A stretch of 64,000 nucleotides of DNA from NCBI GenBank assembly GCA_018303445.1, contig JAGVYE010000003.1:2366-66365 (forward strand), in the 5' to 3' direction. Every line of letters starts with the position of its first letter. Positions within the stretch are counted from its first letter, which is position 1. Positions 1 through 64,000 of the stretch are shown one piece after another. The translations under genes were made by a program, and so were the position numbers. The notes beneath the pieces are model-generated. The model was not told the origin of the DNA, did not search any database, and was given only the letters and a program-made list of their open reading frames with translations. The DNA comes from Candidatus Woesearchaeota archaeon. Its GTDB lineage: Archaea > Nanobdellota > Nanobdellia > Woesearchaeales > GW2011-AR9.

Positions 1-909
1 GCTAAACTTTGGATTAATGGAACGGATAATAATACTCATGTAAACATTTCCAGCATTAATATTGTCATGCAGGCTGAAGATGATTATCATGTGGGCATAG
101 GCCAAACTTTATCTAGAACCATTGCGGCGCAAAATGAGAATAAAGAGGTCCTCTTAACAACAACCTGGGATGTTCTGTTTAGAAGTTACAATCAACAAGC
201 AAATACGGCGACAATCCAAATAGGAAAACCATGTCCGCCTTTAACGTATAGCTGCACTGATTCTGATCAGGAACGTGATTATGCGGTGCGAGGACAAGTT
301 AGTGCTTTCGGCGTCACGTATCAAGATCGTTGCGTCGGGAATAATGTACTGGAAGGAGTTTGCGTTGGAAAGAGAGTTGGTTTTGAGTCGTATGCTTGTT
401 CAAATGGATGCGGCAATGGGGTTTGTGTAACGATGTCTGGATGCAGCTCTTCCAATAAAGCCGCTTGTAATGCCGCAAATTGCGCCACTCTCGGTCAAGG
501 TGTCTGGGATACAACAGAAGCCATACCCTTATGCAGGGAAGGACGATGTAAAGGGACAGTTTCACAACATGCAGAGTTATGTCCAGGAGATAGGCAAAGT
601 TTGACCGTCGATACTCCGAGAACTGTCGTCGAACGTTGTCGTGGATTTGGAAGTTGCCTATATGTTTGCAGTTCAGGATTTACGTTGCGCAATGGTGATT
701 GCGTCGCTAATGAAGCCTGCGCTGATGGAGAAGATAATGATGATGATGGGCAGATTGATTGCCTGGATGCTGATTGCGCGGGACTAGATGGACCGAGCGG
801 AACGTTATGTTGCCAGCAAACTGCAGATTGCAGAACGGGAGAAACCTGCCGCGGTTCACAATATACTATCACGGGATCTAATGTCACGATAACTCATTTA
901 CCACGATGA
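1..909 (+). CDS. Cys-rich secreted surface protein, 5'-partial (reading frame is open from base 1; ORF-track start at 67 is probably internal)
   Basis: No stop in frame from position 1. Very Cys-rich. Shares the C-N-x-x-N-C-x-T-L-G-Q-G-V-W module and the D-N-D-D-D-G-Q-I-D-C..CCQ..DCR module with the 13860..16331 paralog. Stop overlaps the next start (ATGA). Confidence 0.6.
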   Translation, partial: AKLWINGTDNNTHVNISSINIVMQAEDDYHVGIGQTLSRTIAAQNENKEVLLTTTWDVLFRSYNQQANTATIQIGKPCPPLTYSCTDSDQERDYAVRGQVSAFGVTYQDRCVGNNVLEGVCVGKRVGFESYACSNGCGNGVCVTMSGCSSSNKAACNAANCATLGQGVWDTTEAIPLCREGRCKGTVSQHAELCPGDRQSLTVDTPRTVVERCRGFGSCLYVCSSGFTLRNGDCVANEACADGEDNDDDGQIDCLDADCAGLDGPSGTLCCQQTADCRTGETCRGSQYTITGSNVTITHLPR

Positions 910-2138
910 TGAAAAAAACATTTTACATATTAGTACTGATGCTTTTAATGTCGGCGGTACTGGGCGAGCTTACCTTAACACTTGACAAAAGCCCGCCCCT
1001 TTATGATCGTGGCAGCAACAATAGGGTGGAAGTCAGCGTGAGCTGCGCGGTGGGAAACAGCAGTACCGTGCATATTCGCAATGCGGAAAATCCTTCGCGG
1101 TTAGTGTATATTGCCGTCGGAAATGGAACTTGGATAGTGAATTATAACACCTTCTCAGATTTAAGCGACGGGAGATATGTGCTTGAAGCTTTTTGCCAAG
1201 AAGGTTCAAATGCGACGGCAAACTTTTGCGTTAATGCAAATAATTGTTTGAATATACAAGGGCCGCCGGATCTTCCTCCCACGTGCAGCGATGGAATCAA
1301 GAATGGAAATGAAGGTTGCGATGATGGTGATACAAGCAATGGTGATGGCTGTTCTGCAACGTGTACAGTCGAATCGGGCTGGAGATGTACGGAAAATGCA
1401 GGCGGGCTTTCAACTTGTACTAGAGTAGGTGGCGGAAGAGGCGACGGAAGCGACGGTGGTGGAGACGGAGGCGGCGGTGATACTGGCAGAGATTCATCTT
1501 CTTCTGGATCTGGAAGCGGCCGCCGCAGGTGCACATCTTCCTGGAGTTGCGATGCCTGGGGATTATGCAATGCTACTTTAAAACAGTCGCGCACCTGCAC
1601 TGACGAAAATCAATGTGATCGAAAACCTCGAGTCGAGGCAAGATCTTGCACCAGCTGTCAAGAGTCGTGGGTATGTTCCCTGTGGAGCGAATGCCGTTCC
1701 GGTTCTCAGTATAGAACCTGTGATGATGAGTATAAATGCGGGACTTTTGTTCAAAGGCCGGAGACAGAGAAACGATGCGATGCGCCTACAGTAGGATTCA
1801 CTCCCCGCAAAATTTCAGAACCAGTGGCAGCGCCTCCTTCAACTTTTCCCCCTTTCGGACAAGAACCAGTCACACGACGGCCGCCAGCAGTTCCTCCAAG
1901 TTTCTTAAGCAAATATCAAAAATTTGCAGTTAGGGGCGGCATTGCTCTGGGAATATTAATTATTCTCGTCGTCATTATTGTTTTGTTTATCAAAAGGAAA
2001 GGTAAAGTAAATTCAGAACTCGCGGCTTGGATAGGACAGGCGCGTAGCGGAGGCAAATCCGATACGTATATTCGAAATGCGTTAGTGGATGAGGGATGGA
2101 CAGAAAAAGAGATTGAAAAGGCGTTGCGAAGGAATTAA
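906..2138 (+). CDS. Cys-rich surface protein: signal peptide, one Myxococcus-type CDDGN..DGCS repeat, Gly/Asp-rich linker, 2x W-x-C-x2-W-S-x-C 6-Cys module, Pro-rich stalk, C-terminal TM helix and conserved cytoplasmic tail
   Basis: N-terminal hydrophobic signal (MMKKTFYILVLMLLMSAVLG). Motif GCDDGDTSNGDGCSATC. Two copies of the SW.C..WS.C...Q.R.C.D...CG module. C-terminal hydrophobic stretch GIALGILIILVVIIVLFI, then tail ..SDTYIRNALVDEGWTEKEIEKAL. Confidence 0.75.
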   Translation: MMKKTFYILVLMLLMSAVLGELTLTLDKSPPLYDRGSNNRVEVSVSCAVGNSSTVHIRNAENPSRLVYIAVGNGTWIVNYNTFSDLSDGRYVLEAFCQEGSNATANFCVNANNCLNIQGPPDLPPTCSDGIKNGNEGCDDGDTSNGDGCSATCTVESGWRCTENAGGLSTCTRVGGGRGDGSDGGGDGGGGDTGRDSSSSGSGSGRRRCTSSWSCDAWGLCNATLKQSRTCTDENQCDRKPRVEARSCTSCQESWVCSLWSECRSGSQYRTCDDEYKCGTFVQRPETEKRCDAPTVGFTPRKISEPVAAPPSTFPPFGQEPVTRRPPAVPPSFLSKYQKFAVRGGIALGILIILVVIIVLFIKRKGKVNSELAAWIGQARSGGKSDTYIRNALVDEGWTEKEIEKALRRN

Positions 2139-2212
2139 TTTCTATCTTGCTGAAAAGAGTGCGTATTAAATCACCGCAAGATTTATATATTGTTGTATGA
2201 TTAATCATACAT

Positions 2213-2803
2213 ATGTATGGAAAAATTAAAATGACGGAAAACACCTTGCAGGTGTTATCTCTATTCACAAACGATTTTAAGAGAGAGTATTATATTCGGG
2301 AAGTTGAAAAATTGTTAAAAATAAGCCCGAGAACCGCCCAGCTTATTCTTGAAGATTTAGAGAATAAAGGAATAGTAGAATCAAAAACAAAAGGAAAAAT
2401 TAAAGCCTATAAGATCAATCCCAGCGAATTTACTAAAAAGTATCTTGTTTTTGCAGAGCAATATAAATCAATTGCATTTTTACAAAACAGGCTTTTAATT
2501 AAAGAGATTATAGACAAGATCACTCCGCAGGTTAAAGGAATGGGAATTATTTTTGGGAGTTATGTTAAAGGGCTGGAACAAGAAGGTTCTGATCTAGATG
2601 TGTTTGTTGCTGGAAATTATAACAAAGACGAGATAAAAGCAGTTTCCAGAAATTTAGGTGTAGAAATAAGTATCAAATGTTATCCCCTAAAAACATTTGA
2701 GAAAAATTTGGCTAAAGATATTCTCCTGAAGGAGATATTAAAAAATCATGTTGTTTTTATTAATGCAGAGCAATTTATACAAAAGGTATTCAAAAATGGA
2801 TAA
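2213..2803 (+). CDS. Nucleotidyltransferase (MNT/MntA-like) with N-terminal winged HTH; antitoxin-type partner of the downstream HEPN gene
   Basis: GSYVKG....SDLDVFV matches the GS-x9-DxD minimal nucleotidyltransferase motif. N-terminal HTH-like region. 8-nt overlap with the following HEPN ORF. Confidence 0.7.
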   Translation: MYGKIKMTENTLQVLSLFTNDFKREYYIREVEKLLKISPRTAQLILEDLENKGIVESKTKGKIKAYKINPSEFTKKYLVFAEQYKSIAFLQNRLLIKEIIDKITPQVKGMGIIFGSYVKGLEQEGSDLDVFVAGNYNKDEIKAVSRNLGVEISIKCYPLKTFEKNLAKDILLKEILKNHVVFINAEQFIQKVFKNG

Positions 2804-3275
2804 AATAAAATGGTGTGCTGGAAAGAAAGAAGGATTAAGTTTAATTGAGCCAAATTCAGATCTTACCAACGCTTACATTAAGAAAGCTGAAGAAGCTTTG
2901 GAATCTATGAGAGTGAATATTATCAAAGATTGGAAAATTTCAACGGCATACTATACAATTTACTTTTCGCTTTATGCCCTTCTTACAAAAATAGGGGTAA
3001 AATGTGAAATTCACTCTTGCACTATTGAATTCGCAAAAAAATTCCTTAAAGATTATTTTGAAGAGTCTGAGTTAAATTTTACTGAAGATTCCTTAAAAGC
3101 AAGAATTGATTCTCAATATTATATTGATAGAACCGTTCCAGATGAGCAATACCATAAGATGATGCGAAAAACTCCGGAATTCTTGGTTAAGTGCAAATCG
3201 ATTCTTATTAAATTGAATGAGAAGAAGATTAACGAGATAAGAGGCAAATTTCAAATAGCGAGTAACAGAAAATGA
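2796..3275 (+). CDS. HEPN-domain protein (HepT-like toxin partner of the MNT). Start moved to the internal ATG at 2796 (MDKIKW...), which overlaps the MNT stop
   Basis: All-alpha ~160 aa protein directly coupled to the MNT gene (ATGGATAA overlap). R-x(4-8)-H-like stretch (DRTVPDEQYH) near the C-terminus. Classic MNT-HEPN gene order. Confidence 0.55.
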   Translation: MDKIKWCAGKKEGLSLIEPNSDLTNAYIKKAEEALESMRVNIIKDWKISTAYYTIYFSLYALLTKIGVKCEIHSCTIEFAKKFLKDYFEESELNFTEDSLKARIDSQYYIDRTVPDEQYHKMMRKTPEFLVKCKSILIKLNEKKINEIRGKFQIASNRK

Positions 3276-3298
3276 AACGAAAGATGCTTTTCTCTTTA

Positions 3299-3451
3299 GC
3301 GAATGAATGACGGCGGGCCGTTCGCTCAGTGGTTTTCTGGCGGTAATCTCAATATAAAAATAAAATTTTTTATCAGAAGAAAACCAACTGTCAACAGATG
3401 CATAGCAATAGCAGTTCCTCGCAAGCATCTTGGCCTTGCCGTCATTCATGG
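3299..3451. repeat. Intergenic element flanked by a 12-bp perfect inverted repeat (atgaatgacggc / gccgtcattcat) with a nested imperfect IR (cagtggttttctgg / cagaagaaaaccaactg). Rod-like ~150-nt structure
   Basis: Direct reading of the sequence at 3301-3314 vs 3438-3451, and 3328-3341 vs 3375-3391. No ORF inside. Confidence 0.5.
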
Positions 3452-3721
3452 AGTTGAATAGTATCAGATTTAAGAGGTTGTTGCGAAACTCTTCATTAGT
3501 GCTGGTGAGAGGCTTGTTCCGCCTCTCAACTTCGCTCCGCTCAAGTCGAATTGCTGAACTCTACAAGGTTAGCTTCATTGGCAAATTATACCCCAGCACA
3601 GACTTTCGCAACAACCTCTAAATTTGGCATTATTGAAAAGTTCTCGTTTCACTTGTGGAGCACCAGCTACGACCTAGACTATTTCTTTGAAGGCTGACGT
3701 TCCCCGGATGGGGTAACCCCC

Positions 3722-3789
3722 CTTGTCAGCTTTATTTCATACTTCAAGTGGTCTCCGCAAGTGGTGCTCCAAACACTTTTCAATAACGC
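3722..3789 (+). repeat. 68-bp conserved intergenic element, copy A. 64/68 identical to copy B at 55765..55832. Ends 50 nt upstream of a + strand start codon
   Basis: cttgtcagctttatttcatacttcaagtggtctccgcaagtggtgctccaaacacttttcaataacgc. Contains a TTTATTT TATA-like box. A partial inverted partner lies at 3630-3667. Confidence 0.6.
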
Positions 3790-3838
3790 CCTAAATTTAG
3801 GAAAAATATATAAAGATTATTTTCTTGCTATCGTAGTG

Positions 3839-6724
3839 ATGTTTAAAAAAAGAGCGTGGATCATGGCGATTGTTTTAATTTTATTAAATTCAACTTTCTT
3901 GCTGGCTGATCATCAGTTAACAATTGGCTCTGTCGGCTGTCCAATTGGCGCTTCCAATCATTGCGTGGAAAATGCTTATTGTCCTTCTTCCGATTTTTAT
4001 GATGGCACAACTCGAATTGCCAGGCAAACGGTATGCACCGAAAAATTGATTAATTACCGACGTTGTAATGCAGATGAGCCTGCTGATCGGAGAGATCAAC
4101 AGTGCTTAGGAATTCTTAGAAATCCTAATCTTCCATTCTCAGCAACAACCAATCCTGTTGATCTGCAAAGCAGATGCCTGCCGGCGGAAACTGATCAGCG
4201 AGGAAATAACCCTCAATTAATTGCAGGACAATATTATTGCCTTCCTATCTATCGCGGACCTACACTTTTTCCTAGTTATGATGGCCAGCAGTGTTACAAC
4301 CAAGAACAATGTTCTAATGGCATTTGCGATCGCAAGGCTGATTTTGAAGATAAAAAAATTTGCCAGCGGGCCTTGATTTCGTCAGCCAACCATTTGGGAG
4401 GGGTCGCTCCTGACGTAACCATTCGCGGCGCCTGTTTTTTTGACCGCCAATGTTTTGGCTACGATCCTCAGAGTAATGCTGATGCCTGCGCTGGAGAAGA
4501 TCGCGCTGTCGTGCCTTACAGTCCGGGAGTTTGCCGTTTGCGGCAAGGACAACCCCAAATCGGGTTTACCATTCGTTCTGACCTTTGGGGAAATATTGAC
4601 GGGACGCCAGCAGCAGCTGATGCTACTAGAATTAGTGTTTATCGGGGAGAAACAATTGAATTAAACTGGAATGTTATGGCGGATACCGTCAACAGCGGTC
4701 CAGTTTCCTGCACGGGAATTAGCAATCCTCCAGGCCTCTGGACGTATTCTCTGCAAAACTGGGAGGACCGTTCCTTTGCGCCCTATCCTTTGCTATGGAG
4801 ACCAGAAACTCCTATTTCTCAGAGAATAGGGCCAATTACTCAGGATACGTCGTTTACCTTTTCTTGCACTAATAGGGAAAGTAGCACTCCCATTTCCAAG
4901 ACCGTACAGGTTACTTTGCGTCCAGTTTCTCCTCCCGCTTGCTCTGGGAATGAAAATAACTGTCTTTTAGCTCATTTGGATTTTGAACGGCCAGAAATAA
5001 ATGGTGAATCAGCTGGGAGACAAATATTTCCCGGCGGTCCTGAAAGCTCTTGCCGTTTTCCTCAAGTTTGCACGAGAAACAGGCTGGGAGAATATTTGCC
5101 CGGCAGATTGCAAGGAAATCCAACTCTAATACCTTCAATAGATTCAAACCAACCTGGACCTAGATTCTACCAATTGGATGGTGTTGATGATGTTGTTTCT
5201 CTTCCTTTAGATATCCGCGACCCGGTTTTTTCTAATGGAGTTACCGTTTCATTTTGGGTTAAGCCGGGAAGTAATAGAAATGAGGACTTATTGGTTTGGG
5301 CTGATTCTGTAGGCGGAAGAATTTTGAATATCCTTTTAAATCCTTCTTCAGGTGGCCAAATTATGACTGTGAGTGCAGGCGGTTTAGGCGGTATAATATT
5401 ATCCCCGTTTTATGGTTCACGATGGAATCAGGTTGTTTTCTCCATCCAGCCGCAGTCAAATCAGCAAACTCTAACTTATCGTGTTTATATCAATGGTCAT
5501 TTAAAGTTTGAAGGGACCCAATCAAATATTCTTTTTCAAACCGGAAAAATGCTTTTGTTTGGTGGGGTTCGTGATTTTTTAAATATCCCACCTTTCACTG
5601 GCAGCATAGATGAAATAAAAATATTTCGTGAAGCGCTGCCAATGAGGCAAATAGCTAATTTATATCGTACAGATGCACTTCAAAATCATAATTACTGGAG
5701 AGGATGTTTGGGAAAAGTGCCAAGTTCCCAGCTTTGTACTATCGAAGTTAATGGTGCAAACTTAGATGATCGTATTGTTACCAATTTGCTAGACAACCAA
5801 GGCCAGTGTCCAGCTACAGTTGGAAGTCGTAATCTTTGCCATGCTTACTGCCTGCCAGGTTATGTCGTCCAGCCAGGCAATAGTATCGGAGAATCCCGCT
5901 GTGTTCCGGAAGGGCAGCAGGATTTGGCTCCTCCAACAATTACCAGTCAACAAGCAACGGATATAACCTCTACTTCTGCTACCTTGCGAGTAATTACCAA
6001 TGAACCAGCAACTTGCAGATATGATCGTATTGATGGCGGTTCTTATAATTCGCTGATCAATCCATTTGCCACGACAGGAGGCACGAGCCATTCTTCTGTT
6101 ATTAACGGTTTAGAACCGCAGGGATACATTTATTTTTTTAATTGCCGGGATAATTTTGGCAATGTGCGCGCCCAAAATTATCAAATCTCATTTGTAATCC
6201 CAGTTGAAACCACTCCGATGCTCTATTATTGTTCCAGCGACCGTAATGAGCCTAATCAGGCCAACAATCCTCCTGCCGGAGGCGTAGGTTTGAGATATTC
6301 GGGATATAATACTCAAATTAGGGGCACTTCGAACATGGTTGATGGTATCTCCCAAACAGACGTTTGCGAATCAGCAACAGCCTTGCGTGAATTTTATTGC
6401 TGGTCAGCGAATGGACGATATATTAACCCAGATAGCGCCGCTGCTGGTTTATTACGATCGGAAGTAGTTAACTGCAATTGTCTTGAGGGCGCCTGCGTCA
6501 GCGCTCCGCCTCCAGCCGCGGCTTGCGGCGATATTGACGCCAATGGCATAATAAATATTGCTGATATTAACCGCCTGATTGCTCATGTAGTGAATCGACA
6601 ACCGCTTACTGCCGATGAACGGCTTAGGGCTAATGTTGACGGGGCTGGAGAGATTACTTTTGGAGATATTTTCCGGTTAATTGATAAGGTGATTAATCCA
6701 TTAACATCTTTGGTCTGCTCATAA
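3839..6724 (+). CDS. Large secreted protein: N-terminal signal/TM, Cys-rich region, LamG/ConA-like lectin domain, C-terminal dockerin (two Ca-binding repeats)
   Basis: Start set at MFKKRAWIMAIVLILL (the ORF-track start at 3761 lies inside the conserved 68-bp element). LamG-like stretch: VTVSFWVKPGS...WNQVVFS...YINGHL...GSIDEIKIF. Dockerin: GDIDANGIINIADINRLIAHV + ANVDGAGEITFGDIFRLIDKV. Confidence 0.75.
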   Translation: MFKKRAWIMAIVLILLNSTFLLADHQLTIGSVGCPIGASNHCVENAYCPSSDFYDGTTRIARQTVCTEKLINYRRCNADEPADRRDQQCLGILRNPNLPFSATTNPVDLQSRCLPAETDQRGNNPQLIAGQYYCLPIYRGPTLFPSYDGQQCYNQEQCSNGICDRKADFEDKKICQRALISSANHLGGVAPDVTIRGACFFDRQCFGYDPQSNADACAGEDRAVVPYSPGVCRLRQGQPQIGFTIRSDLWGNIDGTPAAADATRISVYRGETIELNWNVMADTVNSGPVSCTGISNPPGLWTYSLQNWEDRSFAPYPLLWRPETPISQRIGPITQDTSFTFSCTNRESSTPISKTVQVTLRPVSPPACSGNENNCLLAHLDFERPEINGESAGRQIFPGGPESSCRFPQVCTRNRLGEYLPGRLQGNPTLIPSIDSNQPGPRFYQLDGVDDVVSLPLDIRDPVFSNGVTVSFWVKPGSNRNEDLLVWADSVGGRILNILLNPSSGGQIMTVSAGGLGGIILSPFYGSRWNQVVFSIQPQSNQQTLTYRVYINGHLKFEGTQSNILFQTGKMLLFGGVRDFLNIPPFTGSIDEIKIFREALPMRQIANLYRTDALQNHNYWRGCLGKVPSSQLCTIEVNGANLDDRIVTNLLDNQGQCPATVGSRNLCHAYCLPGYVVQPGNSIGESRCVPEGQQDLAPPTITSQQATDITSTSATLRVITNEPATCRYDRIDGGSYNSLINPFATTGGTSHSSVINGLEPQGYIYFFNCRDNFGNVRAQNYQISFVIPVETTPMLYYCSSDRNEPNQANNPPAGGVGLRYSGYNTQIRGTSNMVDGISQTDVCESATALREFYCWSANGRYINPDSAAAGLLRSEVVNCNCLEGACVSAPPPAAACGDIDANGIINIADINRLIAHVVNRQPLTADERLRANVDGAGEITFGDIFRLIDKVINPLTSLVCS

Positions 6725-7132
6725 AAAGGTATGTATTAAGTCTGGGGCTTTAACATCAACCCGTGGGCCTTCTCGCCAATTAAGATCCAGCAAAAAGGGA
6801 ATTCATGAAATGTGAAAAATATCACATTTCAGTACTGAAAATAAATCTCTGTTTATTTTCATGTTCCAAAAGGAATTTTTGCCTTTGAGTTGCAACATCG
6901 CGTTCTCTAGGTTCGTGAAAATTGCTAAAATATCAAAAATCACTCAGAAAGTGAAATGTGCCCACATAGTTTACGACAAAAATAAATTATAAAGCAAGGT
7001 TATAAACTCTCGTTAAGGATTAATTCAGTTTCAACCAATAATCCATAGCTTATTTATGTCGCCAATTAACAAAAGAAAAAGTATATAAATGGCAAGATTT
7101 TCTCTTAAAGTTGAAAAAAAAGGATGAATTAG

Positions 7133-8572
7133 ATGAAGTTAAATGAGGTTAGTGCAAGTAAGAGTAAACTATCTCGCTCTGTTATTTCTGGCTCTCAGAT
7201 TTCTTCTTTCAAGAAAACAGGGCTGATAGTAATGATAGCAGTTGTGATTTTAGCCATAGGGTTCTCGTTTCTGTTTCCAGCTTCTAAGAAGGGACTGGCA
7301 GGGCGGGCATTCGGGGAAACTGTTGGTGGACCATCAATACCACTCACAAGTTGTGGTCTAATCACTGCGCCAGGAGTCTATACTCTTAACACTGTTCTTT
7401 CTGTCGCTGATTCCGCGTTATCAAATAATGCCTGCGTGACAATTACAGTTGATAACGTCGGCATTCGCTGCACTGCTGGAGGAGGATTTACGTTCACAGG
7501 AAGCAATCCGCTAGCAAAAGGAGTGCGTATCATGAATGTGAATGGTGTGGAAGGTGTTAAGGTGACAGGATGTCAGTTTCTTAGTTTTCCACAGCGCAGC
7601 ATAGAAGTTGAAGGCAGCAGCGGCATTGTTCTTAATGATAATGTCATTATACAATCGGGAAGTATGGGGCAGGGTATTTCTCTTTCAGCTTCACAACGTT
7701 TGTTAGTTGATAAAAATAAAATTTCTGCTCCTATAGGTCTGGCGATGGATAGTACCACGGAAAGTGTTGTCAGCAGGAACATTATTCGCGCGGCACAGAC
7801 AGGAATCTCCGTTGGGCAAGGAAGCAGCATGAATTCTTTTTTTGAGAACACTGTTTCTGGCAGGCAAGCAGGAATAACCGTTGCGGCAACGGATAAAAAT
7901 GATTTTTATCTTAATGTTATCTCCGGAAGCCCGGTAGGGATATCTTTTAGCGGCTCGACAAATACTGGTTTCGGCCAGAATACTTTATGCGGGAATTTTC
8001 AAAATGGGGTGGCCTGCACAAGTACTCCTCCAACTACCTTTAGCGGCGGCAGTGGTAATTTTCTGACGGGAAATAGTTGTTCTAGTTTAGTAGGGGCTTC
8101 TTTTAGTGATTGTCCCAATCCTGCGGTTACTCTTTGCGGCAATAGTTGGGTTGATAATGGCGAACAATGTGATGATGGAAATACTGTCGGAAATGACGGC
8201 TGTTCAAGCACGTGTCAGAATGAACAACCTTCCTTCTCTTGCGCCACTCCTGCCCCAAATAATTCTGATCCTTGCGCTAATCGCGCTAATCCAACTACTG
8301 CCAACACTCCCAATGTTCTGTTTGCTACTTGCCCAACAACTAATGTTCCTGCTTGCAGTTATAGTTGCCGAAGTAATTTTCGATTAAATGCAGGAGTGTG
8401 TGAAGCTGTTCCCGCAGGTTTACCGGCTTGCCATGTACTTAAACAGAGGTGTGATACAAATGAAAAAATTATTATTGATGTTGGCATTATTGCTCCTTCC
8501 TTTTGCTTTAGCAGATATTTCCATAACTTGTTCTCCATCCTCAGTTCAACCAGGCGAAGCTGTGAATTGTAA
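7133..8572 (+). CDS. Membrane-anchored surface protein with a right-handed parallel beta-helix (PbH1-type repeats) and one Myxococcus-type Cys-rich repeat
   Basis: N-terminal TM (LIVMIAVVILAIGFSFLF). Repeating G-x-x-V/I-x-x-N-x-I/V units (NVIIQSG.., NIIRAAQTGISV.., NVISGSPVGISF..). CDDGNTVGNDGCSSTCQ motif. The 3' end overlaps the next gene by ~110 nt in another frame. Confidence 0.65.
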   Translation: MKLNEVSASKSKLSRSVISGSQISSFKKTGLIVMIAVVILAIGFSFLFPASKKGLAGRAFGETVGGPSIPLTSCGLITAPGVYTLNTVLSVADSALSNNACVTITVDNVGIRCTAGGGFTFTGSNPLAKGVRIMNVNGVEGVKVTGCQFLSFPQRSIEVEGSSGIVLNDNVIIQSGSMGQGISLSASQRLLVDKNKISAPIGLAMDSTTESVVSRNIIRAAQTGISVGQGSSMNSFFENTVSGRQAGITVAATDKNDFYLNVISGSPVGISFSGSTNTGFGQNTLCGNFQNGVACTSTPPTTFSGGSGNFLTGNSCSSLVGASFSDCPNPAVTLCGNSWVDNGEQCDDGNTVGNDGCSSTCQNEQPSFSCATPAPNNSDPCANRANPTTANTPNVLFATCPTTNVPACSYSCRSNFRLNAGVCEAVPAGLPACHVLKQRCDTNEKIIIDVGIIAPSFCFSRYFHNLFSILSSTRRSCEL

Positions 8573-9947
8573 CGCAGCTACTACGACTACGTTAAATAAT
8601 GTTGGCAGGTTAAGCTTTACAGTTAATCCCGGAACCTTATTTGAGATTACTAGCACATCTGGCCTTGCAGGAGTGACTTTTAATCCCGCTAATGGCATTG
8701 GAACCTATACCAATGCTCAAGGCATTAATTTTAATGCTAATGCGGTATTATTTACAATTAATTTACGCGCTAAAACTGGAGTTCAAGGCAGCGAATCGAT
8801 TTCATTTAGCCGATTTATCGTAAGAGATCTTACTCCCGCAGATATTAACTTTGGCACTGTAAGAAATTCGAATATGATCACTGTTGGTTCTGCTGACCGT
8901 GCTTGTTCAGAAGCAGATTGGTGTGGTCCATGGGGCACTTGTCCTGCTGGAACTCAAACTAGAACTTGTAACACGCCTGCAGGTGCAGCTTGTACTAGCG
9001 GTGTGACTGCTGAACCAGCAGAAACGCAATCTTGCACTCCAAGTTGCGCTGGAGTTGCGGATGGCGCAGCTTGTACTTTAAGCGGCGCTGCCGGCACTTG
9101 TCAAAGTGGTGGTTGTCAGACAGTACCTGGAACTTGTACTGCTCGCGCCACAACTTGTAATGTAGCTGGTGTTGATTGTCCTAATGGTCCAACTGGAACT
9201 CCTGTTCGTGTTAACCGAATAATTTGCCCTAGCGAAACTCCTTGTAATCCGACAACTGGATTATGTCAAGCAGTTGCATGTACTGCTCGCGCCACAACTT
9301 GTATTCAGGCAGGTGTTAGTTGCCCCTCTGGTTCATCTGGTGCTGCTGTTACAGTAGCTCAAGTAGTTTGCAGTGATGCAACTCCTGTTTGTAATACTAT
9401 AACTGGTTTATGTGAAGCCGCTCCTGCCTGTATTGACGCAGATAATGATAGGTATTACCCTGGAGAGTTTAGTACTCAATGCTTTATAACTGGCCAACCT
9501 TTGGGTTTTGGAGATTGCAATGATAATAATCCTCTCATTCATCCTAGCGATAATGAATTGATTTGTAATGATGGATTAGATAATGATTGCAATGGTTTCA
9601 CTGATTGCGCAGATGTCTTGGCTTGCGTTCGTTTAGCTTGTGTAACCGGCGGAGTTGCCGGAACTTGCCAAAATAATGGTATTTGTCAACCGCCTGCTGG
9701 TCGTGGAGCAACAAGTTGCACTGAAGGTCAATCCATAACTGGAACACCGTCTTGTAATTGTGATGCAAAAGTTATTTCCGGAGCAACTTATCAGCGTCAT
9801 GAAATTGGCGGACAATGCACCCTTCTGCTGGGCAAAATTAAAGCCGAATTTGAATCATCGCGTAATGCTTTGCAAAAAATGGTGAATATGGCGCGGTTGC
9901 TGCGTTGTTACATTTCCAGTACCAGAGCAACTTGCATGGAACAATAA
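8460..9947 (+). CDS. Secreted Cys-rich protein: signal peptide, N-terminal Ig-like (possibly cohesin-like) domain, W-C-W module, 2x A-T-C-x-x-A-G-V-x-C-P...V-C-S..T-P-x-C-N-x-x-T-G-L-C-E repeats, conserved GQCTLLL..IK C-terminus
   Basis: Start moved to MKKLLLMLALLLLPFALA (signal peptide). Paralogous in its N- and C-terminal segments to 12269..13822. Confidence 0.65.
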   Translation: MKKLLLMLALLLLPFALADISITCSPSSVQPGEAVNCNAATTTTLNNVGRLSFTVNPGTLFEITSTSGLAGVTFNPANGIGTYTNAQGINFNANAVLFTINLRAKTGVQGSESISFSRFIVRDLTPADINFGTVRNSNMITVGSADRACSEADWCGPWGTCPAGTQTRTCNTPAGAACTSGVTAEPAETQSCTPSCAGVADGAACTLSGAAGTCQSGGCQTVPGTCTARATTCNVAGVDCPNGPTGTPVRVNRIICPSETPCNPTTGLCQAVACTARATTCIQAGVSCPSGSSGAAVTVAQVVCSDATPVCNTITGLCEAAPACIDADNDRYYPGEFSTQCFITGQPLGFGDCNDNNPLIHPSDNELICNDGLDNDCNGFTDCADVLACVRLACVTGGVAGTCQNNGICQPPAGRGATSCTEGQSITGTPSCNCDAKVISGATYQRHEIGGQCTLLLGKIKAEFESSRNALQKMVNMARLLRCYISSTRATCMEQ

Positions 9948-9951
9948 GATC

Positions 9952-12240
9952 ATGAAAACTACTGCTGAAGATAATCTGGACCATTCTAAAATAAAGAATG
10001 AAAAGAAAGGGCAGGCAAATCAGAAATTAGTAGTAATCAGTATCTTTGCAGTAGTATTATTAGGAGCGCTGATAGTGTTATATTTCTTTACGGACACTTT
10101 TGTGGGAAGAGCGTTTCAAACTGGAATTAGGAATTCTGCCGGATTGGATTTCAGCGGCGGAATAGAAAATCTGCCTTTAAATGACGAGGGAACTTATCCT
10201 CTTAAAGCTAATGTTGATCAAGCCGTGAGAATCAATGCGATTAATTTTGTGATGAAGTATGATTCTGCCAAGTTATCAGTTAATAATTGCCAGCAGCGAG
10301 TTCAGCAAACTTTAGATAGTTATTTTAATTATAATCTCATTAATGATTTATCCTTAATACGAGAAGTTTCCTGTGATCCAGCAGGAAAAATAACGGTTAA
10401 TTATGTTTTTGCCTGTGATCCAACCAACAATTGCAATAATTTACCGGCTCCTGCTGCCTCCGGAGATATTTTCTTGGCAATATTTCTTTTTACTGGCATT
10501 GCGGCAGGAACTGCGGACGTTTATTTTGAATCATTAGACATTTATGATGTTAATTCACTGCCTGGAACTACGGCAGTTTCATTAAATTCTCCGACGAGAA
10601 CTAGCCCGGATAGAATTACTGTACGTCAGACTACGGAAACTGTTGATCAATCACTAGCTTGCACTAGTTCTAATGACTGTTCGACAGGACAAACATGCAG
10701 CGGCGGTATTTGTATTTCACCCCGTTGCGGCAATGGCGTACTTGAAGTAATAGAACAGTGCGATGATGGAAATACTGCTGGAGATGACGGCTGTTCTTCA
10801 ACCTGTCAAATTTATGAAGCAGGATGGCTATGTAATACACCCGGTCAGCTCTGCCAAAAATTATGCGGCAATGGGGTTGTTGAAGTTGCAGCTAGTGAAT
10901 GGTGTGATGATGGAAATAATGCCAATGGCGATGGCTGCACTCGTACTTGTCAAATGGAGAACGGATATGTTTGTCCAAGAAGAGGCGGAGTATGTATTTT
11001 AAGTACACAGGCTTGCGGCGACGGAGTAGTGCAAGTTGGTGAATATTGCGATGATGGAAATGCCGCTTCAAGTGATGGCTGCGCAGCTTGTCAAATTGAA
11101 AATGGATATACTTGCAGTGGCAGCCCTTCTGCTTGTGTTCGTATGGGGGAGACCACTTATATAAATTTTTGTGGCGATGGAATAATCCAAGACAATGGCG
11201 GGAATGGAATTGCCGGAGATATCGATGATGAACAATGTGATGACGGCAATCGAAATGATAATGATGCTTGCACTAATATTTGCCGCACTGCCTTTTGCGG
11301 TGATGGAGTTGTCAGAGCTGGAACAGAACAATGCGATGACGGCAATCGAAATGATAATGACGCTTGCACTAATATTTGCCGCACTGCCTTTTGCGGCGAT
11401 GGAGTTGTCAGAGCTGGAACAGAACAATGTGATGACGGCAATATGGTAAATACTGATGGCTGCACCACTCAATGTCGTACAAATGTTTGCGGTGATGGAA
11501 TTGTTTGGATAAGAACAGAATATTGCGATGATGGCAATCTAGTGAATGACGATGGTTGTTCAAGTACCTGTCAAATTGAGTTAATAGGCCGCTGCGGTGA
11601 TGGAACAGTTAACCCTAATGAACAATGTGACGATGGGAATCAAAATGATAATGACGCTTGCACTAATATTTGTCGCACTGCCTTTTGCGGCGATGGAGTT
11701 GTCAGAGCTGGAACAGAACAATGTGATGACAGCAATCCTGCAAATTATGATGATTGTACCAATGAATGTCGTATTGCCGTTTGCGGTGATGGAATTACCA
11801 GAGCTGGAACAGAACAATGTGATGATAGGAATACTATTACTGAAATATGTGCTTATGGTCAACGATCGTGTACTGTCTGTAATAATCAATGTCAATCTGT
11901 TGCTGGCGCAGCGACGTATTGTGGTGACGGAATTATACAAACGGGTGAACAGTGCGATGATGGAAATGCAGTTCTTGGTGATGGATGTTCAGCAACGTGC
12001 AGCGTAGAATCTAGTGGTGCTGGGTTATTGGGCGATGTAAATGGCGATGAGGTTGTAGATTTAGCTGATGCTATTGATGTTGCCAGATTTGATTTAGGTA
12101 TTTCGACTAGTCTAACATTCAATGCAGCGCGGGGAGATGTGACCTGTAATAATGGAGCAGTAGACATTGCTGATGCTATACTTATTGCCAGGGTTGATTT
12201 AGGAATTCCTGGATTTAATATCCCTAATTCCTGTTCATGA
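9952..12240 (+). CDS. Scaffoldin-like surface protein: N-terminal TM anchor, Ig/cohesin-like domain, ~14 Myxococcus-type Cys-rich repeats (C-x-DGN-x6-C-x3-C), C-terminal dockerin
   Basis: TM: VVISIFAVVLLGALIVLYFF. Repeats: CDDGNxxxxDxC(T/S)xxC..CGDG. C-terminal dockerin: GDVNGDEVVDLADAIDVARFDLG + GDVTCNNGAVDIADAILIARVDLG. Confidence 0.75.
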   Translation: MKTTAEDNLDHSKIKNEKKGQANQKLVVISIFAVVLLGALIVLYFFTDTFVGRAFQTGIRNSAGLDFSGGIENLPLNDEGTYPLKANVDQAVRINAINFVMKYDSAKLSVNNCQQRVQQTLDSYFNYNLINDLSLIREVSCDPAGKITVNYVFACDPTNNCNNLPAPAASGDIFLAIFLFTGIAAGTADVYFESLDIYDVNSLPGTTAVSLNSPTRTSPDRITVRQTTETVDQSLACTSSNDCSTGQTCSGGICISPRCGNGVLEVIEQCDDGNTAGDDGCSSTCQIYEAGWLCNTPGQLCQKLCGNGVVEVAASEWCDDGNNANGDGCTRTCQMENGYVCPRRGGVCILSTQACGDGVVQVGEYCDDGNAASSDGCAACQIENGYTCSGSPSACVRMGETTYINFCGDGIIQDNGGNGIAGDIDDEQCDDGNRNDNDACTNICRTAFCGDGVVRAGTEQCDDGNRNDNDACTNICRTAFCGDGVVRAGTEQCDDGNMVNTDGCTTQCRTNVCGDGIVWIRTEYCDDGNLVNDDGCSSTCQIELIGRCGDGTVNPNEQCDDGNQNDNDACTNICRTAFCGDGVVRAGTEQCDDSNPANYDDCTNECRIAVCGDGITRAGTEQCDDRNTITEICAYGQRSCTVCNNQCQSVAGAATYCGDGIIQTGEQCDDGNAVLGDGCSATCSVESSGAGLLGDVNGDEVVDLADAIDVARFDLGISTSLTFNAARGDVTCNNGAVDIADAILIARVDLGIPGFNIPNSCS
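11233..11814 (+). repeat. Tandem 96-bp (32-codon) repeats inside 9952..12240. Three copies are almost identical at DNA level (11233-11328, 11329-11424, 11623-11718) and others are diverged
   Basis: Repeat unit caatgtgatgacggcaatcgaaatgataatga(t/c)gcttgcactaatatttgccgcactgccttttgcgg(t/c)gatggagttgtcagagctggaacagaa. Confidence 0.85.
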
Positions 12241-12268
12241 AAAGGTGTTCATGAAAAGGTGAAATAAA

Positions 12269-13822
12269 ATGGTGCAAAGAAAATTTAAATCTTGGATGAT
12301 CATTGGTTTATTCATTTTAATGCTTCCCATAGCGGCCGCGGTTAATTTTAATGTAAATTGTCCTGCTTCATCTCTTTCTGGTCAAAGTTTTACCTGTCAA
12401 GTAAATATGCCGACGCCTCTGGCATCAGGTCTTTCATCATTGAGTTTTACTGCTAATGCTGGCGGAGCAACTATTGCCGTAACTTTTCCCCAAGGCACCA
12501 CGGTCAGCAGTGGCGGCACGTATGGTTTTTTTACTCCTACGCCAGTAACTAATTCTAATCCTTTAGCCTCCGTGCAAATAACTCCTATTACTGGCCAAAC
12601 CTCTGTAACATTACAATTGACTGGTGTGCGAGGACGATTGGGAGATAATACTTTACTTCTTCCTGCAAATCCAGCGCCAAATAATATTGCATTTAATAGT
12701 CCAACAGTAACTATTGGCTCTACTTGTACGTCAACAGGAAATGCAGAAACTAGTTGTAATGGAATAGATGATGATTGTGATGGCAGTGTTGATGAAAATT
12801 TCGTTGGAACGTCTACCACTTGCGGAGTAGGAGTCTGCGTTGCAACTGGATTGACAACCTGTCCGAGAGCTTCAGGTCAAACAACTGTAGGCAATAGCTG
12901 TACTCCTAGAACTCCAATAGCTGAAGTTTGCACTGACAGTTTAGATAATGATTGCGATGGAACGGTTAATGAGGGTTGTACTGTTTGTGTTCCTCGTGAT
13001 CCCACTGCCTGCACAACTGGTGTTGAATGTCCAAGCGGGAATAGTCTTCCAGCTTTAGGCTGTTCTAATGGTCAAAGTTGTCAGGGAAGTCCGGCTAGTT
13101 GTCAACCAACAGCAGCAGGAAATAATCTGCCGGTAGCAGAAGATGATACTTTTACCGTTGTTTTAGGAGCTGGTGCTGGCAGTCTAGAAACTACTTTTAA
13201 TGTTTTAACTAATGATCGAGATCCAGATAATGATGCTTTACGTATTACCAGCACCACTCAACCGGCTAATGGTTTAGTTTCTTTGCCATCAAACCGAAGA
13301 ATTTCTTATCGCAGCAACGCTGGATTTACAGGGACAGATTCATTTACTTACACTATCAGCGATGGCCGCGGCGGAACAGCTACGGCTACGGTAACGGTGA
13401 CAGTGAGTTCTTCTTTAACTTGCACTTTTCGCGCCGCAACTTGCAGTCAAGCAGGTGTTAATTGTCCTGATGGCTCTGGCGGCGAACCTGTTAGTATTGA
13501 CCGGGTAGTTTGCAGCGGTGTAACTCCTTTTTGTAATACTAAAACTGGCTTATGTGAAACTGGCTGTGCGGAAGGAACCTTGTTAGCAGATCCACCTGTG
13601 TGTACTTGTGTTGCTCCTTTGCAGAATGTTGATGGTGTTTGTAAATGTCCTCCTTCAGCAGGAAGGGCTCAGCATCTGGTGAGAGGGCAATGCACACTTT
13701 TACTTACAGAAATTAAAGATTCTTTAGAAAACGATCAGCAATATAGCGGAATAATGCAGAAAGTTTCCCGTATCGCTGAAGCGTTGAAGAATTTCCTGAG
13801 GGCAGTTCATTTAATTAATTAA
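12269..13822 (+). CDS. Secreted Cys-rich protein, paralog of 8460..9947: signal peptide, Ig/cohesin-like N-domain, Cys-rich region, C-terminal conserved GQCTLLLTEIK helix
   Basis: Signal: WMIIGLFILMLPIAAA. N-terminus NVNCPASSLSGQSFTCQVN parallels SITCSPSSVQPGEAVNC in the paralog. Shares the CTFRAATCSQAGVNCPDG...VVCSGVTPFCNTKTGLCE module. Confidence 0.65.
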   Translation: MVQRKFKSWMIIGLFILMLPIAAAVNFNVNCPASSLSGQSFTCQVNMPTPLASGLSSLSFTANAGGATIAVTFPQGTTVSSGGTYGFFTPTPVTNSNPLASVQITPITGQTSVTLQLTGVRGRLGDNTLLLPANPAPNNIAFNSPTVTIGSTCTSTGNAETSCNGIDDDCDGSVDENFVGTSTTCGVGVCVATGLTTCPRASGQTTVGNSCTPRTPIAEVCTDSLDNDCDGTVNEGCTVCVPRDPTACTTGVECPSGNSLPALGCSNGQSCQGSPASCQPTAAGNNLPVAEDDTFTVVLGAGAGSLETTFNVLTNDRDPDNDALRITSTTQPANGLVSLPSNRRISYRSNAGFTGTDSFTYTISDGRGGTATATVTVTVSSSLTCTFRAATCSQAGVNCPDGSGGEPVSIDRVVCSGVTPFCNTKTGLCETGCAEGTLLADPPVCTCVAPLQNVDGVCKCPPSAGRAQHLVRGQCTLLLTEIKDSLENDQQYSGIMQKVSRIAEALKNFLRAVHLIN

Positions 13823-13859
13823 TGGGGTTAGTTTATGAGGGTGAAGATGAGGTTAGTTT

Positions 13860-16331
13860 ATGAAAGTGAAGAGAATAAAAAAAGGCAAGCATAGTGTTTT
13901 ACGGTACAAGTCATTGCCTCCTCACACCAATGAAGCAGTTCCTGTTACACATCTGGGAGAAGTAAGCAAACCTTTTATTATTGTTGCCATTACTATTGCT
14001 GCTATTGTTTTGTTAGCGGTATTCTTAATGTTTAAAGATCAGATTGTTGGAAAAGCGTTTTTTGTGGCTGGTGTAGTAGATACAGCAGGCATCGCAAATC
14101 CTGGTTCAGTTTTGGAGAATACGCCTTTTTCTTTGCTGGTTAGAGCTAACATTGGAACGAAAGAAACAACAGGCATAGAATTTGAATTTCCTTTGCCTAC
14201 AGGATTACGTTGCCGAGTGGCAAATCCAATTGAGAATTTGTTGGGATGGAATGCCCAAAATGGGGCGCTGCTAGAGGAAGCAACGTGCGTGAATAACGTG
14301 GTGCATTTCCGTTATCTTACCGTGAATGGGCAAGAAGCGAAGAGAGGAGAGTTTGATATTGCACGAATTCATGTTGAAGGCGCAGCGGCAGGAACATACA
14401 CTTCAACTTTCCGTCTTTTTAATATTATTAATCTTGCTACTCCTCAAGGCGATATCATTAGCAATGGGTTGGTTGATCCTCTCGTTGTACGACAAGTGGG
14501 ATTCTGTCAGGATAATAGCCAATGCCAGCAAGGAGTATGTAATACGCAAACGAATCGATGTGCGCAATGTGTTGCTGATGCGCAATGCAGTGGAACTACG
14601 CCGATTTGTAATACCCAAACTAACCTGTGTGAAGCTCGTGCGCCTGCCTGTGGCAATCAGCAAATTGATGTAACAGAACAATGCGATGATGGTAATACTG
14701 CAAATGGAGATGGTTGTTCAAGCACTTGTCAAAGAGAAGCACCTCCAGAAATAACTTATCGCGTCAATTGTCCTCAAGATAATATTTCTATAGGTCAAAC
14801 AACAACGTGTGAAATTATTTTAAATCAGGCCGTAACGGAAACATACGGAGAACAATTTACGATTTCCGCTCCTGGATTTACGGCAGCAACTCCATTTATT
14901 GAAGGTGTTACAGGTATTACTGCATCTTCGGCAGGAATTGGAGGAACAACCCTTCTCGTTGAAAGTGATCACTTAACGAGCCGAGGTCAAGCGGCAGGTG
15001 TCGTGGCTCGGTTTACACTTCGCGCGGGAAATGCGGGAGGAATATACACAGTCTCTTTGAGCAACTTAGTCTTGGGAAGTTCTGCTACTTCTGATATGAT
15101 AACAATTTTAGCAGCGGAAAGAGAATGCAGCGCAACTAATAAAGCAGCATGCCAAGATCGAACATCATGCGAAGCTACACTTGTCGGCGGATATTGGTAT
15201 AATAATCAATGCAATACCCAACCGGAATGCCGCGTCAATAATTTAGCTGGCTGTCGAACACAAGCACAGTGTGAAGCGACAGCTATTGGCGGCCGATGGA
15301 ATGCGGCAACAAGCACCTGCAGTGCAGCGCCAACATGCAGCCCAACTAATCTGGCTGTGTGCACACAAACAAACTGTGTTACTGTTGGTCAAGGAGTTTG
15401 GAATACAACGGCAAGCAGCTGTGATACAGCAGTTGAAATTTGTAATGATGGACAAGATAATGATCAAGATACTCAAGTAGATTGCGTCGATACGGAATGC
15501 AGAGGAAGAGCCGGTGCCAATGGCGCTCTCTGTTGCCAAGCAGTAGCTGATTGTCGAGAAGGACAAGAGTGTCAAGCAAATCAGTGTAGAACGGTAACAA
15601 TCCAAACAACAACAACTTCTTCGTCTGGCGGAGGCGGTGGCGGAGGAGGCGGAGGCGGTGGTTGCGTTTCCAATTGGCAATGTGATCTTTGGAGTTACTG
15701 TAACTCTACTTTGCAGAAATCGCGAACTTGCATAGATTTGCGAAAATGTATCCAAAAGCCAAAATTAGAAGTTCAATCCTGTCCTGCTTGTGAAGAATCA
15801 TGGTTGTGTACGTCGTGGAGTCAATGTTTTGGCAGTACAAAAACGAGAACGTGTACTGATGAGCATAAATGTGGAACGTTGCGGCTAAAACCATCAGAGC
15901 AGCAGCAATGCACACTTCCAAGTTCGCAATTGCCTGTGCAACAGGTACAGCAGCCTCAACAGTTTTATGTGCCTCCCCCTTCAGTTCCATATCAAGCTCC
16001 ACAAGTACAAAAGCCAAGCGTCTTTAGGCAATATCAAACGTGGTTTATCAGTGGGGCTTCTCTCTTACTTTTAGTTATAATCTTAGGCCTGGTCTGGCGT
16101 TTAACTCATCGTCCTCAGCAACTGGGTTATAATATCGGTGAATTGAAAGAATGGATTAAACAAGAACAAGCAATGGGAACTTCAAACGAAGACATTAAAG
16201 AAATCCTCTCTGATAAAACGGGATGGACAAAAGAAGAAATTGAAAAGGCCTTTGAAAGTTTAGGAAGCGCGCTCACAGAAGAACAACTTCAATCTTCAGA
16301 AGAACAAATCATGGAAATAGGGGGGAAATAA
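13860..16331 (+). CDS. Giant membrane-anchored surface protein: N-terminal signal anchor, Ig-like domain, Myxococcus-type Cys-rich repeats, poly-Gly linker, 2x W-C-W 6-Cys module, Gln/Pro-rich stalk, C-terminal TM and conserved cytoplasmic tail
   Basis: TM1: FIIVAITIAAIVLLAVFLMF. Motif CDDGNTANGDGCSSTCQ. Linker SSSGGGGGGGGGGGG. Modules CVSNWQCDLWSYC.. and CEESWLCTSWSQC... TM2: ISGASLLLLVIILGLVW. Tail: NEDIKEILSDKTGWTKEEIEKAFESLG. Confidence 0.75.
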   Translation: MKVKRIKKGKHSVLRYKSLPPHTNEAVPVTHLGEVSKPFIIVAITIAAIVLLAVFLMFKDQIVGKAFFVAGVVDTAGIANPGSVLENTPFSLLVRANIGTKETTGIEFEFPLPTGLRCRVANPIENLLGWNAQNGALLEEATCVNNVVHFRYLTVNGQEAKRGEFDIARIHVEGAAAGTYTSTFRLFNIINLATPQGDIISNGLVDPLVVRQVGFCQDNSQCQQGVCNTQTNRCAQCVADAQCSGTTPICNTQTNLCEARAPACGNQQIDVTEQCDDGNTANGDGCSSTCQREAPPEITYRVNCPQDNISIGQTTTCEIILNQAVTETYGEQFTISAPGFTAATPFIEGVTGITASSAGIGGTTLLVESDHLTSRGQAAGVVARFTLRAGNAGGIYTVSLSNLVLGSSATSDMITILAAERECSATNKAACQDRTSCEATLVGGYWYNNQCNTQPECRVNNLAGCRTQAQCEATAIGGRWNAATSTCSAAPTCSPTNLAVCTQTNCVTVGQGVWNTTASSCDTAVEICNDGQDNDQDTQVDCVDTECRGRAGANGALCCQAVADCREGQECQANQCRTVTIQTTTTSSSGGGGGGGGGGGGCVSNWQCDLWSYCNSTLQKSRTCIDLRKCIQKPKLEVQSCPACEESWLCTSWSQCFGSTKTRTCTDEHKCGTLRLKPSEQQQCTLPSSQLPVQQVQQPQQFYVPPPSVPYQAPQVQKPSVFRQYQTWFISGASLLLLVIILGLVWRLTHRPQQLGYNIGELKEWIKQEQAMGTSNEDIKEILSDKTGWTKEEIEKAFESLGSALTEEQLQSSEEQIMEIGGK

Positions 16332-16559
16332 AATAGATCTTTCTTTTTGTACAGTTTCCTCATTTTTTGGCAATCTCTAATTTTTCTATTTCTTGCACTA
16401 GCTGGTAGCTCACTTTTACCAGCCATCGCTTGAATGGTTCTACTTTAGTTCAGAATTTAAGCCCCCCTAAAAGTTTGGTGTCGTATCTGGATAGTTGTGA
16501 ATAACCAAAAGATTTAAATACTAGTTAAGATATATTGACTATTATAAGGAGGTAACAAA

Positions 16560-16997
16560 ATGAGCATAATGAACAAAATCCAATCATATGCCCTTGCTTT
16601 AGGAATAGGAGTCTCAGCTTTGACTGGATGTGCAACTATCCCAAGAGATAATAAGCCTGCACCGCAAACCACACAAAAAGAAATGCAACTTGAAGAAGCT
16701 ATGAAAGTATTGGATGTAAGAAGTCTAAGCATGATTCAAATGAATCTTCCAGCGGGCTATAAAACATCAAGATTTGAAGATGGAATTTTGAGGACTCTTG
16801 CTGGAATATATGCAGGAACTGTTGGAGTAAAAAGAACAGAAGAAGGATATGTTGCAAAAGGCTATTATAGCCAATTACAGCAACCTGATGCAATGCGAAG
16901 AGTATTAAGAGAAGCTGATACAAACGACGATAAAATTATCACAAGACAAGAAGCAAGGGATTTGGCAGTTAGATTGTATGAAGAAAACGCAAAATAA
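16560..16997 (+). CDS. Small secreted or lipobox-type protein with a C-terminal EF-hand-like Ca-binding loop
   Basis: Signal peptide ending in LTGC (lipobox-like). DTNDDKIITRQE fits the D-x-N-x-D-x-x-I-x-x-x-E EF-hand loop. Confidence 0.5.
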   Translation: MSIMNKIQSYALALGIGVSALTGCATIPRDNKPAPQTTQKEMQLEEAMKVLDVRSLSMIQMNLPAGYKTSRFEDGILRTLAGIYAGTVGVKRTEEGYVAKGYYSQLQQPDAMRRVLREADTNDDKIITRQEARDLAVRLYEENAK

Positions 16998-17021
16998 TTT
17001 TTTTCATATTTTTTCAAATTT

Positions 17022-17366
17022 TTACTTCTTAATAATTTTACTGGCAATAACTTCTTTCTTTCCTTTATACTCTTCTACAGTGCCGCTAATTTCGACATAG
17101 TCTCCTTCCCGCAGATAGGGAGTTTCTTCCGTAAAAACTACCACGTCTATGGTAACTATTTGTTCTCCTTCAATCTGAAGAAAAAGAGTGGTATCTTGAA
17201 ATGAGAGGCGTTTCACAATTCCCTGAATGTTAACTTTTTCTTCTGGTCTAATTGTTTCCAGATTCTGGATAGTGGCGAAATCATATTCTTCTACGTAGAA
17301 AAAGAGAAAAATAAGTCCGATGATAATTACGATGAGAGAGAAGCGTAAGATGGTTTTTTCTTGCAT
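17022..17366 (-). CDS. Membrane-anchored OB-fold-like hypothetical protein
   Basis: N-terminal TM (FSLIVIIIGLIFLFFY) followed by a beta-rich ~80-aa region. No recognisable catalytic motif. Confidence 0.4.
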   Translation of the reverse strand: MQEKTILRFSLIVIIIGLIFLFFYVEEYDFATIQNLETIRPEEKVNIQGIVKRLSFQDTTLFLQIEGEQIVTIDVVVFTEETPYLREGDYVEISGTVEEYKGKKEVIASKIIKK

Positions 17367-17400
17367 GGTTTTTACTAAAATCAGCTCTTTTTCTTAAAAA

Positions 17401-17649
17401 TTGCCCAAATATTTATATAGTCTCTTTTTTGCTGATCGTACTATGTCTCCAGATGAGATTATTAATATACGAGAACAGCTATTTCAACTAGAACGACGTA
17501 TAAAACCTTTAGAATGGGACTCCAGCAGGAATCAGATCAATGAGTTTAAGAAACTAGAATTAGGGAAGTTACAAGCAGAGCATCTTTCTTTATCAAAAAA
17601 GCTGCAAGAGTTACAGGAGGAGAGGAAGAAGGGAGAGCAGAAAGAATAA
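17401..17649 (+). CDS. Small coiled-coil hypothetical protein
   Basis: 82-aa ORF in an otherwise empty gap, with a heptad-like K/E/L-rich C-terminal half. Weak support. Confidence 0.3.
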   Translation: MPKYLYSLFFADRTMSPDEIINIREQLFQLERRIKPLEWDSSRNQINEFKKLELGKLQAEHLSLSKKLQELQEERKKGEQKE

Positions 17650-17789
17650 AGGATATTTTTCTTCTCAAAAATTCTTTTATCACAATCTTTATAAAGAACG
17701 ATCTAAAAATAATCTTAAACTGCTGAGATACCTCGCGAGAGGGAGAGCTGATAAGTTCTTTGGTCTCGGAATCAAAGGTGATGTAAAGA

Positions 17790-18212
17790 ATGGTTGAATT
17801 TAAAGTTGTCATAGGAACAAAATCAGGAAAAACTTACCAGAAAGAAATTAAGAGTCCAGAAGCGGATAATTTGTTGAAGAAGCGTATTGGCGAAACTATT
17901 TCTGGAGATCTGTTGGGCTTTTCCGGGTATGAATTTGAAATGACAGGTGGTTCCGATAAAGCAGGATTTCCCATGCGAAAGGGAATTCAACAGCCTCGGA
18001 AAAAAGTTCTTATTGGGAAAAGCGTTGGCTTTATTGGAAAAAAACGTCGTTTACGGAAAAAGCCAAAACGGAAAAAGCAGCAAGGTTTATTGCGAAGAAG
18101 AACGGTCTGCGGTGAAATGATTACAAAGATTATTCATCAAGTGAATCTGAAAGTGCTGAAAGAAGGTGCGCAACCGTTAGCTGAAGCACCAGTACAAGAA
18201 AATAAAGCTTAA
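17790..18212 (+). CDS. rps6e: 30S ribosomal protein S6e (eS6)
   Basis: MVEFKVVIGTKSGKTYQKEI...GDLLGFSGYEFEMTGGSDKAGFPMRKG is the typical eS6 N-terminal signature. Basic C-terminus. Confidence 0.85.
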   Translation: MVEFKVVIGTKSGKTYQKEIKSPEADNLLKKRIGETISGDLLGFSGYEFEMTGGSDKAGFPMRKGIQQPRKKVLIGKSVGFIGKKRRLRKKPKRKKQQGLLRRRTVCGEMITKIIHQVNLKVLKEGAQPLAEAPVQENKA

Positions 18213-18275
18213 ATTTTCTCTGAAGGATTCTTTTTTTAATCTTTTTTTTTGAGTTGAGATTACTCTTCCTGCATT

Positions 18276-18383
18276 AGCGTACGTATTAAGTTTGCTCTTT
18301 TGTGGACAGTGCCGACTCGCCAAAAGCCGTGTTCGGCTTGCGGTATGCAGCTCACGGTCCGCCCACAGACTTAAATACGTACT
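18276..18383. repeat. Intergenic element flanked by a ~14-bp inverted repeat (agcgtacgtattaagt / acttaaatacgtact) enclosing ~77 nt of GC-rich sequence with internal hairpins. Candidate structured sRNA
   Basis: Direct reading of the sequence. gccgtgttcggc hairpin inside. No ORF. Confidence 0.35.
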
Positions 18384-18431
18384 GGCAAAAGTAATATAAA
18401 GAATACCTCTCTTCCTTCTGGAAGAAAAGAG

Positions 18432-20009
18432 ATGAGAAATGTCAATAAAGAAAAAGTATTGGTAGCTCTAGCTATTATTATTCTTATCGCAGCTTTTCTA
18501 CTAACTTACATCCCTAAAGGGCCGTTGTTTGGCAAGGCCGTAAGTACAGGAATGACGCATGCCATCTCCATCCAAAATTTTGCTTTCTCACAACTGGAAG
18601 TTACTATTAATGTTGGGGACACAGTCACGTGGACAAATAATGACCAAGCTACACATATGGTAGTTTCGAGAGGAAGCGGACCTTTAGATTCTGGTACGAT
18701 GGTAAACGGGCAAAGTTATAGTTATACTTTTGTTGCTTCTGGCACCTATGAATTCTTTTGTTCCCTTCATCCATTTATTATGATCCCTGGAAGGGTTATA
18801 GTTATTAATGCCACCCCTGCCATTCCGCCGACTCCGCCTTCGCCTCCGCTAGACTCGCTGCCTCCCCAACCTTCGCCACCCCCTCCTCCGCCAGCGGCAA
18901 CGCCGCCTGTGATAGAGATGCCTTCATTAAACATAACTCTTGTCACTCCTTCTCACTCAGGTGCAGTTCAGAATGGAACAGTGAATTTCACGTACCTTTT
19001 TCAGGGAATAACTCCCAGCCAATGTATGTTATATGGAAATTTTAGCGGCACGTGGCAGCCAGGTCTTGCTCAAACAGTAGCTGTTAATGGGAGTTATACA
19101 TTTACTTCTAATCTTTTGAATGGAAGTTACCTTTGGAATGTTCTCTGCAGCAGCAGTTCAACGCAAGGGCTGGTAAGTAAATGGGGAAGCAGGAATTACA
19201 CTTTAACTGTGGCTGTACCAGCAAGTTCTCTTTCCGTCCCTAATATTTCTCAACAAAATCAAATCATGGTTGCTCTTCTTACTCCTGCTGATCGTGCCGC
19301 GTTGCAAAATGAAAGCGTTTCTTTCTCTTTTTCTTTTACAGGACCAACTCAAGGAAGTTGTCAGCTTTATGGCGATTTTAATGGCAGTTGGAGTATGAAT
19401 ACCAGCCTGGCTTCTCTTAATAATGGAACCTCTCGTCTCACTTTTAATGTTGGTAATGGACGTTATCTCTGGAACGTACATTGTGTTGATAGTGCTAATC
19501 TTTCTAATGAAGATTGGAGTGATTATAACTGGAGTGTTAGTGTTTCCCAATTGTCTGTGAATGTCTCGAGTCAAACAAATGCCACAAATATAACTTCTTG
19601 TTTAGAAGCCTGGAGTTGTACAGGGTGGTCTTTATGTGAATTTGGCAGGCAAACACGAATATGCACTGACCAAAATAATTGTGGAACCTTTTTACAAAGA
19701 CCGCCTCAGACCCAAGTTTGTGTTCAGCAGCAGGCAGCAGCAACAACAACTTCTCCAGCAAGTGGAAGTAATTTTCCTTCTACGAACACTGCAGCACAAC
19801 CAACACGGGCTCCTCCTTCCTTTCCTGCTCCTTCTCTTTCAGATACTGAAAAGAAACCTTTGGTGCAGCAGCCAAAAGAAACAACACAGAAAAAAAGTAC
19901 TCTTCTCTTCCTTATCCTTGGCACAACTGTTGCTTTGGTGGGTTTCATCCTCTACCGTAGGCACGTTGAAGTCATATGTGGCAAAAGACAGGATGAGAGG
20001 AGTCAATGA
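18432..20009 (+). CDS. Membrane-anchored surface protein with N-terminal type-1 copper cupredoxin domain, Pro-rich linker, 2x Ig-like N-glycosylated repeats, W-C-W module, C-terminal TM. Apparent +1 frameshift before the conserved cytoplasmic tail, which continues in frame +1 to 20082
   Basis: Cupredoxin ligands: H in ATHMVV, then C..H..M in FFCSLHPFIM. PPTPPSPPLDSLPPQPSPPPPPP linker. Repeated NGSYLWNVLC / NGRYLWNVHC. CLEAWSCTGWSLC module. TM LLFLILGTTVALVGFILY. Tail homolog (VNDTAIRQNLAQAGWNKNDIDEAMKK) is encoded in the other frame (ORF 19636..20082). Confidence 0.7.
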   Translation: MRNVNKEKVLVALAIIILIAAFLLTYIPKGPLFGKAVSTGMTHAISIQNFAFSQLEVTINVGDTVTWTNNDQATHMVVSRGSGPLDSGTMVNGQSYSYTFVASGTYEFFCSLHPFIMIPGRVIVINATPAIPPTPPSPPLDSLPPQPSPPPPPPAATPPVIEMPSLNITLVTPSHSGAVQNGTVNFTYLFQGITPSQCMLYGNFSGTWQPGLAQTVAVNGSYTFTSNLLNGSYLWNVLCSSSSTQGLVSKWGSRNYTLTVAVPASSLSVPNISQQNQIMVALLTPADRAALQNESVSFSFSFTGPTQGSCQLYGDFNGSWSMNTSLASLNNGTSRLTFNVGNGRYLWNVHCVDSANLSNEDWSDYNWSVSVSQLSVNVSSQTNATNITSCLEAWSCTGWSLCEFGRQTRICTDQNNCGTFLQRPPQTQVCVQQQAAATTTSPASGSNFPSTNTAAQPTRAPPSFPAPSLSDTEKKPLVQQPKETTQKKSTLLFLILGTTVALVGFILYRRHVEVICGKRQDERSQ

Positions 20010-20145
20010 TACTGCCATTCGCCAAAATTTGGCACAGGCAGGATGGAATAAGAATGATATTGATGAAGCGATGAAAAAATAGATTTAAGTTTTCTTGTTG
20101 TAGGTGACGTTACTTTATCAGTATCAAAAAAAGCTCTATAGAAAA

Positions 20146-20262
20146 AGTCGCTGCCTAGGCCAATAAGTAACCTGAGAACTGCCATTCGTAAGACCAGTTG
20201 GTAGGCGCCGCCACTCAAAATAAGATCTTAAAGCGGCACGAAGGTTACGGCCAAGGCGACTT
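20146..20262. repeat. Intergenic inverted-repeat-flanked element (aaaaagtcgc..ggcc / ggcc..gcgacttttt), ~115 bp
   Basis: IR arms at 20146-20165 and 20243-20262. Confidence 0.35.
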
Positions 20263-20546
20263 TTTCGAGATTTTCTACAGGGACCCAAAATAAGTAACCT
20301 TTTTATACCTTCGTTATATCCTTGAGAGCATGAGTTTAATGGAGCAGCTTACTGAATTTCCTGGAAAGATTAATTCTTTCTTTACATTTATTGGAAATCA
20401 TCTGACACATTTCGGTACCCTAAGTAGGGGAGAACAAGTAGCATACCCTTCCATCGGGTTAGGTCTTATCTTAATCATTGTAGGTGTTGTATTATTAATA
20501 TTATAATAGTATTTTCCGCTTATCTTAACAAAAAACGGTGTAAGAA

Positions 20547-20936
20547 ATGAAAGCTATCAAAATATTTGCTTTTTCCCTGGGTTTGATCTTTCTTTTCCTT
20601 GCCGGATGCCATGAAAATTTCGTGTCTTTAATTGGATATGCTGTTGCTCCTCTTCCTCCACAAAAAGGTACGTTTCCTCAAGTTTTTGTTTCTTGCCCAA
20701 GCTCATTTACAAATCAAGGCTGTATTTGGGGAAATGAAGCTATAATTAATTTTCGTCCCTTATTCCAAGTATGGTCCGTACCGGAAAATGAACTTGTTGG
20801 AGCTAGGATGATCTTTGGCAAACCAGAATGCATCTATCAAAAGAAAGGAGGAACGAATGTTTATCGTTTGCAAGGAAAGGTTATACAAGGCGGTAATTGT
20901 GTAGCCCAAGAGAGGGGATTTTGGTGTGAACGATAG
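20547..20936 (+). CDS. Small secreted or lipobox-type Cys-containing hypothetical protein
   Basis: Signal peptide ending in FLAGC (lipobox-like). 129 aa, with several Cys. Confidence 0.45.
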   Translation: MKAIKIFAFSLGLIFLFLAGCHENFVSLIGYAVAPLPPQKGTFPQVFVSCPSSFTNQGCIWGNEAIINFRPLFQVWSVPENELVGARMIFGKPECIYQKKGGTNVYRLQGKVIQGGNCVAQERGFWCER

Positions 20937-20983
20937 TACTTACTTTAATACTTTCTTTTCTCCAGAATACAGTCCCATTTTGG

Positions 20984-21661
20984 TCATTTGTTCATATCAG
21001 CGGCTACGTTGGAAGAAATGGTTTTATGTAATTTGATAGCTGAATTATCTGGATCTTTAAACACGGACCTTAAAACAGGATCTGAACGTATGGACTCTGT
21101 GATTTCATTTGTTAATTTAAGACTGGTATTTTTGAATAGGTCTCCATAGATGTTAAATCTGAGTAATTGGCCGCATCTTTTACACTCTATCTCCTGTAGT
21201 TTATAATCGGAGGAGCAACCATGACACTCAAGAATACTTTTATTTCGTATATTGGCTAATAAACTTCTTGTTTGTTCTAGTGGTTCAATTTTTACTTCCA
21301 ATTTGGCCCCTTTTATGGAAAGTAGCCCAATTCCTTGGTGTTTAAGAAATTCAAAGTGTTCTTCAGACAGCTCGTTTTCCTCATCATAGTCTCGTTCTAC
21401 TGCAAGGTACAAGTATAGATGGTCGCTCCAGCATAGTTTTCTCATAAGTTGTTTATACAATAAAATCTGTCCAAATCCCGCCCTTATTTCATTTAGATTC
21501 TTTTTAATTTCTACAAGGTGCAACTCTGTCTCTATTAAATGTCCAAATTTTGAATCTTCGTTTCTTGGTCCAATTCTAAATTTTCCACCAATAATATCGG
21601 CGCGGAACTTACCAAGAGATACTTGTGATGAGACGTCACTACATTTTTTGGTAGTGCACAT
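20984..21661 (-). CDS. Putative PD-(D/E)xK-family nuclease (NucS/RecB-nuclease-like core) with Zn-ribbon-like Cys pairs
   Basis: D..(21 aa)..ELHLVEIKKN...GFGQILLYKQ resembles the D-(E)xK + Q-x-x-x-Y restriction-endonuclease-fold signature. CxxxxC at the N-terminus and CHGC...CKRC later. Confidence 0.4.
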   Translation of the reverse strand: MCTTKKCSDVSSQVSLGKFRADIIGGKFRIGPRNEDSKFGHLIETELHLVEIKKNLNEIRAGFGQILLYKQLMRKLCWSDHLYLYLAVERDYDEENELSEEHFEFLKHQGIGLLSIKGAKLEVKIEPLEQTRSLLANIRNKSILECHGCSSDYKLQEIECKRCGQLLRFNIYGDLFKNTSLKLTNEITESIRSDPVLRSVFKDPDNSAIKLHKTISSNVAADMNK

Positions 21662-21719
21662 ATTTGACTGATGGATTATTGCTTTTTATGCAAGAATTAG
21701 TTTAGCGTATCAGTCATTT

Positions 21720-21920
21720 CTACACACTACTCATTTTTTTTTCCATTAATAAGAATGATTCTACTAATTTATATGCTTTTGAGGTAGATTTGTTTTGTAG
21801 GAAAAAATTAAGTAATTCTCCATATGATTTGAACGATGGATTTTCTTCTAAAAGTTCTTTTAGTAGATTTTTAGTCTTAGAATTTATCCTTATCAAAACA
21901 GATTTACTTCCGTCCTCCAT
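21720..21920 (-). CDS. Ribbon-helix-helix (CopG/Arc-like) small DNA-binding protein
   Basis: 66 aa. N-terminal beta-strand SVLIRINSKT followed by two helices (NLLKELLEENP, SYGELLNFFL). Located immediately upstream and co-oriented with the nuclease-like gene. Confidence 0.5.
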   Translation of the reverse strand: MEDGSKSVLIRINSKTKNLLKELLEENPSFKSYGELLNFFLQNKSTSKAYKLVESFLLMEKKMSSV

Positions 21921-22039
21921 GGCGTATACTTTATGTAAACATTTAAATTATTTTCGCTACTGCTGTCTACTTGTTGTAAACAAAAGTAAAACGTTAACTA
22001 TAAATATTCTAGATCTTTCCTTCCTATACTGAAGAAAAA

Positions 22040-22720
22040 ATGGGTGATATTATAGAGTTAATCAAATCACGAAGAACAATTAAACATTTTCTCCCTAAAT
22101 TTGTCTCTTGGGAGAATATTTCTAAAATAATTGATGCGGCACGGCATGCGCCTAGTTGTGGGAATTTACAGAATTGGAAATTCCTCGTTGTGCTTGATTC
22201 CAATCTTAAACAGGCCGTGGCAGAGGCGGCTCATGAGCAATATGAAATTGCGATTGCCGGAGCACTTATTATTGTTTTGGGAGAGCCAGAAAAAGCAGAG
22301 AGGTATTATAGTTTACGAGGAGAAAGGCTCTATACTGTGCAAAATTGCGCTGCTGCGATGGAAAATATGCTGCTGGAAGCTCATTCTTTAGGCTTAGGAA
22401 CCTGTTGGATAGGGGCTTTTGATGAAGAAGCAATTCGCATGATGTTTAAAATTCCAGAAAATATACGGCCTCAAGCTATCGTCGCCGTCGGATATCCCAA
22501 AGAAATTCCACCTAAGCCACCAAAATATCCTCTCGAGGCCGTAATTTATTTCCATAAATGGCGTAATAAAGTGCGGGATCCGGCAAAGTACATGAATGAT
22601 ATTGCAGTCATTTTAGCACGGCGTACGGAAAAAATCAAAGAAGCGGTGCAGAAGGGAACTCAATTTATCGTTGATAAAGCAAAGGAAACGATAAAAGAAA
22701 GGGAAGAAAGAGAGAACTAA
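22040..22720 (+). CDS. Nitroreductase-family flavin oxidoreductase
   Basis: N-terminal RRTIKHF, conserved P-S-x-G-N-x-Q and the C-W-I-G..D pattern typical of the nitroreductase/NADH-oxidase family. Confidence 0.7.
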   Translation: MGDIIELIKSRRTIKHFLPKFVSWENISKIIDAARHAPSCGNLQNWKFLVVLDSNLKQAVAEAAHEQYEIAIAGALIIVLGEPEKAERYYSLRGERLYTVQNCAAAMENMLLEAHSLGLGTCWIGAFDEEAIRMMFKIPENIRPQAIVAVGYPKEIPPKPPKYPLEAVIYFHKWRNKVRDPAKYMNDIAVILARRTEKIKEAVQKGTQFIVDKAKETIKEREEREN

Positions 22721-23049
22721 TGCTTTTTTTCCCATTATTTTCAATATTTATCTTTTTAAGAATAGAAATACTTAAATACTAAGACTATATTCTTTACAGA
22801 AGTTTTGGTGGTTTGGGTAATAAACGGCTGGTAACCGTTTGTGTCCACAATTAAGTTTGAACTGATAGATGCTAAATTTTGGTTTCTCGGTTTTGGTTAG
22901 TTAATATTACTTGATCGAAGTTGGTTAAGCTTCTGGAGAAAGGAAAGGTCATACTCCTATATATTATTTTGCGTTATGCAAAATATATATCCGGGGAGCT
23001 AAAGCTCCTTGTGGGGGTTAAATATTAAGTTAAAGAGAGGTGGGTATAT

Positions 23050-24117
23050 ATGGAATTTATCGTCGAAAAAGCGCTGGACAATGTTTCAGCATACGATGGA
23101 CTTGACATGAGTCAAGCAAATATTAAAGTAATAGGTGTGGGTGGAGCCGGAAATAATATGGTTGGTTGGCTCTATAAAAAAGGAATAAAAGGAGCGGAGA
23201 TCATTGCAACAAACACTGATCACCAGCATCTTAACATTACTGGTGCGGATCGTAAGTTTCTTATCGGGAAAGACTGCACACGTGGTTTAGGTTGCGGCGG
23301 ATTTCCAAATAAAGGAGCCGAAGCAGCACAAGAATCTCTTATGCAGATTAAGGAAGCGTTGAAAAGCTCTGACATGGTGTTTGTTTGCGCTGGGATGGGC
23401 GGTGGTACGGGAACTGGAGCAGCTCCTGTTGTCGCTCAAGTAGCAAAAGATACAGGGGCCATTGTTATTGGAACAGTGACGATGCCTTTTAACATCGAAA
23501 GAGCACGCTGTGACAAAGCTGAATTTGGTTTGCAGCAACTCCGACAAGTCTCAGATACAGTTATTGTCATTGATAATAACCGTTTGGTGCAAATTGCCGG
23601 AAACTTGCCAATACAGCAAGCCTTTGCTGTTGCTAATGAACTTATTGCCACAATGATTAAAGGAATTGTGGAAACCATTGCCGTGCCTTCCTTAGTCAAT
23701 CTTGACTACGCTGACGTTAAAGCGATTATGACTAATGGCGGTGTAGCAGCTATCGGCGTAGGAAGTTCAGACACTAATAACCGGGTGGAAGAAGCGGTGA
23801 AAGGGGCTCTCTCTAATCCTCTCCTTGATATTAATTATGAAGGAGCTACCGGAGCTTTGATTCACATTACGGGAGGACCGGACATGACTTTGGATGAAGT
23901 TTCCCGAATTGGCGAATTAGTAACAGAATCGCTGGATGATGATGCTAATGTAATTTGGGGAGCAAGAGTAAGCGATGACATGAAAGGGAAATTAACCGTG
24001 ATGACGATTATTACAGGAGTCAATTCCCCTTGGATCTTAGGGAAAGTAGATCAGAAACGGGCTTCAGAGAGTCGAGCGCATACCTTAAGCAGGGAATTAG
24101 GGATTGAACTCGTATAA
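23050..24117 (+). CDS. ftsZ: Cell division GTPase FtsZ (paralog 1)
   Basis: GVGGAGNN and tubulin signature GMGGGTGTGAAP. NTD and T7-loop present. Confidence 0.9.
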   Translation: MEFIVEKALDNVSAYDGLDMSQANIKVIGVGGAGNNMVGWLYKKGIKGAEIIATNTDHQHLNITGADRKFLIGKDCTRGLGCGGFPNKGAEAAQESLMQIKEALKSSDMVFVCAGMGGGTGTGAAPVVAQVAKDTGAIVIGTVTMPFNIERARCDKAEFGLQQLRQVSDTVIVIDNNRLVQIAGNLPIQQAFAVANELIATMIKGIVETIAVPSLVNLDYADVKAIMTNGGVAAIGVGSSDTNNRVEEAVKGALSNPLLDINYEGATGALIHITGGPDMTLDEVSRIGELVTESLDDDANVIWGARVSDDMKGKLTVMTIITGVNSPWILGKVDQKRASESRAHTLSRELGIELV

Positions 24118-24157
24118 GAGAGTGGCGCTCCCACCTCTTAATCGTACTATTCAGAAA

Positions 24158-24227
24158 TCCTGCCCTTTCCCTTCTTCTTGCACCACCCCCGTGCAGCTGG
24201 AAGGACAGGATTTTTTTTCTTTTTTTT
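24158..24227 (+). terminator. Stem-loop followed by a long oligo-T tract downstream of ftsZ1
   Basis: tcctgccctt...aaggacagga stem with an internal gcac/gtgc sub-stem, then ttttttttcttttttttg. Confidence 0.5.
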
Positions 24228-24311
24228 GAAAAATGTTTAGGGTCAAGGTTTATTTTTGTGTATTTTTCAGTAAAGATATATTTATAATGAAATTCTTTAA
24301 TTTTATATAAA

Positions 24312-24626
24312 ATGATTTGGTCTGAGAAGATTTACGTCGGTATTATGGGCGTTGTTCTGGCAGGACTTGCTGCCCTCACCTTAAAGGCAGGGTATGATGT
24401 AGAAAAAGCTGAGCGAGAATACGAAAAAACTCGCTGTTCTGCAATTATTCGAAAATACCGGCCTTCTTCCCAAGAGACAAATTTGGCAGACTTTTGTAAT
24501 GACCCTTGTTATGCTCGTGAAGTTGTATCTTTAGTTGACAGGGCGAGAGAGAAGTTCAAAAATGCAGATGATCTTTCCAGTGCTGCACAAGAGCGCTGTA
24601 ATGTGTTTGTACCTCTGCCGATGTGA
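24312..24626 (+). CDS. Small membrane-anchored hypothetical protein
   Basis: N-terminal TM (VGIMGVVLAGLAALTL). No recognisable domain. Confidence 0.4.
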   Translation: MIWSEKIYVGIMGVVLAGLAALTLKAGYDVEKAEREYEKTRCSAIIRKYRPSSQETNLADFCNDPCYAREVVSLVDRAREKFKNADDLSSAAQERCNVFVPLPM

Positions 24627-24734
24627 TTTGAATTTGTTGGCAATACAAGTAAAGTCTTGATAGAAAGAGTGGGGTCTTTTTTCTTGGTGAGAGCATACAA
24701 ATCTTTATAAAATACTCCTTTCTTCTAATCACCT

Positions 24735-26183
24735 ATGCTATCTCAGGATACAAAAGGACTTACGGCGAGGAAGTCGGATGATTTCTCAGAATGGTACACG
24801 CAGCTTATTCAAAAAGCGGAGCTTATCGAATATAGCCCAGTCTCTGGCTGTTACATTCTAAGGCCGAGCGCGTATCACATCTGGGAAAAAGTGCAGGAAT
24901 ATTTTGATGCTTTGATAAAAAAAGACGGTGTTAAAAATGTTTATTTTCCGTTGTTTATTCCTGAATCCTTGCTGACGAAGGAAAAAGAACATGTGGAAGG
25001 ATTTGCTCCTGAAGTAGCCTGGGTGGAAACCGGGGGCAGCAGTAAATTACAAGAAAGGTTAGCGGTGCGGCCAACTTCAGAAACAATTATGTATGATGCT
25101 TTTGCAAAATGGATTCGTTCTCATAAGGATCTGCCTTTACGCTTAAATCAGTGGTGCAACATTGTCCGTTGGGAGTTTAAACATTGCATGCCTTTCTTAC
25201 GCAGCCGGGAATTTCTCTGGCAGGAAGGACATACAGCCTTTGCGGCAAAAAAAGAAGCCGTTGCTGAGGCAGAGAAAATGTTGGATTTTTATGAACAAGT
25301 TTTTAGAGATTTGTATGCTATACCGGTGTTGAAAGGAAGAAAATCGGAAAGTGAGAAATTCGCCGGAGCTGAATTTACTCTTTCTGTGGAAATTCTTCTG
25401 CCTCAAGGAAAGGCTATTCAGGGCGCTACTTCTCATCATCTCGGCCAGCATTTTTCCCATGCTTTTGAAATCACGTTCTTAGATCAAAATCAAAAAAAAC
25501 AATATGCTTGGCAGAATTCATGGGGAATATCTACTCGTTCTATTGGCATTATGATTATGGCGCATTCCGATGATAAAGGGTTAGTGCTTCCTCCCAGAGT
25601 TGCGCAAATTCAAGTCGTGATTGTGCCGATTTTGTTTGATAAGTCTAAAGAAAGAGTGCTGGAAGTTGTAAAACAAGTTGAGAAAAGTTTACATGCCAAA
25701 CATCTTCGTGTTCATGTTGATGACCGGGAAGATTATTCTCCAGGCTGGAAGTTTAATGAATGGGAATTGAAAGGAGTTCCCATTCGTCTGGAGATTGGTC
25801 CTAAAGACATAGAGAAAAATCAAGTGACGGTTGTGCAGCGTGATCTTGGCCAGAAGGAATTTGTTCCTGTTGATGATGTAGGGTCGGAAATCGTGTTGTT
25901 GCTGGATCAAATGCAGGCCCGCCTTTTTGAAAAAGCTACTAAAGTGTTAGAAGAATCAGTCATTGAAGTTTCCACGCTGAAGGAAGCAGTGAAAGAGTTA
26001 GAGAAAGGGAAGATTATTTTTGCTCCGTGGTGTGAGTCTTTGGAATCAGAAGAGTTGCTTAAAGAAAAAACAGGAGCAAAATCATTAAACGCCCCCTTAA
26101 AGCAGCCTGCGGTGAAGGGAAAGAAATGTTTCATTACCGGAAAACCAGCTACGCAGTGGTATTATTTTGCAAAAAGTTATTGA
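24735..26183 (+). CDS. proS: Prolyl-tRNA synthetase, archaeal/eukaryotic type (class II)
   Basis: Class II motifs. LRPSAYHIWEKVQ, FRDLY..., the archaeal-type C-terminal domain and anticodon-binding region. Confidence 0.85.
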   Translation: MLSQDTKGLTARKSDDFSEWYTQLIQKAELIEYSPVSGCYILRPSAYHIWEKVQEYFDALIKKDGVKNVYFPLFIPESLLTKEKEHVEGFAPEVAWVETGGSSKLQERLAVRPTSETIMYDAFAKWIRSHKDLPLRLNQWCNIVRWEFKHCMPFLRSREFLWQEGHTAFAAKKEAVAEAEKMLDFYEQVFRDLYAIPVLKGRKSESEKFAGAEFTLSVEILLPQGKAIQGATSHHLGQHFSHAFEITFLDQNQKKQYAWQNSWGISTRSIGIMIMAHSDDKGLVLPPRVAQIQVVIVPILFDKSKERVLEVVKQVEKSLHAKHLRVHVDDREDYSPGWKFNEWELKGVPIRLEIGPKDIEKNQVTVVQRDLGQKEFVPVDDVGSEIVLLLDQMQARLFEKATKVLEESVIEVSTLKEAVKELEKGKIIFAPWCESLESEELLKEKTGAKSLNAPLKQPAVKGKKCFITGKPATQWYYFAKSY

Positions 26184-26210
26184 TACTATTCCTCGCTGTC
26201 CTATTCAAAT

Positions 26211-26615
26211 ATGACTATTCCAAAAGTTATCAGTTTAGAGCATCTGAAAAAAGTTAGAGGCGTTAGTTTTGAAGATGTCGTGTCCATTCTTTCTCAAGGA
26301 AACATAGAATCTGCTATTTGTCAAGAACCGCAGGTAACAGATAAACAATATACTAATGTTCTGTACTTTCGTGATTCCAGAATCGTGATATTTCAAGGCG
26401 ACGCTTATAAAGTATGCTCTTTGCTTCCACGATTTGAAACTATTCGGGGAAACCGTTTTTCGTTCAAAACTTGGTATGAACTGGGGCCGGAATTTGATAT
26501 ACGACAATTAGATGGGCCAATAGTTTTTAGAGAGGGATTTCTCGTGGAAAGAGTTACAGTTCACGAAGAATCGACAAGAGAAAGTGTTCTCCGCTATAAT
26601 TTCAAATATCAATGA
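26211..26615 (+). CDS. Hypothetical protein
   Basis: 134-aa ORF with coding-like composition. No motif recognised. Confidence 0.35.
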   Translation: MTIPKVISLEHLKKVRGVSFEDVVSILSQGNIESAICQEPQVTDKQYTNVLYFRDSRIVIFQGDAYKVCSLLPRFETIRGNRFSFKTWYELGPEFDIRQLDGPIVFREGFLVERVTVHEESTRESVLRYNFKYQ

Positions 26616-26795
26616 CTCTGAGACATTGTTTGTAAGTAATATGTCTTCTTTTGTCTTTAGCATCGGTTCGGCTTATTATTCTGCAAAGCAAGTGAATTTT
26701 TCTCTCTGGAACCCCGAAAAATCCTTGCAGTGGAATCAGAAAAGCCTCACTTATTGATGCTAAAGACCCAGACATATTACTTACCATTATTTCTT

Positions 26796-27341
26796 TTAAT
26801 TCTCTTTCAAATAGCCTTTGTATTCATACTTCTTCGTCTGCAAGTCAAGGTGTTGTTTAATGAGGTTGTGGAGGTTAAGAACGCGATAGGTTAACGTATC
26901 CCAGTGGATGGAAGAAAGGTCTTTTTCTAATCCTCTAATGAGTATTTTTCCGAGCCATTTCCGGAAAGGGCTTCCTTTAAATACGCTCTGCCAATCCCAA
27001 TGGACTCGGCCTTCAATTCTGAACGAAATGCGGCCGTTAATAAGGGCTTTTTTCTTTCCATTATAATCAATGGTGACTTCTTTCATTTCATAGATGTGAA
27101 CCCAAATTAGAATTTCATACTTGTAATAATGTGTCGCGTTTTTGCTTAATACCCACTCTAATTCCTGTTCTGCTCCTAAGGCAGAAGGAACTTTATGTTT
27201 GTAGGTTCTTTCATGCCACATGAAACCATAATTCTTCGCCCAATCAACAACGGCGGTATATAAACTGTCAAAATCGAAAAGTCCTGAATAGTGGATACGT
27301 TGCATTCCCGCAGAAGTGTTTACATACCCTTGCGCTTCCAT
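26796..27341 (-). CDS. Hypothetical protein
   Basis: 181-aa ORF rich in W/Y/H. No motif recognised. Confidence 0.35.
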   Translation of the reverse strand: MEAQGYVNTSAGMQRIHYSGLFDFDSLYTAVVDWAKNYGFMWHERTYKHKVPSALGAEQELEWVLSKNATHYYKYEILIWVHIYEMKEVTIDYNGKKKALINGRISFRIEGRVHWDWQSVFKGSPFRKWLGKILIRGLEKDLSSIHWDTLTYRVLNLHNLIKQHLDLQTKKYEYKGYLKEN

Positions 27342-27441
27342 AGAATTATCTGGATATTAGAAGGTAATATAAAGATTTCTCTCAAGGTCATGCTATTGAA
27401 GAAAAAAGAATATAAAGGCTTTCATCATTTCCGGTAGTAAG

Positions 27442-28416
27442 ATGAGTTTAGAGCAGATTAAAAAATCTTTAGATTTTAGAGACAATTATGAAGCTAGGGT
27501 AGCCAGAGCTGCAGATTATGTGAAAGACAGATTAGGAAATCATAAGCCTGTTTTTGGAATTGTTCTAGGAACTGGGCTTGGTGATTTAGCAGATTCGATT
27601 AAAAGAGCAACAGTAATTCCATATCTGGAGATCCCTGATTTTCCTATAACAACAGTTCCTGGGCACCAAGGAAAAATGTTAATTGGAGAAATCGAAGGCG
27701 TTCATGTAATTGGATTAAAGGGGAGAAAACATTATTATGAAGTTGCTGATGAGCCATTTAATAATGGAGTTTTGTAAGCAGTTTTTCCTGTTCATGTTCT
27801 GGCAGAGCTCGGAGTGCAAAATTATTTTGTAACTAATGCGGTGGGTGGTTTAAATTCACTGTATCAAGTTGGAGATCTTATGGCCATTACGTCACATATA
27901 AACTGTATTCGTAATCCTTTGTTGGGTAGGCATCATACTTTTGCAAGAGTTGATAACGGAGAACGGATAGAACGTTTTCAACCCATGAATAATGCTTATA
28001 ATGCGGAGTTACGGAAATTACTTTTACAAGCTGGAGGGAGGAAAGCGGTTTGTGGCATTAAAAAAACGTTGAGTAATATTCTATTTTCTTTAGGACTTAC
28101 AAAAAGATCTCTTCATGAAGGAATATATCTTGCTGTAACAGGACCTTCCTATGAAACAGAAGGGGAGTGTATTGCTTTTCGAGACGGGCTGAAAGCAGAT
28201 GCTGTTGGTATGTCTACTGCTCCAGAAGTTATCGCGGCTCGAAATAGAGGCATGACTGTTGTAGGAATGTCGTGCATTACGAATGTTATTAAAGCTGATG
28301 GTACAAATGCAACAAACCATGAGGAAGTAAAAGCTATCTTGGAATCTAAAGAAGTTAAGGACCGTTTATCCTCAACAGTAAAGGAGTTCTTTAAGTTATA
28401 TCAAAGAAATATCTAA
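27442..28416 (+). pseudogene. Purine nucleoside phosphorylase family (PNP-I/MTAP-like) gene interrupted by one in-frame TAA at 27775-27777
   Basis: Both ORFs (27442..27777 and 27814..28416) are in the same frame. N-part: GIVLGTGLGDLAD...TVPGHQGKM...GRKHYYE. C-part: VTNAVGGLN...HIN (PNP signature). Read-through gives ...NNGVL*AVFPVHVLAELGVQNYFVTNAVGGLN. Confidence 0.7.
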
Positions 28417-28430
28417 GAGAACAAGAGAGA

Positions 28431-31280
28431 TTAGATTACTTCTAGCGCGATCTGCACCAGTACGTCATTCACCATCACTTCCTTTTTCTTCACTTTGCTC
28501 GGAATGGCAAACTCAACTTGGTCTGCTTGTACACCTTCGGCAATCTCAGGCTGAAATTTTTCAATGCTTTGGTTAATCGTGGAGTCTTTCACCATCACGT
28601 ACAAAATAATTCTGTCTTCAATGGTGAGCCCTAATTCTTTGCGGTAACTGTTGATAAGTCGTATTAAAGTGCGGGAGATTCCTTCTTTGATGAGTTCTGG
28701 TGTAAGCTCAGTATTCAGATCGACAGAGAGAACGTCATCTTCTTTAAAGATGATTTTCTTTACATTCACTTCATCACCAATGAGGTCTTGGTACCCTTGT
28801 TCCAAGGTTACGCCACGAATGGTAAGAACAGAAAGCGCTTGTCGTATGGGGATTTTGCTCTTTTCTCTTTGATCAAGAGCTTTCCTGACAATGTCTCTGG
28901 TGATGTCCATCGTCTGGTGAAGTTCTTCATTAATGAGTTGTTGATCAGGGCGCGGCCAAAAGTCAAGATGCACTGATTCTGGGAGAGTTTTATTTTTATT
29001 CCGCAGCATCTGGTAAATTTCTTCAGCGATAAAAGGCATAATTGGAGCTATGACCTTAGAAAAGTTTACAAGCACATAGGCTAAAGTGTGGATGGCCTTC
29101 TCTCTCTCTTTGCTGTTCTCTTCCTTAAAGCGATCTCTGCTGCGTCGAATATACCATGTAGAAAGCTCATTGATAAAAGAAGAGATTTCTGTACAGGCGG
29201 TGAGAGGATCGTATTTTTCTAAGGCATTTGTTGTAGCACGGATAAGAAAGTGTAGTTTGCTGATGATCCAGCGGTCAAGAAGATGTGTGGAAGAGGCATC
29301 TGTAACAACTTTGTTGTCCTTGGCGAAAAGCTCGTAAAAGTTTTTGATATTACTTAAAATGATCATAATTTTGCGGTATACTTCCAGAAGATTTTCTTCT
29401 TTGAAGTTAAGGTCCTCTGCTTTCATCAAAGAAGAAGACATGAGATAAAAACGAAGTGCATCAGCTCCATATTTGTCAAGAACATAGCTCGGATCAGGGT
29501 AATTTTTTTTCGATTTTGACATTTTTGACCCATCAGCAGCTAAAACATTCCCGCTGACTTTGATGTTGCGGAAAGGAGCGTGCTCAAAAAGAAGAACACC
29601 CATGACGTGCATATAATAAAACCAAGCCCGAACCTGGCCGATGTATTCTGAAACAAAATCGCAGGGAAAATTGTTGGCGAACCATTCTTTATTTTCAAAA
29701 GGGTAATGTTTTGCGGCATAAGGCATAGATCCAGATTCAAACCAACAATCAATAACTTCCGGCACTCGGTTCATCGTTCCTTTACATTTTCGGCATTTCA
29801 GGTGGATATTATCCAGGATGTGCTTGTGAAGGTCAACATGGTTAGAAATAGTCTCGATAGCTTGTTCTTGCAATTCTTTTATACTGCCGATAACTGTCAA
29901 TTCTTTACATTTTTCATTGGTGCATTTCCATACCGGAATGGTCGTAGCCCAATATCTATTTCGGGAGATGCTCCAGTCTGGAGCAGTTTCCAGGATATTC
30001 TTAAAGCGTCCTTGTTTTAGATGAGAAGGATGCCAGTTAATTTCTTCGTTTTTGTCAAGAAGTTTTGATTTTATTTTCTGTATGTCAATAAACCAAGAGT
30101 CAACGGCATTATAAAAAAGAGGCGTTTCACAACGGTAACAGAATGGATAAGGGTGAGTGTAATCTTCTGCTTTATAGAGAAGATTTCTTTGCTCTAAATC
30201 TTCTAAAACGTGTTTATCCGCTTTTTTAAACCAGACATTAAGCCATGATTGAGGTCCGGCAATAAGCTTGCCGTGTTTTCCCACATGCTGAATGAAAGGA
30301 AGATCATATTTTTTAATCATCTGATAGTCAAATTCTCCGTATGCTGCCATGTGCACAAGACCAGTTCCTTCTTCAGCGGAAACTTCATCGCCGCCATTAA
30401 TGACATAATGTCCTTTCTTTTCTGAAGGGATGGGGTACAATGGTTCGTATTCTTTGTGAAGAAGAGCTTTTCCTTTACATTCGCTGATAACTTTGTAGTT
30501 ACCTCTTATTTCTTGCAATCGATCTTTGGCGACGATCAGATTTTCCTTTCCTTGTTTTATTTTAACATAGGTGAACTGTTCATTGACGGCAATGGCCACG
30601 TTTCCAATAAGCGTCCAAGGCGTCGTCGTCCAGGCCAGAAGATAGGTATCGGGTTCTTTTTTAAGCTTGAATTTTGCCGTGGCGGATTTCTCAGTTACCG
30701 TTTTGTAACTGTTGTCCATGGAAATTTCGGCATTGGCAAGGGGCGTTTCACAATGGGGGCAGAAGAGGAGAACTTTCTTCCCTTCATAAATGGAGCCTTT
30801 CTGCCATAACGTTTTAAAGATGTACCACACCGTTTCCATATAACTATTGTCCATCGTTTTGTAGGAGTTGTTAAATTCCATCCAAATGCCGATTCTGTCG
30901 ACCGTTTTTTTCCATTCCTCTGCAAAAAAGAGAACTTTCGATCGGCAAAATTCGTTGAATTTTCCTACTCCCATGGTTTCGATCTCTTTTTTTTCTTTTA
31001 TGCCGAGTTCCTTTTCGGCAAGGTTTTCAATGGGAAGACCATGGCAATCCCAGCCCCAGCGGCGTTCGGAACGATAGCCGCGCATCGTCCAGAAACGAGG
31101 GAAAAGATCTTTACATGTCAATCCTTGAATGTGGCCATAGTGCGGCAGCCCCGTGGCAAAGGGCGGGCCATCATAGAAGATGAACGTTTTGTTGGTTGGC
31201 CGTTGTTCTACTGATTTATTAAAGATATTCTTTTCTTTCCAAAATCGGACAATCTTTTCTTCGTTTTCTTTGCAACTCAT
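28431..31280 (-). CDS. ileS: Isoleucyl-tRNA synthetase
   Basis: HIGH-region (PHYGHI), KMSKS motif (GSKMSKSKKN), CP1 editing domain. 949 aa. Confidence 0.9.
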   Translation of the reverse strand: MSCKENEEKIVRFWKEKNIFNKSVEQRPTNKTFIFYDGPPFATGLPHYGHIQGLTCKDLFPRFWTMRGYRSERRWGWDCHGLPIENLAEKELGIKEKKEIETMGVGKFNEFCRSKVLFFAEEWKKTVDRIGIWMEFNNSYKTMDNSYMETVWYIFKTLWQKGSIYEGKKVLLFCPHCETPLANAEISMDNSYKTVTEKSATAKFKLKKEPDTYLLAWTTTPWTLIGNVAIAVNEQFTYVKIKQGKENLIVAKDRLQEIRGNYKVISECKGKALLHKEYEPLYPIPSEKKGHYVINGGDEVSAEEGTGLVHMAAYGEFDYQMIKKYDLPFIQHVGKHGKLIAGPQSWLNVWFKKADKHVLEDLEQRNLLYKAEDYTHPYPFCYRCETPLFYNAVDSWFIDIQKIKSKLLDKNEEINWHPSHLKQGRFKNILETAPDWSISRNRYWATTIPVWKCTNEKCKELTVIGSIKELQEQAIETISNHVDLHKHILDNIHLKCRKCKGTMNRVPEVIDCWFESGSMPYAAKHYPFENKEWFANNFPCDFVSEYIGQVRAWFYYMHVMGVLLFEHAPFRNIKVSGNVLAADGSKMSKSKKNYPDPSYVLDKYGADALRFYLMSSSLMKAEDLNFKEENLLEVYRKIMIILSNIKNFYELFAKDNKVVTDASSTHLLDRWIISKLHFLIRATTNALEKYDPLTACTEISSFINELSTWYIRRSRDRFKEENSKEREKAIHTLAYVLVNFSKVIAPIMPFIAEEIYQMLRNKNKTLPESVHLDFWPRPDQQLINEELHQTMDITRDIVRKALDQREKSKIPIRQALSVLTIRGVTLEQGYQDLIGDEVNVKKIIFKEDDVLSVDLNTELTPELIKEGISRTLIRLINSYRKELGLTIEDRIILYVMVKDSTINQSIEKFQPEIAEGVQADQVEFAIPSKVKKKEVMVNDVLVQIALEVI

Positions 31281-31307
31281 GGGTAAACGCCAGAAGTGAG
31301 AAGCACT

Positions 31308-31670
31308 TTAAAAATATTGTTGCTTGTTCTCTACAGGGAGAAATGTATTGCAGATATCCTTGGGTATTCTTTTTGCTGCTGCTGTTGAAGATGAAAAGAC
31401 AAGGAAATGAGAGTCGTCTGCTATAACTTCAAGAGGGATTTCTGTACATCCTTGAATTTGATTTCTCTTTATGCAATTTGCCGTGTAATCTAATATGGCC
31501 GCAAAAGAAGTATCGCCGCTTCCATAGCATACCATTTCTTGTTGGAACTCCTCGGCGAGAGTTTTTTTGGTCCCATAATGAGAGATTTCTGGCATAGCAC
31601 TGGCGAGGGCTATTCCTACGGCAGCAATAATCCCTCCTCTCGTTACAACATAGCTCACAAGTGATTTCAT
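31308..31670 (-). CDS. Hypothetical protein
   Basis: 120-aa ORF directly downstream of ileS on the same strand. Confidence 0.35.
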   Translation of the reverse strand: MKSLVSYVVTRGGIIAAVGIALASAMPEISHYGTKKTLAEEFQQEMVCYGSGDTSFAAILDYTANCIKRNQIQGCTEIPLEVIADDSHFLVFSSSTAAAKRIPKDICNTFLPVENKQQYF

Positions 31671-31760
31671 AGGTTGTTAATTCTTTTATTTTTCCTCAAG
31701 ACCTTTGTTCTTTTTATATAATTTCTGACTTATTTCTCACGGATCCTTAAGGTTCGGAGG

Positions 31761-32504
31761 TTACTTTTCTAGTTTCAGCAGCAGAACATTCCCCCTTCCT
31801 TTCTTAACTTTTTCAATTTTCCCTTTATGTTCTAATTCGGTCAGAATGAGGCTAATTTTTGCCTCTGAAAGATGGAGCATTTCCCGGCGGATTTCTTTTT
31901 GGGTTATCCTTCCGTCATTCTTTTTAATGAGCTCGAGAACTTGTTCTAAGTATCCTGGTTCGTTGGCAAGATCTTCTTTGTGTTGCTCAAGAGTTTTCTG
32001 TTGTTCTGCTTTTACTTTTTTTCGGAACAGAGACAAGAGGCCATACTTACGGCGCACTTTGATGAAGCGAATGATGGCGAAAATGAAAACAACTCCTAGC
32101 AGGACATAGCTGATGATTTCCCGTATACTTCCCTTTCCCAACTCTTTTGTTTCTACATCGAGAATAAGTTCTTCTTCCGTTTGCTGCCAGAGTTGTTCTT
32201 CGTCATCGAGATTGGGGATGAGAAAAATATCCCGAATAAATGCGCCTTCTTTCACAATATTTATTTCTTCTTCTACAACTAAAGAATTTTTCTGTGCGGA
32301 GAGAGTAAATTTTCCCAAGGGCACTTCAAAAGCATAGGTGCCGTTTTTTGCCAGAAGTTTCTGTGAAGGAGCGGTACCCATTTCCACGAGAACATTTTTT
32401 TCGATCTGCAAGTTGGAATTATACACCGAACCGCTAAGGGTTGCTCCCAAGATGAAAGGAAAAATGAATACTAAGGCAAGAATGACCGCAAGCGGAAATT
32501 TCAT
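31761..32504 (-). CDS. Membrane-anchored putative transcription regulator: signal peptide + carboxypeptidase-regulatory-like beta domain outside, single TM, cytoplasmic C-terminal winged-HTH
   Basis: Signal: MKFPLAVILALVFIFPFILGA. Beta-rich SGSVYN...GTYAFEVPLGKFTL. TM: IISYVLLGVVFIFAII. C-terminal ITQKEIRREMLHLSEAKISLILTELEHKGKIEKVKKGRGNVLLL (wHTH-like). Confidence 0.5.
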   Translation of the reverse strand: MKFPLAVILALVFIFPFILGATLSGSVYNSNLQIEKNVLVEMGTAPSQKLLAKNGTYAFEVPLGKFTLSAQKNSLVVEEEINIVKEGAFIRDIFLIPNLDDEEQLWQQTEEELILDVETKELGKGSIREIISYVLLGVVFIFAIIRFIKVRRKYGLLSLFRKKVKAEQQKTLEQHKEDLANEPGYLEQVLELIKKNDGRITQKEIRREMLHLSEAKISLILTELEHKGKIEKVKKGRGNVLLLKLEK

Positions 32505-32954
32505 AAGAGAAAGTGGGGGAAATGCTGACTATAAAAAGATTTGCTTACTGTTAATCCAATTTTCTAACTATACTCCCTGCTTGGTAAAGCCTTGGGGGGG
32601 TTGCCATCGACTCACTTTTTTACTTTTAGAATAGGTAGTGCGAGTCTCTCCCGGATAGGGCGACCCCTTACCCACAATAGACTTGTTTTTTGATACGATC
32701 GTTCGTGTATTGATGGCAGCCTTCCTTTACTAAGTCGATACTTAAGAACTTTACTTAACGTATGCGATCGCTGTTATGCTCTCTGACTGAAAGAAAGACG
32801 AAATTTTAGTGCAACGATGCCGAAGGCAAAAATTTCGAGTTGAGAAAATGGCGTCTTCAAGTGCGAAGCACCATTAATTTGGATTTTTAGGGCTTTGGAT
32901 TTTATCATATTAACTATGTAGTAGTTACAAACCGAAAGGTTTATAAACCTGTTA

Positions 32955-33317
32955 GTGTTATCTTATTGTATGTTCGGTGCACAAGATTATTATCAAACAG
33001 CAAGAAAAAATGAAGAAGTATTTAGGAATGTATTAAGAGACTTACGAGATAATAGAGGAAAAAGACCTATGGGAATATATATTCCAGAAGATTTGAAAAC
33101 AGAAGTAAGTCTCGATGAAATCTTCCAGCAATATTCAGAAGGACAAAGAATGGGAAGATTTACAATTACTTCATTTTCTAGACCAGAAAAAACAAGAGCA
33201 ACAATTGGATTTAGAGATGTTGCTCCGCTTTCAGGAGGAGGAGCCGAACTGGAATATTTGGTAAATGATGATAACTCTGTAAAGTATGAAAAACCTGGTT
33301 TTACAATGATGAGTTAA
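32955..33317 (+). CDS. Hypothetical protein
   Basis: 120-aa ORF flanked on both sides by aaacc-gaaa-ggttt hairpins. Confidence 0.35.
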   Translation: MLSYCMFGAQDYYQTARKNEEVFRNVLRDLRDNRGKRPMGIYIPEDLKTEVSLDEIFQQYSEGQRMGRFTITSFSRPEKTRATIGFRDVAPLSGGGAELEYLVNDDNSVKYEKPGFTMMS

Positions 33318-33506
33318 AGTCCAAAGCCCTTTCTCTAAAATAGCCGTTTTCTCAATTGAATATAACACCTACTATACTCTTTCTTTTATTCACTACTTTA
33401 AAATACTGAAATCACCGAAAGGTTTATATAGAAGTCCCCTCTTAACTTTTCCAAACATCTATCACCTCTTTTTCCCCGGCCAGCTGCTTCGGTGGTTGGC
33501 AGGGGT

Positions 33507-35342
33507 TTATATTCCTAAAAGTTCGCTTTTCCGTGCCCCTTTGGGTTTTCCTTTTTTCTTCATAATTAAATACATGCTTCCTAATCCTAGGGCAAGCCCC
33601 ATACCAAAGTACCACCATTCTTTCCGTATCTTCATTCCCCCTATCCTTTCCAGAAATTTCTTTTCTTCCGGGAAATAAATCCCCAGATCACTCATCTCTA
33701 AGGCATATTCTAAATATACTAACGTGGCAGAAGAGGTTTCATTTCTTAATGAATTGGCATATTGATAATAAGAGTAGCCGAGAATAGGAAAGATTCCTTC
33801 GACACTATTTTCGGCAATAAGGCGTTCCACGGCGGTTTGTTTGCTGTTCAGAAAATCTTCAAAGGCCTCGTCTTGAACGCCAATAGAACTCAAAATGGCA
33901 TTCGCTTCTGCTTTGGCCTGTGCTGCGGTAATAAGGCAGAGGGCAAATTCTCCATTAGCGAAAGATCCTTTGGCATCGTCAATCTTTTCTTTAATGTGAA
34001 TGATATTTACTGGACCAATAAATAAAGTTACATATTGATGGCGTTCTTCACTTTCGGCAATTTTTTGCTCACAGGACTTTTGCAATAGTGTCCCCTCAAA
34101 ATGGTATTTTTTTCCTTCCATGTTAAAAAATTGCATCCAGGAAATAGCAGAAAAGTATCGTTCTTCGGTATAAGCTAATAAGCCGTACAGCTCTTCTAGA
34201 GGCTCTTCTTTTTTGCTCTCTTCAAATTTTTTGAGCTGTTGTTTCACGTCGTTGAGGCGTTCTTTAACGACCATGAAAGCTTGTAAGTCTGAAATAGTCT
34301 CAATTTTTTCTAAATCTACTTTTTTTTCTAAAGCATAGTTCTTTTTTTCGATCTTGGCAAAATTTTTGGTTATTTCAGCCCGGTTTAGTTTTTGCAATTT
34401 AAATAAAGCGTTTTTAAGACCGATATTTGCTCCAAAACAAAAACTGGCGGCAGAATAAAAGTCATCTTCCGCGGTAGCATTTTCTGCCCGGCTTTTTTTC
34501 TTTTCCACGGTGGAGAAAGTTTCATTATCCAGAATAAACTTTTCTTTCTGAAATTCCTTTTCAATTTCTGCGGTTCTGGTGCAGAGTTCTTCCTGAAGTT
34601 GTCGCATAATTTCCCGATAGGCCTTGTTTTCTTCTATACTAACATTCTTATGGTTCAGGTCCACGCCAGTGAAATGAAAAATGACTTCATCAAGATCGAC
34701 AACTTCAATAATTTCCAGGCTGAGGTTCTCTTTTCCATATTGTATGAGGTTAAGATGTTCTTCTGTAGTGTTATTTTTAGTAGTATTGGTGATGTTCTCC
34801 GGCAGGATTGGTTTATGAAGGGCCGTCCCTTTGGGGATCAGAACTTTTTGGAGGCCATTTCTTGCGGCAGCTTCCATCTTCTCTTTTACGCCGCCCACAG
34901 GACCAATAATACCTCCAGAATTAATCGTTCCGGTAATGGCTATTTTGTCATCGTATTTTAGATTGAGGATGCCGATTGTGGTTAGAGCGGCAATGGCTGC
35001 TCCGGCGGAAGGACCGCCAATGATATTTGTTTTGGCTTTAATAGTGTAAATAAAATCGTGTTGATTACAATTCAGTTTAAAATGGTTGCAGGCAATGTCT
35101 TTAGCGAAGCGTGTTGAGATCTGAGTGTCAAATTTTGTCAGAGGGAAAGTTTCTAAGAAGACACGGCCAGATCCTTCTTTTATTTCGAGAAATAAATCCG
35201 CGTCGCTTCCCTCGTATTCTTTTCCATCATCCTGCACAGCAAGAAGCTTGAGGTGATATTGTTTATTCTCTTGAGCGTTTACTAAAGAGAGGCTAAAAAT
35301 AAGGATTATTATACAGAAAAATATCGCGGCTCCTTTTTGCAT
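33507..35342 (-). CDS. Secreted, membrane-tethered Lon-like S16 peptidase domain protein lacking an AAA+ module
   Basis: Signal peptide. GGPSAGAAIAALTTIG...GGVKEKMEAAARNG matches the Lon Ser-Lys dyad proteolytic domain. Long alpha-helical region. C-terminal TM FGMGLALGLGSMYLIM. Confidence 0.7.
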   Translation of the reverse strand: MQKGAAIFFCIIILIFSLSLVNAQENKQYHLKLLAVQDDGKEYEGSDADLFLEIKEGSGRVFLETFPLTKFDTQISTRFAKDIACNHFKLNCNQHDFIYTIKAKTNIIGGPSAGAAIAALTTIGILNLKYDDKIAITGTINSGGIIGPVGGVKEKMEAAARNGLQKVLIPKGTALHKPILPENITNTTKNNTTEEHLNLIQYGKENLSLEIIEVVDLDEVIFHFTGVDLNHKNVSIEENKAYREIMRQLQEELCTRTAEIEKEFQKEKFILDNETFSTVEKKKSRAENATAEDDFYSAASFCFGANIGLKNALFKLQKLNRAEITKNFAKIEKKNYALEKKVDLEKIETISDLQAFMVVKERLNDVKQQLKKFEESKKEEPLEELYGLLAYTEERYFSAISWMQFFNMEGKKYHFEGTLLQKSCEQKIAESEERHQYVTLFIGPVNIIHIKEKIDDAKGSFANGEFALCLITAAQAKAEANAILSSIGVQDEAFEDFLNSKQTAVERLIAENSVEGIFPILGYSYYQYANSLRNETSSATLVYLEYALEMSDLGIYFPEEKKFLERIGGMKIRKEWWYFGMGLALGLGSMYLIMKKKGKPKGARKSELLGI

Positions 35343-35452
35343 CGTTTTAGAAAGGTGAGGAAGGATTATAAAGGTTGCTGTCGATATGGAGATTGTATTC
35401 TAAAGACATTTGTCATCTCCTTTAAATAAGCTTCTTTTCGCTGAATTATGCT

Positions 35453-35854
35453 TTAGGCGTGATTTATCCAAAAAACACTATAATCGACCAAAGAATGGCA
35501 ATTATAATCAATACAATATGCCACCATTTCCATTTTCGTGGTTGGTAATTTTTCTCTGTTTGAGCTAAGTAATAGTTCATCGCCTTCAAAGGGGCCAATA
35601 AGGGTACAAATGTAAATAGACCTATAAAAAAACCAAGATACGGCACTGCCGACAGAAAACTCATTATTATCCAAAAAAAAAGTTCTCCAACCGGAAGTAT
35701 ATTCTTTTTTGTATCCTTCTTTTTTGGCGTATTCCAACATTTTTTTGAAAAGGGAATTTATGAAGAACATGGCAAAAAATGCTCTCAAGAAAGGAGAGAG
35801 GTCTAATTTTTCTTTTTCTCTAAAAAATTTCCAACTTCGATAAAACCATACCAT
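35453..35854 (-). CDS. Small integral membrane protein
   Basis: Multiple hydrophobic segments. 133 aa. Confidence 0.4.
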   Translation of the reverse strand: MVWFYRSWKFFREKEKLDLSPFLRAFFAMFFINSLFKKMLEYAKKEGYKKEYTSGWRTFFLDNNEFSVGSAVSWFFYRSIYICTLIGPFEGDELLLSSNREKLPTTKMEMVAYCIDYNCHSLVDYSVFWINHA

Positions 35855-36112
35855 TTCATAAATTCCAAAAGAAATAATAGACAGAAAAATAAAATTGCCG
35901 ACTGAAATTTGATTAGAATATTTTGGGGTTTTGTTTTTCTCTGACAGGTAGATAAAAAGACGATTGAACTTTATAAAAGTTTAGACTCCATTTTTGCAAT
36001 AAAAAAGTGAGGTTTATGTAAATGTAAAATTTCGAGATCTCAAAACAATGATATTCTTCAGCACAGAAAACTTTATTAAATGTTTCTTTTTGCTTACTGT
36101 TAAGGTGACATC

Positions 36113-36979
36113 ATGTTAAAAGATAATGTGAAATTAGAAGTAGTATACCAGGGAAGCAGAGATAGCTTGTCTAAAGGTATTGACGAAGCTGTTGATGGGG
36201 CTTTATTGCAGAGAACCGGGCTAATGCCTGCTGAAGTCTCTTTTGTAGGCGTACGATATAAAGTTACTCTTTTCGCTGCAGCTGCACAACCAGTAGCGCG
36301 ACAAGAAGGAGAAAGCTTGCCAGTTTCCGAAGAACAGACTTATTTGGGAACAAGCACAAGAAATCTTGACGAAGCTATACAGAGTGCGGGACAAAATTTC
36401 CAAGATGCCGCGCGAGAGGCACCTGGTAAATTTGATGAAGCGCGGATTACAGTTGAAGTAACTCAAATCGCAGAAGTTCCTTATTTTGTTCTGCCAGTGG
36501 TAGTGCGATCTATTGATAAAGAAAAATTAGTTGGCTATCATGCGGAAGGAGTTAAGCAATTGGCTGCCACTTATGGCAATCGTTTAAATCAGTCTCCCGA
36601 TGCGGTAGGGTATATGGTGCTTCATACTAAAAAAGATTACCGAAATGATACCTGTTTACCTCGAGAAGGAATAAAAAAAGAGGATATTAAAGCATTTGGT
36701 GTTAGTAGTAAATCACTTGATGATGCCATTAAAAGAGCTGGTAAAAAGCCGCGGAAATCCAAGAGGACGGTGTATGAACAACGTTCAGAGATGATAGTAT
36801 ATGGTTATCCTTGGCGCCAGGAAGTAGTTGAGAAGATTCAAGAAGTAACGATTAATACTAGAGAAGTAGCTGCACCCATGGTTGTTGCCGGGAGTAAGTC
36901 TGGAAGAATGTTCCCACGAGGGGCTCCTCCCGCGGGAAAGGAACCGGTAGCTCTTTCTAGCTTGGCAGAGTTAATGTAA
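36113..36979 (+). CDS. Hypothetical protein with three G-x-S-x3-(A/G)-I-x-x-A-G beta-alpha repeats (dodecin-like?)
   Basis: Repeats GSRDSLSKGIDEAVDGAL, GTSTRNLDEAIQSAGQNF, GVSSKSLDDAIKRAGKK. Converges with and overlaps the 3' end of 36957..38657. Confidence 0.4.
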   Translation: MLKDNVKLEVVYQGSRDSLSKGIDEAVDGALLQRTGLMPAEVSFVGVRYKVTLFAAAAQPVARQEGESLPVSEEQTYLGTSTRNLDEAIQSAGQNFQDAAREAPGKFDEARITVEVTQIAEVPYFVLPVVVRSIDKEKLVGYHAEGVKQLAATYGNRLNQSPDAVGYMVLHTKKDYRNDTCLPREGIKKEDIKAFGVSSKSLDDAIKRAGKKPRKSKRTVYEQRSEMIVYGYPWRQEVVEKIQEVTINTREVAAPMVVAGSKSGRMFPRGAPPAGKEPVALSSLAELM

Positions 36980-38657
36980 TTTTATTAATTATTTTTTTTT
37001 TATATTCTTCTAAGCATAATTCTGATAGTGTTACGGCAAAATGCCCTAAGAACTCAGCAAAAATTCTTGCATACCCGGCAAAAAGGGCGGTTGAATAATC
37101 TGTTCTAAACACGGTTCTGGCGATGCTTTCAATTTGACATTCTTTCCCTTTTATTTTTCGATTGTAAAAAACTAACCTGTCAATAGCATCAAGCATGTAC
37201 GTTGGTTTGTGGTTAAGAATGTGTTCTAATCGTTCGTGTTCGCTTTCAAGAGCAAGAAAACGGACAATTCTGTGATCTTCTATTTGATCAGGACGTAATA
37301 AAAGTGATCTTTCATGGGCTGTAAGTCTTGGTTTTCCTTTTAATCCCTGTCTCTCTAAAGCTTTACTATAACGCTTGAATCTTTCTGCCTCTTTGACATA
37401 AAAAGCGAACAGCGGATCAACATTTTTCAATTTCTCTGTTTCTTTGTCTCTCTCTCCTGGTGTTAGGTAACTTTCTCTTGGTCCTTTTTCATGTTGGTAT
37501 AATGCTTCTGCCGTGGCCATGGCGACTATTACGGCTCCGTGTTCTGATTGCTGTACTCTTTCAAATGATTGATGTGCAGCCAGGATACGATGGCGCTGTA
37601 TATCTGAAGGAGAAGCGCTTTGTTTCATAAGCTCCAGTTCAAATTTTGCTCGTTCTGGAAGAGGAATTTCTTTTAAGCCTTCTAATAGAGGAAGAATGTC
37701 TTCGAGAGGAAGATCTACCATCGGTCTTGGATTCGTGAACTCAGACCAAACCATCCCCGTGCAGTAATAGCCAAGAACTCTTTCTTCTTTCACTCGATGA
37801 TCTGTTCCTAATGTAATTTTATACTCTAATCCTCGGCTTTTAATTCCCGGCCTGTCGATAAGTATACGAGATACAATATCTCCACGACTATTCTCTGATT
37901 TATCGGGAATGAATTTTAAGTACCAGCAAGCTTCAAGAAGCTCTTCGGTCTGCCAAGAGTCAATAAAAGGAATGGCAATGCGTTGCCCTTGATAAAGAAC
38001 AACTTCAGGGTGTGATCTTAAAGCTTTTATATTGGCAACAATTTCGTCTTCATGGTTGTCAATTCTGGCAACAAATTCAAATTTTTGGATCTTATAATCC
38101 CGGCGATGGGTCTTTCCCTGTCTTGCGCTAAAATCTTCGACAGTTACAGTATTGTTTCCAAACCTGATCAGTCCATACATACGCTGAGCTTGGTCAATGG
38201 TCCATAATTCTGGTTTACCTTCTTCTCCGACATCAACAACCACAAGAGCGTGGCCAGCACGTTGTGCGTCGCCTTCTTTCAACAAGCCGCTGAATTCAAC
38301 AAGAACAGGGTTTAAACCGCAAGTTTTGGCAACAACATAATTAGCAATGGCTTGTCCGTAACAATTAGTCATGGAACTTTCATCTGGCCAGGGAGTCCAG
38401 TTATCTGTCTCTAACGCTTCCCGAAACCCGTATCTAAACCGGAGATTTTCAAATAATCTCGTGGCGAGGTCAGCTTTTGTCGCTGTACCATGAGAAAGAG
38501 TTTCTAAAACTCCTGTTTCTTTTAAAAAATTATCTCGAAATTCCTTTTGGAGTGAAGAAGAAAAGTTTATTTTGGCTGGTTGAGGATTTCTAAAAGAAGA
38601 GAAGAGCCGATCTTTAATTTCCTCAGCCCAAGTAATGGTGTGATCAGGAAATGGCAT
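36957..38657 (-). CDS. Transglutaminase-like cysteine protease-fold protein with a large uncharacterised C-terminal region
   Basis: TGL core: NCYGQAIANYVVAKTCG (Cys) ... AGHALVVVDVGE (His) ... D. 566 aa. Confidence 0.6.
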   Translation of the reverse strand: MPFPDHTITWAEEIKDRLFSSFRNPQPAKINFSSSLQKEFRDNFLKETGVLETLSHGTATKADLATRLFENLRFRYGFREALETDNWTPWPDESSMTNCYGQAIANYVVAKTCGLNPVLVEFSGLLKEGDAQRAGHALVVVDVGEEGKPELWTIDQAQRMYGLIRFGNNTVTVEDFSARQGKTHRRDYKIQKFEFVARIDNHEDEIVANIKALRSHPEVVLYQGQRIAIPFIDSWQTEELLEACWYLKFIPDKSENSRGDIVSRILIDRPGIKSRGLEYKITLGTDHRVKEERVLGYYCTGMVWSEFTNPRPMVDLPLEDILPLLEGLKEIPLPERAKFELELMKQSASPSDIQRHRILAAHQSFERVQQSEHGAVIVAMATAEALYQHEKGPRESYLTPGERDKETEKLKNVDPLFAFYVKEAERFKRYSKALERQGLKGKPRLTAHERSLLLRPDQIEDHRIVRFLALESEHERLEHILNHKPTYMLDAIDRLVFYNRKIKGKECQIESIARTVFRTDYSTALFAGYARIFAEFLGHFAVTLSELCLEEYKKKIINKITLTLPS

Positions 38658-38658
38658 T

Positions 38659-40179
38659 TTACATGAGTTTTTCTGAAAGGAGTGTTCTAGGTTTAGCAGG
38701 CTCCATAGGTTGGTTTATTTTTTGATATTGTAAAGGAACATTGCTGGCTATCCTTAGTCTCCATTTTTCATGTTCTCGTTCTAATACTTTTTCGACGACG
38801 ATAGAAAGAATCCGATAATCTGAATGTAACTCTGTAACTTTTCTCACCACATCTCTTGATGCGAATCGCGTTACGCCAAATTCTTCAATAGCTTCTTCCA
38901 CACATTCGATTTGCCGTGCTGTGGGAATGATTTCTTTAAATCTGTAAACAGTAGATTTTGATCTTTCAGGAGAGATTTCTTCTACTCCTGCTGTTGTTCT
39001 TAAGTTTCTCGCAACGTAAATGTTACTTACAGGCAATCCTTGATTTTCGGCAATGCGGTTAAGATGCTCTTTTGTGAATCCTTCATATGCCGGCGGCTGT
39101 TCCCGCAATAAAGCCAAAGCTTTTTTGAAGTAAAAGTCGTTAACTTCCGCTAGATCGGGTGTTTGTAAATGTTTAATCATATAGTCTATGAAACTTTTTT
39201 TGTCTAATCTTTGGCCTGTTTCTCGTCTCATAAAAACTCTGGCTCCAGCCCGCTCTACTTTCTGTAAACAAAAAACTGTCATCTCATATTCTAAATAGTT
39301 AGCGAGTCCTTTTGTCCCTATTACTTCTATGCCTAATTTCTCTTTTACATAAGCAGGACTGATGGCCGTTCCTGAAGTTAGTTTTGTAATATGTTCATAA
39401 ATCAGATATAATTCCTCTAATAGCTTAGGCAGAGTTTCTAAATTCAGATCTCTTTGCTTGTCATTTGGCAGAAGGCTCGGAGGCGCACTAGTTCGTGAAA
39501 ATAGGTTTGTTATTGCCGCTTTTCTGGAGACGATGAAAGGATCAAAATCAGGGCCGTTATAAGCGTCATTTCCCAGTCTTTTTGAAATTTCCTCCGCGGA
39601 AGGAATACGGTAATGGACAGCTTCAATCCCACTTTCGATAAGAGTTCTCAAAGTCGTCTCTACTTTAGATACACTGGCAATAGAACGATGAAGCTGTTCT
39701 CTTTCTCGTTGAGTTTCATCAAGTTGAGAAATTTTTCTTTTTAGGGCTACAACTTTGGTAAGTTCCTCTTCATTCATTTCAATTACGGTTTTTTTTCCTA
39801 ATTTTGTTAAATAATCTCTGTCTGCTTGTCCCTTAGCTAGTTCTTTATCATATTCTTCAAGCAGTCCTTTTTGGGTTTTAATTTCTTCATTTACATTTTT
39901 AATAACTTGTTTTGCATACCTTTGCTGCAGCGTAACCCATTGTTCGGTAATTGCTTCTAAGCGGCTATCTCCAGCTATTGCCGCTACAGTTGCGAATGCG
40001 GCTATTTGTTGCCTTAATTTGAGGTACTCATCATGTTTAATAGGCATTGAAGCTTCCGGAATTCTGATTTGGGGCAGTCCATTAAGAAGTTCTGTTAAAT
40101 TTTTTTTTGCTGGTTCTGTTATTACTGCTGAAATTTCATCAGCCCCGATACATGAAATAATGCGTTGTAATTCGGTCAT
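38659..40179 (-). CDS. Large cytoplasmic hypothetical protein, translationally coupled to the downstream transglutaminase-like gene
   Basis: 506-aa ORF ending 1 nt before the TGL gene start. No motif recognised. Confidence 0.45.
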   Translation of the reverse strand: MTELQRIISCIGADEISAVITEPAKKNLTELLNGLPQIRIPEASMPIKHDEYLKLRQQIAAFATVAAIAGDSRLEAITEQWVTLQQRYAKQVIKNVNEEIKTQKGLLEEYDKELAKGQADRDYLTKLGKKTVIEMNEEELTKVVALKRKISQLDETQREREQLHRSIASVSKVETTLRTLIESGIEAVHYRIPSAEEISKRLGNDAYNGPDFDPFIVSRKAAITNLFSRTSAPPSLLPNDKQRDLNLETLPKLLEELYLIYEHITKLTSGTAISPAYVKEKLGIEVIGTKGLANYLEYEMTVFCLQKVERAGARVFMRRETGQRLDKKSFIDYMIKHLQTPDLAEVNDFYFKKALALLREQPPAYEGFTKEHLNRIAENQGLPVSNIYVARNLRTTAGVEEISPERSKSTVYRFKEIIPTARQIECVEEAIEEFGVTRFASRDVVRKVTELHSDYRILSIVVEKVLEREHEKWRLRIASNVPLQYQKINQPMEPAKPRTLLSEKLM

Positions 40180-40262
40180 TTTACTACTTGAGAATAAAAA
40201 TCTGGCTGGTTTTAAAAGGATTTTGGTTCATTAATCTAATTTTATTAAATGTTAAGTAAACA

Positions 40263-40868
40263 TTAAAACAGAACCGTTTTCCGATACTCTCCAATCTCTT
40301 GTACCGAAATGAGAAGTATGTTCTGTTTTTCGGCGAAATTTTTCAACTCTTTCCCCCGCATCATCGTGCCATCTTTGTTCATGAGTTCGCAAATAACAGC
40401 TACAGGCGGAAGTTTACTCAAGTTGAGTAAATCAATGCTTCCTTCAGTATGTCCCTGCCGCTCTAAAAGCCCCTTCTCTCTCGCTGCTAAAGGGAAGACA
40501 TGACCTGGTCGGGCTAAATCGTTCATCTTTCCGCAGAGCAGTGTTTTAATCGTCGCTGTTCTATCAAAAGCACTTACTCCTCCGTCTCTAATGTTTTTGG
40601 CATCCACAGAAATAGTGAAGGGAGTTTGAAATTTGTCTGAATTCTTTTCTACCATTCTGGGAAGGCCTAATTCCTGCAGGCGTTTCTTAGTCATGGGAAC
40701 GCAAATCACACCAGAACAATGATTAATCATAAACGCGATTTTTTCTGGCGTAACATGTTCTGCGGCCATCATGAGATCAGCTTCATTTTCTCTTTCTGGA
40801 GAATCGAGAATAATGACAAAGTTGCCTTTTCGTAATGATTCTTGAGCTAAAATGATTTTTTCGCGCAT
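40263..40868 (-). CDS. ribB: 3,4-dihydroxy-2-butanone 4-phosphate synthase
   Basis: RENEADLMMAAE, HCSGVICVPM and the GHTEGS family motifs. ~200 aa, typical length. Confidence 0.8.
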   Translation of the reverse strand: MREKIILAQESLRKGNFVIILDSPERENEADLMMAAEHVTPEKIAFMINHCSGVICVPMTKKRLQELGLPRMVEKNSDKFQTPFTISVDAKNIRDGGVSAFDRTATIKTLLCGKMNDLARPGHVFPLAAREKGLLERQGHTEGSIDLLNLSKLPPVAVICELMNKDGTMMRGKELKNFAEKQNILLISVQEIGEYRKTVLF

Positions 40869-40924
40869 GATAAGGTTATAGAAAGAGATTTGTATTTATG
40901 TGTTATGAAAGTTTTATGTTCTTC

Positions 40925-41374
40925 TTATATAATTCTAATTTTCTCCAGGTCTCGCCATTTTACCCTTTCTTTCTTTCCACCATTTCTCTGGTGTAAGAAA
41001 ATTTCTGTTCCTCTATTTATGACCATATACTCCTCTCCTTTGTAGAAAACCAAATCTCCTTTCTTGAATGATGCTTGTCTAAAAAGGACCGTTCCTCGAT
41101 ACAGTTCTTTACCTTTTTTTTGCGTATGCAGGGTTGCGGTATTAATGATCTGCCCACCAAAGGTTTCCTGAAGTTTCTTCCCCAGAGCTTTTGTAAAAGA
41201 GTTGTCTGTAAGGTAGTAATCATAGCCATTCTGTACTTTCTTAATTTTGGCGATGGGGAGGTGTCCTTTAGTAATTTGCTGTTCAGTAAAAGCAAGTACT
41301 TCTGGAGTGACTTCCCGCAGTTGAAGTATCGCTTCAAAATAGTTGGCGTGTTTTCCTTCCAAAGAACGGACCAT
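40925..41374 (-). CDS. Hypothetical protein, possibly a short NMD3-family homolog
   Basis: YFEAILQLR motif reminiscent of NMD3. Lacks the Zn-binding N-terminus. Low confidence. Confidence 0.3.
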   Translation of the reverse strand: MVRSLEGKHANYFEAILQLREVTPEVLAFTEQQITKGHLPIAKIKKVQNGYDYYLTDNSFTKALGKKLQETFGGQIINTATLHTQKKGKELYRGTVLFRQASFKKGDLVFYKGEEYMVINRGTEIFLHQRNGGKKERVKWRDLEKIRII

Positions 41375-41412
41375 AGTACTAAGAAGAGGTTCAGGTTATT
41401 TAAATCTGTTTG

Positions 41413-41715
41413 TCAGTTAACAGATCTTGGTTCTAGTAGAAAATAAAGCTGTAGGTATTCATTTCCAGGAGTGCTATACACCTTTCTTCCTGGACCAAGC
41501 TCCTGAACTTTTACAATTTCTGCCGTTGTTAACGTTGCTCCGTATCCGAGAGGAATAGTTACTCTTTTTCCTTTCATGTCAAGATCTTTTTGTGCTATGG
41601 CTTCAAGGGCCTGGAAAGCGGAGGAGGGCAATTCTGCTTCGTTGACACAAACACAATAGACGATATTGGGAGTTGCAGAAGAAATAGGAATGTTGTCTTT
41701 TATTACTTTCCCCAT
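41413..41715 (-). CDS. Hypothetical protein
   Basis: 100-aa ORF. No motif recognised. Confidence 0.3.
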   Translation of the reverse strand: MGKVIKDNIPISSATPNIVYCVCVNEAELPSSAFQALEAIAQKDLDMKGKRVTIPLGYGATLTTAEIVKVQELGPGRKVYSTPGNEYLQLYFLLEPRSVN

Positions 41716-41846
41716 TGTTCACCTCCCTTTGCTTCTCATAAGAGCTCGTGGTCTTTAAAACTCTTATCTGTTGAATTTCACGAAAAATGCAATATCTGCT
41801 TAATTTTCTGAAACTAGGCAAATTTTTATAAATATTCTTTTTTAAA

Positions 41847-42194
41847 CTAGTTTTTATACTTTAGTAAAATTTTGTCGAGATCTTTAATAAGCCTTTTTCT
41901 CCAATCATGTTCTAGTTGGGTTCTTATAAATTTAATTAAAAACTTCTCCTCTTTGTTTAGTTTTAATTTTTCGAGCCGTTTGACTTTTGATAAAATTTTA
42001 TAATCTTCATCAATGGACATAACATATTTCTTTTTCTCTGTTTTTGTCAGCAAGATTTTTTTAGTCAATTTCTGTTTTCTTTCTTTGAGAAGCTTTTGAT
42101 AGTCTTTATCTTCAGACAAAATTTTGCGGAACTCCTCTCCTTTGTAACCCTGGCTTATGTAGAAATCTCCAATTTTTTGTAAAGATTTTGTCAT
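41847..42194 (-). CDS. Lys-rich hypothetical protein
   Basis: 115-aa highly basic ORF. Confidence 0.3.
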   Translation of the reverse strand: MTKSLQKIGDFYISQGYKGEEFRKILSEDKDYQKLLKERKQKLTKKILLTKTEKKKYVMSIDEDYKILSKVKRLEKLKLNKEEKFLIKFIRTQLEHDWRKRLIKDLDKILLKYKN

Positions 42195-42324
42195 ACTAAA
42201 GAATATTATCTCAGTAGTTATAAATTTTGCTTTTCATTGAATTTTGAGCCCCAAAGTTGATCTGACTTAACTCCTTCTTTTCTCGCTCGCAAGCTTTTTA
42301 AAAAAGGTCTCTTTTTTTTTAATT

Positions 42325-43476
42325 ATGATGTTAACTCCAGCAGCGAAGGCAGAATTGGAAAAACAGCAATATCGTATCATTGGCAGTCATAGCGCGGTTA
42401 AAACCTGCGGCTGGACAAAGAATATGATTAAAGGAGAAGGCGGTTGCTACAAATTGAAGTTCTATGGCATTATGAGCAACCAATGTATGCAGATGACTAC
42501 GTCTATTAGTTGCGCGAATCGCTGCACATTCTGCTGGAGGGGATATAAAGCGCCCGTAAGCAAAGAATGGAAGTGGGATGTCGATGAGCCAGAGATAATT
42601 CTGGAAGGAAGTTTAAAATCACATCATGATTTGTTAGTGGGTTTTAATGGAAATCAGAACGCAAATAAAACCGCGTATCAGAAATCAAAAGAAGTATGTC
42701 ACGTTGCTTTATCTCTTACCGGTGAGCCAATTATTTATCCACGAATTAATGAGCTGCTGGATCTGTTTAATAAAAATCATATTTCTACATTCTTAGTCAC
42801 AAATGCGCAATATCCTGAACAAATACGTGATCTTAATCCTGTAACGCAACTGTATGCTAGTTTGGATGCGCCAGAACAACAGATGTTGAAAGAAGTTGAT
42901 AAACCTCTTTTTGCTGACTTTTGGGAGCGTCTGAATCAGAGTTTGGAATATTTAAGTAAAAAAAAACTGAGGACTTGTATCAGATTGACGATGGTAAAAG
43001 GGGTTAATGATCGGATGTTTGATAAATATGCGGAAATGATTCAGAAAGGGAGTCCTGATTTTGTTGAAGTCAAAGCTTATATGCATGTGGGCCCTTCTCG
43101 GGAGCGTCTGAATAATGAGAATATGCCTCTTCATGAAGAAGTTGTAAAGTATTCTCAAGAATTAGTGAAACATTTGCCAGAACATGAGATTGTTTCAGAG
43201 CACATTCCTTCCAGAGTAGTGATGTTTGCGAAAAAAAAATATAAAATTGATGGTGTCTGGCATACCTGGATTGATTTTGAAAAGTGGTATGAGTTACTTA
43301 ATTCAGGGAAGGAGTTTACGTCTATGGACTATATGAAGAAGACGCCGCAAGTAGGATTAAGCGGTAAAGGGACGATTGATTACATGCCAGATGAGGTGCG
43401 GGAAAGATATTTGAAAGAACATCCAGAATATACTTTTGTTGATGAGAAGACGAATGAATTGAGCTTTTATGAATAG
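42325..43476 (+). CDS. taw1: tRNA 4-demethylwyosine synthase (TYW1/Taw1), radical SAM
   Basis: CANRCTFCW radical-SAM cluster motif. Second N-terminal Cys cluster. Family-typical C-terminal region. Confidence 0.8.
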   Translation: MMLTPAAKAELEKQQYRIIGSHSAVKTCGWTKNMIKGEGGCYKLKFYGIMSNQCMQMTTSISCANRCTFCWRGYKAPVSKEWKWDVDEPEIILEGSLKSHHDLLVGFNGNQNANKTAYQKSKEVCHVALSLTGEPIIYPRINELLDLFNKNHISTFLVTNAQYPEQIRDLNPVTQLYASLDAPEQQMLKEVDKPLFADFWERLNQSLEYLSKKKLRTCIRLTMVKGVNDRMFDKYAEMIQKGSPDFVEVKAYMHVGPSRERLNNENMPLHEEVVKYSQELVKHLPEHEIVSEHIPSRVVMFAKKKYKIDGVWHTWIDFEKWYELLNSGKEFTSMDYMKKTPQVGLSGKGTIDYMPDEVRERYLKEHPEYTFVDEKTNELSFYE

Positions 43477-43588
43477 TCTTATTGCTATAAAGTACGGCCG
43501 CATTCGTTTTTAGAGAGAGCCAGCTAGGTCGTATTACTATTGTAAAGACAATAAAATCTTAAAAAGGTTATTATTTTTTCTCGTATAG

Positions 43589-44845
43589 ATGGTCCAGGAG
43601 AGGAATGTTCATGAACGTGCAGGGTGCTTGGAAAGGCTAAGAAGTGTCGTCTTACTGGAAAATTTTCTTTATGATCAACAGCATTTGCAGCAGAAAATCC
43701 AGGAAAGAGCACGTAAAGAATTTCCTTCATCTACTCCCGCTGAATCAGATCAATTAGAACATCTGCTCGAAAAGTGTTTAAAATTTGCTCCTCGTGAAGT
43801 AAAACGGTTTAAGAATTCTGAAAGTTTTGTAAAAGTGTTAACAAATGTGCGTGAAAAGGATGTCCACTTGTTCTATAAATTTAAGTTGCCGGAAGATCCT
43901 TTAGCCGCCGAAAATTCAGAGTCTTCCCTCGTTGATAGTTATCTTCTGCAATTATGTGTAACCTTAGATGGTTTGATGCGATCTGGCGTTAATTCCATTA
44001 CTGTGTATGTCCCTTTTCTTCCTTATTTACGCCAAGACAAGAAAGACGATGGCCGAGTGCCGATAAGTGCCAAGTTAGTTTTTAATCTTCTAGAAAGCGC
44101 CGCGGCAGGAAAACTTAAACGTATTTGCACATTTGATATGCATGCCCAGCAGGAACAAGGTTTTTGGGATGGTCCTGTTGATGACCTTCCTGCCGGACCG
44201 GAATTTGCGGCTTATTATCGCGGTTTGTTTAGTAGTGAAGAAGGTTTTGATGTTCATAAAATGGGCGAGTCTGTTGAAGTTATGGCCGCTGATGCAGGAG
44301 GGGTAAAGAGAACGGATAAAATGGCGCAAATGCTCAAATGCCGCTGGGATGTTTTCACGAAGCTAAGAACAGCTCATAGTGAAGCTGATACAAGGCTTGA
44401 TTTAACACAAAGTTTACAGGGTAAAAAAGTTATTATTGCTGAAGACATGATTGATACCTGCGGTTCAATAGCCGGTGAAAAAGAGAAAGGGAAAGAAGGG
44501 CCGATTCCTTATCTAATAAGAAAAGGAGCTCAAGTTTATGTTTGTGCCACTCATGCTGTTTTCAGCGCTAAGAATGGAATTTCAGCTGAAAGGAGGTTAA
44601 GAGAAAGTGGAGGAAAGATTGTAGTTACGGACTCTTTACAGCGGCGACGCTCGGATTATTATCAAGAACATAAAGATTGGTTGACAGTTATTTCCTTAGA
44701 TTATGTTTTAGCGAAAGCCTTTTTCTGTAACCAAGCCGGCGATTCTATAAGTGATTTTCTGAGAAATAGAGAAGAGGGGATTAAAGCAGAAAAAGTTGAT
44801 TTTAAAGTAACCGCTTCCGGTTCTAAATATACTGTCGAAGGCTAA
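43589..44845 (+). CDS. prs: Ribose-phosphate pyrophosphokinase (PRPP synthetase) with N- and C-terminal extensions
   Basis: EVKRF..., ITVYVPFLPYLRQDKK, PISAKLVFNLLESAAAGKLKRICTFDMHAQQEQGFWDGPVDDL, and the PRPP-binding loop VIIAEDMIDTCGS. Confidence 0.75.
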   Translation: MVQERNVHERAGCLERLRSVVLLENFLYDQQHLQQKIQERARKEFPSSTPAESDQLEHLLEKCLKFAPREVKRFKNSESFVKVLTNVREKDVHLFYKFKLPEDPLAAENSESSLVDSYLLQLCVTLDGLMRSGVNSITVYVPFLPYLRQDKKDDGRVPISAKLVFNLLESAAAGKLKRICTFDMHAQQEQGFWDGPVDDLPAGPEFAAYYRGLFSSEEGFDVHKMGESVEVMAADAGGVKRTDKMAQMLKCRWDVFTKLRTAHSEADTRLDLTQSLQGKKVIIAEDMIDTCGSIAGEKEKGKEGPIPYLIRKGAQVYVCATHAVFSAKNGISAERRLRESGGKIVVTDSLQRRRSDYYQEHKDWLTVISLDYVLAKAFFCNQAGDSISDFLRNREEGIKAEKVDFKVTASGSKYTVEG

Positions 44846-44907
44846 AAAGCAGCGGTTGTTCTTTTTACCAAAACTCTTATAAAAACCATTCTAAAACAGA
44901 GAATCAT

Positions 44908-45312
44908 ATGACCCCTGAAGAAGGCTTACAGGAAAAATTTGCCCAGTTTAAGATGCTGCAAGAGCATATTGAGAAACTTTCAGAACAATTGCAGCAAATA
45001 CACTTACATGTAGAGGAAATAACTTTTTCTCAGGATTCCATTAAAGAACTGAAGGAAGCTCCTCTTTCTTCAGAAGTTCTCTGTCCTATCGCCAATGGAA
45101 TTTTTATCAAAGCGCTCTTAAACGAGAAAAAAAGTCTGATTGTCAATGTTGGAGCCGACACGATGGTGGAGAAAACCTTTGACCGGGTTGTAGAAATGCT
45201 CGAACAACAGAAAAATGAGTTTCATGATAAAATGAAAGAAGGGGAAGCGATGCTGCAACAGATGCATATTCAAGCCATGAAAATCTATCAAGAATTAGAG
45301 AAATTGGAATAA
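44908..45312 (+). CDS. pfdA: Prefoldin alpha subunit
   Basis: Coiled coil-beta hairpin-coiled coil architecture. LCPIANGIFIKALL...SLIVNVGADTMVEK. The conserved archaeal pfdA-ftsY neighbourhood. Confidence 0.7.
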   Translation: MTPEEGLQEKFAQFKMLQEHIEKLSEQLQQIHLHVEEITFSQDSIKELKEAPLSSEVLCPIANGIFIKALLNEKKSLIVNVGADTMVEKTFDRVVEMLEQQKNEFHDKMKEGEAMLQQMHIQAMKIYQELEKLE

Positions 45313-45317
45313 GTCCC

Positions 45318-46712
45318 ATGTTTAACAAACTAAAAGAAAAACTCAAAAGTGCCTTAAGTATTTTTTCTAAGAAGGCGGAAGAAGCAGCAGTGCCTCTGGA
45401 AAAAGCGCAGGAAGAGGAGGAAAAAATTTCTGAAAAAGCTACGATTTCTCCAAAAGAAGAGGTCGCATCTAAAAAAGAAGCAGGAAAGAAAAAAAAGATT
45501 GAAGAAAAGAAGGACTTTTCTCCAGAAAATCTAACGGAAAAAGTTTCAAAAAAGAAAGAAGAGGCAAAAGAAAAGAAGAAAATAGAAAAAGAGAGGGAAA
45601 AAGTTGGCTTACCAGAAGCCTCGCAACAGAAGAAAGAGGTTCTAGAGGAAAAATCTGTAGAAGTTAAATTAGCCCAAACAGTTCTAGATGAAGAAAAGGA
45701 ATCTCCTTCATTCTTGGAGCGAATTAAAGAAAAGTTTAGAGGAAAGAAGAAGGAAGAAATCACAGAAGAAAAAAAAGATTTTAGAGAAAATGAAATACCT
45801 GCAGAAGAAAATTTTCCAGAGAAAAAAACAGATCAGGAAAAAACCTCTTTTTTTGGAAAAGTAAAACAAACCTTAACGACGAAGACTATTTCTGAAGAAA
45901 AATTTGAAGGATTATTCTGGGAATTAGAACTTGGGTTATTGGAAAACAATGTTTCCGTCAACGTCATTGAAAAAATTAAGGTTGATCTTAAAGAAGAATT
46001 GGTGGAGAAACCCCTGCCTTGGAATGTGGAAAGAAAAATTGAAGAGACGCTGCGCGCAACTCTTAGTACCATTTTATCACAGGAGCCAATAGATCTTTTG
46101 AATAAAATAAACGGCAAAAAGCCTTACATCATTGCTTTCTTTGGTGTCAATGGGGCGGGAAAGACCACGTCGATGGCTAAACTTGCTTATTATTTGCAGC
46201 AACATCATCATTCCGTGGTGTTGGCAGCAGGCGACACTTTTAGGGCCGCGGCGATTCAACAATTACAGGAGCATGCCGATCGTTTAAGTGTTCCCCTTAT
46301 TAAACAGAATTATGGAGCAGATGCAGCGGCTGTCGCTTACGACGCAGTGAGGTATGCGGAGAAAAATAAACTGGATGTTGTTCTCATTGATACGGCAGGG
46401 CGTCTTCATTCCAATACTAATTTAATGGCGGAGTTAGAGAAAATTATTCGTGTGGCAAAACCAGACCTTAAAATTTTTGTTGGCGAAAGCATCACTGGAA
46501 ATGACTGCATTGAACAAGCTGAGAAATTTAACCAACTTGTAGAAATGGATGGGGTAATTTTAACAAAAGCCGATGTTGACGAGAAAGGGGGAGCGCCATT
46601 ATCTATTTCTTATGTGATCAAGAAACCAATTCTTTTCTTAGGGGTCGGACAGCGATATAAAGACTTTGAACAATTTGACAAAGAAAAAATGTTAGAAAGG
46701 TTGGGAATTTAA
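45318..46712 (+). CDS. ftsY: Signal recognition particle receptor FtsY with long K/E-rich N-terminal domain
   Basis: SRP-GTPase NG domain: GVNGAGKTT, DTFRAAA, DTAGR, TKAD. Confidence 0.9.
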   Translation: MFNKLKEKLKSALSIFSKKAEEAAVPLEKAQEEEEKISEKATISPKEEVASKKEAGKKKKIEEKKDFSPENLTEKVSKKKEEAKEKKKIEKEREKVGLPEASQQKKEVLEEKSVEVKLAQTVLDEEKESPSFLERIKEKFRGKKKEEITEEKKDFRENEIPAEENFPEKKTDQEKTSFFGKVKQTLTTKTISEEKFEGLFWELELGLLENNVSVNVIEKIKVDLKEELVEKPLPWNVERKIEETLRATLSTILSQEPIDLLNKINGKKPYIIAFFGVNGAGKTTSMAKLAYYLQQHHHSVVLAAGDTFRAAAIQQLQEHADRLSVPLIKQNYGADAAAVAYDAVRYAEKNKLDVVLIDTAGRLHSNTNLMAELEKIIRVAKPDLKIFVGESITGNDCIEQAEKFNQLVEMDGVILTKADVDEKGGAPLSISYVIKKPILFLGVGQRYKDFEQFDKEKMLERLGI

Positions 46713-48229
46713 AGGAGGTTGTGTCTGGCTTTCTGATGATCATAAGTGAGGTTGGAGATTTTTCGAATAAGATCTCCGCGCGACTTAATCCAGGCACCAT
46801 AGTTCGAAGTTCTTGTTTTCTTTTCAACGATCCCAATTAAAGTATAAGCATGACGTCGTCCGTCCCTGCCTCTGGCATAGAGAATACTCATATCTCCACA
46901 TAGTCTTGCCGTGCTTCCTGTTTTGTTGTACACCAATGTTCCAGTGGGAACTCTCTCTGCTCCGGTATAAACTCTATCCCTTCCAGGAAGGGCCATTAAT
47001 CTTCGCATTTCTCTTGCTTGAGGAAGATCATCATTCCATAAAGCGTATAGGAAACGACTGTAGTCATGTGCTGAGGCTTTATTTCTGTAGGTTTGTCCTC
47101 CGCTAGGGATGTATTCTACTATAGATATATCTTTAAAGATATTTCCATAATGTTCAGTTAAAATTCTTTTCATGGCTTGAGGTCCGCCAACTTGCCGCAT
47201 TACCCAGTTTGTGGAAGCATTGTTACTTTTTTGAATCATTTTTTTCATATGCTTTTTAGCTTCTGCGTTGTATTGACGTTTTCCTTGTTGCACTAAATGA
47301 AAATAGGCGAGGGCAGCAAATGGTTTCATCATACTCGCACTCTGTCTTGGAGCGTCTTCGTTTATAGAAACAATTTTCTCTCCGGTTGTAAAGTCATATA
47401 CTGACCAAGAAGTTTGTTCATCAGCAGTGCGATGATTTTGTACATACTTTTCAATTTTTCTTTCCAGACTGTCGGGAGCAACTGGTCTCCTTGGTTCAGA
47501 AAATTTTCTGGGAGGTTTAATGGGAGGTTCTGTTTCGTCTAAGTAACTTGATTCTCCGTATTCAACTTGATTATTATTTTCCAGAATCGTGGAAGGGTTG
47601 AAACCTTTTTCTTGCAGTAATGTTTTATGCCGCTCTGCTATATTTCTCGTTGAATTCTCATCTCCACGTCGTCTCCAGACGAGAGCATATTTTCCATTTA
47701 CTCTTTCAATAACAAGGTTTTTTCCTACTTCTGGACCTAAAGTTCTATAAACTGTTTCGAAACTTCTTTTTAGAGCGTTAACACTTGTTCCTTTCTTATA
47801 TTCTACATTGAACAAGTCATGATAACCTTCATCTTTGATGATGACTGCTCTGTCAAGTTCCGCTTGCTGAAGAAGTTTGTGATGGTGTTGTGCTGTTTTT
47901 TCCGCATCAGTTTTGGACGCATTTCGGTCATAAATAAGACCAAATCTACCGGAAGTTCCTTGGACAATATGAAGTTCTCGTGCTACATCTGGACCTAATA
48001 TTCGAGCTACATCTTCTTGATAATCCAAGACGGCTTCAATATCTGGATGCCAAAGATAGGAGACATCATATTTTTCTGCTTGCGCCTGAGCCGTTGCAGG
48101 ATGGCTTGCGAGTGTTGACAAAAATGCGGCTATGCCAGCACCTAAAGCGGTATCTCTTGCCAACTGTCTTCTCGTTCTGGGACTTTCCTTCCCAATGCTG
48201 AATAATACCTCTTCTAGTAATTGTAACAT
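46709..48229 (-). CDS. Class A beta-lactamase/D-Ala-D-Ala-carboxypeptidase-like serine hydrolase with Tat-type signal and two SPOR-like repeats
   Basis: TRRQLARDTALGAGIAAF (twin-Arg). Repeats ..GRFGLIYDRNASKTDAEKTAQ.. and ..GKYALVWRRRGDENSTRNIAERH... S-x-x-K (SMMK), S-T-N, K-T-G (NKTGS) motifs. Confidence 0.65.
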   Translation of the reverse strand: MLQLLEEVLFSIGKESPRTRRQLARDTALGAGIAAFLSTLASHPATAQAQAEKYDVSYLWHPDIEAVLDYQEDVARILGPDVARELHIVQGTSGRFGLIYDRNASKTDAEKTAQHHHKLLQQAELDRAVIIKDEGYHDLFNVEYKKGTSVNALKRSFETVYRTLGPEVGKNLVIERVNGKYALVWRRRGDENSTRNIAERHKTLLQEKGFNPSTILENNNQVEYGESSYLDETEPPIKPPRKFSEPRRPVAPDSLERKIEKYVQNHRTADEQTSWSVYDFTTGEKIVSINEDAPRQSASMMKPFAALAYFHLVQQGKRQYNAEAKKHMKKMIQKSNNASTNWVMRQVGGPQAMKRILTEHYGNIFKDISIVEYIPSGGQTYRNKASAHDYSRFLYALWNDDLPQAREMRRLMALPGRDRVYTGAERVPTGTLVYNKTGSTARLCGDMSILYARGRDGRRHAYTLIGIVEKKTRTSNYGAWIKSRGDLIRKISNLTYDHQKARHNLL

Positions 48230-48360
48230 TGTAATTCTTAGTTATTCCTCTAGCTTTTTTTCTGGCGTTATGCTTACTCTAGTTGATCGAGTTTCTTGGT
48301 TCTTCAAAAGAGGTTTTTCTTTATAAATCTTTCTGATTTTTAACCACTTACAAATAACAA

Positions 48361-48549
48361 CTAACTCTGCATTCTTCTTCGCCAGCCTTCTTCACTGATA
48401 GAAGTGTCAATACCTATGCCACTGGAAGGATTCACAGAAGTAATTTTAATAGAAAGGCCTTCTTCTACTTTAGCCGTCTCTTGATTTTTGGCAATCATTT
48501 CGCAACAGGCTTTTTTCAAACGTGGTAAATTTAAGTCAGGTTCGATCAT
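48361..48549 (-). CDS. Small hypothetical protein (TusA-like fold?)
   Basis: 62 aa. LNLPRLKKACCEMIAK resembles the TusA L-x-L-x-G-L-x-C-P motif but with CC. Weak. Confidence 0.25.
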   Translation of the reverse strand: MIEPDLNLPRLKKACCEMIAKNQETAKVEEGLSIKITSVNPSSGIGIDTSISEEGWRRRMQS

Positions 48550-48610
48550 AATCGTTTCTTAAATCTTTTTTTCTATTTAAATCTTTCGGTATTTTGTTAC
48601 TAATAAATGG

Positions 48611-50041
48611 TTAATTTTCAATGAACTGGTTATAAAGAGCATTAACTGCGGTGCGGCCTTGCGATTGAGGGATAACATAAATCAAGCATCGTCTTTTTAC
48701 GCCCTTCGACTCAGCAATAATTTCTATTTTATTTTCTGCTAAGGTGCTTAGGATTAGTGCTTCAAGGTGGTGATCACGGGCAATTCCCTTTCCCGCCATG
48801 ACAACTATTCCTAAATTATCCGTAAATTCCACATCTTTTTTTCTTCTTTCGGTATTGGGAGGAATGACGGTGTCAGCCAGCTCTTGTTTAATTTCACTCA
48901 CCTTTGCGGCAATTTGATCTTGTTCAAGAATTACAGAAATGTCGTCAATGCCACAAGGAGGAAATTCGACGGGGATCTCTCTTCTGGCAAATACGTCCAG
49001 CATCTCATGGAGAAGGCCGATTCTTTCATTGACACCTGATTCTTCAATGCTGAAAGCACAGAAACCGGGTTTATAGGCAATGCCAATAATTGGTTTTTGT
49101 GGATCACTTACTCTATCTTCTACTACTCGTGTCCCTTCTTCAGGGTAAGCGTCTGTACTCCTGATGTGTAAAGTGATAGGAGTTCCTTGAAGAGGTAGTA
49201 TGGCTTCTTGTTGTAGAATCTTAAATCCGGAATATGCAAGGTCACGTAATTCTTTTTGTGTCATTTCACGAATTGGTTTAGCCCCCGGCACGAGAGCTGG
49301 ATCAGCGGCCAAAACAGAGTAATCCGAAAAGTTTTCATAGATTTTAGCTCTTACACCAACAGCAACTTCTGATCCGGTTCTGTCCGATCCTCCTTCATTC
49401 AGAAGACCGATGAGGCCTTCTTCTGTGGCTCCATAAAATCCAGGAATAACTTTCTGCTTATAGGGATATTTTTTGGAAAGTGCCAAAAGCAAGTCATACG
49501 TGACAGGAAGCACTCGGGCGTTTCGCAATGATCCACTAACTTTTATGAATTTTGTTGGATCTATAAACTGTGCACTTATGTCTTCTGCGAGAAGAAATCC
49601 TTGCCAGTATTCTCCGGCCGCAAGAAGATTTGCCCAGTAGGCTTCATGATCTTTTATTTCCGAGGTAAAACGGTTACGAAGGTCAGAAGCAACAGTTTTT
49701 TTGGAACCAGGATAAATATTTTCATAGCGTTGGGCAATAGCATCTAGGAGTTGTGCTGCGGCATCAGTGAGTCTTCTCTCCATTCCCGCCAGATCCTTAA
49801 GAAGTTTTGTAACTTTTGGATAGATTACAGGATCGTGATCTTTTTTATATGAACCAGGTGCGGAAACAACAATATATTCCCTTTTCCCGTCATCGTTTAT
49901 GATTCTTTTAACGTGATCAACTTTCTCTCTCGTTGCGAGAGAGGTTCCTCCAAATTTGCAGACGATCGTTTCGCTCATGGGACAGTTAAAGAAAATTAAG
50001 TGAATTTTTTTACCTTCTGCTTGGAGAAACTTGAGGAGCAA
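48611..50041 (-). CDS. Amino-acid kinase family protein, aspartokinase-like with C-terminal regulatory (ACT-like) region
   Basis: N-terminal IVCKFGGTSL...YIVVSAPG. 476 aa. Confidence 0.6.
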   Translation of the reverse strand: MLLKFLQAEGKKIHLIFFNCPMSETIVCKFGGTSLATREKVDHVKRIINDDGKREYIVVSAPGSYKKDHDPVIYPKVTKLLKDLAGMERRLTDAAAQLLDAIAQRYENIYPGSKKTVASDLRNRFTSEIKDHEAYWANLLAAGEYWQGFLLAEDISAQFIDPTKFIKVSGSLRNARVLPVTYDLLLALSKKYPYKQKVIPGFYGATEEGLIGLLNEGGSDRTGSEVAVGVRAKIYENFSDYSVLAADPALVPGAKPIREMTQKELRDLAYSGFKILQQEAILPLQGTPITLHIRSTDAYPEEGTRVVEDRVSDPQKPIIGIAYKPGFCAFSIEESGVNERIGLLHEMLDVFARREIPVEFPPCGIDDISVILEQDQIAAKVSEIKQELADTVIPPNTERRKKDVEFTDNLGIVVMAGKGIARDHHLEALILSTLAENKIEIIAESKGVKRRCLIYVIPQSQGRTAVNALYNQFIEN

Positions 50042-50351
50042 CTTCTGGCGTTGATTTTAGTTCAATATTAATATTACAGGTTGCCCCGTACGTTATCCTG
50101 TCTCCTTCAAATTTGTATCCTTCTAATACTCTCCAAATTCCATTTTCTGGGTCGTATCCACATCTTTGGCTTTGAATGTCATAAATCTTTTTTGGATCCA
50201 AGTTTAATTGATAAAGATCAAATCTTCTTGTCCCTACTTGGATGTTATCAGAAAGAGCCCACTCTTGAAAGTGTCTGGCAGTGTACCCCGCGGCAGCTAT
50301 AACCAGAGCAGCTACTCCTATTCCGCCTCGTTTTATCCGTTGTGAAACCAT
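50010..50351 (-). CDS. Small secreted hypothetical protein
   Basis: N-terminal hydrophobic segment GIGVAALVIAAAGY. 113 aa. Confidence 0.3.
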   Translation of the reverse strand: MVSQRIKRGGIGVAALVIAAAGYTARHFQEWALSDNIQVGTRRFDLYQLNLDPKKIYDIQSQRCGYDPENGIWRVLEGYKFEGDRITYGATCNINIELKSTPEVAPQVSPSRR

Positions 50352-50475
50352 TTTTATAATTCCTCCTATGAACTATTTTTACTTTGTTGTAGTAACTATA
50401 TAAAAATCTTTTGTTTGTATCGGCTTCTATTTCCTTCGCCGTAATCTTTATATAATCCTCTTCTTCAAAATTTTT

Positions 50476-51747
50476 ATGACTTCCTTTTATATCCATACTT
50501 CTGGTTGTTCAGCAAATCAAGCTGATTCAGAGCAGATGGCGGGTTTGCTGCAGCAGGCTCAGTTCGAGTTAGCTTCTTCTATGGATGATGCGCATATCGT
50601 GATTTTTAATACTTGTACTGTTAAATCTCCTTCGGAAATGGATTTTTTTCATACTCTGGAACAATTTAGAAAGCAATATCCTCATAAAATAGTGGTCATA
50701 ACGGGGTGTATACCTCAAGCTGATCCACAAAAACTTAAAGAGTATTCTCTCATTGGCACGAAGCAGATTCACAACATCGTTCAAGTTGTAGAAGAAGCTC
50801 TTCATGATAATGTCTTGCAGATGTTGAATGACGACGAGATGCCGCCTTTAAATCTGCCCAGAGTGCGAAAAAATCCAATCGTTGAGATTCTTCCTATAAA
50901 CAGGGGCTGTTTAGGAGCATGCACGTTCTGCAAGACAAAGAAGGCGCGGGGAAGTTTAGTTTCTTATCCTCTCTCAGAAATAATTCCAGAAGTTACAACG
51001 GCTCTGCGTCAAGGAGTGAAGGAAATTTGGCTGACATCACAAGACACGTTTTGCTATGGTTTTGATATCGGTACGGATTTGCCGACACTTCTTCAACACC
51101 TGGTGGCCTTGCCGGGAGATTTCAAAATTCGTGTGGGAATGGGAAATCCGGATCATATGCTCAAAATTGGTGATCGTTTGATTGAGATGTACAAAAATCC
51201 GAAAATTTTCAAGTTTTCGCATCTTCCCCTGCAAGCGGGACATGATGATGTTTTAGAACATATGAGAAGGCATTATACTGTTAATGACTTTTGCTACACC
51301 GTGCGCAAGTTTCGTAAGGAGATACCAGAACTAAATTTAATGACGGACATTATTGTTGGGTATCCTATTGAAACAGAGGAACATTTCTGGGGAACGTTGG
51401 AAGTAGTGAGAAAAGTAACTCCTGATTCCATTAATATTTCCCGTTTCTGGCCACGACCAGGAACGCCGGCAGCAGAGTTGAATGAGTTGCCGGGAGACGT
51501 TGTTAAGCATCGCTCTCGGGTTCTTACCGATATTTTTCACAATATTTCTCTTTTGCAAAATGAGCGCTGGTTGGGATGGAAGGGGACGATTATAATCGAT
51601 GACCAAGGCATGGAGAAAAATCAATGGATAGGAAGGAATTATGCTTATAAACCAGTCCTTGTAGAAGGAAATTATAAACTAGGAGATATTATTTCTGTCC
51701 AGATAAAGAAGGCACAGAAGTTTGATTTAGTTGGAGAAGTAGTTTAG
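50476..51747 (+). CDS. MiaB-like tRNA methylthiotransferase (archaeal e-MtaB/CDKAL1-type), radical SAM
   Basis: N-terminal MTTase domain (IHTSGCSANQADSE). Radical-SAM CLGACTFC. C-terminal TRAM domain. Confidence 0.8.
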   Translation: MTSFYIHTSGCSANQADSEQMAGLLQQAQFELASSMDDAHIVIFNTCTVKSPSEMDFFHTLEQFRKQYPHKIVVITGCIPQADPQKLKEYSLIGTKQIHNIVQVVEEALHDNVLQMLNDDEMPPLNLPRVRKNPIVEILPINRGCLGACTFCKTKKARGSLVSYPLSEIIPEVTTALRQGVKEIWLTSQDTFCYGFDIGTDLPTLLQHLVALPGDFKIRVGMGNPDHMLKIGDRLIEMYKNPKIFKFSHLPLQAGHDDVLEHMRRHYTVNDFCYTVRKFRKEIPELNLMTDIIVGYPIETEEHFWGTLEVVRKVTPDSINISRFWPRPGTPAAELNELPGDVVKHRSRVLTDIFHNISLLQNERWLGWKGTIIIDDQGMEKNQWIGRNYAYKPVLVEGNYKLGDIISVQIKKAQKFDLVGEVV

Positions 51748-51815
51748 ATTTTTTTTCCTTGATATTTACTATTTAGTAGTAAAATTTTTAAATAAATGGA
51801 TTTATTTCAGGATTC

Positions 51816-52853
51816 ATGAATCATTTAGGTACAAAGATTATGGAAGCCCTTCAAGGGCTCGATAAAGTATATGCTCCGATAAAAGCTGAATTAGGCGCCT
51901 TGGAACATAAAATAACTGCAGGACGCCAGTCTGTGGAAGACTTACAACGTTACGGAGAACTTGACTTTGCCTGTAGGCCTTTTTTAGAAGTAGTTGAAGG
52001 GCTAATATTTGTACAAGAGCTCATGAAAGAAGCGGGTGATAAAGTATTCAACAGAGAACTTGTTTTAGAAGCAGAAAGATATTTAGCTAAAACTTCTGAC
52101 ATTCTCTTACAACACAGCTTCTCACAACCATATGATTCTCATAATGCTGTTTTAACTCTTGAGATTGGGCAAGGAAAAGGCGGTTTAGAAAGAGTTTTAC
52201 GAGATTTGATTGGGGCTTATGATAAATTTACTGCGAGAAAAGGCTTAAGTCTAGATGAGGTTGAAGTCGGTGATAGCTATGACCGAACAATTAGGGTTAT
52301 AGGAAGAAATTCTTATGGCCTCTTCAGAACAGAGCATGGTGTCCATCGTTTTATTTATTATGTTGCAGATGGAAAGAAACAAACAGGGTTCATAACTGTT
52401 ACAGTAGTACCTGAAATAGAAAATCCTGAAATCGTTCTGAATGAAAAGGATCTTAGGTATGAGTTCCTTAAAGCTACAGGGCCTGGCGGTCAACATAATC
52501 ATAAAAATGCGACTGCGGCACGTATTACACATCGTCCTTCGGGCTTATCTGCCATTGCTCGCTCACGTTCCCGTGCACAAAGTATCGCCAGTGCTAAAGC
52601 AGTCTTAACTTCGAGAGTTCAACAATTATCAACTTCTTCTCGAGACGGTCTTCTAGAAAGTTTTCCTCCTCGAATAGATCCAAGCTATGGAAGTTGTCGT
52701 ACACGAACATACGATTTTACAGGTAACTTTATTAGAGATGACCGATCGGAGGTTCTCTCTACAGATATAGATGCTTTTTTCAAAGGAATTATAGATCCTT
52801 TTATTTACGCTGCTCATGGTATTCCTTTTTCCGTAGGTTTGAACAGTTTGTAA
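51816..52853 (+). CDS. Bacterial-type class-I peptide chain release factor homolog (RF-1 domain with GGQ). No PxT/SPF decoding motif
   Basis: EFLKATGPGGQHNHKNATAARITHRPSG matches the bacterial RF1/RF2 GGQ region. RTRTYDFTG matches RNRTYNF. Domain-2 region reads YYVADGKKQTGFITV where RF1 has PAT and RF2 has SPF. Confidence 0.65.
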   Translation: MNHLGTKIMEALQGLDKVYAPIKAELGALEHKITAGRQSVEDLQRYGELDFACRPFLEVVEGLIFVQELMKEAGDKVFNRELVLEAERYLAKTSDILLQHSFSQPYDSHNAVLTLEIGQGKGGLERVLRDLIGAYDKFTARKGLSLDEVEVGDSYDRTIRVIGRNSYGLFRTEHGVHRFIYYVADGKKQTGFITVTVVPEIENPEIVLNEKDLRYEFLKATGPGGQHNHKNATAARITHRPSGLSAIARSRSRAQSIASAKAVLTSRVQQLSTSSRDGLLESFPPRIDPSYGSCRTRTYDFTGNFIRDDRSEVLSTDIDAFFKGIIDPFIYAAHGIPFSVGLNSL

Positions 52854-53090
52854 GACGGATGCTGTTCAAGGAACGAGTGATTTAAGCTGAAGTTCTCATT
52901 TTCTTAGTAAAAAAGAAGAGGGTGAGAGGCAACTATGAACCAACACACCCCCTTCTTTTTGAGAAAATAATCAAAAATCATTCACGGATTGAACAGCATC
53001 TTCTTTTTGGGGTTCTCTTCTAAAACCAGAAGTTTTTTATATCTCACAATTTTATTTCTTTAAAAAAAGTTAGGAATAAAAGGTGAAGAT

Positions 53091-55760
53091 GTGGGAAAAG
53101 TATTTTTACGTTCATTAGAAGGTAAGGAACCTTCATATCATGCTATTTCTGATAAAGAAGTTTTAAGTCTTCTCCATACGCATGAAAAAGGACTCCCAGA
53201 TCATGAAATTGAACAGCGTTTACATGATTTTGGGTTTAATGAATTACAAGCGGAAATTCCCGTAAGTGCGGTGAAAATCCTTTTAGATCAATTCACTTCT
53301 CCTTTAATCTGGATACTTATGGTGGCTTTGGCGATTTCTTTTTTCTTGGGAGAGCACATCGACGCGATTGTTATTCTAATTATCATTATTGTTAATGCTG
53401 GTTTAGGATTTCTTCAGGAATATAAAGCTGAAAAGTCTATCGAAGCGTTACAGAAGTTAGTTTCTCTTAAAGCGACAGTTATTCGCGATGGGAAAGAACA
53501 AAAAATTGACAGTAAACTTCTTGTTCCTGGTGATATTATTTTACTGGAAACGGGGGATAAAGTTCCTGCGGATGGGCGTCTTCTAGAAATTTATAGTATG
53601 CATACTCAAGAAGGGCCGCTTACTGGCGAATCACAACCAGTTACGAAAAAACTGGACCTTTTTCCAGAGAAAACTCCTCTTGCTGATCGGGAAAATATGG
53701 TTTATGCTTCCACTATTATAGCTAGTGGCCGGGGAAAAGCGGTTGTAACCACGACGGGAATGAGAACTCAAGTCGGAAAAATAGCTCGACTCATTCAAGA
53801 GTCACATGAAAAATTAACCCCCTTACAAAAGAAACTGCGTAGTTTAGGGAAATATCTTACCGTTATTGTTGTTATCGTTGCTGTGATTGTCTTTCTCGTT
53901 GGTGTTTTAACTGGACAGAATGCGACGGTGATGTTCTTAACGGCGATTGCCTTAGCGGTGGCGGCAATTCCTGAAGGATTGCCGGCGGTTATCACTATTT
54001 CGTTAGCTTTAGGTGTTCAAGCCATGATTAAAAAAAACGTCCTCATCCGTCGCTTGCCGTCAGTAGAAACTCTGGGCAGTGTGAGTGTTATTTGTACTGA
54101 TAAGACAGGAACACTTACCCATAATCAAATGACAGTAGTCAAAATTTGGGTAAATAATAGTATCTATGAAATTACTGGTTCTGGATACTGCCCTCATGGA
54201 ACTTTTTTAATAAATAAGAAGTTAGTAAATCCTGATCCATTGCAACAAATACTTAAGATTGGGATGCTTTGTAATGATGCCAAATTTCAAGGAAAGGAAG
54301 ATAATAGAGAAGTTATTGGTGATCCTACGGAAGCGGCTCTTATTGTCTCTGCAGAGAAAGCAAGCTTACTTTTATCAGAGATCTTAAAAGTTGAACCGCG
54401 TGTTGATGAAATTCCTTTTTCTTCAGAAAGAAAAATGATGACGACAATACATAAAGCTAAAAAAGGCCCCATTTCCTATACCAAAGGTTCTCCAGATGTC
54501 GTTTTGAAAAACTGTGACCGGATTCTTGTCAACGGACGTATTTTAAGGCTTAATAGGGAGTTTCTGAAAGAAATTGCGAAGCAAAATGAAATTTTTGCTC
54601 AGGAAGCTCTTAGAGTATTAGCGATGGCTTATAGTGATCAAATAGGGAAGAAAGAGGAAGTTGAGAAAAAAATGATTTTTGTCGGTTTACAAGCGATGAT
54701 CGACCCTCCCCGCGATGAAGTAAAAGGAGCGATTGCCAAATGCCACGAAGCGGGAATTCGTGTCATTATGATTACGGGGGATCAAATTACGACAGCAAAG
54801 GCGATAGCGACAGAACTAGGAATAAAAGGAAAAGCAGTACTTGGTGAAGAAATAGAAAAAATAGATTTGGAAAAAGAAATTAATAATATCGGCATTTTTG
54901 CTCGTGTCAATCCTGAACATAAGTTGCAAGTTGTCAAAGTTCTTAAAAAGCAAGAGCATGTCGTCGCTATGACTGGTGATGGAGTAAACGATGCCCCGGC
55001 CTTGAAAAAGGCTGATATTGGCGTTTCAATGGGTATTGCCGGAACAGATGTGGCAAAGGAAGCCTCAGATATGATTCTTACCGATGATAATTTTACTTCT
55101 ATTGTTAATGCCGTTGAGGAAGGGCGGGGAATTTTTGATAATATTCGTAAATTTGTTAATTATCTTTTATCTAGTAATTTAGGGGAAATTACAGCAATCT
55201 TATTAGCCTCGTTGTTTAAGCTGCCACTGCCTCTCACGGCAATCCAGCTGTTATGGGTGAATTTAGTTACTGATGGTCTGCCGGCAACGGCCTTAGGTTT
55301 AGATCCGCATGCGAAAGAGATTATGAAGCGAAAACCGCGCCCGGCCATGGAAAGTATTCTCTCTAAAGAATTGCGGCAGGATATCCTCATCTTTGGAGTA
55401 TTAGTTGGCATTGGAACAATCATCTTGTTCTGGCTTTATCAGGAATCTCCATTAATAAAAGCACAGACGATGGCCTTTACTTCACTTGTTACCTTTGAAA
55501 TCGTACGCTTATACACAATTCGTTCTTCCTATAAGATTGGTATTTTTAGTAACAAATGGCTTGTCCTCGCAGTTATAGTTTCCATTTTACTTCAATTAGC
55601 AACGATTTATACTCCGCTCAATGCCATTTTTAAAACCACCCCTTTAGAGTGGATGGATTGGGGCGTTATTGCTATCGTTTCTATAGTTCTGTTACTGCTT
55701 CATAAACTGTATAGAGTAATTCTTAATTGGGGAAAAAAAGAGGAAGTTCTTAGTAAGTGA
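53091..55760 (+). CDS. P-type cation-transporting ATPase (type IIA, Ca2+-ATPase-like)
   Basis: CTDKTGTLT phosphorylation motif, TGES, MITGD, GDGVNDAPALKKADIG, ~10 TM helices. Confidence 0.9.
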   Translation: MGKVFLRSLEGKEPSYHAISDKEVLSLLHTHEKGLPDHEIEQRLHDFGFNELQAEIPVSAVKILLDQFTSPLIWILMVALAISFFLGEHIDAIVILIIIIVNAGLGFLQEYKAEKSIEALQKLVSLKATVIRDGKEQKIDSKLLVPGDIILLETGDKVPADGRLLEIYSMHTQEGPLTGESQPVTKKLDLFPEKTPLADRENMVYASTIIASGRGKAVVTTTGMRTQVGKIARLIQESHEKLTPLQKKLRSLGKYLTVIVVIVAVIVFLVGVLTGQNATVMFLTAIALAVAAIPEGLPAVITISLALGVQAMIKKNVLIRRLPSVETLGSVSVICTDKTGTLTHNQMTVVKIWVNNSIYEITGSGYCPHGTFLINKKLVNPDPLQQILKIGMLCNDAKFQGKEDNREVIGDPTEAALIVSAEKASLLLSEILKVEPRVDEIPFSSERKMMTTIHKAKKGPISYTKGSPDVVLKNCDRILVNGRILRLNREFLKEIAKQNEIFAQEALRVLAMAYSDQIGKKEEVEKKMIFVGLQAMIDPPRDEVKGAIAKCHEAGIRVIMITGDQITTAKAIATELGIKGKAVLGEEIEKIDLEKEINNIGIFARVNPEHKLQVVKVLKKQEHVVAMTGDGVNDAPALKKADIGVSMGIAGTDVAKEASDMILTDDNFTSIVNAVEEGRGIFDNIRKFVNYLLSSNLGEITAILLASLFKLPLPLTAIQLLWVNLVTDGLPATALGLDPHAKEIMKRKPRPAMESILSKELRQDILIFGVLVGIGTIILFWLYQESPLIKAQTMAFTSLVTFEIVRLYTIRSSYKIGIFSNKWLVLAVIVSILLQLATIYTPLNAIFKTTPLEWMDWGVIAIVSIVLLLLHKLYRVILNWGKKEEVLSK

Positions 55761-55764
55761 TGAT

Positions 55765-55832
55765 CTTGTCAGCTTTATTTCATACTTCAAGTAGTCTCCG
55801 CAGTTGGTGCTCCCAACACTTTTCAATAACGC
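55765..55832 (+). repeat. 68-bp conserved intergenic element, copy B (see 3722..3789). Ends 47 nt upstream of the FKBP start codon
   Basis: cttgtcagctttatttcatacttcaagtagtctccgcagttggtgctcccaacacttttcaataacgc. Confidence 0.6.
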
Positions 55833-55878
55833 TTCGCAAAGAAAAGGCTTATAAAGTTTCCTAAAAAATCGAGCTTCT

Positions 55879-56559
55879 ATGGGAGAAATAGTGTATCATC
55901 ACGATTTTATTGAAATAGATTATACTGGAAAACTCTTAGATGGTATGGTATTTGACACTACTGATGAGAGTATCGCAAAAAAAAATAATCTTCATTCAGA
56001 AAAAGCAGTATATACGCCTTCCGCGATCTGTGTAGGAGAAAAACAAATTCTTCCTGGTTTGGATGAGCAGCTCGAAGGGAAAGAAATTGGAAAGCATTAT
56101 ACCGTTAAGTTACAGTCTGAAAAAGCTTTTGGCAAACGAGACATAAAAAAGATGCGTATCGTGTCCATGAGTACATTTAAAGAACATGATGTCCAACCTC
56201 AGTCGGGGTTACAAATTGATGTGGATGGAGAATTGGGAATTATTGCTCGAATTTCTGGAGGGCGGATCATTGTTAACTTTAATCACCCTCTTGCCGGGAA
56301 AGAAGTGACCTATGAATTTGTCATGAGAAGGAAAATTACAGAGACGGCAGAAAAAATAACGGCTTTCTTCCATACTTTGTTCAAAATTCCTCAAGAACAA
56401 ATTACGGTTGAAATTAAAGAAGGCCAGGCGGCGGTAAAAATACCAGTAGCTTTTCCTCATGAAATTGCTGAAGCAATTGGAAAAAAAGTCACAGAATTAG
56501 TGACAGAGGTGAAAAGCATCGAGATAAAAGCAGCCAAAGAAGAAAAAACTTCTTCATGA
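55879..56559 (+). CDS. FKBP-type peptidyl-prolyl cis-trans isomerase (archaeal long FKBP/SlyD-like with IF insert)
   Basis: DFIEIDYTGKLLDGMVFDTT, GLDEQLEGKEIG, NHPLAGKEVTYEF are FKBP-fold signatures. Confidence 0.8.
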   Translation: MGEIVYHHDFIEIDYTGKLLDGMVFDTTDESIAKKNNLHSEKAVYTPSAICVGEKQILPGLDEQLEGKEIGKHYTVKLQSEKAFGKRDIKKMRIVSMSTFKEHDVQPQSGLQIDVDGELGIIARISGGRIIVNFNHPLAGKEVTYEFVMRRKITETAEKITAFFHTLFKIPQEQITVEIKEGQAAVKIPVAFPHEIAEAIGKKVTELVTEVKSIEIKAAKEEKTSS

Positions 56560-56625
56560 TCACCACTGTTAGAGTTCAATAATCTTTATATATCCAATCT
56601 TCCCATCCCTTCTTAATAAAAAGGG

Positions 56626-57786
56626 TTGAAGGTTATGGATAATTATGCTCTTCAAAATAGTAATTCTCAAAATAGTAATTCTCAACACTATCCTATTATC
56701 ACTAATGCTCGGGAAGTATCTCCTTTAAAATCACATCGTGATATTGATGAAGAACTTCAACAGCTCATTGCTAGTCATAAAACACGTATTAAAGTAATTG
56801 GTTGTGGTGGAGCTGGAAATAACACCATCAACAGAATCTCTGAAGTTGGTATTAAAGGAATAGAAACTATTGCCATTAATACTGATGCCCAAGATTTATT
56901 GTATACTTCTGCGGATAAGAAAATTCTCATTGGGAAAGAGTTAACACAAGGGCTAGGTGCTGGTTCTAATCCCAAAATTGGTGAAGAATCAGCAAAAGAA
57001 AACGAACATGACATTAAAAAGTCACTTGAAGGATCAGACCTGATCTTTATCACCTGTGGTTTAGGAGGGGGAACAGGGACAGGAAGTGCTCCTTTTGTCG
57101 CTCAAGTGGCAAAAAAAATGGGAACAATGTCCGTAGCCATAGTTACGATGCCATTCGCCATGGAAGGAACACATCGCTTTGAAAACGCCATGATCGGGTT
57201 AGAGAAATTGGAACAAAGTGTGAACACTTTAATCGTTATCCCTAATGAAAAGCTCCTTGAACTTGCGCCTCATTTACCATTACAAACGGCCTTTAAGGTA
57301 GCTGATGAAATTCTTACCAATGCTGTAAAAGGCATTGCCGAACTCGTAACAAAAACAGGATTGGTAAACCTAGATTTTGCGGATGTTAAAGCGATTATGA
57401 GTGAAGGAGGAGTAGCCATGATTGGTGTCGGTGAATCTGACTCAGATAACAGGGCCGAAGAATCAGTGTTGAAAGCCTTAGAAAACCCTCTTATTGATGT
57501 TGACATTTCCAAAGCCACAGGCGCTCTCATAAACATTTCCGGCGGAGAGAATTTAACGTTAGACGAATCCAGAAAGATTGTCGAAAATGTTGCCGAGCGG
57601 CTTGATGGGCGGGCAAAAATTATCTGGGGAGCACAGATTTACAAAGATCTTGACAAGATCGTCCGCACTATGATCATCATTACAGGTGTGAAATCAGATC
57701 AAATTTTTGGCGAGCAACATCAACTGAAGATGGAACGGAAGAAAGTTATGAAATCTGAATTAGGCATTGATATTGTGGACGAATAA
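56626..57786 (+). CDS. ftsZ: Cell division GTPase FtsZ (paralog 2)
   Basis: GCGGAGNN, GLGGGTGTGSAP. Extended N-terminus. Confidence 0.9.
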   Translation: MKVMDNYALQNSNSQNSNSQHYPIITNAREVSPLKSHRDIDEELQQLIASHKTRIKVIGCGGAGNNTINRISEVGIKGIETIAINTDAQDLLYTSADKKILIGKELTQGLGAGSNPKIGEESAKENEHDIKKSLEGSDLIFITCGLGGGTGTGSAPFVAQVAKKMGTMSVAIVTMPFAMEGTHRFENAMIGLEKLEQSVNTLIVIPNEKLLELAPHLPLQTAFKVADEILTNAVKGIAELVTKTGLVNLDFADVKAIMSEGGVAMIGVGESDSDNRAEESVLKALENPLIDVDISKATGALINISGGENLTLDESRKIVENVAERLDGRAKIIWGAQIYKDLDKIVRTMIIITGVKSDQIFGEQHQLKMERKKVMKSELGIDIVDE

Positions 57787-57845
57787 CTACTTTTTAGTTA
57801 TTAATAAGAAAGATTTATATAAAAGGATTATTCTTTTGGTATTAA

Positions 57846-58819
57846 TGGCTGAAAGATCTTTAGAATATCTGGCTGGTGCGGCGGGAAAAGAACCGCCTCA
57901 GAGTATAAGTACTTCTCGAGTATTTCCTTTAAGAACCACTTTTGCATATAAAAGCATCACACCCTCAGAAAAACCTCCTTATCTTTCTATATCTGAAGGC
58001 CGATTGGAAGATTACATCGCCGGCATAATTGATTTCATGCAAGAACAGGGAAGAATGGATCTTCGTGAACAGATTAATACTTTGAGAACAGTGAATGGAT
58101 TTTCTGGATATGTAGTGGGAGTTAGACTTGAAACTCTTCCCACAGTTTTCAGCGATGATATTGTTGTACAGTATTATTTCCAAACTTTGGATAGATTTGC
58201 TGGATATAAACTAGGCCTTCGTGTTGGAATTCTCCGTGACTTCGGCTTAGCCTTACAAACTTCTGACGCTTCTGGTGACAGGGAAGTTGTTACGGAAGTC
58301 TTAAAGTATTTTCATGGAATGAAAGAAGGAGAAAAACCCACCTTGGAAGGCTATCGTGCCGCAAAGAAAGAAGGAGAAAGAAAAGAAGTAGCGAGACTTC
58401 TAACCAGGCAGCTAACTCCTATGGTCAGGGAACCAAAGAGTTTTTTCCAAAAAGATTATGACCATCTTGCCTCGGGGCCAAAAGATGATATTAGTGAAAA
58501 TCCGTTCCATTCAAAGGAGCAACGGAGGATCAGATTAGATTTAGAAAACTACAAAAGGCCCAGAGAACAAGAATTCATACTTACTAAAATAAGACAAGAG
58601 AAGCCTTTCTTTGACAAGTCTCCTCCTGAAATTTTGAAAAATAGAGACTTTGGATTTAAAGATGATCCATTAAAAGAATTTATTCCGCTAAGAGAATCTT
58701 CCCTGCAAAAGTGGATGGAAGAACAAGAGAGAGAAAGGCGAAGAAAAGAAGCTCCTCGGAATGAAGAGCCAGAAGAAGAAATAGCTCTCCTAGATTGGGA
58801 TAAGAAAAATAAAAAATGA
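57846..58819 (+). CDS. Hypothetical protein immediately downstream of ftsZ2 (start moved to MAERSLEY). Possible division-associated protein
   Basis: ORF overlaps the ftsZ2 stop. No motif recognised. Charged C-terminus. Confidence 0.35.
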
Positions 58820-58876
58820 TTCTAAACTAAAATTTCTTTTCTTCAAAAAAGTCAGACAAAAACTTACTATAACACT

Positions 58877-59083
58877 CTATCCCTTTTTCTTATATTCAGT
58901 ATACCCTGTCTTCCCGCACACTAATCTATCTTTATGATTAGCCATGAAATCTCCCGACGATTTGGGAGAAAAAGTATTCTTTCGTACTATTTTATCTCCT
59001 TGAATTTCATATAATTTCCACAATTTGGTTGTTTTCCCACTTTTTTTTCCTTGTTTTGAGGAAGTTTTTTTATCAGCTGCCAT
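58877..59083 (-). CDS. rps27ae: 30S ribosomal protein S27ae (eS31)-like
   Basis: Lys-rich 68-aa protein in the canonical position after S24e. Only a partial Cys motif (RLVCGKTGY). Confidence 0.5.
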   Translation of the reverse strand: MAADKKTSSKQGKKSGKTTKLWKLYEIQGDKIVRKNTFSPKSSGDFMANHKDRLVCGKTGYTEYKKKG

Positions 59084-59085
59084 TT

Positions 59086-59388
59086 TTACTTCTTCGCTCC
59101 TTCTTCTGCTTTCTTTGCTTCTTCTTGCTTCTTCCGCAAATGACTGGTTATCTGTTCAGTCTTGTCGCGCGCTTCTTTTGTTTCATAAACATAAGCCGCA
59201 AATTCTGCGTCTTGATGGCTGAAAAGAGTATGAATTCGTTTCATCACCACTTCACCGTTCACGTGCTTGGCAAGCTCCTCAGCAGTGTCTTTATTCGCTG
59301 GAGTTACTCCTTGAAACTGCACTTTCCCTTTTATTTCAAGGCGATGAAGCAATAGATTTTCTTTTTTTTCCGTGATGGTGAGCTGCAT
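59086..59388 (-). CDS. rps24e: 30S ribosomal protein S24e (eS24)
   Basis: MQLTITEKKENLLLHRLEIKGKVQFQGVTPANKD matches the eS24 N-terminal consensus. Confidence 0.8.
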   Translation of the reverse strand: MQLTITEKKENLLLHRLEIKGKVQFQGVTPANKDTAEELAKHVNGEVVMKRIHTLFSHQDAEFAAYVYETKEARDKTEQITSHLRKKQEEAKKAEEGAKK

Positions 59389-59390
59389 TT

Positions 59391-59585
59391 TTATCGCACC
59401 TTAATAGCATATTCGCCTTTTTCGGTAATACCCACTTTTTCGGCAATCATAGAATGTCCTGCGTCTGAAATATACAATCGACCTTGCCAACTAGTCGTGA
59501 AATCTGCTTTAGGAAGATTAAGCTCTTTAATTTCTGCTTCAGAGAGCAACCGTTTCGTTCTTTTTGAAGCGAGTTTTTTGGTCAT
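59391..59585 (-). CDS. Small protein between rpoE' and rps24e (the Spt4/RpoE'' position), but without a Zn-ribbon
   Basis: 64 aa, no Cys. Gene-order argument only. Confidence 0.3.
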   Translation of the reverse strand: MTKKLASKRTKRLLSEAEIKELNLPKADFTTSWQGRLYISDAGHSMIAEKVGITEKGEYAIKVR

Positions 59586-59594
59586 AATATTTTT

Positions 59595-60146
59595 TTATTT
59601 ACTCTCCGCAGTTTGCTGTTGTTGTTCCAACCATTCTAACTTGCCTAGTCCTTCCTGGCGCATCGTTAACCCAATCTTAGGGTTATTAACATCTTTATAA
59701 CTTATCGCAATAATCCTGGCTTTACATTTATCTCCAACTTTTATACTTTGACCACTTTTCTTGCCTTGTAACACTTTGTCTTTACTGAAGGAAACAAAAT
59801 CGTCCATGCTCTGAGAAATATGCACCATTCCTTCCACGCCGCCAATATCCATAAATGCGCCAAAATCAGTAATGTCGCGAATTTTTCCATAAGTTAACTC
59901 ATTTAATTCTGGTTTAAATGTTAGTAATTCAAACTCAGTTTCATAATATCCTGCACCATCACCGGGAATTATAACTCCTTCTTTAACGAAATAGACAGAG
60001 ACGACATTAAGAACAAAACCAAAATCAGGTGAGATATAATTTTCATAATTCATTTGGATATTTGTCAAGACCGCCTCTTGCTTTGAAAGATTAAACATTT
60101 TAGGAGGAACCCTAATGTAATCCTTCACTTTGACCAGATAAAACAT
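59595..60146 (-). CDS. rpoE: DNA-directed RNA polymerase subunit E' (Rpb7 homolog)
   Basis: Start set at MFYLVKVKDYIRVPP (typical RpoE' N-terminus). C-terminal S1 domain GKIRDITDFGAFMDIGGVEGMVHISQ. The ORF-track 276-aa ORF has an unsupported N-terminal extension. Confidence 0.8.
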   Translation of the reverse strand: MFYLVKVKDYIRVPPKMFNLSKQEAVLTNIQMNYENYISPDFGFVLNVVSVYFVKEGVIIPGDGAGYYETEFELLTFKPELNELTYGKIRDITDFGAFMDIGGVEGMVHISQSMDDFVSFSKDKVLQGKKSGQSIKVGDKCKARIIAISYKDVNNPKIGLTMRQEGLGKLEWLEQQQQTAESK

Positions 60147-60706
60147 CGTAAGAAATTGTTTTAGGGAGTTGTTTATAAAGATTGCGGAAAATTCAGGCTT
60201 TTTATTAAATATCAATGAAATATTGACCCGTATACAAAGATCTATGAAGCACAGAGGAAGGAGTTTAAAACACCGACAGATCTGCTCTACACTGTACGTG
60301 TTAATAGCTCTTCTTGCTACGTTATATCCATCATCTAATTTGGTCGTAGTTGGCGGCGTCCTCTCTAATTTTCTTTCTATTTCTAGGCGTGCTTCCAAAT
60401 GACTAATTGCATAAGTTCCGCACACCGTTTCACCATTTTCATAAGGTGTAAAAAATTTTATTCTCCCGATCTCAGGGTAATGAACTTCACATCATGAATT
60501 AGAAGAATCCCTATGCTCATAAAAATTTTGCCCAGAAGAATGATCAAAATATTTTCTTTGTGAACATAAATCCTTAACATTGTCTTTCCACATCTTCTTG
60601 ACGAAGCAGAAACAAATGGGTACTATAAGACTTTAATAATTTTTTCTATTCTGCCTAAAACTACTCACCGATACTTTTATATAGTCTTTACTTTCTTTTG
60701 GAGAAA

Positions 60707-60814
60707 ATGAAACGCAGTTCCCGTCGCTGGAAAAAGAAAGGACAAATGCGCTGGAAGTGGCAGCGTAAGAAAATCAAGAAATTGAAGCGTAGACGTAAGA
60801 TTGAAAGTGCTTAA
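60707..60814 (+). CDS. rpl41e: 50S ribosomal protein L41e (eL41)
   Basis: MKRSSRRWKKKGQMRWKWQRKKIKKLKRRRKIESA is the extreme R/K-rich 35-aa eL41 signature. Missed by the ORF track (<60 aa). TTTATATA box ~20 nt upstream. Confidence 0.7.
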   Translation: MKRSSRRWKKKGQMRWKWQRKKIKKLKRRRKIESA

Positions 60815-61187
60815 GAATTCTAAAATATTTGTGAAGGTAGAAGTTGCAACTTTAAGTGGAAATTTCTCGTTTTTATTATTATTATTATATAACTATTAGT
60901 AATTCTCTTGCAAAAAATTCTCATCGGAAAAGAAAGTTAGTTTTAGAAAATTTCTTGCTGCAAAATTCCCCCGTTTCAGATTTCTTGGAGTGATAACTGA
61001 AAATGAAAAAGCAAAGCAGGAATAAAATAAGTACCACTTTTTATGCGAAAAGGAAAATATTAACCAAATATATGTGTCCATTACAAGATTACATAAACTT
61101 CATTTTACAATCATTAACGTAGAAACCAAAAAATAATAGAAAGGAGAAATTTCTTCCTCGAAAACGAATTTCTAGATGATAGAAAGA

Positions 61188-61197
61188 TTTATAAATA
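61188..61197 (+). promoter_or_regulatory. Candidate TATA box (tttataaata) for the rRNA operon
   Basis: AT-rich TATA-like octamer ~140 nt upstream of the mature 16S 5' end. Confidence 0.3.
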
Positions 61198-61334
61198 AGC
61201 CACTTTCCTTTATTTATTCTCTACAAATGTGTGCTCAATTAATCTTGAGTGTGAATAGAGGTGATCCAAATTCCTGTTAGTTTAAGAAGTTGCGATTGTA
61301 CATGGGAAAAGGTCCATCATTTTGATTCAGAGTA

Positions 61335-62902
61335 ACTCCCGTTGATCCTGCGGGAGATTGCTGCTATGGGAGTTCGATTAAGCCATGCAAGTCAGAGGGC
61401 TGTCGCAAGACAGCACAGGCTGAATGCTCAGTAACACGTCAATAATCTGCCCTAAGGCTCAGGATAACCATGGGAAACTGTGGATAAAACTGGATAAGGG
61501 ATTGGTACTGGAATGTCCTTTCCTCTAAAGGTAACACCTTAGGATGAGTTGGCGGCCGATTAGCTTGTTGGTAGGGTAACGGCCTACCAAGGCAACGATC
61601 GGTACGGGCCGTGAGAGCGGTAGCCCGGAGAGGGGTACTGAGACACTGACCCCAGCCCTACGGGGTGCAGCAGGCGCGAAAACTTTACAATGTACGTAAG
61701 TGCGATAAGGGAACTCCCAGTGCTCATGCATAAGCATGGGCTTTTGCCAAGCGCAAATAACTTGGAGAATAAGTGGTGGGTAAGACGGGTGCCAGCCGCC
61801 GCGGTAACACCTGCGCCACGAGTGGCAATCGCTTTTATTGGGCCTAAAGCGTTCGTAGCCGGATGAGAAAGTCTTGAGTGAAATCGTTGCGCTTAACAAA
61901 ACGGCGCGCTTGAGATACTACTTATCTTGGGACCGGGAAGCGTTAGGGGTATTCCTGAGGGAGCGGTAAAATGCAATAATCTCAGAAGGACCACCTGTGG
62001 CGAAGGCGCCTAACGAGAACGGGTTCGACGGTGAGGAACGAAAGCTAGGGGAGCAAACCGGATTAGATTCTGGGTCTTTTTGTTGTTGTATAGGTTATTA
62101 TTTTGTCTGTTTGCGAAATTTACGATGATAAAATAAACTGATCAAAGGGCACCAGCTAATTACCCGAGTAGTCCTAGCTGTAAACGCTGTGTACTAGATG
62201 TTGCATATTCTTCGTGAATGTGCAGTGTCGGAGTGAAGACATTAAGTACACCGCCTGGGAAGTACGGTCGCAAGGCTGAAACTTAAAGGAATTGGCGGGA
62301 GAGCACCACAAGGGGTGCGGCGTGCGGTTTAATTTAACTCAACGCAGTGCATCTCACCAGTAGCGACGGCAGAATGATGGTCAGTCTGAAGGGCTTACCA
62401 AACGAGCCGAGAGGTAGTGCATGGCCGTCGTCAGCTCGTGCCGTGAGGTGTCCTCTTAAGTGAGGTAACGAGCGAGACCCATACCTATAATTGCCAGCGG
62501 GTGCTACGGCATGACCGGGCACATTATAGGGACTGCCTGGGAAACCAGGAGGAAGGTGTGGGCAACGGTAGGTCTGTACGCTCCGAATCTACTGGGCTAC
62601 ACGCGCGCAACAATGGCGAGAACAATGGGATGCAACACCGAAAGGTGAAGCTAAACCTCCAAATCTCGTCTTAGTCTAGATTGAGGGTTGTAACTCACCC
62701 TCATGACACCGGAATCCCTAGTAATCGGGCTTCAACATGGCCCGGTGAATATGTCCCTGCTCTTTGCACACACCGCCCGTCAAACCAACCGAGTTGGGTC
62801 TAGGTGAGATGTATCTTTGAGGTATATCGAATCTAGATTCGGTGAGGTGGGTTAAGTCGTCACAAGGTAGCCGTAGGGGAACCTACGGCTGGATCACCTC
62901 CT
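61335..62902 (+). rRNA. 16S rRNA (archaeal) with a ~93-nt insertion at 62069..62161
   Basis: 5' end TCCCGTTGATCCTGCGGGAG. Archaeal 515-region CAGCCGCCGCGGTAACACC. 3' end GGATCACCTCCT. GGATTAGAT|...|ACCCGAGTAGTCC is interrupted by an AT-rich insert. Confidence 0.9.
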
Positions 62903-62960
62903 TTTTTTATTTACTCTCAGAGTAAGTAAAAGTACTCAGTTAGAGTACATATATGTACCT

Positions 62961-63046
62961 GGGCCCGTAGCTCAGGGGTAGAGCGCCTGCCTTGCAGGTC
63001 AGTCCTAGAACGCAGGAGGCCTCGGGTTCAAATCCCGACGGGTCCA
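62961..63046 (+). tRNA. tRNA-Ala (TGC) in the 16S-23S spacer, with a 14-nt intron (62997..63010) at the canonical 37/38 position
   Basis: GGGCCCGTAGCTCAGGGGTAGAGCGCCTGC-CTTGCA[ggtcagtcctagaa]C-GCAGGAGGCCTCGGGTTCAAATCCCGACGGGTCCA. Cloverleaf intact once the intron is removed. No encoded CCA. Confidence 0.85.
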
Positions 63047-63206
63047 TTCCCTATGGGGAAAGAACGTTCCTGAAAATCCTTCTGGATTTCTGGGACACGA
63101 CGTTATCGACAACAACGTTGTTGGTAGCGATTGGTTGAGTTTGATGGAGCATGTATTCAACATGCGAGATAACATCATAATAATGAGCCATATGTAGATC
63201 AAAGTA

Positions 63207-64000
63207 CATCTAGGCATGCTGCTAGATGGATGACTCGGTTCAAAACGCCGATGAAGGACGTGACAAGCTGCGAAAAGTTCCGGCGAACTGAACGTAAGTG
63301 TTGAACCGGAAATTTCTGAATGGGACTTCCCATAACATACCCTTTGGGGTAAGGGAACGCAGGGAATTGAAGCGTCTTAGTACCTGCAGGAAGAGAAATC
63401 AATTGAGATGCCGTGAGTAAGAGCGACCGAAAGCGGTGTAGTCCAAACTGAATCCGTCATAGTAATGTGATGGAGATGTGGTGTTACGGACTTCCTTTTC
63501 CATCATTATTCTGACTTGAAGTTCTCTGGAAAGAGGCACGATACAGGGTGATAGTCCCGTAAAGGTAAGAATGATGATGTTGGAAGTATCCTGAGTATCA
63601 TACCTTGGAAATGGTGTGAGAAGATGGGGGGCATTAACCTCTAAGACTAAATACGTTTTGAGTCCGATAGAACATAGTACCGCGAGGGAACGTTGAAAAG
63701 AACCCCTGACCGGGTGTTAAAAGACTCTGAAATCTAGCAGCTATAGTATGGTAGGGCATTTCGGTGTTCTACCGTGCTCTTTGGATAAAGCGCCAGGGAG
63801 TGTGCTTCTGTGGCAAGGATAACCTGAAGAGGGGAATCCATAGGGAAACCAAGACTCCGCACGCAAGGAGGGAGGCGGTATGAAAGTGCCGTAAGTCACA
63901 GGGGCATGACCTGAAGCCGGGTGATCTACTCCTGGGTAAGGTGAAGCGGGGGTAAAACCTCGTGGAAGCCTGAAGAGGTTCTGCGAGCAAGCGTTCTTCT
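63207..64000 (+). rRNA. 23S rRNA, 5' partial (continues beyond the window)
   Basis: GGATGACTCGGTTC...CGATGAAGGACGTG...AAGCTGCGAAAAG and GTACCGCGAGGGAA are 23S domain-I signatures. Confidence 0.8.

Follow-up and report, generated by a model that had tools for sequence, protein, structure and literature searches.

The window, by which we mean the whole 64,000-nucleotide stretch of DNA that was analysed, encodes six copies of a 41-residue module with six cysteines, C-x3-W-x-C-x2-W-x2-C-x6/7-R-x-C-x-D-x3-C-x12-C, all of them inside secreted or membrane proteins of this DPANN-type archaeon. The copies, the four genes that carry them and the segments that follow them are:

906..2138, forward strand: gene for a 410-residue type-I surface protein with module copies 1 and 2; signal peptide (906-965), Ig-like N-domain, one DUF4215/myxo_disulf repeat (about 1284-1388), Gly/Ser/Asp linker (1428-1529), modules A+B, Pro-rich linker, TM helix, cytoplasmic tail
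1530-1649, forward strand: copy 1, A-type, 40 residues, CTSSWSCDAWGLCNATLKQSRTCTDENQCDRKPRVEARSC, in gene 906-2138; independent HMM E 4e-8
1656-1778, forward strand: copy 2, B-type, 41 residues, CQESWVCSLWSECRSGSQYRTCDDEYKCGTFVQRPETEKRC, in gene 906-2138; independent HMM E 8e-13
1779..2135, forward strand: remaining anchor cassette of gene 906, downstream of modules A+B
1779-1922, forward strand: Pro-rich linker of gene 906 with a PSF..Y pre-TM motif
1923-1991, forward strand: TM helix of gene 906
1992-2135, forward strand: conserved cytoplasmic tail of gene 906, ...GKSDTYIRNALVDEGWTEKEIEKAL
8460..9947, forward strand (open reading frame from 8388; probable start MKKLLL at 8460): gene for a secreted Cys-rich protein; cohesin-like N-domain, divergent module, Cys-rich repeats, MopE-like motif
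8904-9035, forward strand: copy 6, divergent, 44 residues, CSEADWCGPWGTCPAGTQTRTCNTPAGAACTSGVTAEPAETQSC, in gene 8388/8460-9947; independent HMM E 6e-5
13860..16331, forward strand: gene for an 823-residue surface protein with module copies 3 and 4; N-terminal signal anchor, cohesin-like and Cys-rich domains, one DUF4215 repeat, poly-Gly, modules A+B
15663-15782, forward strand: copy 3, A-type, CVSNWQCDLWSYCNSTLQKSRTCIDLRKCIQKPKLEVQSC, in gene 13860-16331; independent HMM E 2e-8
15789-15911, forward strand: copy 4, B-type, CEESWLCTSWSQCFGSTKTRTCTDEHKCGTLRLKPSEQQQC, in gene 13860-16331; independent HMM E 1e-13
15912..16328, forward strand: remaining anchor cassette of gene 13860; Gln/Pro linker (15912-16040), TM helix (16041-16097), cytoplasmic tail (16098-16328)
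18432..20009, forward strand: gene for a 525-residue surface protein with module copy 5; signal anchor, cupredoxin domain (18561-18803), two beta domains rich in N-glycosylation sequons, one B-type module
19599-19721, forward strand: copy 5, B-type, CLEAWSCTGWSLCEFGRQTRICTDQNNCGTFLQRPPQTQVC, in gene 18432-20009; independent HMM E 6e-15
19722-19895 and 19896-19955, forward strand: Thr/Pro/Gln linker of gene 18432, then its TM helix
19966..20079, forward strand: cytoplasmic tail domain of gene 18432, in another reading frame (tail HMM E 1.5e-15 on the frame-0 open reading frame)

A six-frame regular-expression scan and an HMM search of the six-frame open reading frames returned the same six copies within the 64 kb and no others. 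The HMM (mod2) was built solely from homologues outside the window and was searched against all six-frame open reading frames: the five clean copies scored 30-51 bits (E = 4e-8 to 6e-15) and the divergent sixth copy 19 bits (E = 6e-5, or 2e-9 with profile A3), with the best non-module match in the window at E > 1. The window matches are far above chance, and a chance or compositional repeat is rejected by these E-values of the independent HMM. Thus, the recurrence of the module in six copies across four proteins, as given in a preliminary description of this DNA, is borne out by both searches; the motif proposed there holds for the B-type copies but not for the A-type, in which its 'C-G-T' and its short x4 loop are absent. 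The interval singled out there, 1500-1800, contains copies 1 and 2. The A-type copies, both of them N-terminal, have a loop that is one residue longer, carry an N-x-T sequon and lack CGT/KP, whilst in copy 6 the first Trp is shifted and the C4-C5 loop is lengthened. Five of the six copies match the module HMM over its full length and retain C1, C3, C5, C6, W5, W10, R20 and D24, which places them in the family proposed here. N-glycosylation sequons are not enriched in the module over the column-frequency expectation (an estimate), the exception being the conserved C-N-x-T of the A-type copies. The A+B pair of gene 906 is 56% identical in DNA to that of gene 13860, the value being 41% for third and 70% for second codon positions: the pairs are old paralogues under purifying selection, and this identity and codon-position pattern exclude recent duplication or an assembly artefact.

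Three of the surface proteins bear an anchor cassette made up of an A-type module, a B-type module, a Pro/Gln-rich linker, a TM helix and a small cytoplasmic helical tail. Ten homologues that match over their full length (E 1e-61 to 1e-24) keep the cassette, and a protein identical to the gene 906 product is present on 17 metagenome contigs. In gene 18432 there is an apparent frameshift directly after the TM helix, which separates the tail domain from the rest of the gene. In the 21 closest homologues, as in three of the four proteins of the window, the module directly precedes the Pro/Gln-rich linker and TM helix; measured by copy, five of the six in the window and all those in the 21 homologues lie 20-60 residues upstream of a C-terminal TM helix. 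The preliminary description had the module always membrane-proximal before a Pro/Gln stalk and TM helix, and to this the gene 8388/8460 product is the exception: its copy is internal (residues 173-216 of 519) and the protein lacks a C-terminal TM helix. Pfam-A and NCBIfam scans of the window proteins gave no PGF-CTERM or archaeosortase signal.

Homologues were gathered via an alignment of the C-terminal cassette and an exhaustive profile search. The family comprises 7,328 cluster representatives at E<=1e-3 and 1,749 at E<=1e-10; a single protein may carry as many as 17 copies in tandem. A related-loci search using 12 closer B-type copies placed carriers in genomes of DPANN archaea and CPR/Patescibacteria. 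A phage-borne domain was considered and rejected, the viral collection having yielded one locus only. Nearly all of 171 family proteins start with an N-terminal signal peptide or anchor, and their module arrays are usually head-to-tail, with inter-module linkers that are mostly 0-5 residues long (mode 3). A TM helix within 150 residues after the last copy was present in only 43 of these 171 proteins and none followed the modules in 104; arrays also adjoin the N-terminal signal peptide or stand between other domains. Without exception, the module is partnered by extracellular domains: PG_binding_1, archaeal S-layer, Big_7, CARDB, Kre9_KNH, FG-GAP, LamG, cohesin and cupredoxin, the Pfam S-layer domain (PF07752) co-occurring in 7 of 63 multi-copy carriers.

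The module has no match in Pfam-A, NCBIfam or the PDB sequences, in keeping with the absence of a described-domain match noted in the preliminary description; the clean match to an existing family that would have refuted that description did not turn up. Against the PDB sequences, profile A1 returned one stretch of a Spike glycoprotein (E = 2.1), profile A3 returned nothing, and no thrombospondin type-1 repeat (TSR) was found by the module profiles. Ten carriers are all named 'hypothetical protein' or not named at all in their source records, and we found no description of the module in the literature searched. By sequence comparison, the module holds as undescribed and unnamed in every library tested.

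Across the family, C1, C3 and C6 are conserved in 100% of copies, C5 in 99%, W5 in 98%, D24 in 97%, W10 in 96%, R20 in 93% and P35 in 92%, with Q18 (82%) and N26 (80%) joining D24 as conserved polar columns. C2 and C4 are kept in 88% of copies each and, when lost, give way to hydrophobic replacements (T/V, P/Y). Because C2 and C4 vanish together in 81 of the 82 variant copies (Fisher p = 2e-106, uncorrected for phylogeny), the covariation implies a C2-C4 disulfide (C7-C22). For the other four cysteines, strand topology suggests the pairs C1-C5 and C3-C6; further natural variants in 80 GTDB loci contained no informative double Cys losses for these pairs.

AlphaFold2 (AF2) predicted the single B-type module (copy 2) with a pLDDT of 95.2 and four short strands, and the tandem A+B pair with a pLDDT of 93 (about 91-96 for copy 1), the A-type copy having three strands. 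The predicted fold is a small, elongated, TSR-like three-stranded sheet, in which an irregular strand 1 would bear W5, C7, W10 and C13, strand 2 would bear Q18, R20 and C22 and strand 3 would end at C41; Trp, Arg and disulfide layers would be stacked as in the TSR, possibly as a reduced W-R-W stack. In Foldseek searches against the PDB, the six best matches of the single module were all TSR-bearing chains, namely complement C7 and C8 chains and T. gondii MIC2, with the 49-residue MIC2 chain 8j64_B giving TMq 0.61, TMt 0.53 and an rmsd of 3.2 Å over 40 columns. The five best matches of the tandem model were the Semaphorin-5A TSR3-4 pair, with Unc5A and C6/C7 lower; structures of Sema5A TSR3-4 with sulfated ligands were among the matches listed. 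The presence of TSRs in the matched PDB chains was confirmed. These matches are consistent for two independent models but their E-values are not significant (0.2-4); TM-scores are only moderately informative for a 41-residue query, and the amino-acid term of Foldseek could favour Cys/Trp-rich chains. The module is without a described-domain match in sequence, but its predicted fold appears to resemble the TSR.

The module has no catalytic or cofactor residues, it occurs in head-to-tail arrays joined by 0-5 residues and it is partnered with many different ectodomains, and therefore a spacer is the most likely reading. We argue from this architecture for an extracellular spacer or stalk unit that is TSR-like, locked by disulfides and perhaps adhesive as well, and give this reading a probability of roughly 0.55. 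The module, which belongs to a large family that is as yet without a name and is characteristic of DPANN archaea and CPR/Patescibacteria, would be an autonomous 41-residue extracellular domain held by three disulfides, each copy acting as a rigid 'bead' from which a stalk is built that keeps functional ectodomains off the membrane or cell wall. In the window, one or two copies form the outer part of the conserved anchor cassette. A polar face (Q18, D24, N26, K34, Q39) may contribute adhesive contacts, and the strong conservation of the polar surface at D24, N26 and Q18 could mean that the module has a site for a specific ligand or for Ca2+ and is not a passive spacer.

The same polar patch also bears on the possibility that binding or adhesion is the main task of the module, which would recognise a glycan, cell-wall or host-envelope ligand and attach episymbiotic DPANN and CPR cells to their hosts. 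Such a role would suit a distribution concentrated in episymbiont-type lineages of both domains and the co-occurrence of the module with PG_binding_1, cohesin-like, LamG and FG-GAP adhesive domains, and the nearest fold, the TSR, is one of adhesion and glycosaminoglycan binding. However, the ligand is hypothetical and the conserved polar residues may merely stabilise a tiny fold; the juxtamembrane site beneath other ectodomains, as in the window proteins, is a poor position for host binding, and arrays that run to as many as 17 near-identical units have a structural look. We regard adhesion as the primary role as unlikely, and as somewhat less likely still that the module is a true, highly divergent member of the TSP1/TSR superfamily, that is, a prokaryotic TSR. 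The latter would account for the TSRs at the top of the Foldseek matches of both models and for the six cysteines, and there is a local likeness between W-S-x-C...G-x-Q-x-R-x-C of the module and W-S-x-C-S-x-x-C-G-x-G-x-x-x-R-x-R-x-C of the TSR; TRAP-type TSRs likewise begin with a Cys ahead of the Trp strand. At the profile level this kinship is not reflected: no Pfam TSP_1-type model matched any of 81 carriers, proteins with 7-17 copies included, at E limits that differed between the nine window proteins (E<=1), nine homologues (E<=10) and 63 multi-copy carriers (E<=1e-3), all by hmmscan of Pfam-A. Alignment by hhalign gave a probability of 4% for module profile A3 against seven verified TSRs, and of 6% for 699 modules against nine TSRs including TRAP, a small TSR alignment in which only C-x-x-G-x-x-x-R was aligned. 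The WxxW(xxW) and RxR(xR) ladder motif of the TSR does not show in the module column frequencies: the Trp residues are spaced W-x4-W with Cys7 between them, as opposed to WxxW, and R20 is the single conserved Arg, with Q18 ahead of it. The module is also shorter (41 residues versus about 50-60 for the TSR), and its C2-C4 pairing disagrees with the group-1 TSR pattern, which Tan and colleagues in 2002 reportedly found to be C1-C5, C2-C6 and C3-C4.

The preliminary description saw in the module a membrane-proximal stalk base that possibly oligomerises the protein or inserts it into the S-layer. A dedicated base of this kind would agree with the position of most window copies and of those in the closest homologues ahead of a C-terminal TM helix and with the S-layer domain found in some multi-copy carriers; however, most of the 171 proteins lack a TM helix downstream of their modules, arrays are also found at N-termini or between domains, and the copy of gene 8388 is internal in a protein that has no TM helix. 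CPR carriers with PG_binding_1 possess no archaeal S-layer, the co-occurrence of PF07752 is the sole link to S-layer insertion, and nothing pointing to oligomers was found, the models being of the monomer only. The idea is thus borne out in part only, and we regard the dedicated base as quite improbable. Even less credible is a metal-binding motif (Zn, Cu or Fe-S) in place of the disulfides: many Cys are invariant, neighbouring genes code for cupredoxin and MopE-like 'Cu-binding' motifs, and many carriers probably live in anoxic groundwater, judging by the sample names, but all carriers examined are extracellular, the module has no conserved His, and the clean paired loss of exactly C2 and C4 with hydrophobic replacements is what a dispensable disulfide, and not a metal site, would typically show. 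The confident ligand-free AF2 fold is also of a disulfide type, its nearest matches being disulfide-bonded TSRs.

The module occurs in thousands of protein clusters, often many times over in one protein, and Pfam and NCBIfam hold no model for it; defining it would annotate much of the surface 'dark matter' of DPANN and CPR genomes. Surface proteins of these organisms are prime candidates for host recognition and attachment, the molecular basis of which is poorly understood for most lineages. That the module is common to archaeal and bacterial ultrasmall lineages points to gene exchange between the domains of life or to a common selection on the envelope, and the cassette of modules, linker, TM helix and tail offers a simple signature with which type-I surface proteins may be found in Woesearchaeota-like genomes. 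A TSR-like fold in prokaryotes would, if confirmed, represent convergence with, or an ancient tie to, an adhesion domain that is a hallmark of animals and apicomplexans; one paper on TSP1 treats it solely as a domain of those two groups. The furthest-reaching version, an unrecognised prokaryotic domain of the TSR type with a Trp/Arg ladder, exchanged between DPANN and CPR, serving as an adhesin element in host attachment and perhaps linked to the eukaryotic TSR, is speculative and we consider it improbable.

In archaeal surface glycoproteins, the C-terminal TM helix or PGF-CTERM anchor is preceded by a juxtamembrane stalk, a glycosylated linker rich in Thr and Pro. The window proteins follow the same plan of ectodomain, extended Pro/Gln/Thr linker and C-terminal TM helix, but their linker comes after a folded disulfide-rich module, and their TM helix is followed by a conserved cytoplasmic tail domain. 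The DUF4215/TIGR02232 myxo_disulf_rpt and MopE-type double-disulfide repeats resemble the module in being short, extracellular and rich in disulfides and in belonging to surface proteins of prokaryotes; they share proteins with it and occur in neighbouring genes. Their identity with the module was rejected, given that the DUF4215/myxo_disulf_rpt models match elsewhere (for example residues 125-161 of the gene 906 product and 250-293 of the gene 13860 product) and never the module, and the DUF4215 motif is acidic (C-D-D-G-N...) and without a Trp or Arg core. EGF-like domains share with the module a length of about 40 residues, six cysteines, an extracellular location and tandem arrays, and their C1-C3, C2-C4, C5-C6 pattern also contains a C2-C4 pair. 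An EGF-like identity was nevertheless rejected, with no EGF HMM match in the window proteins, homologues or multi-copy carriers: the module has C4-x5-C5 and not the EGF C-x-C between C4 and C5, and its predicted strand order is also unlike that of EGF. EGF domains are common in the PDB, and no EGF chain was among the Foldseek matches listed (21 for the single module, the first 50 for the tandem).

The closest comparison is with the TSR (Pfam TSP_1 PF00090 and relatives), which is found in thrombospondin-1, properdin, semaphorin-5A, complement C6-C9 and apicomplexan TRAP/MIC2. The module belongs to DPANN archaea and CPR bacteria and not to eukaryotes, its C2-C4 disulfide would join strands A and B between the two Trp residues, unlike in the TSR, and it has W-x-C-x2-W for WxxWxxW, one conserved Arg for RxRxR and no CSxTCG. 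In spite of this, both are small extracellular six-Cys domains, and the module may share the elongated three-stranded fold, for which its models predict Trp on strand one and Arg on strand two. Both occur in tandem arrays and adjacent to the membrane, as the TSR does in the adhesins TRAP and MIC2, where it stands directly before the TM helix.

Two approaches, pattern matching over all six reading frames and HMM searching of every six-frame ORF, agreed on the same six copies of the module:

1530-1649, plus strand: module copy, gene 906-2138
1656-1778, plus strand: module copy, gene 906-2138
8904-9035, plus strand: divergent module copy, gene 8388/8460-9947
15663-15782, plus strand: module copy, gene 13860-16331
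15789-15911, plus strand: module copy, gene 13860-16331
19599-19721, plus strand: module copy, gene 18432-20009

With an HMM built from non-window sequences only, five of these copies were recovered with E-values between 4e-8 and 6e-15 and the divergent one with 6e-5, and no seventh sequence from the six-frame ORFs of the window fell below E = 1. The pairs in genes 906 and 13860, each an A-type copy followed by a B-type copy, share 56% DNA identity, with 41% at codon position 3 and 70% at position 2: these values rule out an assembly artefact as the source of the pairs and indicate that they are old paralogues under purifying selection.

The B-type copies fit the motif of the preliminary description (...C-x2-G-x-Q-x-R-x-C-x-D-x3-C-G-T-x3-K-P-x5-C). 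The A-type copies, always the first member of a pair, exhibit a loop that is one residue longer and carries a C-N-x-T sequon, together with a shorter loop between the fifth and sixth cysteines (C5-C6) that lacks CGT and KP. Both window A-type copies have an N-x-T/S sequon directly after C3, as do 7 of the 11 such copies in close homologues (P0001-P0015), which on sequence grounds makes it a candidate conserved N-glycosylation site on the stalk; the window sequons lie at 1566-1574 (C-N-A-T) and 15699-15707 (C-N-S-T). Conservation was computed on 699 distinct full-length copies from 171 family proteins, a census skewed to multi-copy, high-scoring proteins. C1, C3 and C6 are invariant and C5 reaches 99%, followed by W5 (98%), D24 (97%), W10 (96%), R20 (93%), P35 (92%), Q18 (82%), N26 (80%) and G29 (75%). 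C2 and C4, each at 88% and replaced mostly by Thr/Val or Pro/Tyr, are lost jointly: 617 copies have both, 81 have neither and a single copy has just one of them (Fisher p = 2e-106, without correction for phylogenetic relatedness). Because these two residues vanish together, the copy alignment points to a dispensable C2-C4 disulfide, with joint loss as its signature. The remaining four cysteines displayed no informative variation, even in 153 further copies from GTDB loci.

The module is a large family without a name. That it is not matched to any described domain, as had been proposed, proved true for every library tested: Pfam-A gave no match over the module in the window proteins or, at E up to 10, in nine homologues, and left it uncovered in 63 proteins with 4-17 copies each, and neither NCBIfam nor PDB sequences matched it. 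Carriers are named 'hypothetical protein' in the source databases, and full-text literature searches turned up no description of the module. Among 1.84 billion cluster representatives, the hits of a profile of 39 copies number 7,328 at E<=1e-3, 1,749 at E<=1e-10 and 209 at E<=1e-30; a single protein can contain as many as 17 matched stretches. GTDB was scanned at one genome per species with the core peptide [NGF][GS]xQTR[TI]CTD, affording 130 confirmed stretches; 80 loci were kept and their taxonomy read from record titles. Named DPANN groups (Woese-, Pace-, Nano-, Aenigm- and Micrarchaeota, Iainarchaeum/Diapherotrites) account for 35 loci, unnamed archaea for 15 and CPR/Patescibacteria (Kerfeld-, Buchanan- and Staskawiczbacteria, Paceibacterota) for 15. 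The other 15 comprise one MAG labelled only 'bacterium' and 14 loci from one third-party (TPA_asm) MAG series (L001, L010, L013, L024, L034, L037, L042, L043, L046, L056, L064, L072, L074 and L080), whose titles read 'uncultured Methanosarcinales' (9), 'Gammaproteobacteria' (4) or 'Bacteroides sp.' (1). Either these labels, which stand in the title only, are placeholders or errors, or the module exists beyond DPANN and CPR. Its presence in bacteria finds independent support in the co-occurrence of the peptidoglycan-binding domain PG_binding_1 in 10 of the 63 multi-copy carriers, and its presence in archaea in that of the Pfam S-layer domain in 7/63. In the viral collection a single module locus was found (L081, 5001-5123 of IMGVR_UViG_3300047994_000219; 41% identity); it may come from a virus that infects DPANN or CPR cells, or its contig may be cellular and misclassified.

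As a repeat, the module is small, disulfide-rich and extracellular. A signal peptide or signal anchor opens nearly every one of the 171 family proteins, and the partner domains in the window proteins, the nine homologues and the 63 multi-copy carriers are all extracellular. Linkers between adjacent copies are mostly 0-5 residues long (mode 3), giving beads-on-a-string arrays such as those of P0025 and P0022. A conserved anchor cassette, common to genes 906 and 13860 and to ten full-length homologues (E 1e-61 to 1e-24), consists of an A-type module, two residues, a B-type module, a 43-58-residue Pro/Gln/Thr linker with a PSF(W)..Y motif at its end, a TM helix, a basic stretch and a cytoplasmic tail of ~45 residues (L.EWI..E...G.S...I...L....GW...EI..A); gene 18432 encodes a one-module version. 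The ectodomains mounted on the cassette vary (Ig-like, cohesin-like, cupredoxin). The module had been described as always membrane-proximal. Five of the six window copies and the close homologues fit this description; the family does not: a C-terminal TM helix follows within 150 residues of the last copy in 43/171 proteins and no TM helix follows the modules in 104/171. In the product of gene 8388, which has no TM helix, the copy connects a cohesin-like domain with a Cys-rich region.

The tail domain is encoded at three places in the window:

1992-2135: cytoplasmic tail domain
16098-16328: cytoplasmic tail domain
19966-20079: cytoplasmic tail domain

It recurs at the N-terminus of P0052, P0080 and P0089 and at the C-terminus of P0088 and P0165, and had no match in Pfam or NCBIfam. 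Tail and module lie on opposite sides of the membrane, the tail being C-terminal in type-I and N-terminal in type-II-oriented proteins. The tail may represent another small domain that lacks a name, and could act in cytoplasmic docking or signalling. In gene 18432 the stop lies 18 codons past the TM helix (19955-20082), and the conserved tail (LKSYVAKDRMRGVNDTAIRQNLAQAGWNKNDIDEAMKK) is encoded at 19966-20079 in another reading frame. This apparent single-base frameshift, at a site without a homopolymer run, may reflect an error in sequencing, a pseudogenising mutation or a genuine truncation.

The window is a piece of archaeal chromosome and encodes ribosomal protein S6e, FtsZ, aminoacyl-tRNA synthetases and a P-type ATPase in addition to rRNA genes:

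61335-62902: 16S rRNA gene
after the 16S rRNA gene: spacer tRNA and start of the 23S gene

The 16S match spans 1,568 nt against a 1,478-position archaeal model, implying ~90 nt of insertions. The spacer tRNA (62960-63047, 86-88 nt; Rfam tRNA score 62.9 bits) is reported by ARAGORN as 'tRNA-???' with anticodon 'gc' and probably has an intron or an unusual anticodon loop. Among named homologues, those closest to the module-bearing proteins belong to Woesearchaeota and Nanoarchaeota MAGs. Protein 906 was found in identical form on 17 metagenome contigs, including one from a sample named ANAN16-1. The first 20 kb are an island of plus-strand genes whose products are large, Cys-rich and either secreted or membrane-bound, with DUF4215/myxo_disulf repeats, MopE-like motifs, NosD-type beta-helix, LamG, cadherin-like and cupredoxin domains. 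Within it, the consecutive secreted-protein genes of 67-16331 include Big_9/cadherin-like domains and, at two C-termini, weak sub-threshold dockerin-like matches. Gene 9952-12240 holds 10 DUF4215 repeats, several nearly identical in protein sequence, with CGDGVVRAGTEQCDDGNRNDNDACTNICRTAF present three times. Pfam covers none of the shared features that make genes 8388-9947 and 12269-13822 look like paralogues: an N-domain of cohesin-like type, repeats of the form 'CT(A/F)RA.TC.QAGV.CP.G..G..V....VVCS..TP.CN..TGLCE', and a 'GQCTLLL..IK' helix at the C-terminus. Two small overlapping genes at 2213-3275, set among the surface-protein genes, may be the two partners of an MNT/HEPN-type toxin-antitoxin system; for the first, identical contigs show weak precomputed matches to nucleotidyltransferase families (NTP_transf_2/Polbeta).

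With function inferred from architecture, the most economical reading is that the module would serve as a rigid disulfide-stabilised spacer or stalk unit, setting the height of the ectodomain over membrane or wall. The suggested role in oligomerisation or S-layer insertion gained no support beyond the minority co-occurrence with S-layer domains (7/63). An adhesive role is possible, since the conservation of polar surface residues is strong and the thrombospondin type-1 repeat (TSR), which is the nearest fold, is an adhesion domain.

AlphaFold2 predicted a single B-type module (39-copy alignment) with pLDDT 95.2 and short strands at residues 5-7, 17-19, 22-24 and 38-40, and the gene 906 tandem (78 aligned pairs) with pLDDT 93; in the latter model the first strand of the A-type copy is short and its B-C hairpin longer. 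Strand A is predicted antiparallel to B and B to C; with C2-C4 bridging A and B, this would bring C1 close to C5 in the B-C loop and C3 close to C6, where strand C ends, from which we infer C1-C5 and C3-C6 pairs. Foldseek found no significant PDB match for either model. Its best six hits for the single module were nonetheless TSR-containing chains (complement C7, C8; T. gondii MIC2-M2AP chain B, 49 residues: TMq 0.61, TMt 0.53, rmsd 3.2 Å over 40 columns), and its best five for the tandem were the Semaphorin-5A TSR3-4 pair (E about 0.2), with Unc5A and C6/C7 chains lower in the list. The top-ranked protein families were confirmed as TSR carriers, and the ranking is striking even though no hit is significant.

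Membership of the TSR family by sequence was rejected: no TSP1-type Pfam model matched the window proteins, nine homologues or 63 multi-copy carriers. In hhalign comparisons the probability was 4% with a set of seven verified TSRs and 6% with a set of nine including TRAP, and only a C-x-x-G-x-x-x-R stretch aligned. We therefore describe the module as TSR-like in predicted architecture, as a unit that would work like a TSR, and do not file it as a member. The size of the family, its occurrence in archaeal and bacterial ultrasmall lineages and its possible TSR-type architecture are grounds for giving it a curated family entry and a structure, although surprise is tempered by the fact that DPANN/CPR lineages commonly hold unnamed domain families. 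Compared to canonical TSRs, the module differs in Trp spacing, in its single Arg, in the C2-C4 bridge and in length; it combines a TSR-like predicted fold with a motif and a disulfide pattern of its own, and its distribution is that of DPANN and CPR lineages.

Follow-up and report, generated by a model that had tools for sequence, protein, structure and literature searches.

A 68-bp sequence that occurs twice in the window, by which we mean the whole 64,000-nucleotide stretch of DNA analysed here, very probably belongs to a MITE family (non-autonomous DNA transposons) found in DPANN archaea of the Woesearchaeota/Nanoarchaeota type, with one intact copy (copy A) and one remnant (copy B). The assignment follows from the combination of terminal inverted repeats, a flanking duplication of fixed length and locus-specific sequence, small size, absence of coding sequence and occurrence at many unrelated sites. 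The original prediction had matched positions 3722-3789 to 55765-55832, and the two indeed align without gaps at 64 of 68 positions. The repeat unit exceeds these 68 bp, which form the right part of a 165-bp element. Among the explanations first offered, the remnant of a dispersed repeat was the correct one. In a search for repeats across the whole window, the pair (family D8, 94%) was the sole non-coding dispersed repeat.

That two similar stretches arose by chance or through faulty assembly, with no biological unit behind them, is scarcely credible. The window does hold only two copies; against such a reading, the 68-mer found no match in any of 100 window shuffles, identical sequences are present in 7-10 contigs drawn from assemblies and runs that were deposited separately, and related copies occur in other genomes. 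We consider this explanation refuted.

Anatomy of the intact copy and its relatives

Copy A and the sequence that flanks it comprise the following features.

3618-3625, no strand: left 8-bp target-site duplication CTAAATTT, identical to 3791-3798
3626-3790, + strand: complete putative MITE, copy A, 165 bp, recognised by inverted repeats, hairpin fold and family profile
3626-3641, + strand: left terminal inverted repeat GGCATTATTGAAAAGT, 16 nt, nearly invariant across copies
3656-3665, + strand: left inner (subterminal) inverted repeat TGGAGCACCA, conserved in the family
3692-3730, + strand: central conserved core, a conserved alignment block with the stem GCTGAC/GTCAGC around CGTTCCCCGnAGGGG...CCCCCTTG
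3762-3771, + strand: right inner inverted repeat TGGTGCTCCA, partner of the left inner repeat
3775-3790, + strand: right terminal inverted repeat ACTTTTCAATAACGCC, the 16-nt partner of the left end
3791-3798, no strand: right 8-bp target-site duplication CTAAATTT, identical to 3618-3625

The terminal arms of copy A (3626-3641 and 3775-3790) are 94% complementary over 16 nt, with ends reading GGCRTTATTGAAAAGT, and the inner arms (3656-3665 and 3762-3771) are 100% complementary over 10 nt, separated from the terminal repeats by 14 nt on the left and 3 nt on the right. The "partial inverted partner" ascribed to this copy in the original prediction is therefore real, as is the direct repeat that it reported on both sides. 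The body of the element is largely palindromic around a conserved core of G/C runs, and copy A is predicted to fold into one long hairpin (RNA -64 kcal/mol, z = -7.0; DNA z = -6.9), with a z of about -7 on either strand. Exchanges of A-T for C-G pairs are seen in the core stem in the alignment of ten copies. Against the family profile, copy A matches positions 1-164 with E = 4.5e-43, and it aligns end to end with nine copies from other contigs. Its flanking duplication agrees at all 8 positions (P = 0.0003 under the positional null), and the empty site reconstructed for it reads ...CAACCTCTAAATTTAGGAAAAATA...

Further copies, which the original prediction had proposed to look for by genome-wide search, are present in other archaeal MAGs and in one metagenome. 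Using a pattern that joins the inner and terminal repeats, we found full-length copies in three archaeal GTDB MAGs among the representative archaeal MAGs, namely L003 and L004 in one MAG, L009, and L010, the last labelled Nanoarchaeota. A slightly wider pattern located the element in 16 contigs of the metagenome Ga0209541; in about 10 of these it is severed by the contig end, as is expected of assemblers at multi-copy repeats. Altogether, the element-bearing MAGs are the window's genome, CAYJVI01, CAZOPZ01, JAUYQE01 and bins of Ga0209541. An end-to-end alignment of ten full copies, 163-166 bp long, shows nearly invariant terminal repeats, with the inner repeat, GGAGCACC, spaced 14 nt from the terminal repeat in the left arm and 3-4 nt in the right arm. 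The sequences flanking the copies resemble neither one another nor the window. All copies are intergenic, none lying inside a long ORF, and reading the ten-copy alignment revealed no conserved reading frame. Identity is 98% within one metagenome lineage or MAG and 67-83% between organisms, which fits recent bursts in each lineage.

The window itself carries an archaeal 16S rRNA gene, an intron-bearing tRNA and the start of a 23S rRNA gene, and its FKBP protein has homologues labelled by their sources as Woesearchaeota, Nanoarchaeota or Nanoarchaeia. The G+C content is 37-44%. Several Woesearchaeota/Nanoarchaeota-type lineages with very small genomes have this MITE family, with its defined ends and 8-bp duplication, in common.

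We take the Sulfolobus elements SM1-SM4 to be comparable archaeal MITEs. In DPANN genomes MITEs are dense, one Woesearchaea genome holding 105 per Mb (PMC11602168). The present element resembles these and other prokaryotic MITEs, including those of the archaeal census (PMC11602168), in being short (about 165 bp), non-coding, intergenic and multi-copy, with terminal inverted repeats, a short duplication, a hairpin-forming body and no transposase of its own. No family with ends GGCRTTATTGAAAAGT turned up in the literature that could be searched. The element constitutes a new sequence family within a well-known class, which may or may not be among the 18,091 archaeal MITEs of the published census (PMC11602168).

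Target-site duplications, presumed mobility and the truncated copy

The ten full copies have flanking 8-mers that agree at 8, 8, 8, 8, 7, 6, 6, 6, 6 and 1 of 8 positions, so that nine of ten match at 6-8 positions. Equally spaced 8-mers at random places in the same loci gave a mean of 2.1 matches, with P(>=6) = 0.008. The four perfect duplications all differ (CTAAATTT, TATGAGAA, AAGCCGTA and AAGAACAC); the copy without a flanking duplication (1 of 8) is L025, which is full-length. It is from these duplications and from the differing locations of the copies, not from direct sight, that we infer mobility.

In the mechanism we envisage, a DDE-type transposase encoded elsewhere would bind both ends of the element and excise or copy it, the element would be joined to target DNA cut at points staggered by 8 bp, and filling of the gaps would yield the 8-bp direct duplication. 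On this reading copy A is an insertion into CTAAATTT that has stayed intact, immediately ahead of the putative Laminin_G_3 core promoter, and the intact right end of copy B lies just upstream of the putative FKBP promoter.

Both window copies recur base for base elsewhere in the population, copy A in all 7 and copy B in all 10 of the contigs fetched for it, these contigs representing several deposited assemblies and sequencing runs. Look-ups with the FKBP and a 175-aa protein revealed no empty site among these 7 and 10 contigs, and both copies appear to be fixed in the population. The relatives returned by the FKBP search were rejected as sources of empty sites, being too distant or not syntenic; the nearest (62-66% identical) do not share the upstream gene order of the window. 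Once its transposase is identified, the family could be used to trace recent transposition among such uncultured archaea, a use that rests on the contrast between 98% identity within a lineage and 67-83% between lineages.

Copy B comprises the following features.

55747-55833, + strand: copy B, putative right-end MITE remnant of 87 bp (nhmmer, profile positions 76-163, E = 1.2e-10)
55758-55760, + strand: TGA stop codon of the P-type ATPase gene, inside the MITE remnant
55818-55833, + strand: right terminal inverted repeat of copy B, ACTTTTCAATAACGCT, with 1 mismatch, the last base being changed

The nhmmer profile was built from the ten full copies; by blastn, the closest of these, L016, matches copy B over 55743-55833 at 86%. 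In copy B the left arm is missing, the central core has decayed and the right end is intact, and no flanking duplication is recognisable. The remnant overlaps the P-type cation ATPase gene (53091-55760, from the ORF and Pfam domains), whose last four codons and TGA fall within it. We also considered copy B as a full, decayed element reaching into the ATPase gene, and rejected this candidate. Local alignment of the left arm to the sequence upstream of copy B stayed at background level with nothing significant. A 10-mer, GGCGTTATTG, does occur at 55663, at roughly the distance expected for the left arm, and a global alignment of the left arm to the ATPase region was marginal, equalled by 0.35% of null windows in a comparison chosen after the 10-mer had been spotted. 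We treat the match at 55663 as chance because the stretch, as read, encodes the last transmembrane helix of the ATPase. We see copy B as an old insertion, now without its left arm, whose decayed core supplies the last codons and the stop of the ATPase gene, a concrete case of a MITE remnant providing the stop codon of a host gene. Other remnants comprise 61 nt of the left end in L013, abutting a stop codon, and 44 nt of the right end in L021.

Hairpin conservation and distance to start codons

The original prediction had suggested a covariance analysis, and the alignment bears pairing out. In the ten copies, 94.7% of the cells at the 47 predicted pairs are standard pairs, compared to at most 50% when the partners are slid, and both partners have changed in 15 pairs, where the slid controls gave 3-7. 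The inner repeat of L009 has changed throughout, on both arms in concert, to GGTGCTGCC and GGCAGCACC. Such pairing of the arms is expected if both ends have to fit one transposase or if the DNA palindrome matters, and pairing alone does not demonstrate an RNA.

These stems bear on the reading of the element as a mobile structured-RNA gene (a small RNA or a processing or termination signal) that transposition merely spreads, which we judge very improbable. It would accommodate the strong fold on both strands (z about -7), the stems kept by compensatory changes and a core, CGTTCCCCGnAGGGG...CCCCCTTG, that is conserved across subfamilies only 67-83% identical overall. Seven representative copies also show 29 G-U against 10 A-C cells; counted by column, this excess is 15 against 9 and not significant (p = 0.26), and the count is biased since the structure was predicted on that strand, so the imbalance does not point to a strand-specific RNA. 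Moreover, the orientation of copies to the transcription of the upstream gene is mixed (5 sense, 3 antisense), and copy B lacks the hairpin yet is identical in 10 population contigs. Rfam 15 gave nothing at gathering score near either copy, a permissive Rfam search of 3200-3900 yielded chance-level matches only (E >= 0.1), and ARAGORN detected no tRNA at either copy. The small-RNA gene of the original prediction is accordingly left without positive support, its hairpin being what a palindromic transposon is expected to form.

A purely parasitic reading of the MITE does not account for its conserved central core. It is conceivable, if unlikely, that the C4-GnA-G4...C5 core and the kept hairpin mark a transposon-borne functional RNA or DNA signal that has been spread through Woesearchaeota-type genomes by a DPANN transposase family not yet described; such a signal could be, for example, a processing, termination or protein-binding hairpin.

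A second alternative to the MITE reading takes the repeat as a cis-regulatory module, with TTTATTT as a TATA box and a structured 5' leader for the downstream gene. The original prediction had proposed such a shared promoter and 5'-UTR module, noting a TTTATTT box in each copy and a nearby start codon on the + strand. Both observations hold: GCTTTATTTCAT is present in copies A and B, copy A ends at 3790, 48 nt before the ATG at 3839, and copy B at 55833, 45 nt before the ATG at 55879, in the same direction. A start codon likewise lies 43-59 nt from the end of several other copies. Across the family, the placement before starts is only part of the picture, as copies lie about equally often after gene 3' ends (L004, L016, L017, L022, L027, L028) and in either orientation, the gene-proximal end being the left arm in L003, L023 and L018 and the right arm in L010, L025 and L015. 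In addition, TTTATTT is confined to the subfamily of the window and L016, with unrelated sequence in its place in the others, and the downstream genes have TATA-like boxes of their own, both outside the element, between it and the gene.

3805-3814, + strand: putative TATA-like box AATATATAAA of the Laminin_G_3 gene (ATG 3839), at -34 from the ATG
55848-55855, + strand: putative TATA-like box CTTATAAA of the FKBP gene (ATG 55879), at -31 from the ATG

In the closest relative found, CTTATAAA likewise precedes the FKBP gene by about as much. Where a window gene has an intergenic upstream region, a TATA-like box in most cases begins 29-34 nt ahead of the ATG, a position that suggests mostly leaderless mRNAs in the window. 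This box reads TTTATATA, with variants, and is often preceded by AAAG or AATC (for example at 2213, 24735, 50476 and 57845). Compared to the archaeal core promoter (BRE and TATA box) of leaderless mRNAs, the element is similar in carrying an A/T-rich TTTATTT upstream of genes and differs in that this motif is not conserved in the family and that the genes' boxes stand at the usual distance outside it. With copies in mixed orientation and position, TTTATTT restricted to one subfamily and the genes having TATA-like boxes of their own, the promoter and 5'-UTR module is not supported, and we hold it to be highly improbable.

The closest FKBP relative found, L046 (66% identical), also bears on the distance to the start codon. 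Positions 1-1239 of this locus are an unrelated IS with a DDE_Tnp_1 transposase and ends CAGTATCTCCGAAGG, which stops 45 nt before the FKBP ATG, the same distance as copy B. The distance hence marks the edge of the promoter and is not a property of the element. Insertions land, or are tolerated, next to compact leaderless-type promoters and not inside them. The similar ATG distances of copies A and B reflect insertion up to the core-promoter edge and not a function of the element, and mobile elements stack at the upstream edge of such promoters. For annotation, the 68-bp "conserved upstream element" is not to be taken as a regulon signal or a small-RNA gene.

Transposase affiliation and neighbouring elements

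We searched for an autonomous relative of the MITE at several levels, and none with matching ends emerged from the window, the fetched loci or a viral collection. Within the window, the 16-bp end with up to 3 mismatches occurs only at the three MITE ends, and no fetched locus contains inverted end pairs 0.7-3.5 kb apart. In the viral collection the strict end pattern had 0 matches, and the bare 16-mer had 108 single matches, about the chance expectation; among the 80 of these 108 loci that were checked, none had an inner repeat or a real partner end. A blastn search of the element against plasmids gave no match. In L021 the right end runs on into non-MITE sequence as far as the contig extends, and a 40-aa reading frame beside this end has no homologue. 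Two other features were also set aside: the sequence common to L015 and L016, considered as an IS, proved to be a GTPase gene, and a 20-nt inverted pair at 46027/47447 is a chance match within ordinary genes. The only transposases observed near copies belong to other families with other ends, an rve-type IS in L013 and the DDE_Tnp_1 IS in L046.

Compared with GGCACTGTTGCAAAGT, which we take to be the terminal end of IS26, the element end GGCATTATTGAAAAGT is alike at 13 of 16 positions. The IS6/IS26 family likewise produces an 8-bp target duplication (PMC7986276) and has ends starting with GG. With the published 14-bp consensus end of IS6, GGTTCTGTTGCAAA (PMC6807381), the element end agrees at 9 of 14 positions. 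A G at position 7 is present in all but one bacterial IS6 member and in many archaeal ones (PMC6807381), whereas the element has A at this position in every copy and so lacks this defining feature. Set against the full IS6 end (GG, G7 and TTGCAAA at positions 8-14), the element has the GG, a partial match in TTGAAAA, and A7. ISfinder lists only two IS6-derived MITEs (PMC7986276), and those catalogued for IS6/IS26 are MITEBth2 and MITEHarch3 (PMC7986276, PMC6807381). No IS6-type transposase was found near any copy. The combination of an 8-bp duplication with GG ends also fits ISL3, IS1595, IS256/ISM1 and ISH6, and the element may derive from IS6 or from one of these.

Several further elements were observed in the window and the fetched loci. 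A second palindromic element in intergenic DNA, about 160 nt long with arms of 23 nt (TTAAGAGGTTGTTGCGAAACTCT and AGACTTTCGCAACAACCTCTAAA; fold z = -6.8), directly adjoins the MITE at 3466-3625; the end of its right arm (3600-3622) overlaps the duplication CTAAATTT at 3618-3625. It has no further copies in the window or any fetched locus and is possibly a MITE itself, the first having inserted into its end. A third such element, of about 150 nt, lies at 52854-53004 between the release-factor and ATPase genes, with 41-nt arms that are 71% complementary and a fold z of -5.8. In L013, a 973-bp IS (3272-4244) has ends TGTCTARGTYCATWGGATWTGTCACC and a split integrase-core (rve) gene. The 16-bp direct duplication on either side of it is identical to the MITE terminal repeat ACTTTTCAATAACGCC, indicating that the IS went in exactly at a MITE end; the duplication is unusually long. 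A 171-bp non-coding block at 6728-6899 of the window recurs at 8825-8996 of L016, a contig of another organism, at about 97% identity between unrelated flanks; sharply bounded from GTATGTATTAAGTCTG to GAGTTGCAACA and without terminal inverted repeats or an Rfam match, this block could be a further dispersed element or else a conserved gene for a small RNA.

Among the genes of the window, a bacterial-type peptide chain release factor (PCRF and RF-1 domains) is encoded at 51816-52853 in this archaeal genome. The region 1283-14733 contains several large genes with many diverged coding repeats of 60-230 nt that bear a cysteine-rich motif, CDDGN...DGC; these genes adjoin the Laminin_G_3 gene, and neighbouring genes match Pfam DUF4215.

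What the first reader, a model, noticed from the sequence alone, without database searches (positions are those of the whole stretch)
8460..14400. N-terminal Ig-like domains of 8460, 12269 and 13860 products as candidate cohesin partners
Three further locus proteins begin (after the signal) with ~130-aa beta-rich domains of similar pattern (…SFTVNPGTLFEI…ISFSRFIVRDL…; …SFTANAGGATIAVTFPQ…LQLTGVRG…; …FSLLVRANIGTKETTGIEFEFPLP…FDIARIHVEGAAAG…). These domains in 8460..9947, 12269..13822 and 13860..16331 are the most plausible receptors for the two dockerins.
Basis: inference. Interest (0 to 1): 0.55.

Follow-up and report, generated by a model that had tools for sequence, protein, structure and literature searches.

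The report
Hidden cohesin modules in Woesearchaeal locus
Surface proteins of a tiny symbiotic-type archaeon (Woesearchaeota) start with sequence-divergent versions of the cohesin "socket" that bacteria use to plug dockerin-tagged proteins into cell-surface complexes. They sit beside two dockerin-tagged proteins, so this is probably a non-cellulolytic surface assembly kit.

Summary
The quoted motifs and the ~130-aa beta-rich domains are real, but they belong to two families, not one.

**Type A.**
- It is a genuine family: 51 hits among 1.84 billion representatives, about 28 of them spanning the whole domain.
- The AlphaFold2 model is confident (pLDDT 92.6).
- All 50 best PDB fold matches are cohesins (best 5n5p, TM 0.77; includes archaeal 2xdh).
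- Pfam does not detect it.

**Type B.** This covers the p13860 N-terminus (aa 66-215) and the p9952 N-terminus. It is a separate family and probably also cohesin-like, on weaker evidence:
- The model is poor (pLDDT 55), though its fold hits are still mostly cohesins.
- One relative scores 23.1 bits against Pfam Cohesin, just under the 24.1-bit cut-off.

**Dockerins and context.** The two dockerins (p3761, p9952) are real. Type A, type B and dockerin genes cluster together in the two related metagenomic loci that have enough context. FtsZ places the organism in Ca. Woesearchaeota (DPANN).

**Verdict.** Binding to the dockerins is inferred only: both structure-prediction jobs went on the two folds, so no co-folding was run.

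**Extra lead.** An unannotated C-terminal helical module (CTH) on p8460 and p12269 is repeatedly encoded immediately upstream of a type B gene.

The parts
8460..8513 (+). Sec-type signal peptide of p8460 (MKKLLLMLALLLLPFALA). The 8460 start is preferred over the longer ORF starting at 8388.
   Evidence: Translation. Homologues P0004 and P0006 start with the same kind of leader directly before the domain.
8514..8897 (+). Type A cohesin module of p8460 (aa 19-146), with Cys24 and Cys37 invariant across the family
   Evidence: AF2 pLDDT 92.6. Foldseek top 50 are all cohesins, best 5n5p_A at E = 1.3e-6 and TMq 0.77. Family alignment A3.
9807..9914 (+). C-terminal helix-loop-helix module (CTH) of p8460: GGQCTLLLGKIKAEFESSRNALQKMVNMARLLRCY
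   Evidence: Local HMM gives E = 1.7e-17, though this sequence was in the HMM seed. Alignment A7. No match in Pfam, NCBIfam or PDB.
12341..12727 (+). Type A cohesin module of p12269 (aa 25-153)
   Evidence: A3 HMM E = 1.4e-29, as an alignment member. BLASTP to the other two type A copies.
13682..13801 (+). CTH module of p12269: RGQCTLLLTEIKDSLENDQQYSGIMQKVSRIAEALKNFL
   Evidence: Local HMM gives E = 1.3e-18, though this sequence was in the HMM seed.
14055..14504 (+). Type B cohesin-like module of p13860 (aa 66-215), directly after the N-terminal hydrophobic helix and a VGKAF motif
   Evidence: 27% identity to p9952-N. AF2 pLDDT only 55.5. Foldseek: 40 of the top 50 hits are cohesins. Family member L034 hits Pfam Cohesin at E = 9.2e-5.
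14745..15125 (+). Third type A cohesin module, internal to p13860 (aa 296-422).
   Evidence: A3 HMM E = 6.3e-37. BLASTP E = 3e-8 to p12269-N and 9e-6 to p8460-N.
10117..10629 (+). Type B cohesin-like module of p9952 (aa 56-226)
   Evidence: Pfam Cohesin E = 0.045. Alignments A2 and A6.
12025..12237 (+). Dockerin of p9952 (aa 692-762). Two Ca-loop repeats: DVNGDEVVDLAD and DVTCNNGAVDIAD.
   Evidence: Pfam Dockerin_1 E = 0.0083. Leave-out dockerin HMM E = 1.2e-3.
6524..6721 (+). Dockerin of p3761 (aa 922-987). Ca loops: DIDANGIINIAD and NVDGAGEITFGD.
   Evidence: Pfam Dockerin_1 E = 5.7e-4. PDB dockerins 2ccl_B and 1ohz_B at E = 1.5e-4 to 3e-4. Leave-out HMM E = 6e-12.
16038..16100 (+). C-terminal transmembrane helix of p13860 (about aa 727-747), followed by a conserved cytoplasmic tail. 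This makes p13860 the likely cell-anchored scaffold.
   Evidence: Translation. The tail is conserved in L007 and L028 by tblastx and is visible in L001, L020, L022, L028 and L038 ORFs.

Best explanation
The locus 3761-16331 of this Ca. Woesearchaeota genome encodes a non-cellulosomal cohesin-dockerin surface assembly.

**Cohesin modules.** p8460, p12269 and p13860 each carry a divergent cohesin module (type A) that Pfam does not detect. It has a nine-stranded cohesin jelly-roll fold and a family-invariant cysteine pair. p13860 and p9952 additionally start with a second, more weakly supported cohesin-like module (type B).

**Scaffold.** p13860 ends in a transmembrane helix and a cytoplasmic tail. 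It is the likely cell-anchored scaffoldin, displaying one type B and one type A module.

**Adaptors.** p8460 and p12269 are secreted proteins with a type A module at the mature N-terminus.

**Payloads.** The Ca-loop dockerins at the C-termini of p3761 (LamG lectin-like payload) and p9952 (ten Cys-rich DUF4215 repeats) plug into these cohesins. This would build an adhesion-type complex on the cell surface.

**Shown:** the fold of type A, the reality of both families, the dockerins, and the clustering in relatives.

**Inferred:** the cohesin nature of type B, all binding, and which cohesin takes which dockerin.
For: **Type A family and fold**
- The type A trio are paralogues within a family found in 1.84 billion representatives (51 hits; alignment A3).
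- AF2 on A3 gives pLDDT 92.6 and pTM 0.83.
- Foldseek vs PDB: all top 50 hits are cohesins, including 5n5p (TMq 0.77), CaCohA2 6kgc (0.76) and the A. fulgidus cohesin 2xdh.
- Independent sequence signal: the five best PDB hits of profile A3 are cohesins at E = 0.005-0.01.

**Type B**
- Pfam Cohesin gives E = 0.045 for p9952-N.
- Pfam Cohesin gives E = 9.2e-5 (23.1 bits vs 24.1 cut-off) for the L034 member.
- 40 of the 50 best Foldseek hits of the low-confidence model are cohesins.

**Dockerins:**

**Conserved neighbourhood**
- L001 has 2 type A, 1 type B and 2 dockerins.
- L002 has 3 type A, 1 type B and 4 dockerins.
- L003 has 2 type A followed by a type B gene.
- Relatives also carry a type A module plus a dockerin in one polypeptide (P0022, P0023, P0042), and single type A or type B modules tethered by a linker and a TM helix (L002). 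These are architectures typical of adaptor and anchoring scaffoldins.

**Organism:** Woesearchaeota, by FtsZ identity up to 94% to MAGs.
Against: - No binding test of any kind was possible. No co-fold was run.
- None of the five window modules reaches the Pfam Cohesin cut-off.
- The type B model is low confidence (pLDDT 55.5).
- Profile searches of type B against PDB sequences found no cohesin.
- hhalign of type B against type A reaches only 44% probability over one strand pair.
- The window holds five cohesin-like modules but only two dockerins, so some modules must have other partners or none.
- Some related loci have type B modules with no dockerin that my HMM detects in the available flank.
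Confidence: 0.6

Rival explanations
1. Division of labour. Type A cohesins receive the dockerins. Type B modules receive a different ligand: the conserved C-terminal helix-loop-helix module (CTH) of the protein encoded just upstream. This would give a two-tier assembly: cell - type B::CTH - type A::dockerin - payload.
For: **Gene order.** A CTH-bearing gene lies immediately upstream of a type B gene in both window pairs (p8460->p9952, p12269->p13860) and in L001, L003, L028 and L034. Both sides of each pair have HMM support, but L034's CTH is weak at E = 0.005.

**Cases judged by eye**
- L007 and L022: the type B gene is HMM-detected, but the CTH is called by eye.
- L004 and L020: the CTH is HMM-detected, but the downstream TM-GKA-beta-rich gene is judged type B only by eye.

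**Independence from type A.** In L028 the CTH protein has no type A module at all, and none is seen in the partial L034 ORF. The pairing therefore does not depend on type A or on dockerins.

**CTH is unannotated.** It has no match in Pfam, NCBIfam or PDB. Like a dockerin, it is a short, C-terminal, two-helix module.
Against: - The evidence is gene order only. Adjacency could reflect co-translation, operon history or a shared export route rather than binding.
- In L002 and L037 the gene upstream of the type B gene ends in a TM anchor or a dockerin-like double repeat instead.
- CTH could equally be a sorting or anchoring signal, or an oligomerisation helix.
Confidence: 0.25
2. The modules have the cohesin fold but are not dockerin receptors. 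They act as adhesins, carbohydrate binders or structural spacers on host-contact proteins, and the dockerins bind elsewhere (or bind only type B).
For: - There are more cohesin-like modules than dockerins in the window (5 vs 2).
- Sequence divergence from characterised cohesins is extreme (14-21% identity in structural alignments).
- Neighbouring domains are adhesion-type: LamG, Big_9/cadherin-like, beta-helix.
Against: - Every locus with a type A gene and more than 5 kb of context also encodes dockerins (window, L001, L002).
- Type A modules and dockerins occur fused in the same proteins in relatives.
- From my own knowledge, not tested here: almost all characterised cohesin modules are dockerin binders.
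Confidence: 0.12
3. The domains are ordinary Ig-like, FN3 or PKD spacer domains.
For: - They are all-beta, about 130 aa, and sit in secreted repeat-rich proteins.
- One of 32 family members gives Pfam Ig_2 at E = 0.11.
Against: - For type A, none of the 50 best Foldseek hits is an Ig, FN3 or PKD domain; all are cohesins.
- The best PDB hits of the sequence profile are cohesins.
- For type B, only 10 of the 50 best fold hits are non-cohesin, and they are scattered among integrin, AgI/II and Fsx1.
Confidence: 0.03

Closest known systems
Non-cellulosomal archaeal cohesin-dockerin modules (Archaeoglobus fulgidus cohesin, PDB 2xdh; survey by Peer et al. 2009, cited in PMC10066038)
   Same: - Archaeal, with no glycoside hydrolases attached.
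- Cohesin fold: 2xdh is rank 11 for type A (TMq 0.65) and rank 31 for type B.
- Cohesin and dockerin can sit in the same polypeptide.
   Different: - The sequences here are not recognised by Pfam PF00963.
- Type A carries a family-invariant Cys pair.
- The lineage is DPANN (Woesearchaeota).
- Partner domains are Cys-rich DUF4215/MopE/TSP3-type repeats and LamG.
Ruminococcus flavefaciens ScaB cohesin 5 (type III cohesin-dockerin complex, PDB 5n5p)
   Same: Best structural match (TMq 0.77, rmsd 2.9 A over 132 columns) and second-best sequence-profile match (E = 0.0066).
   Different: Only 15% identity. It is a bacterial cellulosome scaffoldin with tandem cohesins, whereas here single modules sit at the mature N-terminus of mosaic surface proteins.
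Clostridium perfringens NagJ (GH84C) cohesin, which pairs with toxin-complex dockerins (PDB 2jh2, 2w1n, 2ozn, 2o4e)
   Same: Top sequence-profile hits (E about 0.005-0.01) and 21% identity in the structural alignment. It is also a non-cellulosomal use of the pair to assemble secreted proteins.
   Different: Bacterial and attached to glycoside hydrolases. It has no conserved disulfide.
Anchoring scaffoldins with single cohesins (C. thermocellum OlpA and OlpC; PDB 3ul4, 4dh2)
   Same: The architectural logic is the same: one cohesin held at the cell surface by an anchor. p13860 fits this, as do the L002 single-module TM proteins. Both PDB entries are among the fold hits.
   Different: The anchor here is a transmembrane helix rather than SLH repeats. 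p13860 combines two different cohesin-like types.

Membership tests
Cohesin (Pfam PF00963; cohesin jelly-roll beta-sandwich) | Nine-stranded jelly-roll beta-sandwich of about 140 aa, superposable on solved cohesins | tested here: met
   Type A (p8460-N, and by homology p12269-N and p13860 aa 296-422): AF2 pLDDT 92.6. All top 50 Foldseek PDB hits are cohesins, with TMq up to 0.77.
Cohesin (Pfam PF00963) - type B modules (p13860-N, p9952-N) | Cohesin fold | tested here: inconclusive
   AF2 with only 2 sequences gives pLDDT 55.5 and pTM 0.51. Even so, 40 of the top 50 Foldseek hits are cohesins, TMq 0.46-0.62.
Cohesin (Pfam PF00963) | Sequence match to the Pfam model at or above the gathering score (24.1 bits) | tested here: not met
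   - Type A: 1 of 32 members at E = 0.26, none in the window.
- Type B: p9952-N 14.4 bits, E = 0.045; relative L034 23.1 bits, E = 9.2e-5; p13860-N no hit.
Cohesin (Pfam PF00963) | Specific, usually Ca2+-dependent binding of a dockerin on the 8-3-6-5 sheet | not testable with these tools
No experiment.
Cohesin-dockerin system | Dockerin-bearing proteins encoded in the same genome or locus | tested here: met
   Two dockerins in the window. Type A, type B and dockerin genes are clustered in L001 and L002.
Dockerin type I (Pfam PF00404) - the proposed partners | Two tandem ~22-aa segments, each an EF-hand-like Ca2+ loop followed by a helix | tested here: met
   - Loops read directly from the sequence: DIDANGIINIAD and NVDGAGEITFGD in p3761; DVNGDEVVDLAD and DVTCNNGAVDIAD in p9952.
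- PDB dockerins 2ccl_B and 1ohz_B hit p3761 at E = 1.5e-4 to 3e-4.
- Pfam scores are below the cut-off: 20.5 and 16.7 bits vs 22.9.
Plain Ig-like / FN3 / PKD domains | Seven-strand Greek-key Ig or FN3 topology, or a Pfam match | tested here: not met
   No Ig, FN3 or PKD entry among the top 50 fold hits of type A. The only Pfam trace is Ig_2 at E = 0.11 in 1 of 32 members.

The most novel reading that the evidence does not exclude
Woesearchaeota may use a two-tier, two-code assembly system.
- Classical Ca-loop dockerins plug into type A cohesins.
- A previously undescribed ~40-aa C-terminal helix-loop-helix module (CTH, consensus G-x-C-T-x-L-L-x-x-I-K ... L-Q-K-I-s-x-I-A-x-x-L-R-x-Y-F) acts as a Ca-loop-free dockerin analogue. 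It would be received by the membrane-proximal type B cohesin-like module encoded by the next gene.

This would be a new cohesin-ligand pair and a new way for DPANN cells to build their surface.
Probability: 0.22. Interest if true: 0.72.

Novelty: new member of a known kind. Interest (0 to 1): 0.5.

Why it matters
DPANN archaea such as Woesearchaeota are thought to live attached to other cells, but the proteins that build their contact surface are almost entirely unannotated.

- **Hidden annotations.** Two Pfam-invisible domain families in these genomes appear to be cohesins, sitting next to real dockerins. That gives a concrete, testable assembly logic (who plugs into whom) for a set of large mosaic surface proteins carrying LamG, beta-helix, cadherin-like and Cys-rich repeat modules.
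- **Wider distribution.** It extends the non-cellulosomal use of cohesin-dockerin pairs to a new archaeal lineage.
- **Under-counting.** Sequence-profile surveys are likely to under-count cohesins, since none of the five window modules reaches the Pfam cut-off.
- **New parts.** It supplies orthogonal cohesin-dockerin candidates, possibly disulfide-stabilised, for protein engineering.
- **CTH lead.** The adjacency of CTH and type B genes could reveal a new interaction module.

Tried and rejected
**Searches that found little or nothing**
- Word-indexed homologue searches with type A, type B and the 32-sequence alignment returned almost nothing beyond near-identical fragments. Only the exhaustive representative search opened up the type A family.
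- The search for related loci with type B alignments found nothing in genomes or in metagenomes.
- Exact-sequence contig look-ups for p8460, P0001 and P0010 were not on record.
- Profile searches of type B against PDB sequences (2, 3, 5 and 10 sequences) never retrieved a cohesin.
- hhalign of type B against type A rose from 5% to 44% probability as sequences were added. It always covers only the strand 8/9 motif, so I do not claim that type A and type B are demonstrably homologous by sequence.
- NCBIfam has no model for either module or for CTH.
- The Peer et al. 2009 review could not be opened.
- Literature searches found no paper describing cohesin-dockerin systems in Woesearchaeota or DPANN.

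**Ideas considered and rejected**
- The three N-terminal domains are one family: rejected.
- They are plain Ig or FN3 domains: rejected.
- The locus is absent from the closest relative: only about 3 kb upstream of S6e is available in L005, so this cannot be judged.


Full report
**Context.** The window is archaeal: it carries an archaeal SSU rRNA at 61335-62902 and the start of the LSU rRNA. Its FtsZ (23050-24117) is up to 94% identical to FtsZ of MAGs labelled Candidatus Woesearchaeota or Nanoarchaeota. The source is therefore a DPANN archaeon.

The finding lies in a run of same-strand genes for secreted or membrane proteins:
- p3761: LamG plus a C-terminal dockerin.
- p7133: beta-helix.
- p8460.
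- p9952: ten DUF4215 Cys-rich repeats plus a C-terminal dockerin.
- p12269: MopE plus Big_9/cadherin-like domains.
- p13860: ends in a TM helix and a cytoplasmic tail.

**Observation.** The quoted peptides are at the stated places, and each protein does begin, after a hydrophobic leader, with a beta-rich domain of about 125-150 aa. The three domains are not one family, however.
- BLASTP links p8460-N to p12269-N (E = 5e-4).
- It links both to an internal domain of p13860, aa 296-422 (E = 9e-6 and 3e-8).
- p13860-N matches none of them (E > 1).
- p13860-N aligns end to end with the N-terminal domain of p9952 at 27% identity.

I call the first group type A and the second type B:

| Type | Protein | Residues | Window coordinates |
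|---|---|---|---|
| A | p8460 | 19-146 | 8514-8897 |
| A | p12269 | 25-153 | 12341-12727 |
| A | p13860 | 296-422 | 14745-15125 |
| B | p13860 | 66-215 | 14055-14504 |
| B | p9952 | 56-226 | 10117-10629 |

HMM scans of all window ORFs find exactly these five modules and no more.

**Type A is a real family with a cohesin fold.**
- Word-indexed searches were nearly empty.
- An exhaustive HMMER scan of 1.84 billion representatives with the trio's profile gave 51 hits at E <= 1e-3, about 28 spanning the whole domain.
- A 32-segment alignment (A3) shows two invariant cysteines (Cys6 and Cys19 of the module) and three subtypes.
- Pfam does not recognise the window copies.
- The five best PDB sequence hits of the A3 profile are all cohesins: C. 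perfringens NagJ cohesin and R. flavefaciens ScaB cohesin 5, at E = 0.005-0.01.
- AlphaFold2 on A3 gave a confident all-beta model (pLDDT 92.6, pTM 0.83).
- Foldseek against the PDB returned cohesins for every one of the 50 best hits. The best is 5n5p_A at E = 1.3e-6, TMq 0.77, rmsd 2.9 A. The list also includes the archaeal A. fulgidus cohesin 2xdh.

No Ig, FN3 or PKD structure appears among those hits.

**Type B is probably cohesin-like, with weaker evidence.**
- Only two sequences were available when the second and last structure job was run. The model is poor (pLDDT 55.5).
- Even so, 40 of its 50 best fold hits are cohesins, including type II cohesins.
- More family members were recovered later from related loci. 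They gave a 10-sequence alignment, A6.
- One member, from L034, matches Pfam Cohesin at E = 9.2e-5 (23.1 bits against a 24.1-bit cut-off).
- p9952-N matches at E = 0.045.
- Profile searches against PDB sequences found no cohesin.
- hhalign against type A reaches only 44% probability over the strand 8/9 motif.

I rate type B as cohesin-like at about 0.7.

**The dockerins are real.**
- Both C-termini carry two EF-hand-like loops followed by helices.
- p3761 matches Pfam Dockerin_1 at E = 5.7e-4 and the C. thermocellum Xyn10B dockerin structures at E = 1.5e-4 to 3e-4.
- p9952 is more divergent (Pfam E = 0.0083).
- An HMM built only from relatives' dockerins still finds both: E = 6e-12 and 1.2e-3 among 282 window ORFs.

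**Conserved neighbourhood.** Contigs carrying family members show the same kit.
- L001 (JGI 3300040952) is syntenic with the window through S6e, nitroreductase and FtsZ. It encodes:
  - a protein with a TM leader, a type A module and a dockerin;
  - a protein with TM, MopE/TSP3 and a dockerin;
  - a type A protein ending in the C-terminal helical module (CTH);
  - a type B protein.
- L002 has three type A genes, one frameshifted type B gene and four dockerins.
- L003 has a double type A protein followed by a type B gene.
- L002 also encodes single type A and single type B modules joined by a Gly/Ser linker to a TM anchor. This is the architecture of anchoring scaffoldins.

This clustering is the only evidence that cohesin-like modules and dockerins work together. 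Binding itself is inferred.

**Mechanism proposed.**
- p13860 is the cell-anchored scaffold: a type B module, a DUF4215 repeat, a type A module, a Cys-rich stalk, a TM helix and a cytoplasmic tail.
- p8460 and p12269 are secreted adaptors with a type A module at the mature N-terminus.
- The dockerins of p3761 and p9952 dock onto cohesin modules, giving a lectin- and repeat-decorated adhesion complex.
- Which cohesin takes which dockerin is unknown.

**An unexpected lead.** Most type A family proteins end in a conserved, unannotated helix-loop-helix module of about 40 aa, here called CTH. It has no match in Pfam, NCBIfam or PDB.

In the window it is at 9807-9914 (p8460) and 13682-13801 (p12269). 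A CTH-bearing gene lies immediately upstream of a type B gene in:
- both window pairs, and L001, L003, L028 and L034, with HMM support on both sides (L034's CTH only at E = 0.005);
- L007 and L022, where the type B gene is HMM-detected and the CTH is called by eye;
- L004 and L020, where the CTH is HMM-detected and the downstream gene is judged type B only by eye.

In L028 the CTH protein lacks type A altogether. This suggests that type B may receive CTH while type A receives dockerins. The argument rests on gene order only, and I give it about 0.2-0.25.

**Novelty.** Non-cellulosomal cohesin-dockerin pairs in archaea are known: PDB 2xdh, and Peer et al. 2009 as cited in PMC10066038. This is therefore a new member of a known kind.

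What is new is the lineage, the sequence divergence (invisible to Pfam), the conserved cysteine pair and the locus organisation. I found no paper describing this in Woesearchaeota or DPANN.

Noticed in passing
window 9807-9914 and 13682-13801; also L001 5013-5867, L003 118-1365, L004 48-929, L028 2867-3934 (C-terminal ends): A conserved, unannotated ~40-aa C-terminal helix-loop-helix module (CTH: GxCTxLLxxIK...LQKIsxIAxxLRxYF) ends many secreted proteins. Its gene is repeatedly followed directly by a type B gene. No match in Pfam, NCBIfam or PDB.
   Followed up: partly
window p7133 aa 55-60, p9952 aa 51-55, p13860 aa 63-67, p18432 aa 33-36; also P0022, P0023, P0042 and the L001-L037 type B proteins: An h-G-(K/R/Q)-A-(F/Y/V) motif lies immediately after the N-terminal hydrophobic helix of many locus proteins. 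Small residues at -3 and -1 suggest a signal-peptidase site, so these 'TM anchors' may be cleaved leaders with long basic n-regions.
   Followed up: no
window 16101-16331 (p13860 aa 748-823); L001 7154-8131, L020 4648-5727, L022 2984-6925, L028 5369-6361, L038 1304-2392 (C-terminal ends): A conserved cytoplasmic tail follows the C-terminal TM helix (LKEWIKQEQAMGTSxxDIKEILxxxTGWxxEEIEKAF). It is fused to the scaffold in the window and in L022, but is a separate downstream gene in other loci. It could couple the surface complex to the cytoplasm.
   Followed up: no
window 6524-6721, 12025-12237; dockerins in L001 and L002: These dockerins carry conserved cysteines: N-C-D in the second Ca loop plus a C-terminal Cys, or in p3761 a Cys just before loop 1 plus a C-terminal Cys. 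This suggests a disulfide clasp tying the dockerin's C-terminal tail to the rest of the module.
   Followed up: no
window p8460 aa 154-170, p13860 aa 606-625 and 647-666, p18432 aa 394-411; L001 7154-8131: A short thrombospondin-type-1-like Cys motif (WxCxxWxxC...TRTC) recurs in several surface proteins of the locus and in its relatives.
   Followed up: no
window 8388-8572: The p7133 ORF runs 112 nt past the likely p8460 start (8460), and its last ~40 aa look non-native. An alternative ATG at 8388 would add 24 aa to p8460, but homologues support the 8460 start. This may be a frameshift or a decayed 3' end of p7133.
   Followed up: no
L002 9931-10805: The type B gene of L002 is split over two reading frames (ORFs 9901-10266 and 10200-10802). 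This is a frameshift, a pseudogene or an assembly error.
   Followed up: no
L028 3-1355 and 1393-2898 (C-terminal ends); L037 2-1315 (C-terminal end): Other duplicated C-terminal helical modules occur next to type B genes. L028 has LLxxISQWRN...LLxxIQxWRTxEGC. L037 has a double GDxSxxxCVNSQDVAQFLAAYAKNYD repeat. These may be further dockerin-like variants.
   Followed up: no
window 18432-20009: p18432 is a cupredoxin/plastocyanin-like surface protein. It has a Pro-rich linker, N-glycosylation-sequon-rich repeats, the same WxCxxW motif and a C-terminal TM helix. It lies between S6e and nitroreductase, where relatives carry different inserts.
   Followed up: no

Follow-up and report, generated by a model that had tools for sequence, protein, structure and literature searches.

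Archaea have non-cellulosomal cohesins and dockerins, and ANME archaea encode proteins that carry a dockerin plus a cohesin (PMC9012536); binding has been demonstrated for archaeal cohesin-dockerin pairs (PMC9012536, references 166-168 there). In the ultra-small Omnitrophota, non-cellulosomal dockerins have been proposed to serve as adhesins (PMC10066038). The pairing of cohesin with dockerin is already known, yet it is undescribed in Woesearchaeota, and our result carries an established principle into a new lineage without introducing a new one. DPANN archaea are assumed to live in attachment to other cells, and most of their attachment machinery is annotated as “hypothetical protein.”

We analyzed a stretch of 64,000 nucleotides (hereafter, the window) from a Candidatus Woesearchaeota archaeon, focusing on one gene and its 762-aa product, which comprises, from N to C terminus, a hydrophobic stretch serving as signal or anchor, a divergent domain of cohesin fold, a run of eleven DUF4215/TIGR02232 repeats and a dockerin:

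9952..12240, + strand: target gene, encoding the 762-aa protein (ORF list; NCBI MBS3116085.1, Candidatus Woesearchaeota archaeon)
10027..10089, + strand: hydrophobic stretch, residues 26-46, after a Lys-rich N-region (Kyte-Doolittle 19-residue windows up to 3.0)
10099..10116, + strand: juxtamembrane motif FVGRAF, residues 50-55 (alignment A1)
10135..10626, + strand: cohesin-fold domain, residues ~62-225, with one inserted helix (residues ~113-124) and four conserved Cys
10726..12009, + strand: eleven cysteine-rich acidic repeats, CGDG..E.CDDGN...DGC...C (DUF4215/TIGR02232)
12025..12207, + strand: dockerin module, residues 692-752 (PDB phmmer, independent profile, AF2/Foldseek)
12208..12237, + strand: C-terminal tail PGFNIPNSCS with Cys761 (modelled at pLDDT about 88)

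The product is an extracellular cysteine-rich modular protein, its surface location being supported by the Lys-rich N-region, the 21-residue hydrophobic stretch and the 62 Cys (8.1% of residues). Cohesin and dockerin, one of each, are combined in a single secreted chain, as in adaptor scaffoldins. In NCBI, MBS3116085.1 is named “DUF4215 domain-containing protein” and the repeats are all that the public annotation shows, because the cohesin and dockerin modules both lie under the Pfam gathering scores. An identical product is carried by seven metagenome contigs.

The original prediction included an N-terminal TM anchor. The hydrophobic residues 26-46 are indeed present; they may be a retained signal-anchor or the h-region of a cleaved signal peptide. 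The motif that follows has a family consensus of roughly [FL][VA]G[KR]A[FYI], in which G3 and A5 are nearly invariant (alignment A1), and recurs behind the TM in ORFs 7133 and 13860; it could serve as a signal-peptidase site, having small residues at -3 and -1. We also considered a class III (pilin-type) signal peptide, suggested by “KKG-Q” ahead of the hydrophobic stretch, but rejected it since homologues do not conserve the Gly at that position.

Dockerin, cohesin fold and repeats

A dockerin had been predicted at 12025-12225 (residues 692-758), as the second one found. We built an independent dockerin profile solely from four unrelated proteins with a precomputed Pfam PF00404 hit (P0012-P0015) and ran it against the 421 six-frame ORFs of the window, where it matched the target C-terminus at E=1.4e-10; its sole other match was the C-terminus of ORF 3761..6724, which encodes a LamG protein (E=2.4e-5), so that the dockerin is indeed one of two. 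In a 5.8-billion-protein database, a dockerin profile had four matches, all carrying PF00404. The ten best phmmer matches among PDB sequences are all dockerins, headed by 2ccl_B (E=2.4e-4). Fold prediction, the check proposed for this region, also spoke for a dockerin: the AF2 model of residues 684-762 (pLDDT 87.9) has the three-helix dockerin fold, with helices at 21-31, 42-45 and 56-66 (numbered within the 79 residues modelled), and the 32 best Foldseek matches in the PDB are dockerins only (target-normalised TM up to 0.82), among them the dockerins of ScaB and ScaH, two adaptor scaffoldins; generic EF-hand proteins do not turn up until E>2. The Pfam Dockerin_1 model (PF00404), which had likewise been proposed as a check, does match the isolated C-terminus, but below threshold (16.7 bits, E=0.0083; gathering score 22.9), so that the outcome named as refuting the prediction, no dockerin HMM hit, was escaped by a small margin.

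The module consists of two tandem ~22-residue loop-helix segments, as is characteristic of dockerins, and the two strings that had been quoted as type-I dockerin pattern fall within it (GDVNGDEVVDLADAIDVARFDLG at residues 694-716 and GDVTCNNGAVDIADAILIARVDLG at residues 728-751). Calcium loop 1 (12034-12069; D695, N697, D699, D703 and D706) has Asp or Asn at every EF-hand ligand position, D/N/D/D/D at 1, 3, 5, 9 and 12. Calcium loop 2 (12136-12174) is only partly canonical: it has a one-residue insertion (C732; alignment A3) and the ligands D/T/N/D/D, and given this insertion and the Thr at position 3, its Ca2+ binding is uncertain. Because position 6 of loop 1 is Glu in place of Gly, the target escaped a simple regular expression written for the canonical loop pattern. 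The two segments are near-symmetric, with 14/23 positions identical between residues 695-717 and 729-752. In every Woesearchaeal dockerin-like module seen, a Cys lies within 1-2 residues of the C-terminus; here, C732 and Cys761 may form a disulfide clasp.

The N-terminal domain, for which the original prediction had proposed a cohesin-like, beta-rich region of ~150 aa citing LKANVDQAVRINAINFVMKYDSAKLSV and GTADVYFESLDIYDVN (both present in the protein), adopts the nine-stranded beta-sandwich (jelly-roll) fold of cohesins, with conserved Cys at C113, C141, C155 and C161, for which we propose the pairs C113-C141 and C155-C161. Pfam Cohesin (PF00963) matches the isolated domain, as the prediction would have it, but at 14.2 bits (E=0.05), below the gathering score of 24.1; with the full-length protein, neither Dockerin_1 nor Cohesin is reported at E<=0.1. 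The N-terminal domain alone gave only noise in a phmmer search of the PDB (CusC, mastigoneme; E>2), so that a family profile was required before cohesins surfaced; this profile has three matches in total among PDB sequences, all of them cohesins. A word-indexed search for homologues of the first 256 aa returned no relatives, which were recovered only by exhaustive HMMER search (10 matches among 1.84 billion representatives). Pfam Cohesin matches three of these ten family members, and the homologue P0006 (E=3.4e-6 to the target in the exhaustive search) clears its cut-off at 26.1 bits. A profile search of GTDB representative genomes found zero relatives; given this result and the small family, the generality of the finding is limited.

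Between the two modules, DUF4215 (PF13948) matches ten stretches (E=6.4e-66, 218.9 bits against a cut-off of 27) and TIGR02232 eleven (E=3.4e-95, 311.6 bits against 20.8), with a 96-nt tandem array at 11230-11825. We infer that the array forms a disulfide-bonded stalk. The repeats of this protein, which had been described as “repeat-rich scaffoldin-like”, are cysteine-rich DUF4215 units and not cohesins, which makes the 762-aa protein at most a monovalent connector.

Gene cluster and relatives

The window holds exactly two cohesin-like and two dockerin-like modules among its 421 ORFs, all inside 3839-16331, where the target gene has the following neighbors:

3839..6724, + strand: upstream gene for a LamG (Laminin_G_3) Cys-rich secreted protein with a dockerin at its C-terminus (6524-6721)
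7133..8572, + strand: TM followed by an AGRAF motif, beta-helix (NosD-like) and one DUF4215 repeat (Pfam)
8460..9947, + strand: secreted Cys-rich protein with a classical signal peptide, a beta domain of unknown fold and a MopE motif (Pfam)
12269..13822, + strand: secreted protein with a Big_9/cadherin-like domain (Pfam Big_9, E=1.9e-24) and MopE motifs
13860..16331, + strand: downstream gene for an 823-aa protein with a TM followed by IVGKAF, a cohesin-like domain (14043-14441) and a C-terminal TM (16044-16097)

From 8460 to 16331 the genes are separated by gaps of 4-37 nt: 8460..9947, whose start was set by the 495-aa product called in strain L002, stops 4 nt before the target gene, and 12269..13822 begins 28 nt past its end. 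The product of 3839..6724, whose start at M27 of ORF 3761..6724 agrees with the 961-aa NCBI product, matches Laminin_G_3 at E=5.2e-15 and, with the isolated module, Dockerin_1 at 20.2 bits. The 823-aa product scores E=6.8e-8 with a cohesin-family profile built without window sequences and also has a DUF4215/TIGR02232 repeat; its relationship to the target is visible by profile only, a BLASTP comparison of the two N-terminal domains (ORFs 9952 and 13860) giving no match. Judged by their domains, the LamG-dockerin protein is a candidate cargo and the 823-aa protein a candidate membrane anchor, so that separate genes for putative partners, a cohesin anchor and a dockerin cargo, are present as well. 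We also considered as cohesin-like the beta domains in the N-termini of 8388/8460 and 12269 and in the middle of the 13860 product; these were rejected on hhalign against the cohesin family (probability 0.3%), and a PDB profile search with them returned noise only. No GH, CE, PL or CBM family was found by Pfam in the cluster genes and five other large window ORFs, or by NCBIfam in five cluster ORFs, and hence no dockerin-bearing CAZyme cargo in the cluster genes and these five ORFs.

The cluster varies between strains. Relative to L002, a 188-nt deletion at 8422/8423 (blastn) has removed a dockerin from the 3′ end of 7133..8572, the L002 counterpart running on via AVPAGLLGDVNRD into a dockerin. 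In an orthologue of the target (P0002, locus L007), the cohesin is 61% and the dockerin 85% identical, with the helix residues of both dockerin segments strongly conserved, while the middle differs, consisting of a beta-helix and only two DUF4215 repeats. P0005, with 31% identity in alignment A1 and 35% across the matched region, likewise ends in a dockerin-like C-terminus. The close relatives L005/L006 have a different Cys-rich C-terminal module in place of the dockerin, which is therefore dispensable in some strains. At the more distant locus L008 (cohesin 41% identical), the gene order is LamG-dockerin, beta-helix, Big_9/cadherin and cohesin-DUF4215 protein; most gene types are common to this cluster and that of the window, and their order is partly kept. 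The gene for the Woesearchaeota homologue P0008 lies at a contig end, where its neighborhood is uninformative.

Possible roles and known systems

Based on this architecture and gene neighborhood, we consider it probable that the 762-aa protein is a non-cellulosomal cohesin-dockerin connector, which would build a multi-protein surface structure from the products of its own cluster. In the simplest wiring, which would copy the anchor-adaptor-cargo logic of cellulosomes, its dockerin would require Ca2+ to plug into the cohesin of the 823-aa protein in the membrane (13860..16331). The LamG lectin-like protein (3839..6724) would dock, through its own dockerin, into the cohesin of the 762-aa protein, whose repeats would form a rigid spacer. 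The purpose would likely be adhesion, given the LamG, cadherin-like and beta-helix partners, rather than polysaccharide degradation, and plausibly the attachment of an ultra-small archaeon to a host or substrate. Binding, partner specificity and a role as “adaptor” are what the module content suggests, and the assignment of partners among the modules of the cluster is guesswork: the reverse wiring or head-to-tail self-association would fit the data equally, and neither the net charge nor the pI of the four cohesin and dockerin modules points to a pairing. Counting against a connector are the sub-threshold Pfam scores of both modules, the non-canonical loop 2, the replacement of the dockerin in L005/L006, and residues 26-46, in that a protein kept in the membrane by this stretch would not be a free adaptor.

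The presence of cohesin and dockerin on one protein had been called the hallmark of adaptor scaffoldins. This holds for the architecture but not in a cellulosomal sense: in view of the organism, a Woesearchaeota archaeon, and of the scanned ORFs, which include no glycoside-hydrolase family, “adaptor scaffoldin” describes architecture only. We regard a true cellulosome-type adaptor organizing polysaccharide-degrading enzymes as highly improbable. One cohesin with a C-terminal dockerin is what single-cohesin adaptors such as R. flavefaciens ScaC have, the ScaB and ScaH dockerins are among the best structural matches, and the cluster includes a beta-helix protein, a fold common to pectate lyases; however, glycoside hydrolase, carbohydrate esterase and CBM families are missing from the cluster genes and five large ORFs, the only dockerin-bearing partner carries LamG, the target has a single cohesin, and the organism is a DPANN archaeon, archaeal cohesin-dockerin systems being regarded as non-cellulosomal (PMC9012536). 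Unlikely, too, is a stand-alone adhesin or stalk in which the two folds are no longer a matched pair: the dockerin would be an end cap, stabilised by Ca2+ and stapled by a disulfide, or a tip that binds ligands, and the cohesin fold would provide an Ig-like spacer close to the membrane or bind another ligand, for example on a host cell. The strong divergence of both modules, under the Pfam thresholds, the unusual loop 2, the module exchange in L005/L006 and the adhesin-like neighbors (LamG, cadherin-like Big_9, beta-helix) would all fit, as would the cohesin-fold domains with non-dockerin roles that are reported, for example, for TMEM132 (PMC6030884). Yet cohesin-like and dockerin-like modules are equal in number in the cluster and co-occur again in the distant L008, which is what a matched pair predicts, and the dockerin helix residues are strongly conserved between orthologues.

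Head-to-tail self-assembly, in which the dockerin would bind the cohesin of a second target molecule instead of other cluster proteins, yielding surface filaments, a surface mesh or bridges between sister cells, is in our estimate distinctly unlikely. It would account for cohesin and dockerin on one polypeptide with a long repeat spacer between them, and for the joint retention of both end modules in P0002/L007 and P0005; the near-symmetry of the dockerin segments would suit it as well, the internal symmetry of type I dockerins permitting two binding orientations. But the greater conservation of the dockerin than of the cohesin between target and P0002 fits, if weakly, a partner other than the protein's own cohesin, the second cohesin and second dockerin of the cluster would be left partnerless, and, to our knowledge, a cellulosomal adaptor's own cohesin and dockerin are not matched. 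For a connector between cluster products, a broader view is possible but doubtful: Woesearchaeota (DPANN) might encode a compact, strain-variable, cellulosome-like “adhesosome” operon, tiered into an anchor cohesin, a cohesin-stalk-dockerin adaptor and a LamG-dockerin tip. Such tiers would assemble via a lineage-specific cohesin subfamily and disulfide-clasped dockerins, and strains would re-tool the complex by module deletion, swap or duplication, for which the 188-nt dockerin deletion, the L005/L006 C-terminal module and changes in repeat or domain copy number may be examples. If true, the operon would be a candidate for what determines how these ultra-small archaea attach to hosts and how wide their host range is. 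A DUF4215-labelled protein with cohesin and dockerin, in a recurring LamG/cadherin-like/beta-helix cluster, provides a hypothesis on the wiring of a surface complex that can be tested in vitro. Moreover, annotation by Pfam thresholds undercounts archaeal cohesin-dockerin systems, which structure prediction recovers.

Compared with the Archaeoglobus fulgidus cohesin (PDB 2xdh) and the “scaffoldin-like” proteins of ANME, the target belongs to a DPANN lineage (Woesearchaeota) and has a single cohesin directly behind an N-terminal membrane segment, with an inserted helix and four conserved Cys in that cohesin, a spacer of 11 DUF4215 repeats, and a dockerin that has a C-terminal Cys and 13 residues in its second loop; both modules escape Pfam thresholds. 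With bacterial single-cohesin adaptor scaffoldins (ScaC, Acetivibrio cellulolyticus ScaB) it shares one cohesin, a C-terminal dockerin and the presence of other cohesin-bearing and dockerin-bearing proteins encoded nearby, and the ScaB adaptor dockerin 4uyq_B is the best Foldseek match to its dockerin (E=4.5e-4, TM 0.71/0.76). It differs from them in sequence (identity only 6-19% for the cohesin and 18-37% among dockerin matches), in its cysteine-rich spacer in place of Pro/Thr linkers or an X module, and in an N-terminal stretch that might anchor it in the membrane; the scanned ORFs yielded no CAZyme cargo, and the organism is no cellulolytic Firmicute.

The best sequence match of the dockerin, spanning both duplicated segments (E=2.4e-4), is the Clostridium thermocellum Xyn10B dockerin (2ccl_B/1ohz_B), which also has two internally symmetric loop-helix segments and no preceding X module. 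In contrast to Xyn10B, the target has Glu rather than Gly at position 6 of loop 1, DVTCNNG in loop 2 (longer by one residue, with Thr at position 3), and two extra Cys, C732 and C761, as a possible disulfide clasp. At positions 10/11, where C. thermocellum dockerins have Ser-Thr, it has the hydrophobic pairs L-A and I-A. Finally, with the DUF4215/TIGR02232 “Myxococcus cysteine-rich repeat” proteins the target shares eleven such repeats, from which its public name derives, while that name omits both terminal interaction modules, the parts most informative for function.

Two divergent end modules in a DUF4215 protein

ORF 9952..12240 (+) codes for 762 aa, of which residues 692-758 correspond to window 12025-12225, and every string quoted in the original prediction was found in this product. 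The protein is MBS3116085.1, and seven metagenome contigs encode an identical one. Exact sequence matches assign it, along with the window's FtsZ and ProRS, to "Candidatus Woesearchaeota archaeon." Its public annotation, solely "DUF4215 domain-containing protein," misses both end modules. The protein contains 62 Cys (8.1%) and is laid out as follows:

Residues 1-25, Lys-rich N-region
Residues 26-46, hydrophobic stretch
Residues 50-55, FVGRAF motif
Residues ~62-225, beta-rich domain
Residues 236-258, short Cys-rich linker
Residues 259-686, eleven CGDG..CDDGN..C repeats
Residues 692-752, two-segment dockerin-like module
Residues 753-762, tail ending NSCS

Scanning the full-length protein with Pfam and NCBIfam returned DUF4215 repeats (E=6.4e-66) and TIGR02232 (E=3.4e-95, 11 stretches), and nothing beyond the repeats. 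At window 11230-11825 the repeats form a 96-nt tandem array, three copies of which yield identical peptides (CRTAFCGDGVVRAGTEQCDDGN). Exactly one 32-aa repeat is missing from the variant P0001 (SRR3989338), and stalk length is therefore polymorphic in the population.

Using the isolated C terminus, we found Pfam Dockerin_1 as the top match, below threshold (16.7 vs. a gathering score of 22.9 bits, E=0.0083). In a phmmer search of all PDB sequences the ten best matches were dockerins, led by that of C. thermocellum Xyn10B (2ccl_B, E=2.4e-4), with an alignment spanning both segments. A profile of Woesearchaeal dockerin-like C termini retrieved four proteins from 5.8 billion, all four with a precomputed PF00404 hit. 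An independent profile, made from these four alone and free of window sequence, matched the target (E=1.4e-10) among the 421 six-frame window ORFs, the sole other match being the C terminus of ORF 3761..6724 (E=2.4e-5). The AlphaFold2 model (8-sequence alignment) shows three helices (pLDDT 87.9), and Foldseek against the PDB placed dockerins at ranks 1-32 (probability up to 1.00, target-normalised TM up to 0.82), generic EF-hand proteins appearing solely at E>2. Taken together, the PDB, profile and Foldseek searches support the dockerin that had been predicted.

In loop 1 (D695-D706), EF-hand positions 1, 3, 5, 9 and 12 are Asp or Asn; in loop 2 (D729-D741), position 3 is Thr and, in contrast to bacterial dockerins, one residue, C732, is inserted. 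The two segments are identical at 14 of 23 positions, with near-identical helices (VDLADAIDVARFDLGI and VDIADAILIARVDLGI), and, if type I dockerins are a guide, this near-symmetry would permit a dual binding mode. Every Woesearchaeal dockerin-like module seen (target, gene 3839..6724, metagenome loci L002 and L008, homologues P0002 and P0005) has a Cys 1-2 residues from the C terminus (NSCS, LVCS, SSCS, LPCT, NSCP, ALIC) and a second one located either at Ca loop 2 (within or adjoining it) or immediately ahead of loop 1; both Cys are absent from the four bacterial PF00404 dockerins. Judged from sequence, this pairing suggests a putative disulfide clasp. The codons concerned are:

Window 12145-12147, C732 of the target
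Window 12232-12234, C761 of the target
Window 6524-6526 and 6716-6718, Cys of the LamG gene's module

For the N-terminal region, a word-indexed search with 256 aa found no homologue; ten emerged when 1.84 billion representatives were searched exhaustively with HMMER. In nine of them a hydrophobic stretch is followed by a [FL][VA]GKA motif, behind which lies the beta domain; the tenth, P0009, looks spurious. Pfam Cohesin is the top match on the target, yet below threshold (14.2 vs. 24.1 bits); it matches three of the ten aligned family members, and the homologue P0006 clears the gathering score (26.1 bits, profile positions 11-125 of 139). Against the PDB, the family profile gave three matches in total, every one a cohesin (E 0.066-0.96), aligned at the same "..F.l.YD...L.." strands. 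AlphaFold2 (10-sequence alignment) predicted a beta-sandwich with one helix (pLDDT 85.1, pTM 0.82), for which the top 40 Foldseek matches are all cohesins (best E=5.4e-8), bearing out the proposed cohesin. The family is marked by an inserted helix and by conserved C113, C141, C155 and C161, which probably form two disulfides, in an inferred pairing.

Gene cluster around the target

A cohesin-family profile without window sequences detected one other domain in the window, in ORF 13860..16331 (E=6.8e-8), immediately following its N-terminal hydrophobic stretch. The 823-aa product also ends in a transmembrane segment plus a cytoplasmic tail, an architecture found in the homologue P0010. The sole other dockerin of the window belongs to a LamG protein (gene 3839..6724; Laminin_G_3, E=5.2e-15), and all four modules thus lie in one same-strand cluster, which includes:

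7133..8572, +, beta-helix/NosD-like protein (Pfam)
8460..9947, +, Cys-rich MopE-motif protein (Pfam)
12269..13822, +, Big_9/cadherin-like protein (Pfam)

Intergenic gaps from 8460 to 16331 measure 4-37 nt. No carbohydrate-active enzyme families were found by Pfam/NCBIfam in the cluster genes or in five other large scanned ORFs.

Short classical signal peptides are encoded by genes 8460 and 12269. By contrast, the three "G[KR]AF" proteins begin with long N-regions, followed by hydrophobic segments 20-23 residues in length. This unusual N terminus (window 7133-7330, 9952-10116 and 13860-14060) consists of a charged N-region (25-38 aa), the hydrophobic stretch and [FLI][VA]G[KR]AF. The motif tracks the membrane segment, not the cohesin, being followed by a beta-helix in ORF 7133 and by a Cys-rich acidic region in the homologue P0007; it may serve this lineage as a signal for processing or sorting. 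In the target, the N terminus may be a retained anchor or be cleaved at VGRA|F.

The 8460..9947 and 12269..13822 products have similar ends (window 9800-9947 and 13680-13822), 'GQCTLLL..IK…' and then an amphipathic helix, and P0004, P0006 and P0007 carry comparable helical tails in place of a dockerin; such tails may offer another means of interaction or anchoring at the C terminus. ORF 13860..16331 contains 12 consecutive Gly codons (window 15627-15662), followed by two Trp/Cys-rich repeats (C..W.C..W..C) also present in P0010. Just downstream of the cluster, window 18432-20009 encodes a 525-aa protein that starts with a cupredoxin domain of the plastocyanin/azurin type and has a C terminus weakly resembling an LPXTG anchor; it is a probable further surface protein. 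Elsewhere, the window, which is archaeal, holds a complete archaeal 16S rRNA gene (61335-62902), then a spacer tRNA and the first part of a 23S gene. tRNA-Ala is expected in this spacer; the tRNA (window 62960-63047, 86-88 nt) scores 62.9 bits with Rfam but gets no anticodon from ARAGORN ('tRNA-???', gc), and may contain an intron.

Related loci and strain variation

The cohesin of the target orthologue is 60% identical at metagenome loci L005-L007 and 41% at L008. At L007, the homologue P0002 has a dockerin 85% and a cohesin 61% identical to those of the target, and a middle quite unlike it (a beta-helix and just two DUF4215 repeats), and the two end modules are therefore the conserved parts. 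P0005, 31% identical in the cohesin-family alignment and 35% over the matched stretch, also bears a dockerin-like C-terminal module. At L008, most cluster gene types recur with order partly kept: LamG-MopE-dockerin, beta-helix protein, Big_9/cadherin protein, cohesin-TSP3-DUF4215 protein.

In the close relatives L005 (5300-5815) and L006, the same cohesin occurs with the dockerin swapped for two tandem 76-aa units ('GD[YF]NNDGKTTPADAVRFNFHSLFGQLLG…' then a six-Cys segment), each combining one EF-hand-like half-dockerin with a Cys-rich part, while sister locus L007 keeps a normal dockerin. Compared with L002 (8283-8470), window 8405-8572 lacks 188 nt (breakpoint 8422/8423), comprising a C-terminal dockerin (…AVPAGL|LGDVNRDTFVD…LPCT*) and the intergenic spacer, so that ORF 7133..8572 continues out of frame for ~112 nt into the next gene (real start 8460). 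Upstream of 8225 the genes are unrelated, a beta-helix protein in the window and a BNR/DUF4215 protein in L002. L001 and L004 are otherwise 99.97% identical but carry a 654-nt tandem duplication within gene 12269 (window 12332-12985 vs. L001 3473-4780), which doubles the N-terminal beta domain (735 vs. 517 aa); a further indel lies near window 15297-15349.

A probable surface connector and its known counterparts

Dockerins bind cohesins tightly and in a Ca2+-dependent manner, and both modules also occur in non-cellulosomal settings in Archaea, Bacteria and Eukarya. On the most likely reading, the target sits at the cell surface of a DPANN archaeon and acts as a monovalent connector with one cohesin and one dockerin. 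Its partners would come from the cluster, with the 13860 product as candidate anchor and the LamG protein as candidate tip, joined across a disulfide-rich stalk; the function would be adhesion and not the breakdown of polysaccharides. The main rivals to the connector are head-to-tail self-assembly of the target and loss of its cohesin/dockerin pairing function. That the cluster's cohesins and dockerins function together is indicated indirectly, mainly because their co-localisation recurs, in the window cluster and in L008.

The term "adaptor scaffoldin," originally proposed, holds for the architecture and is otherwise an analogy. No description of cohesin-dockerin in Woesearchaeota was found in the literature searched. 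According to PMC9012536 (citing Peer 2009, Bayer 1999, Haimovitz 2008), binding has been demonstrated for archaeal cohesin-dockerin pairs, and ANME archaea are described as having dockerin-plus-cohesin "scaffoldin-like" proteins; in ultra-small Omnitrophota, non-cellulosomal dockerins were proposed as adhesins (PMC10066038). This kind of system is already well known, archaea included. What varies in the target, in part inferred, is that its cohesin belongs to a divergent subfamily, its dockerin carries Cys and its stalk is made of DUF4215 repeats.
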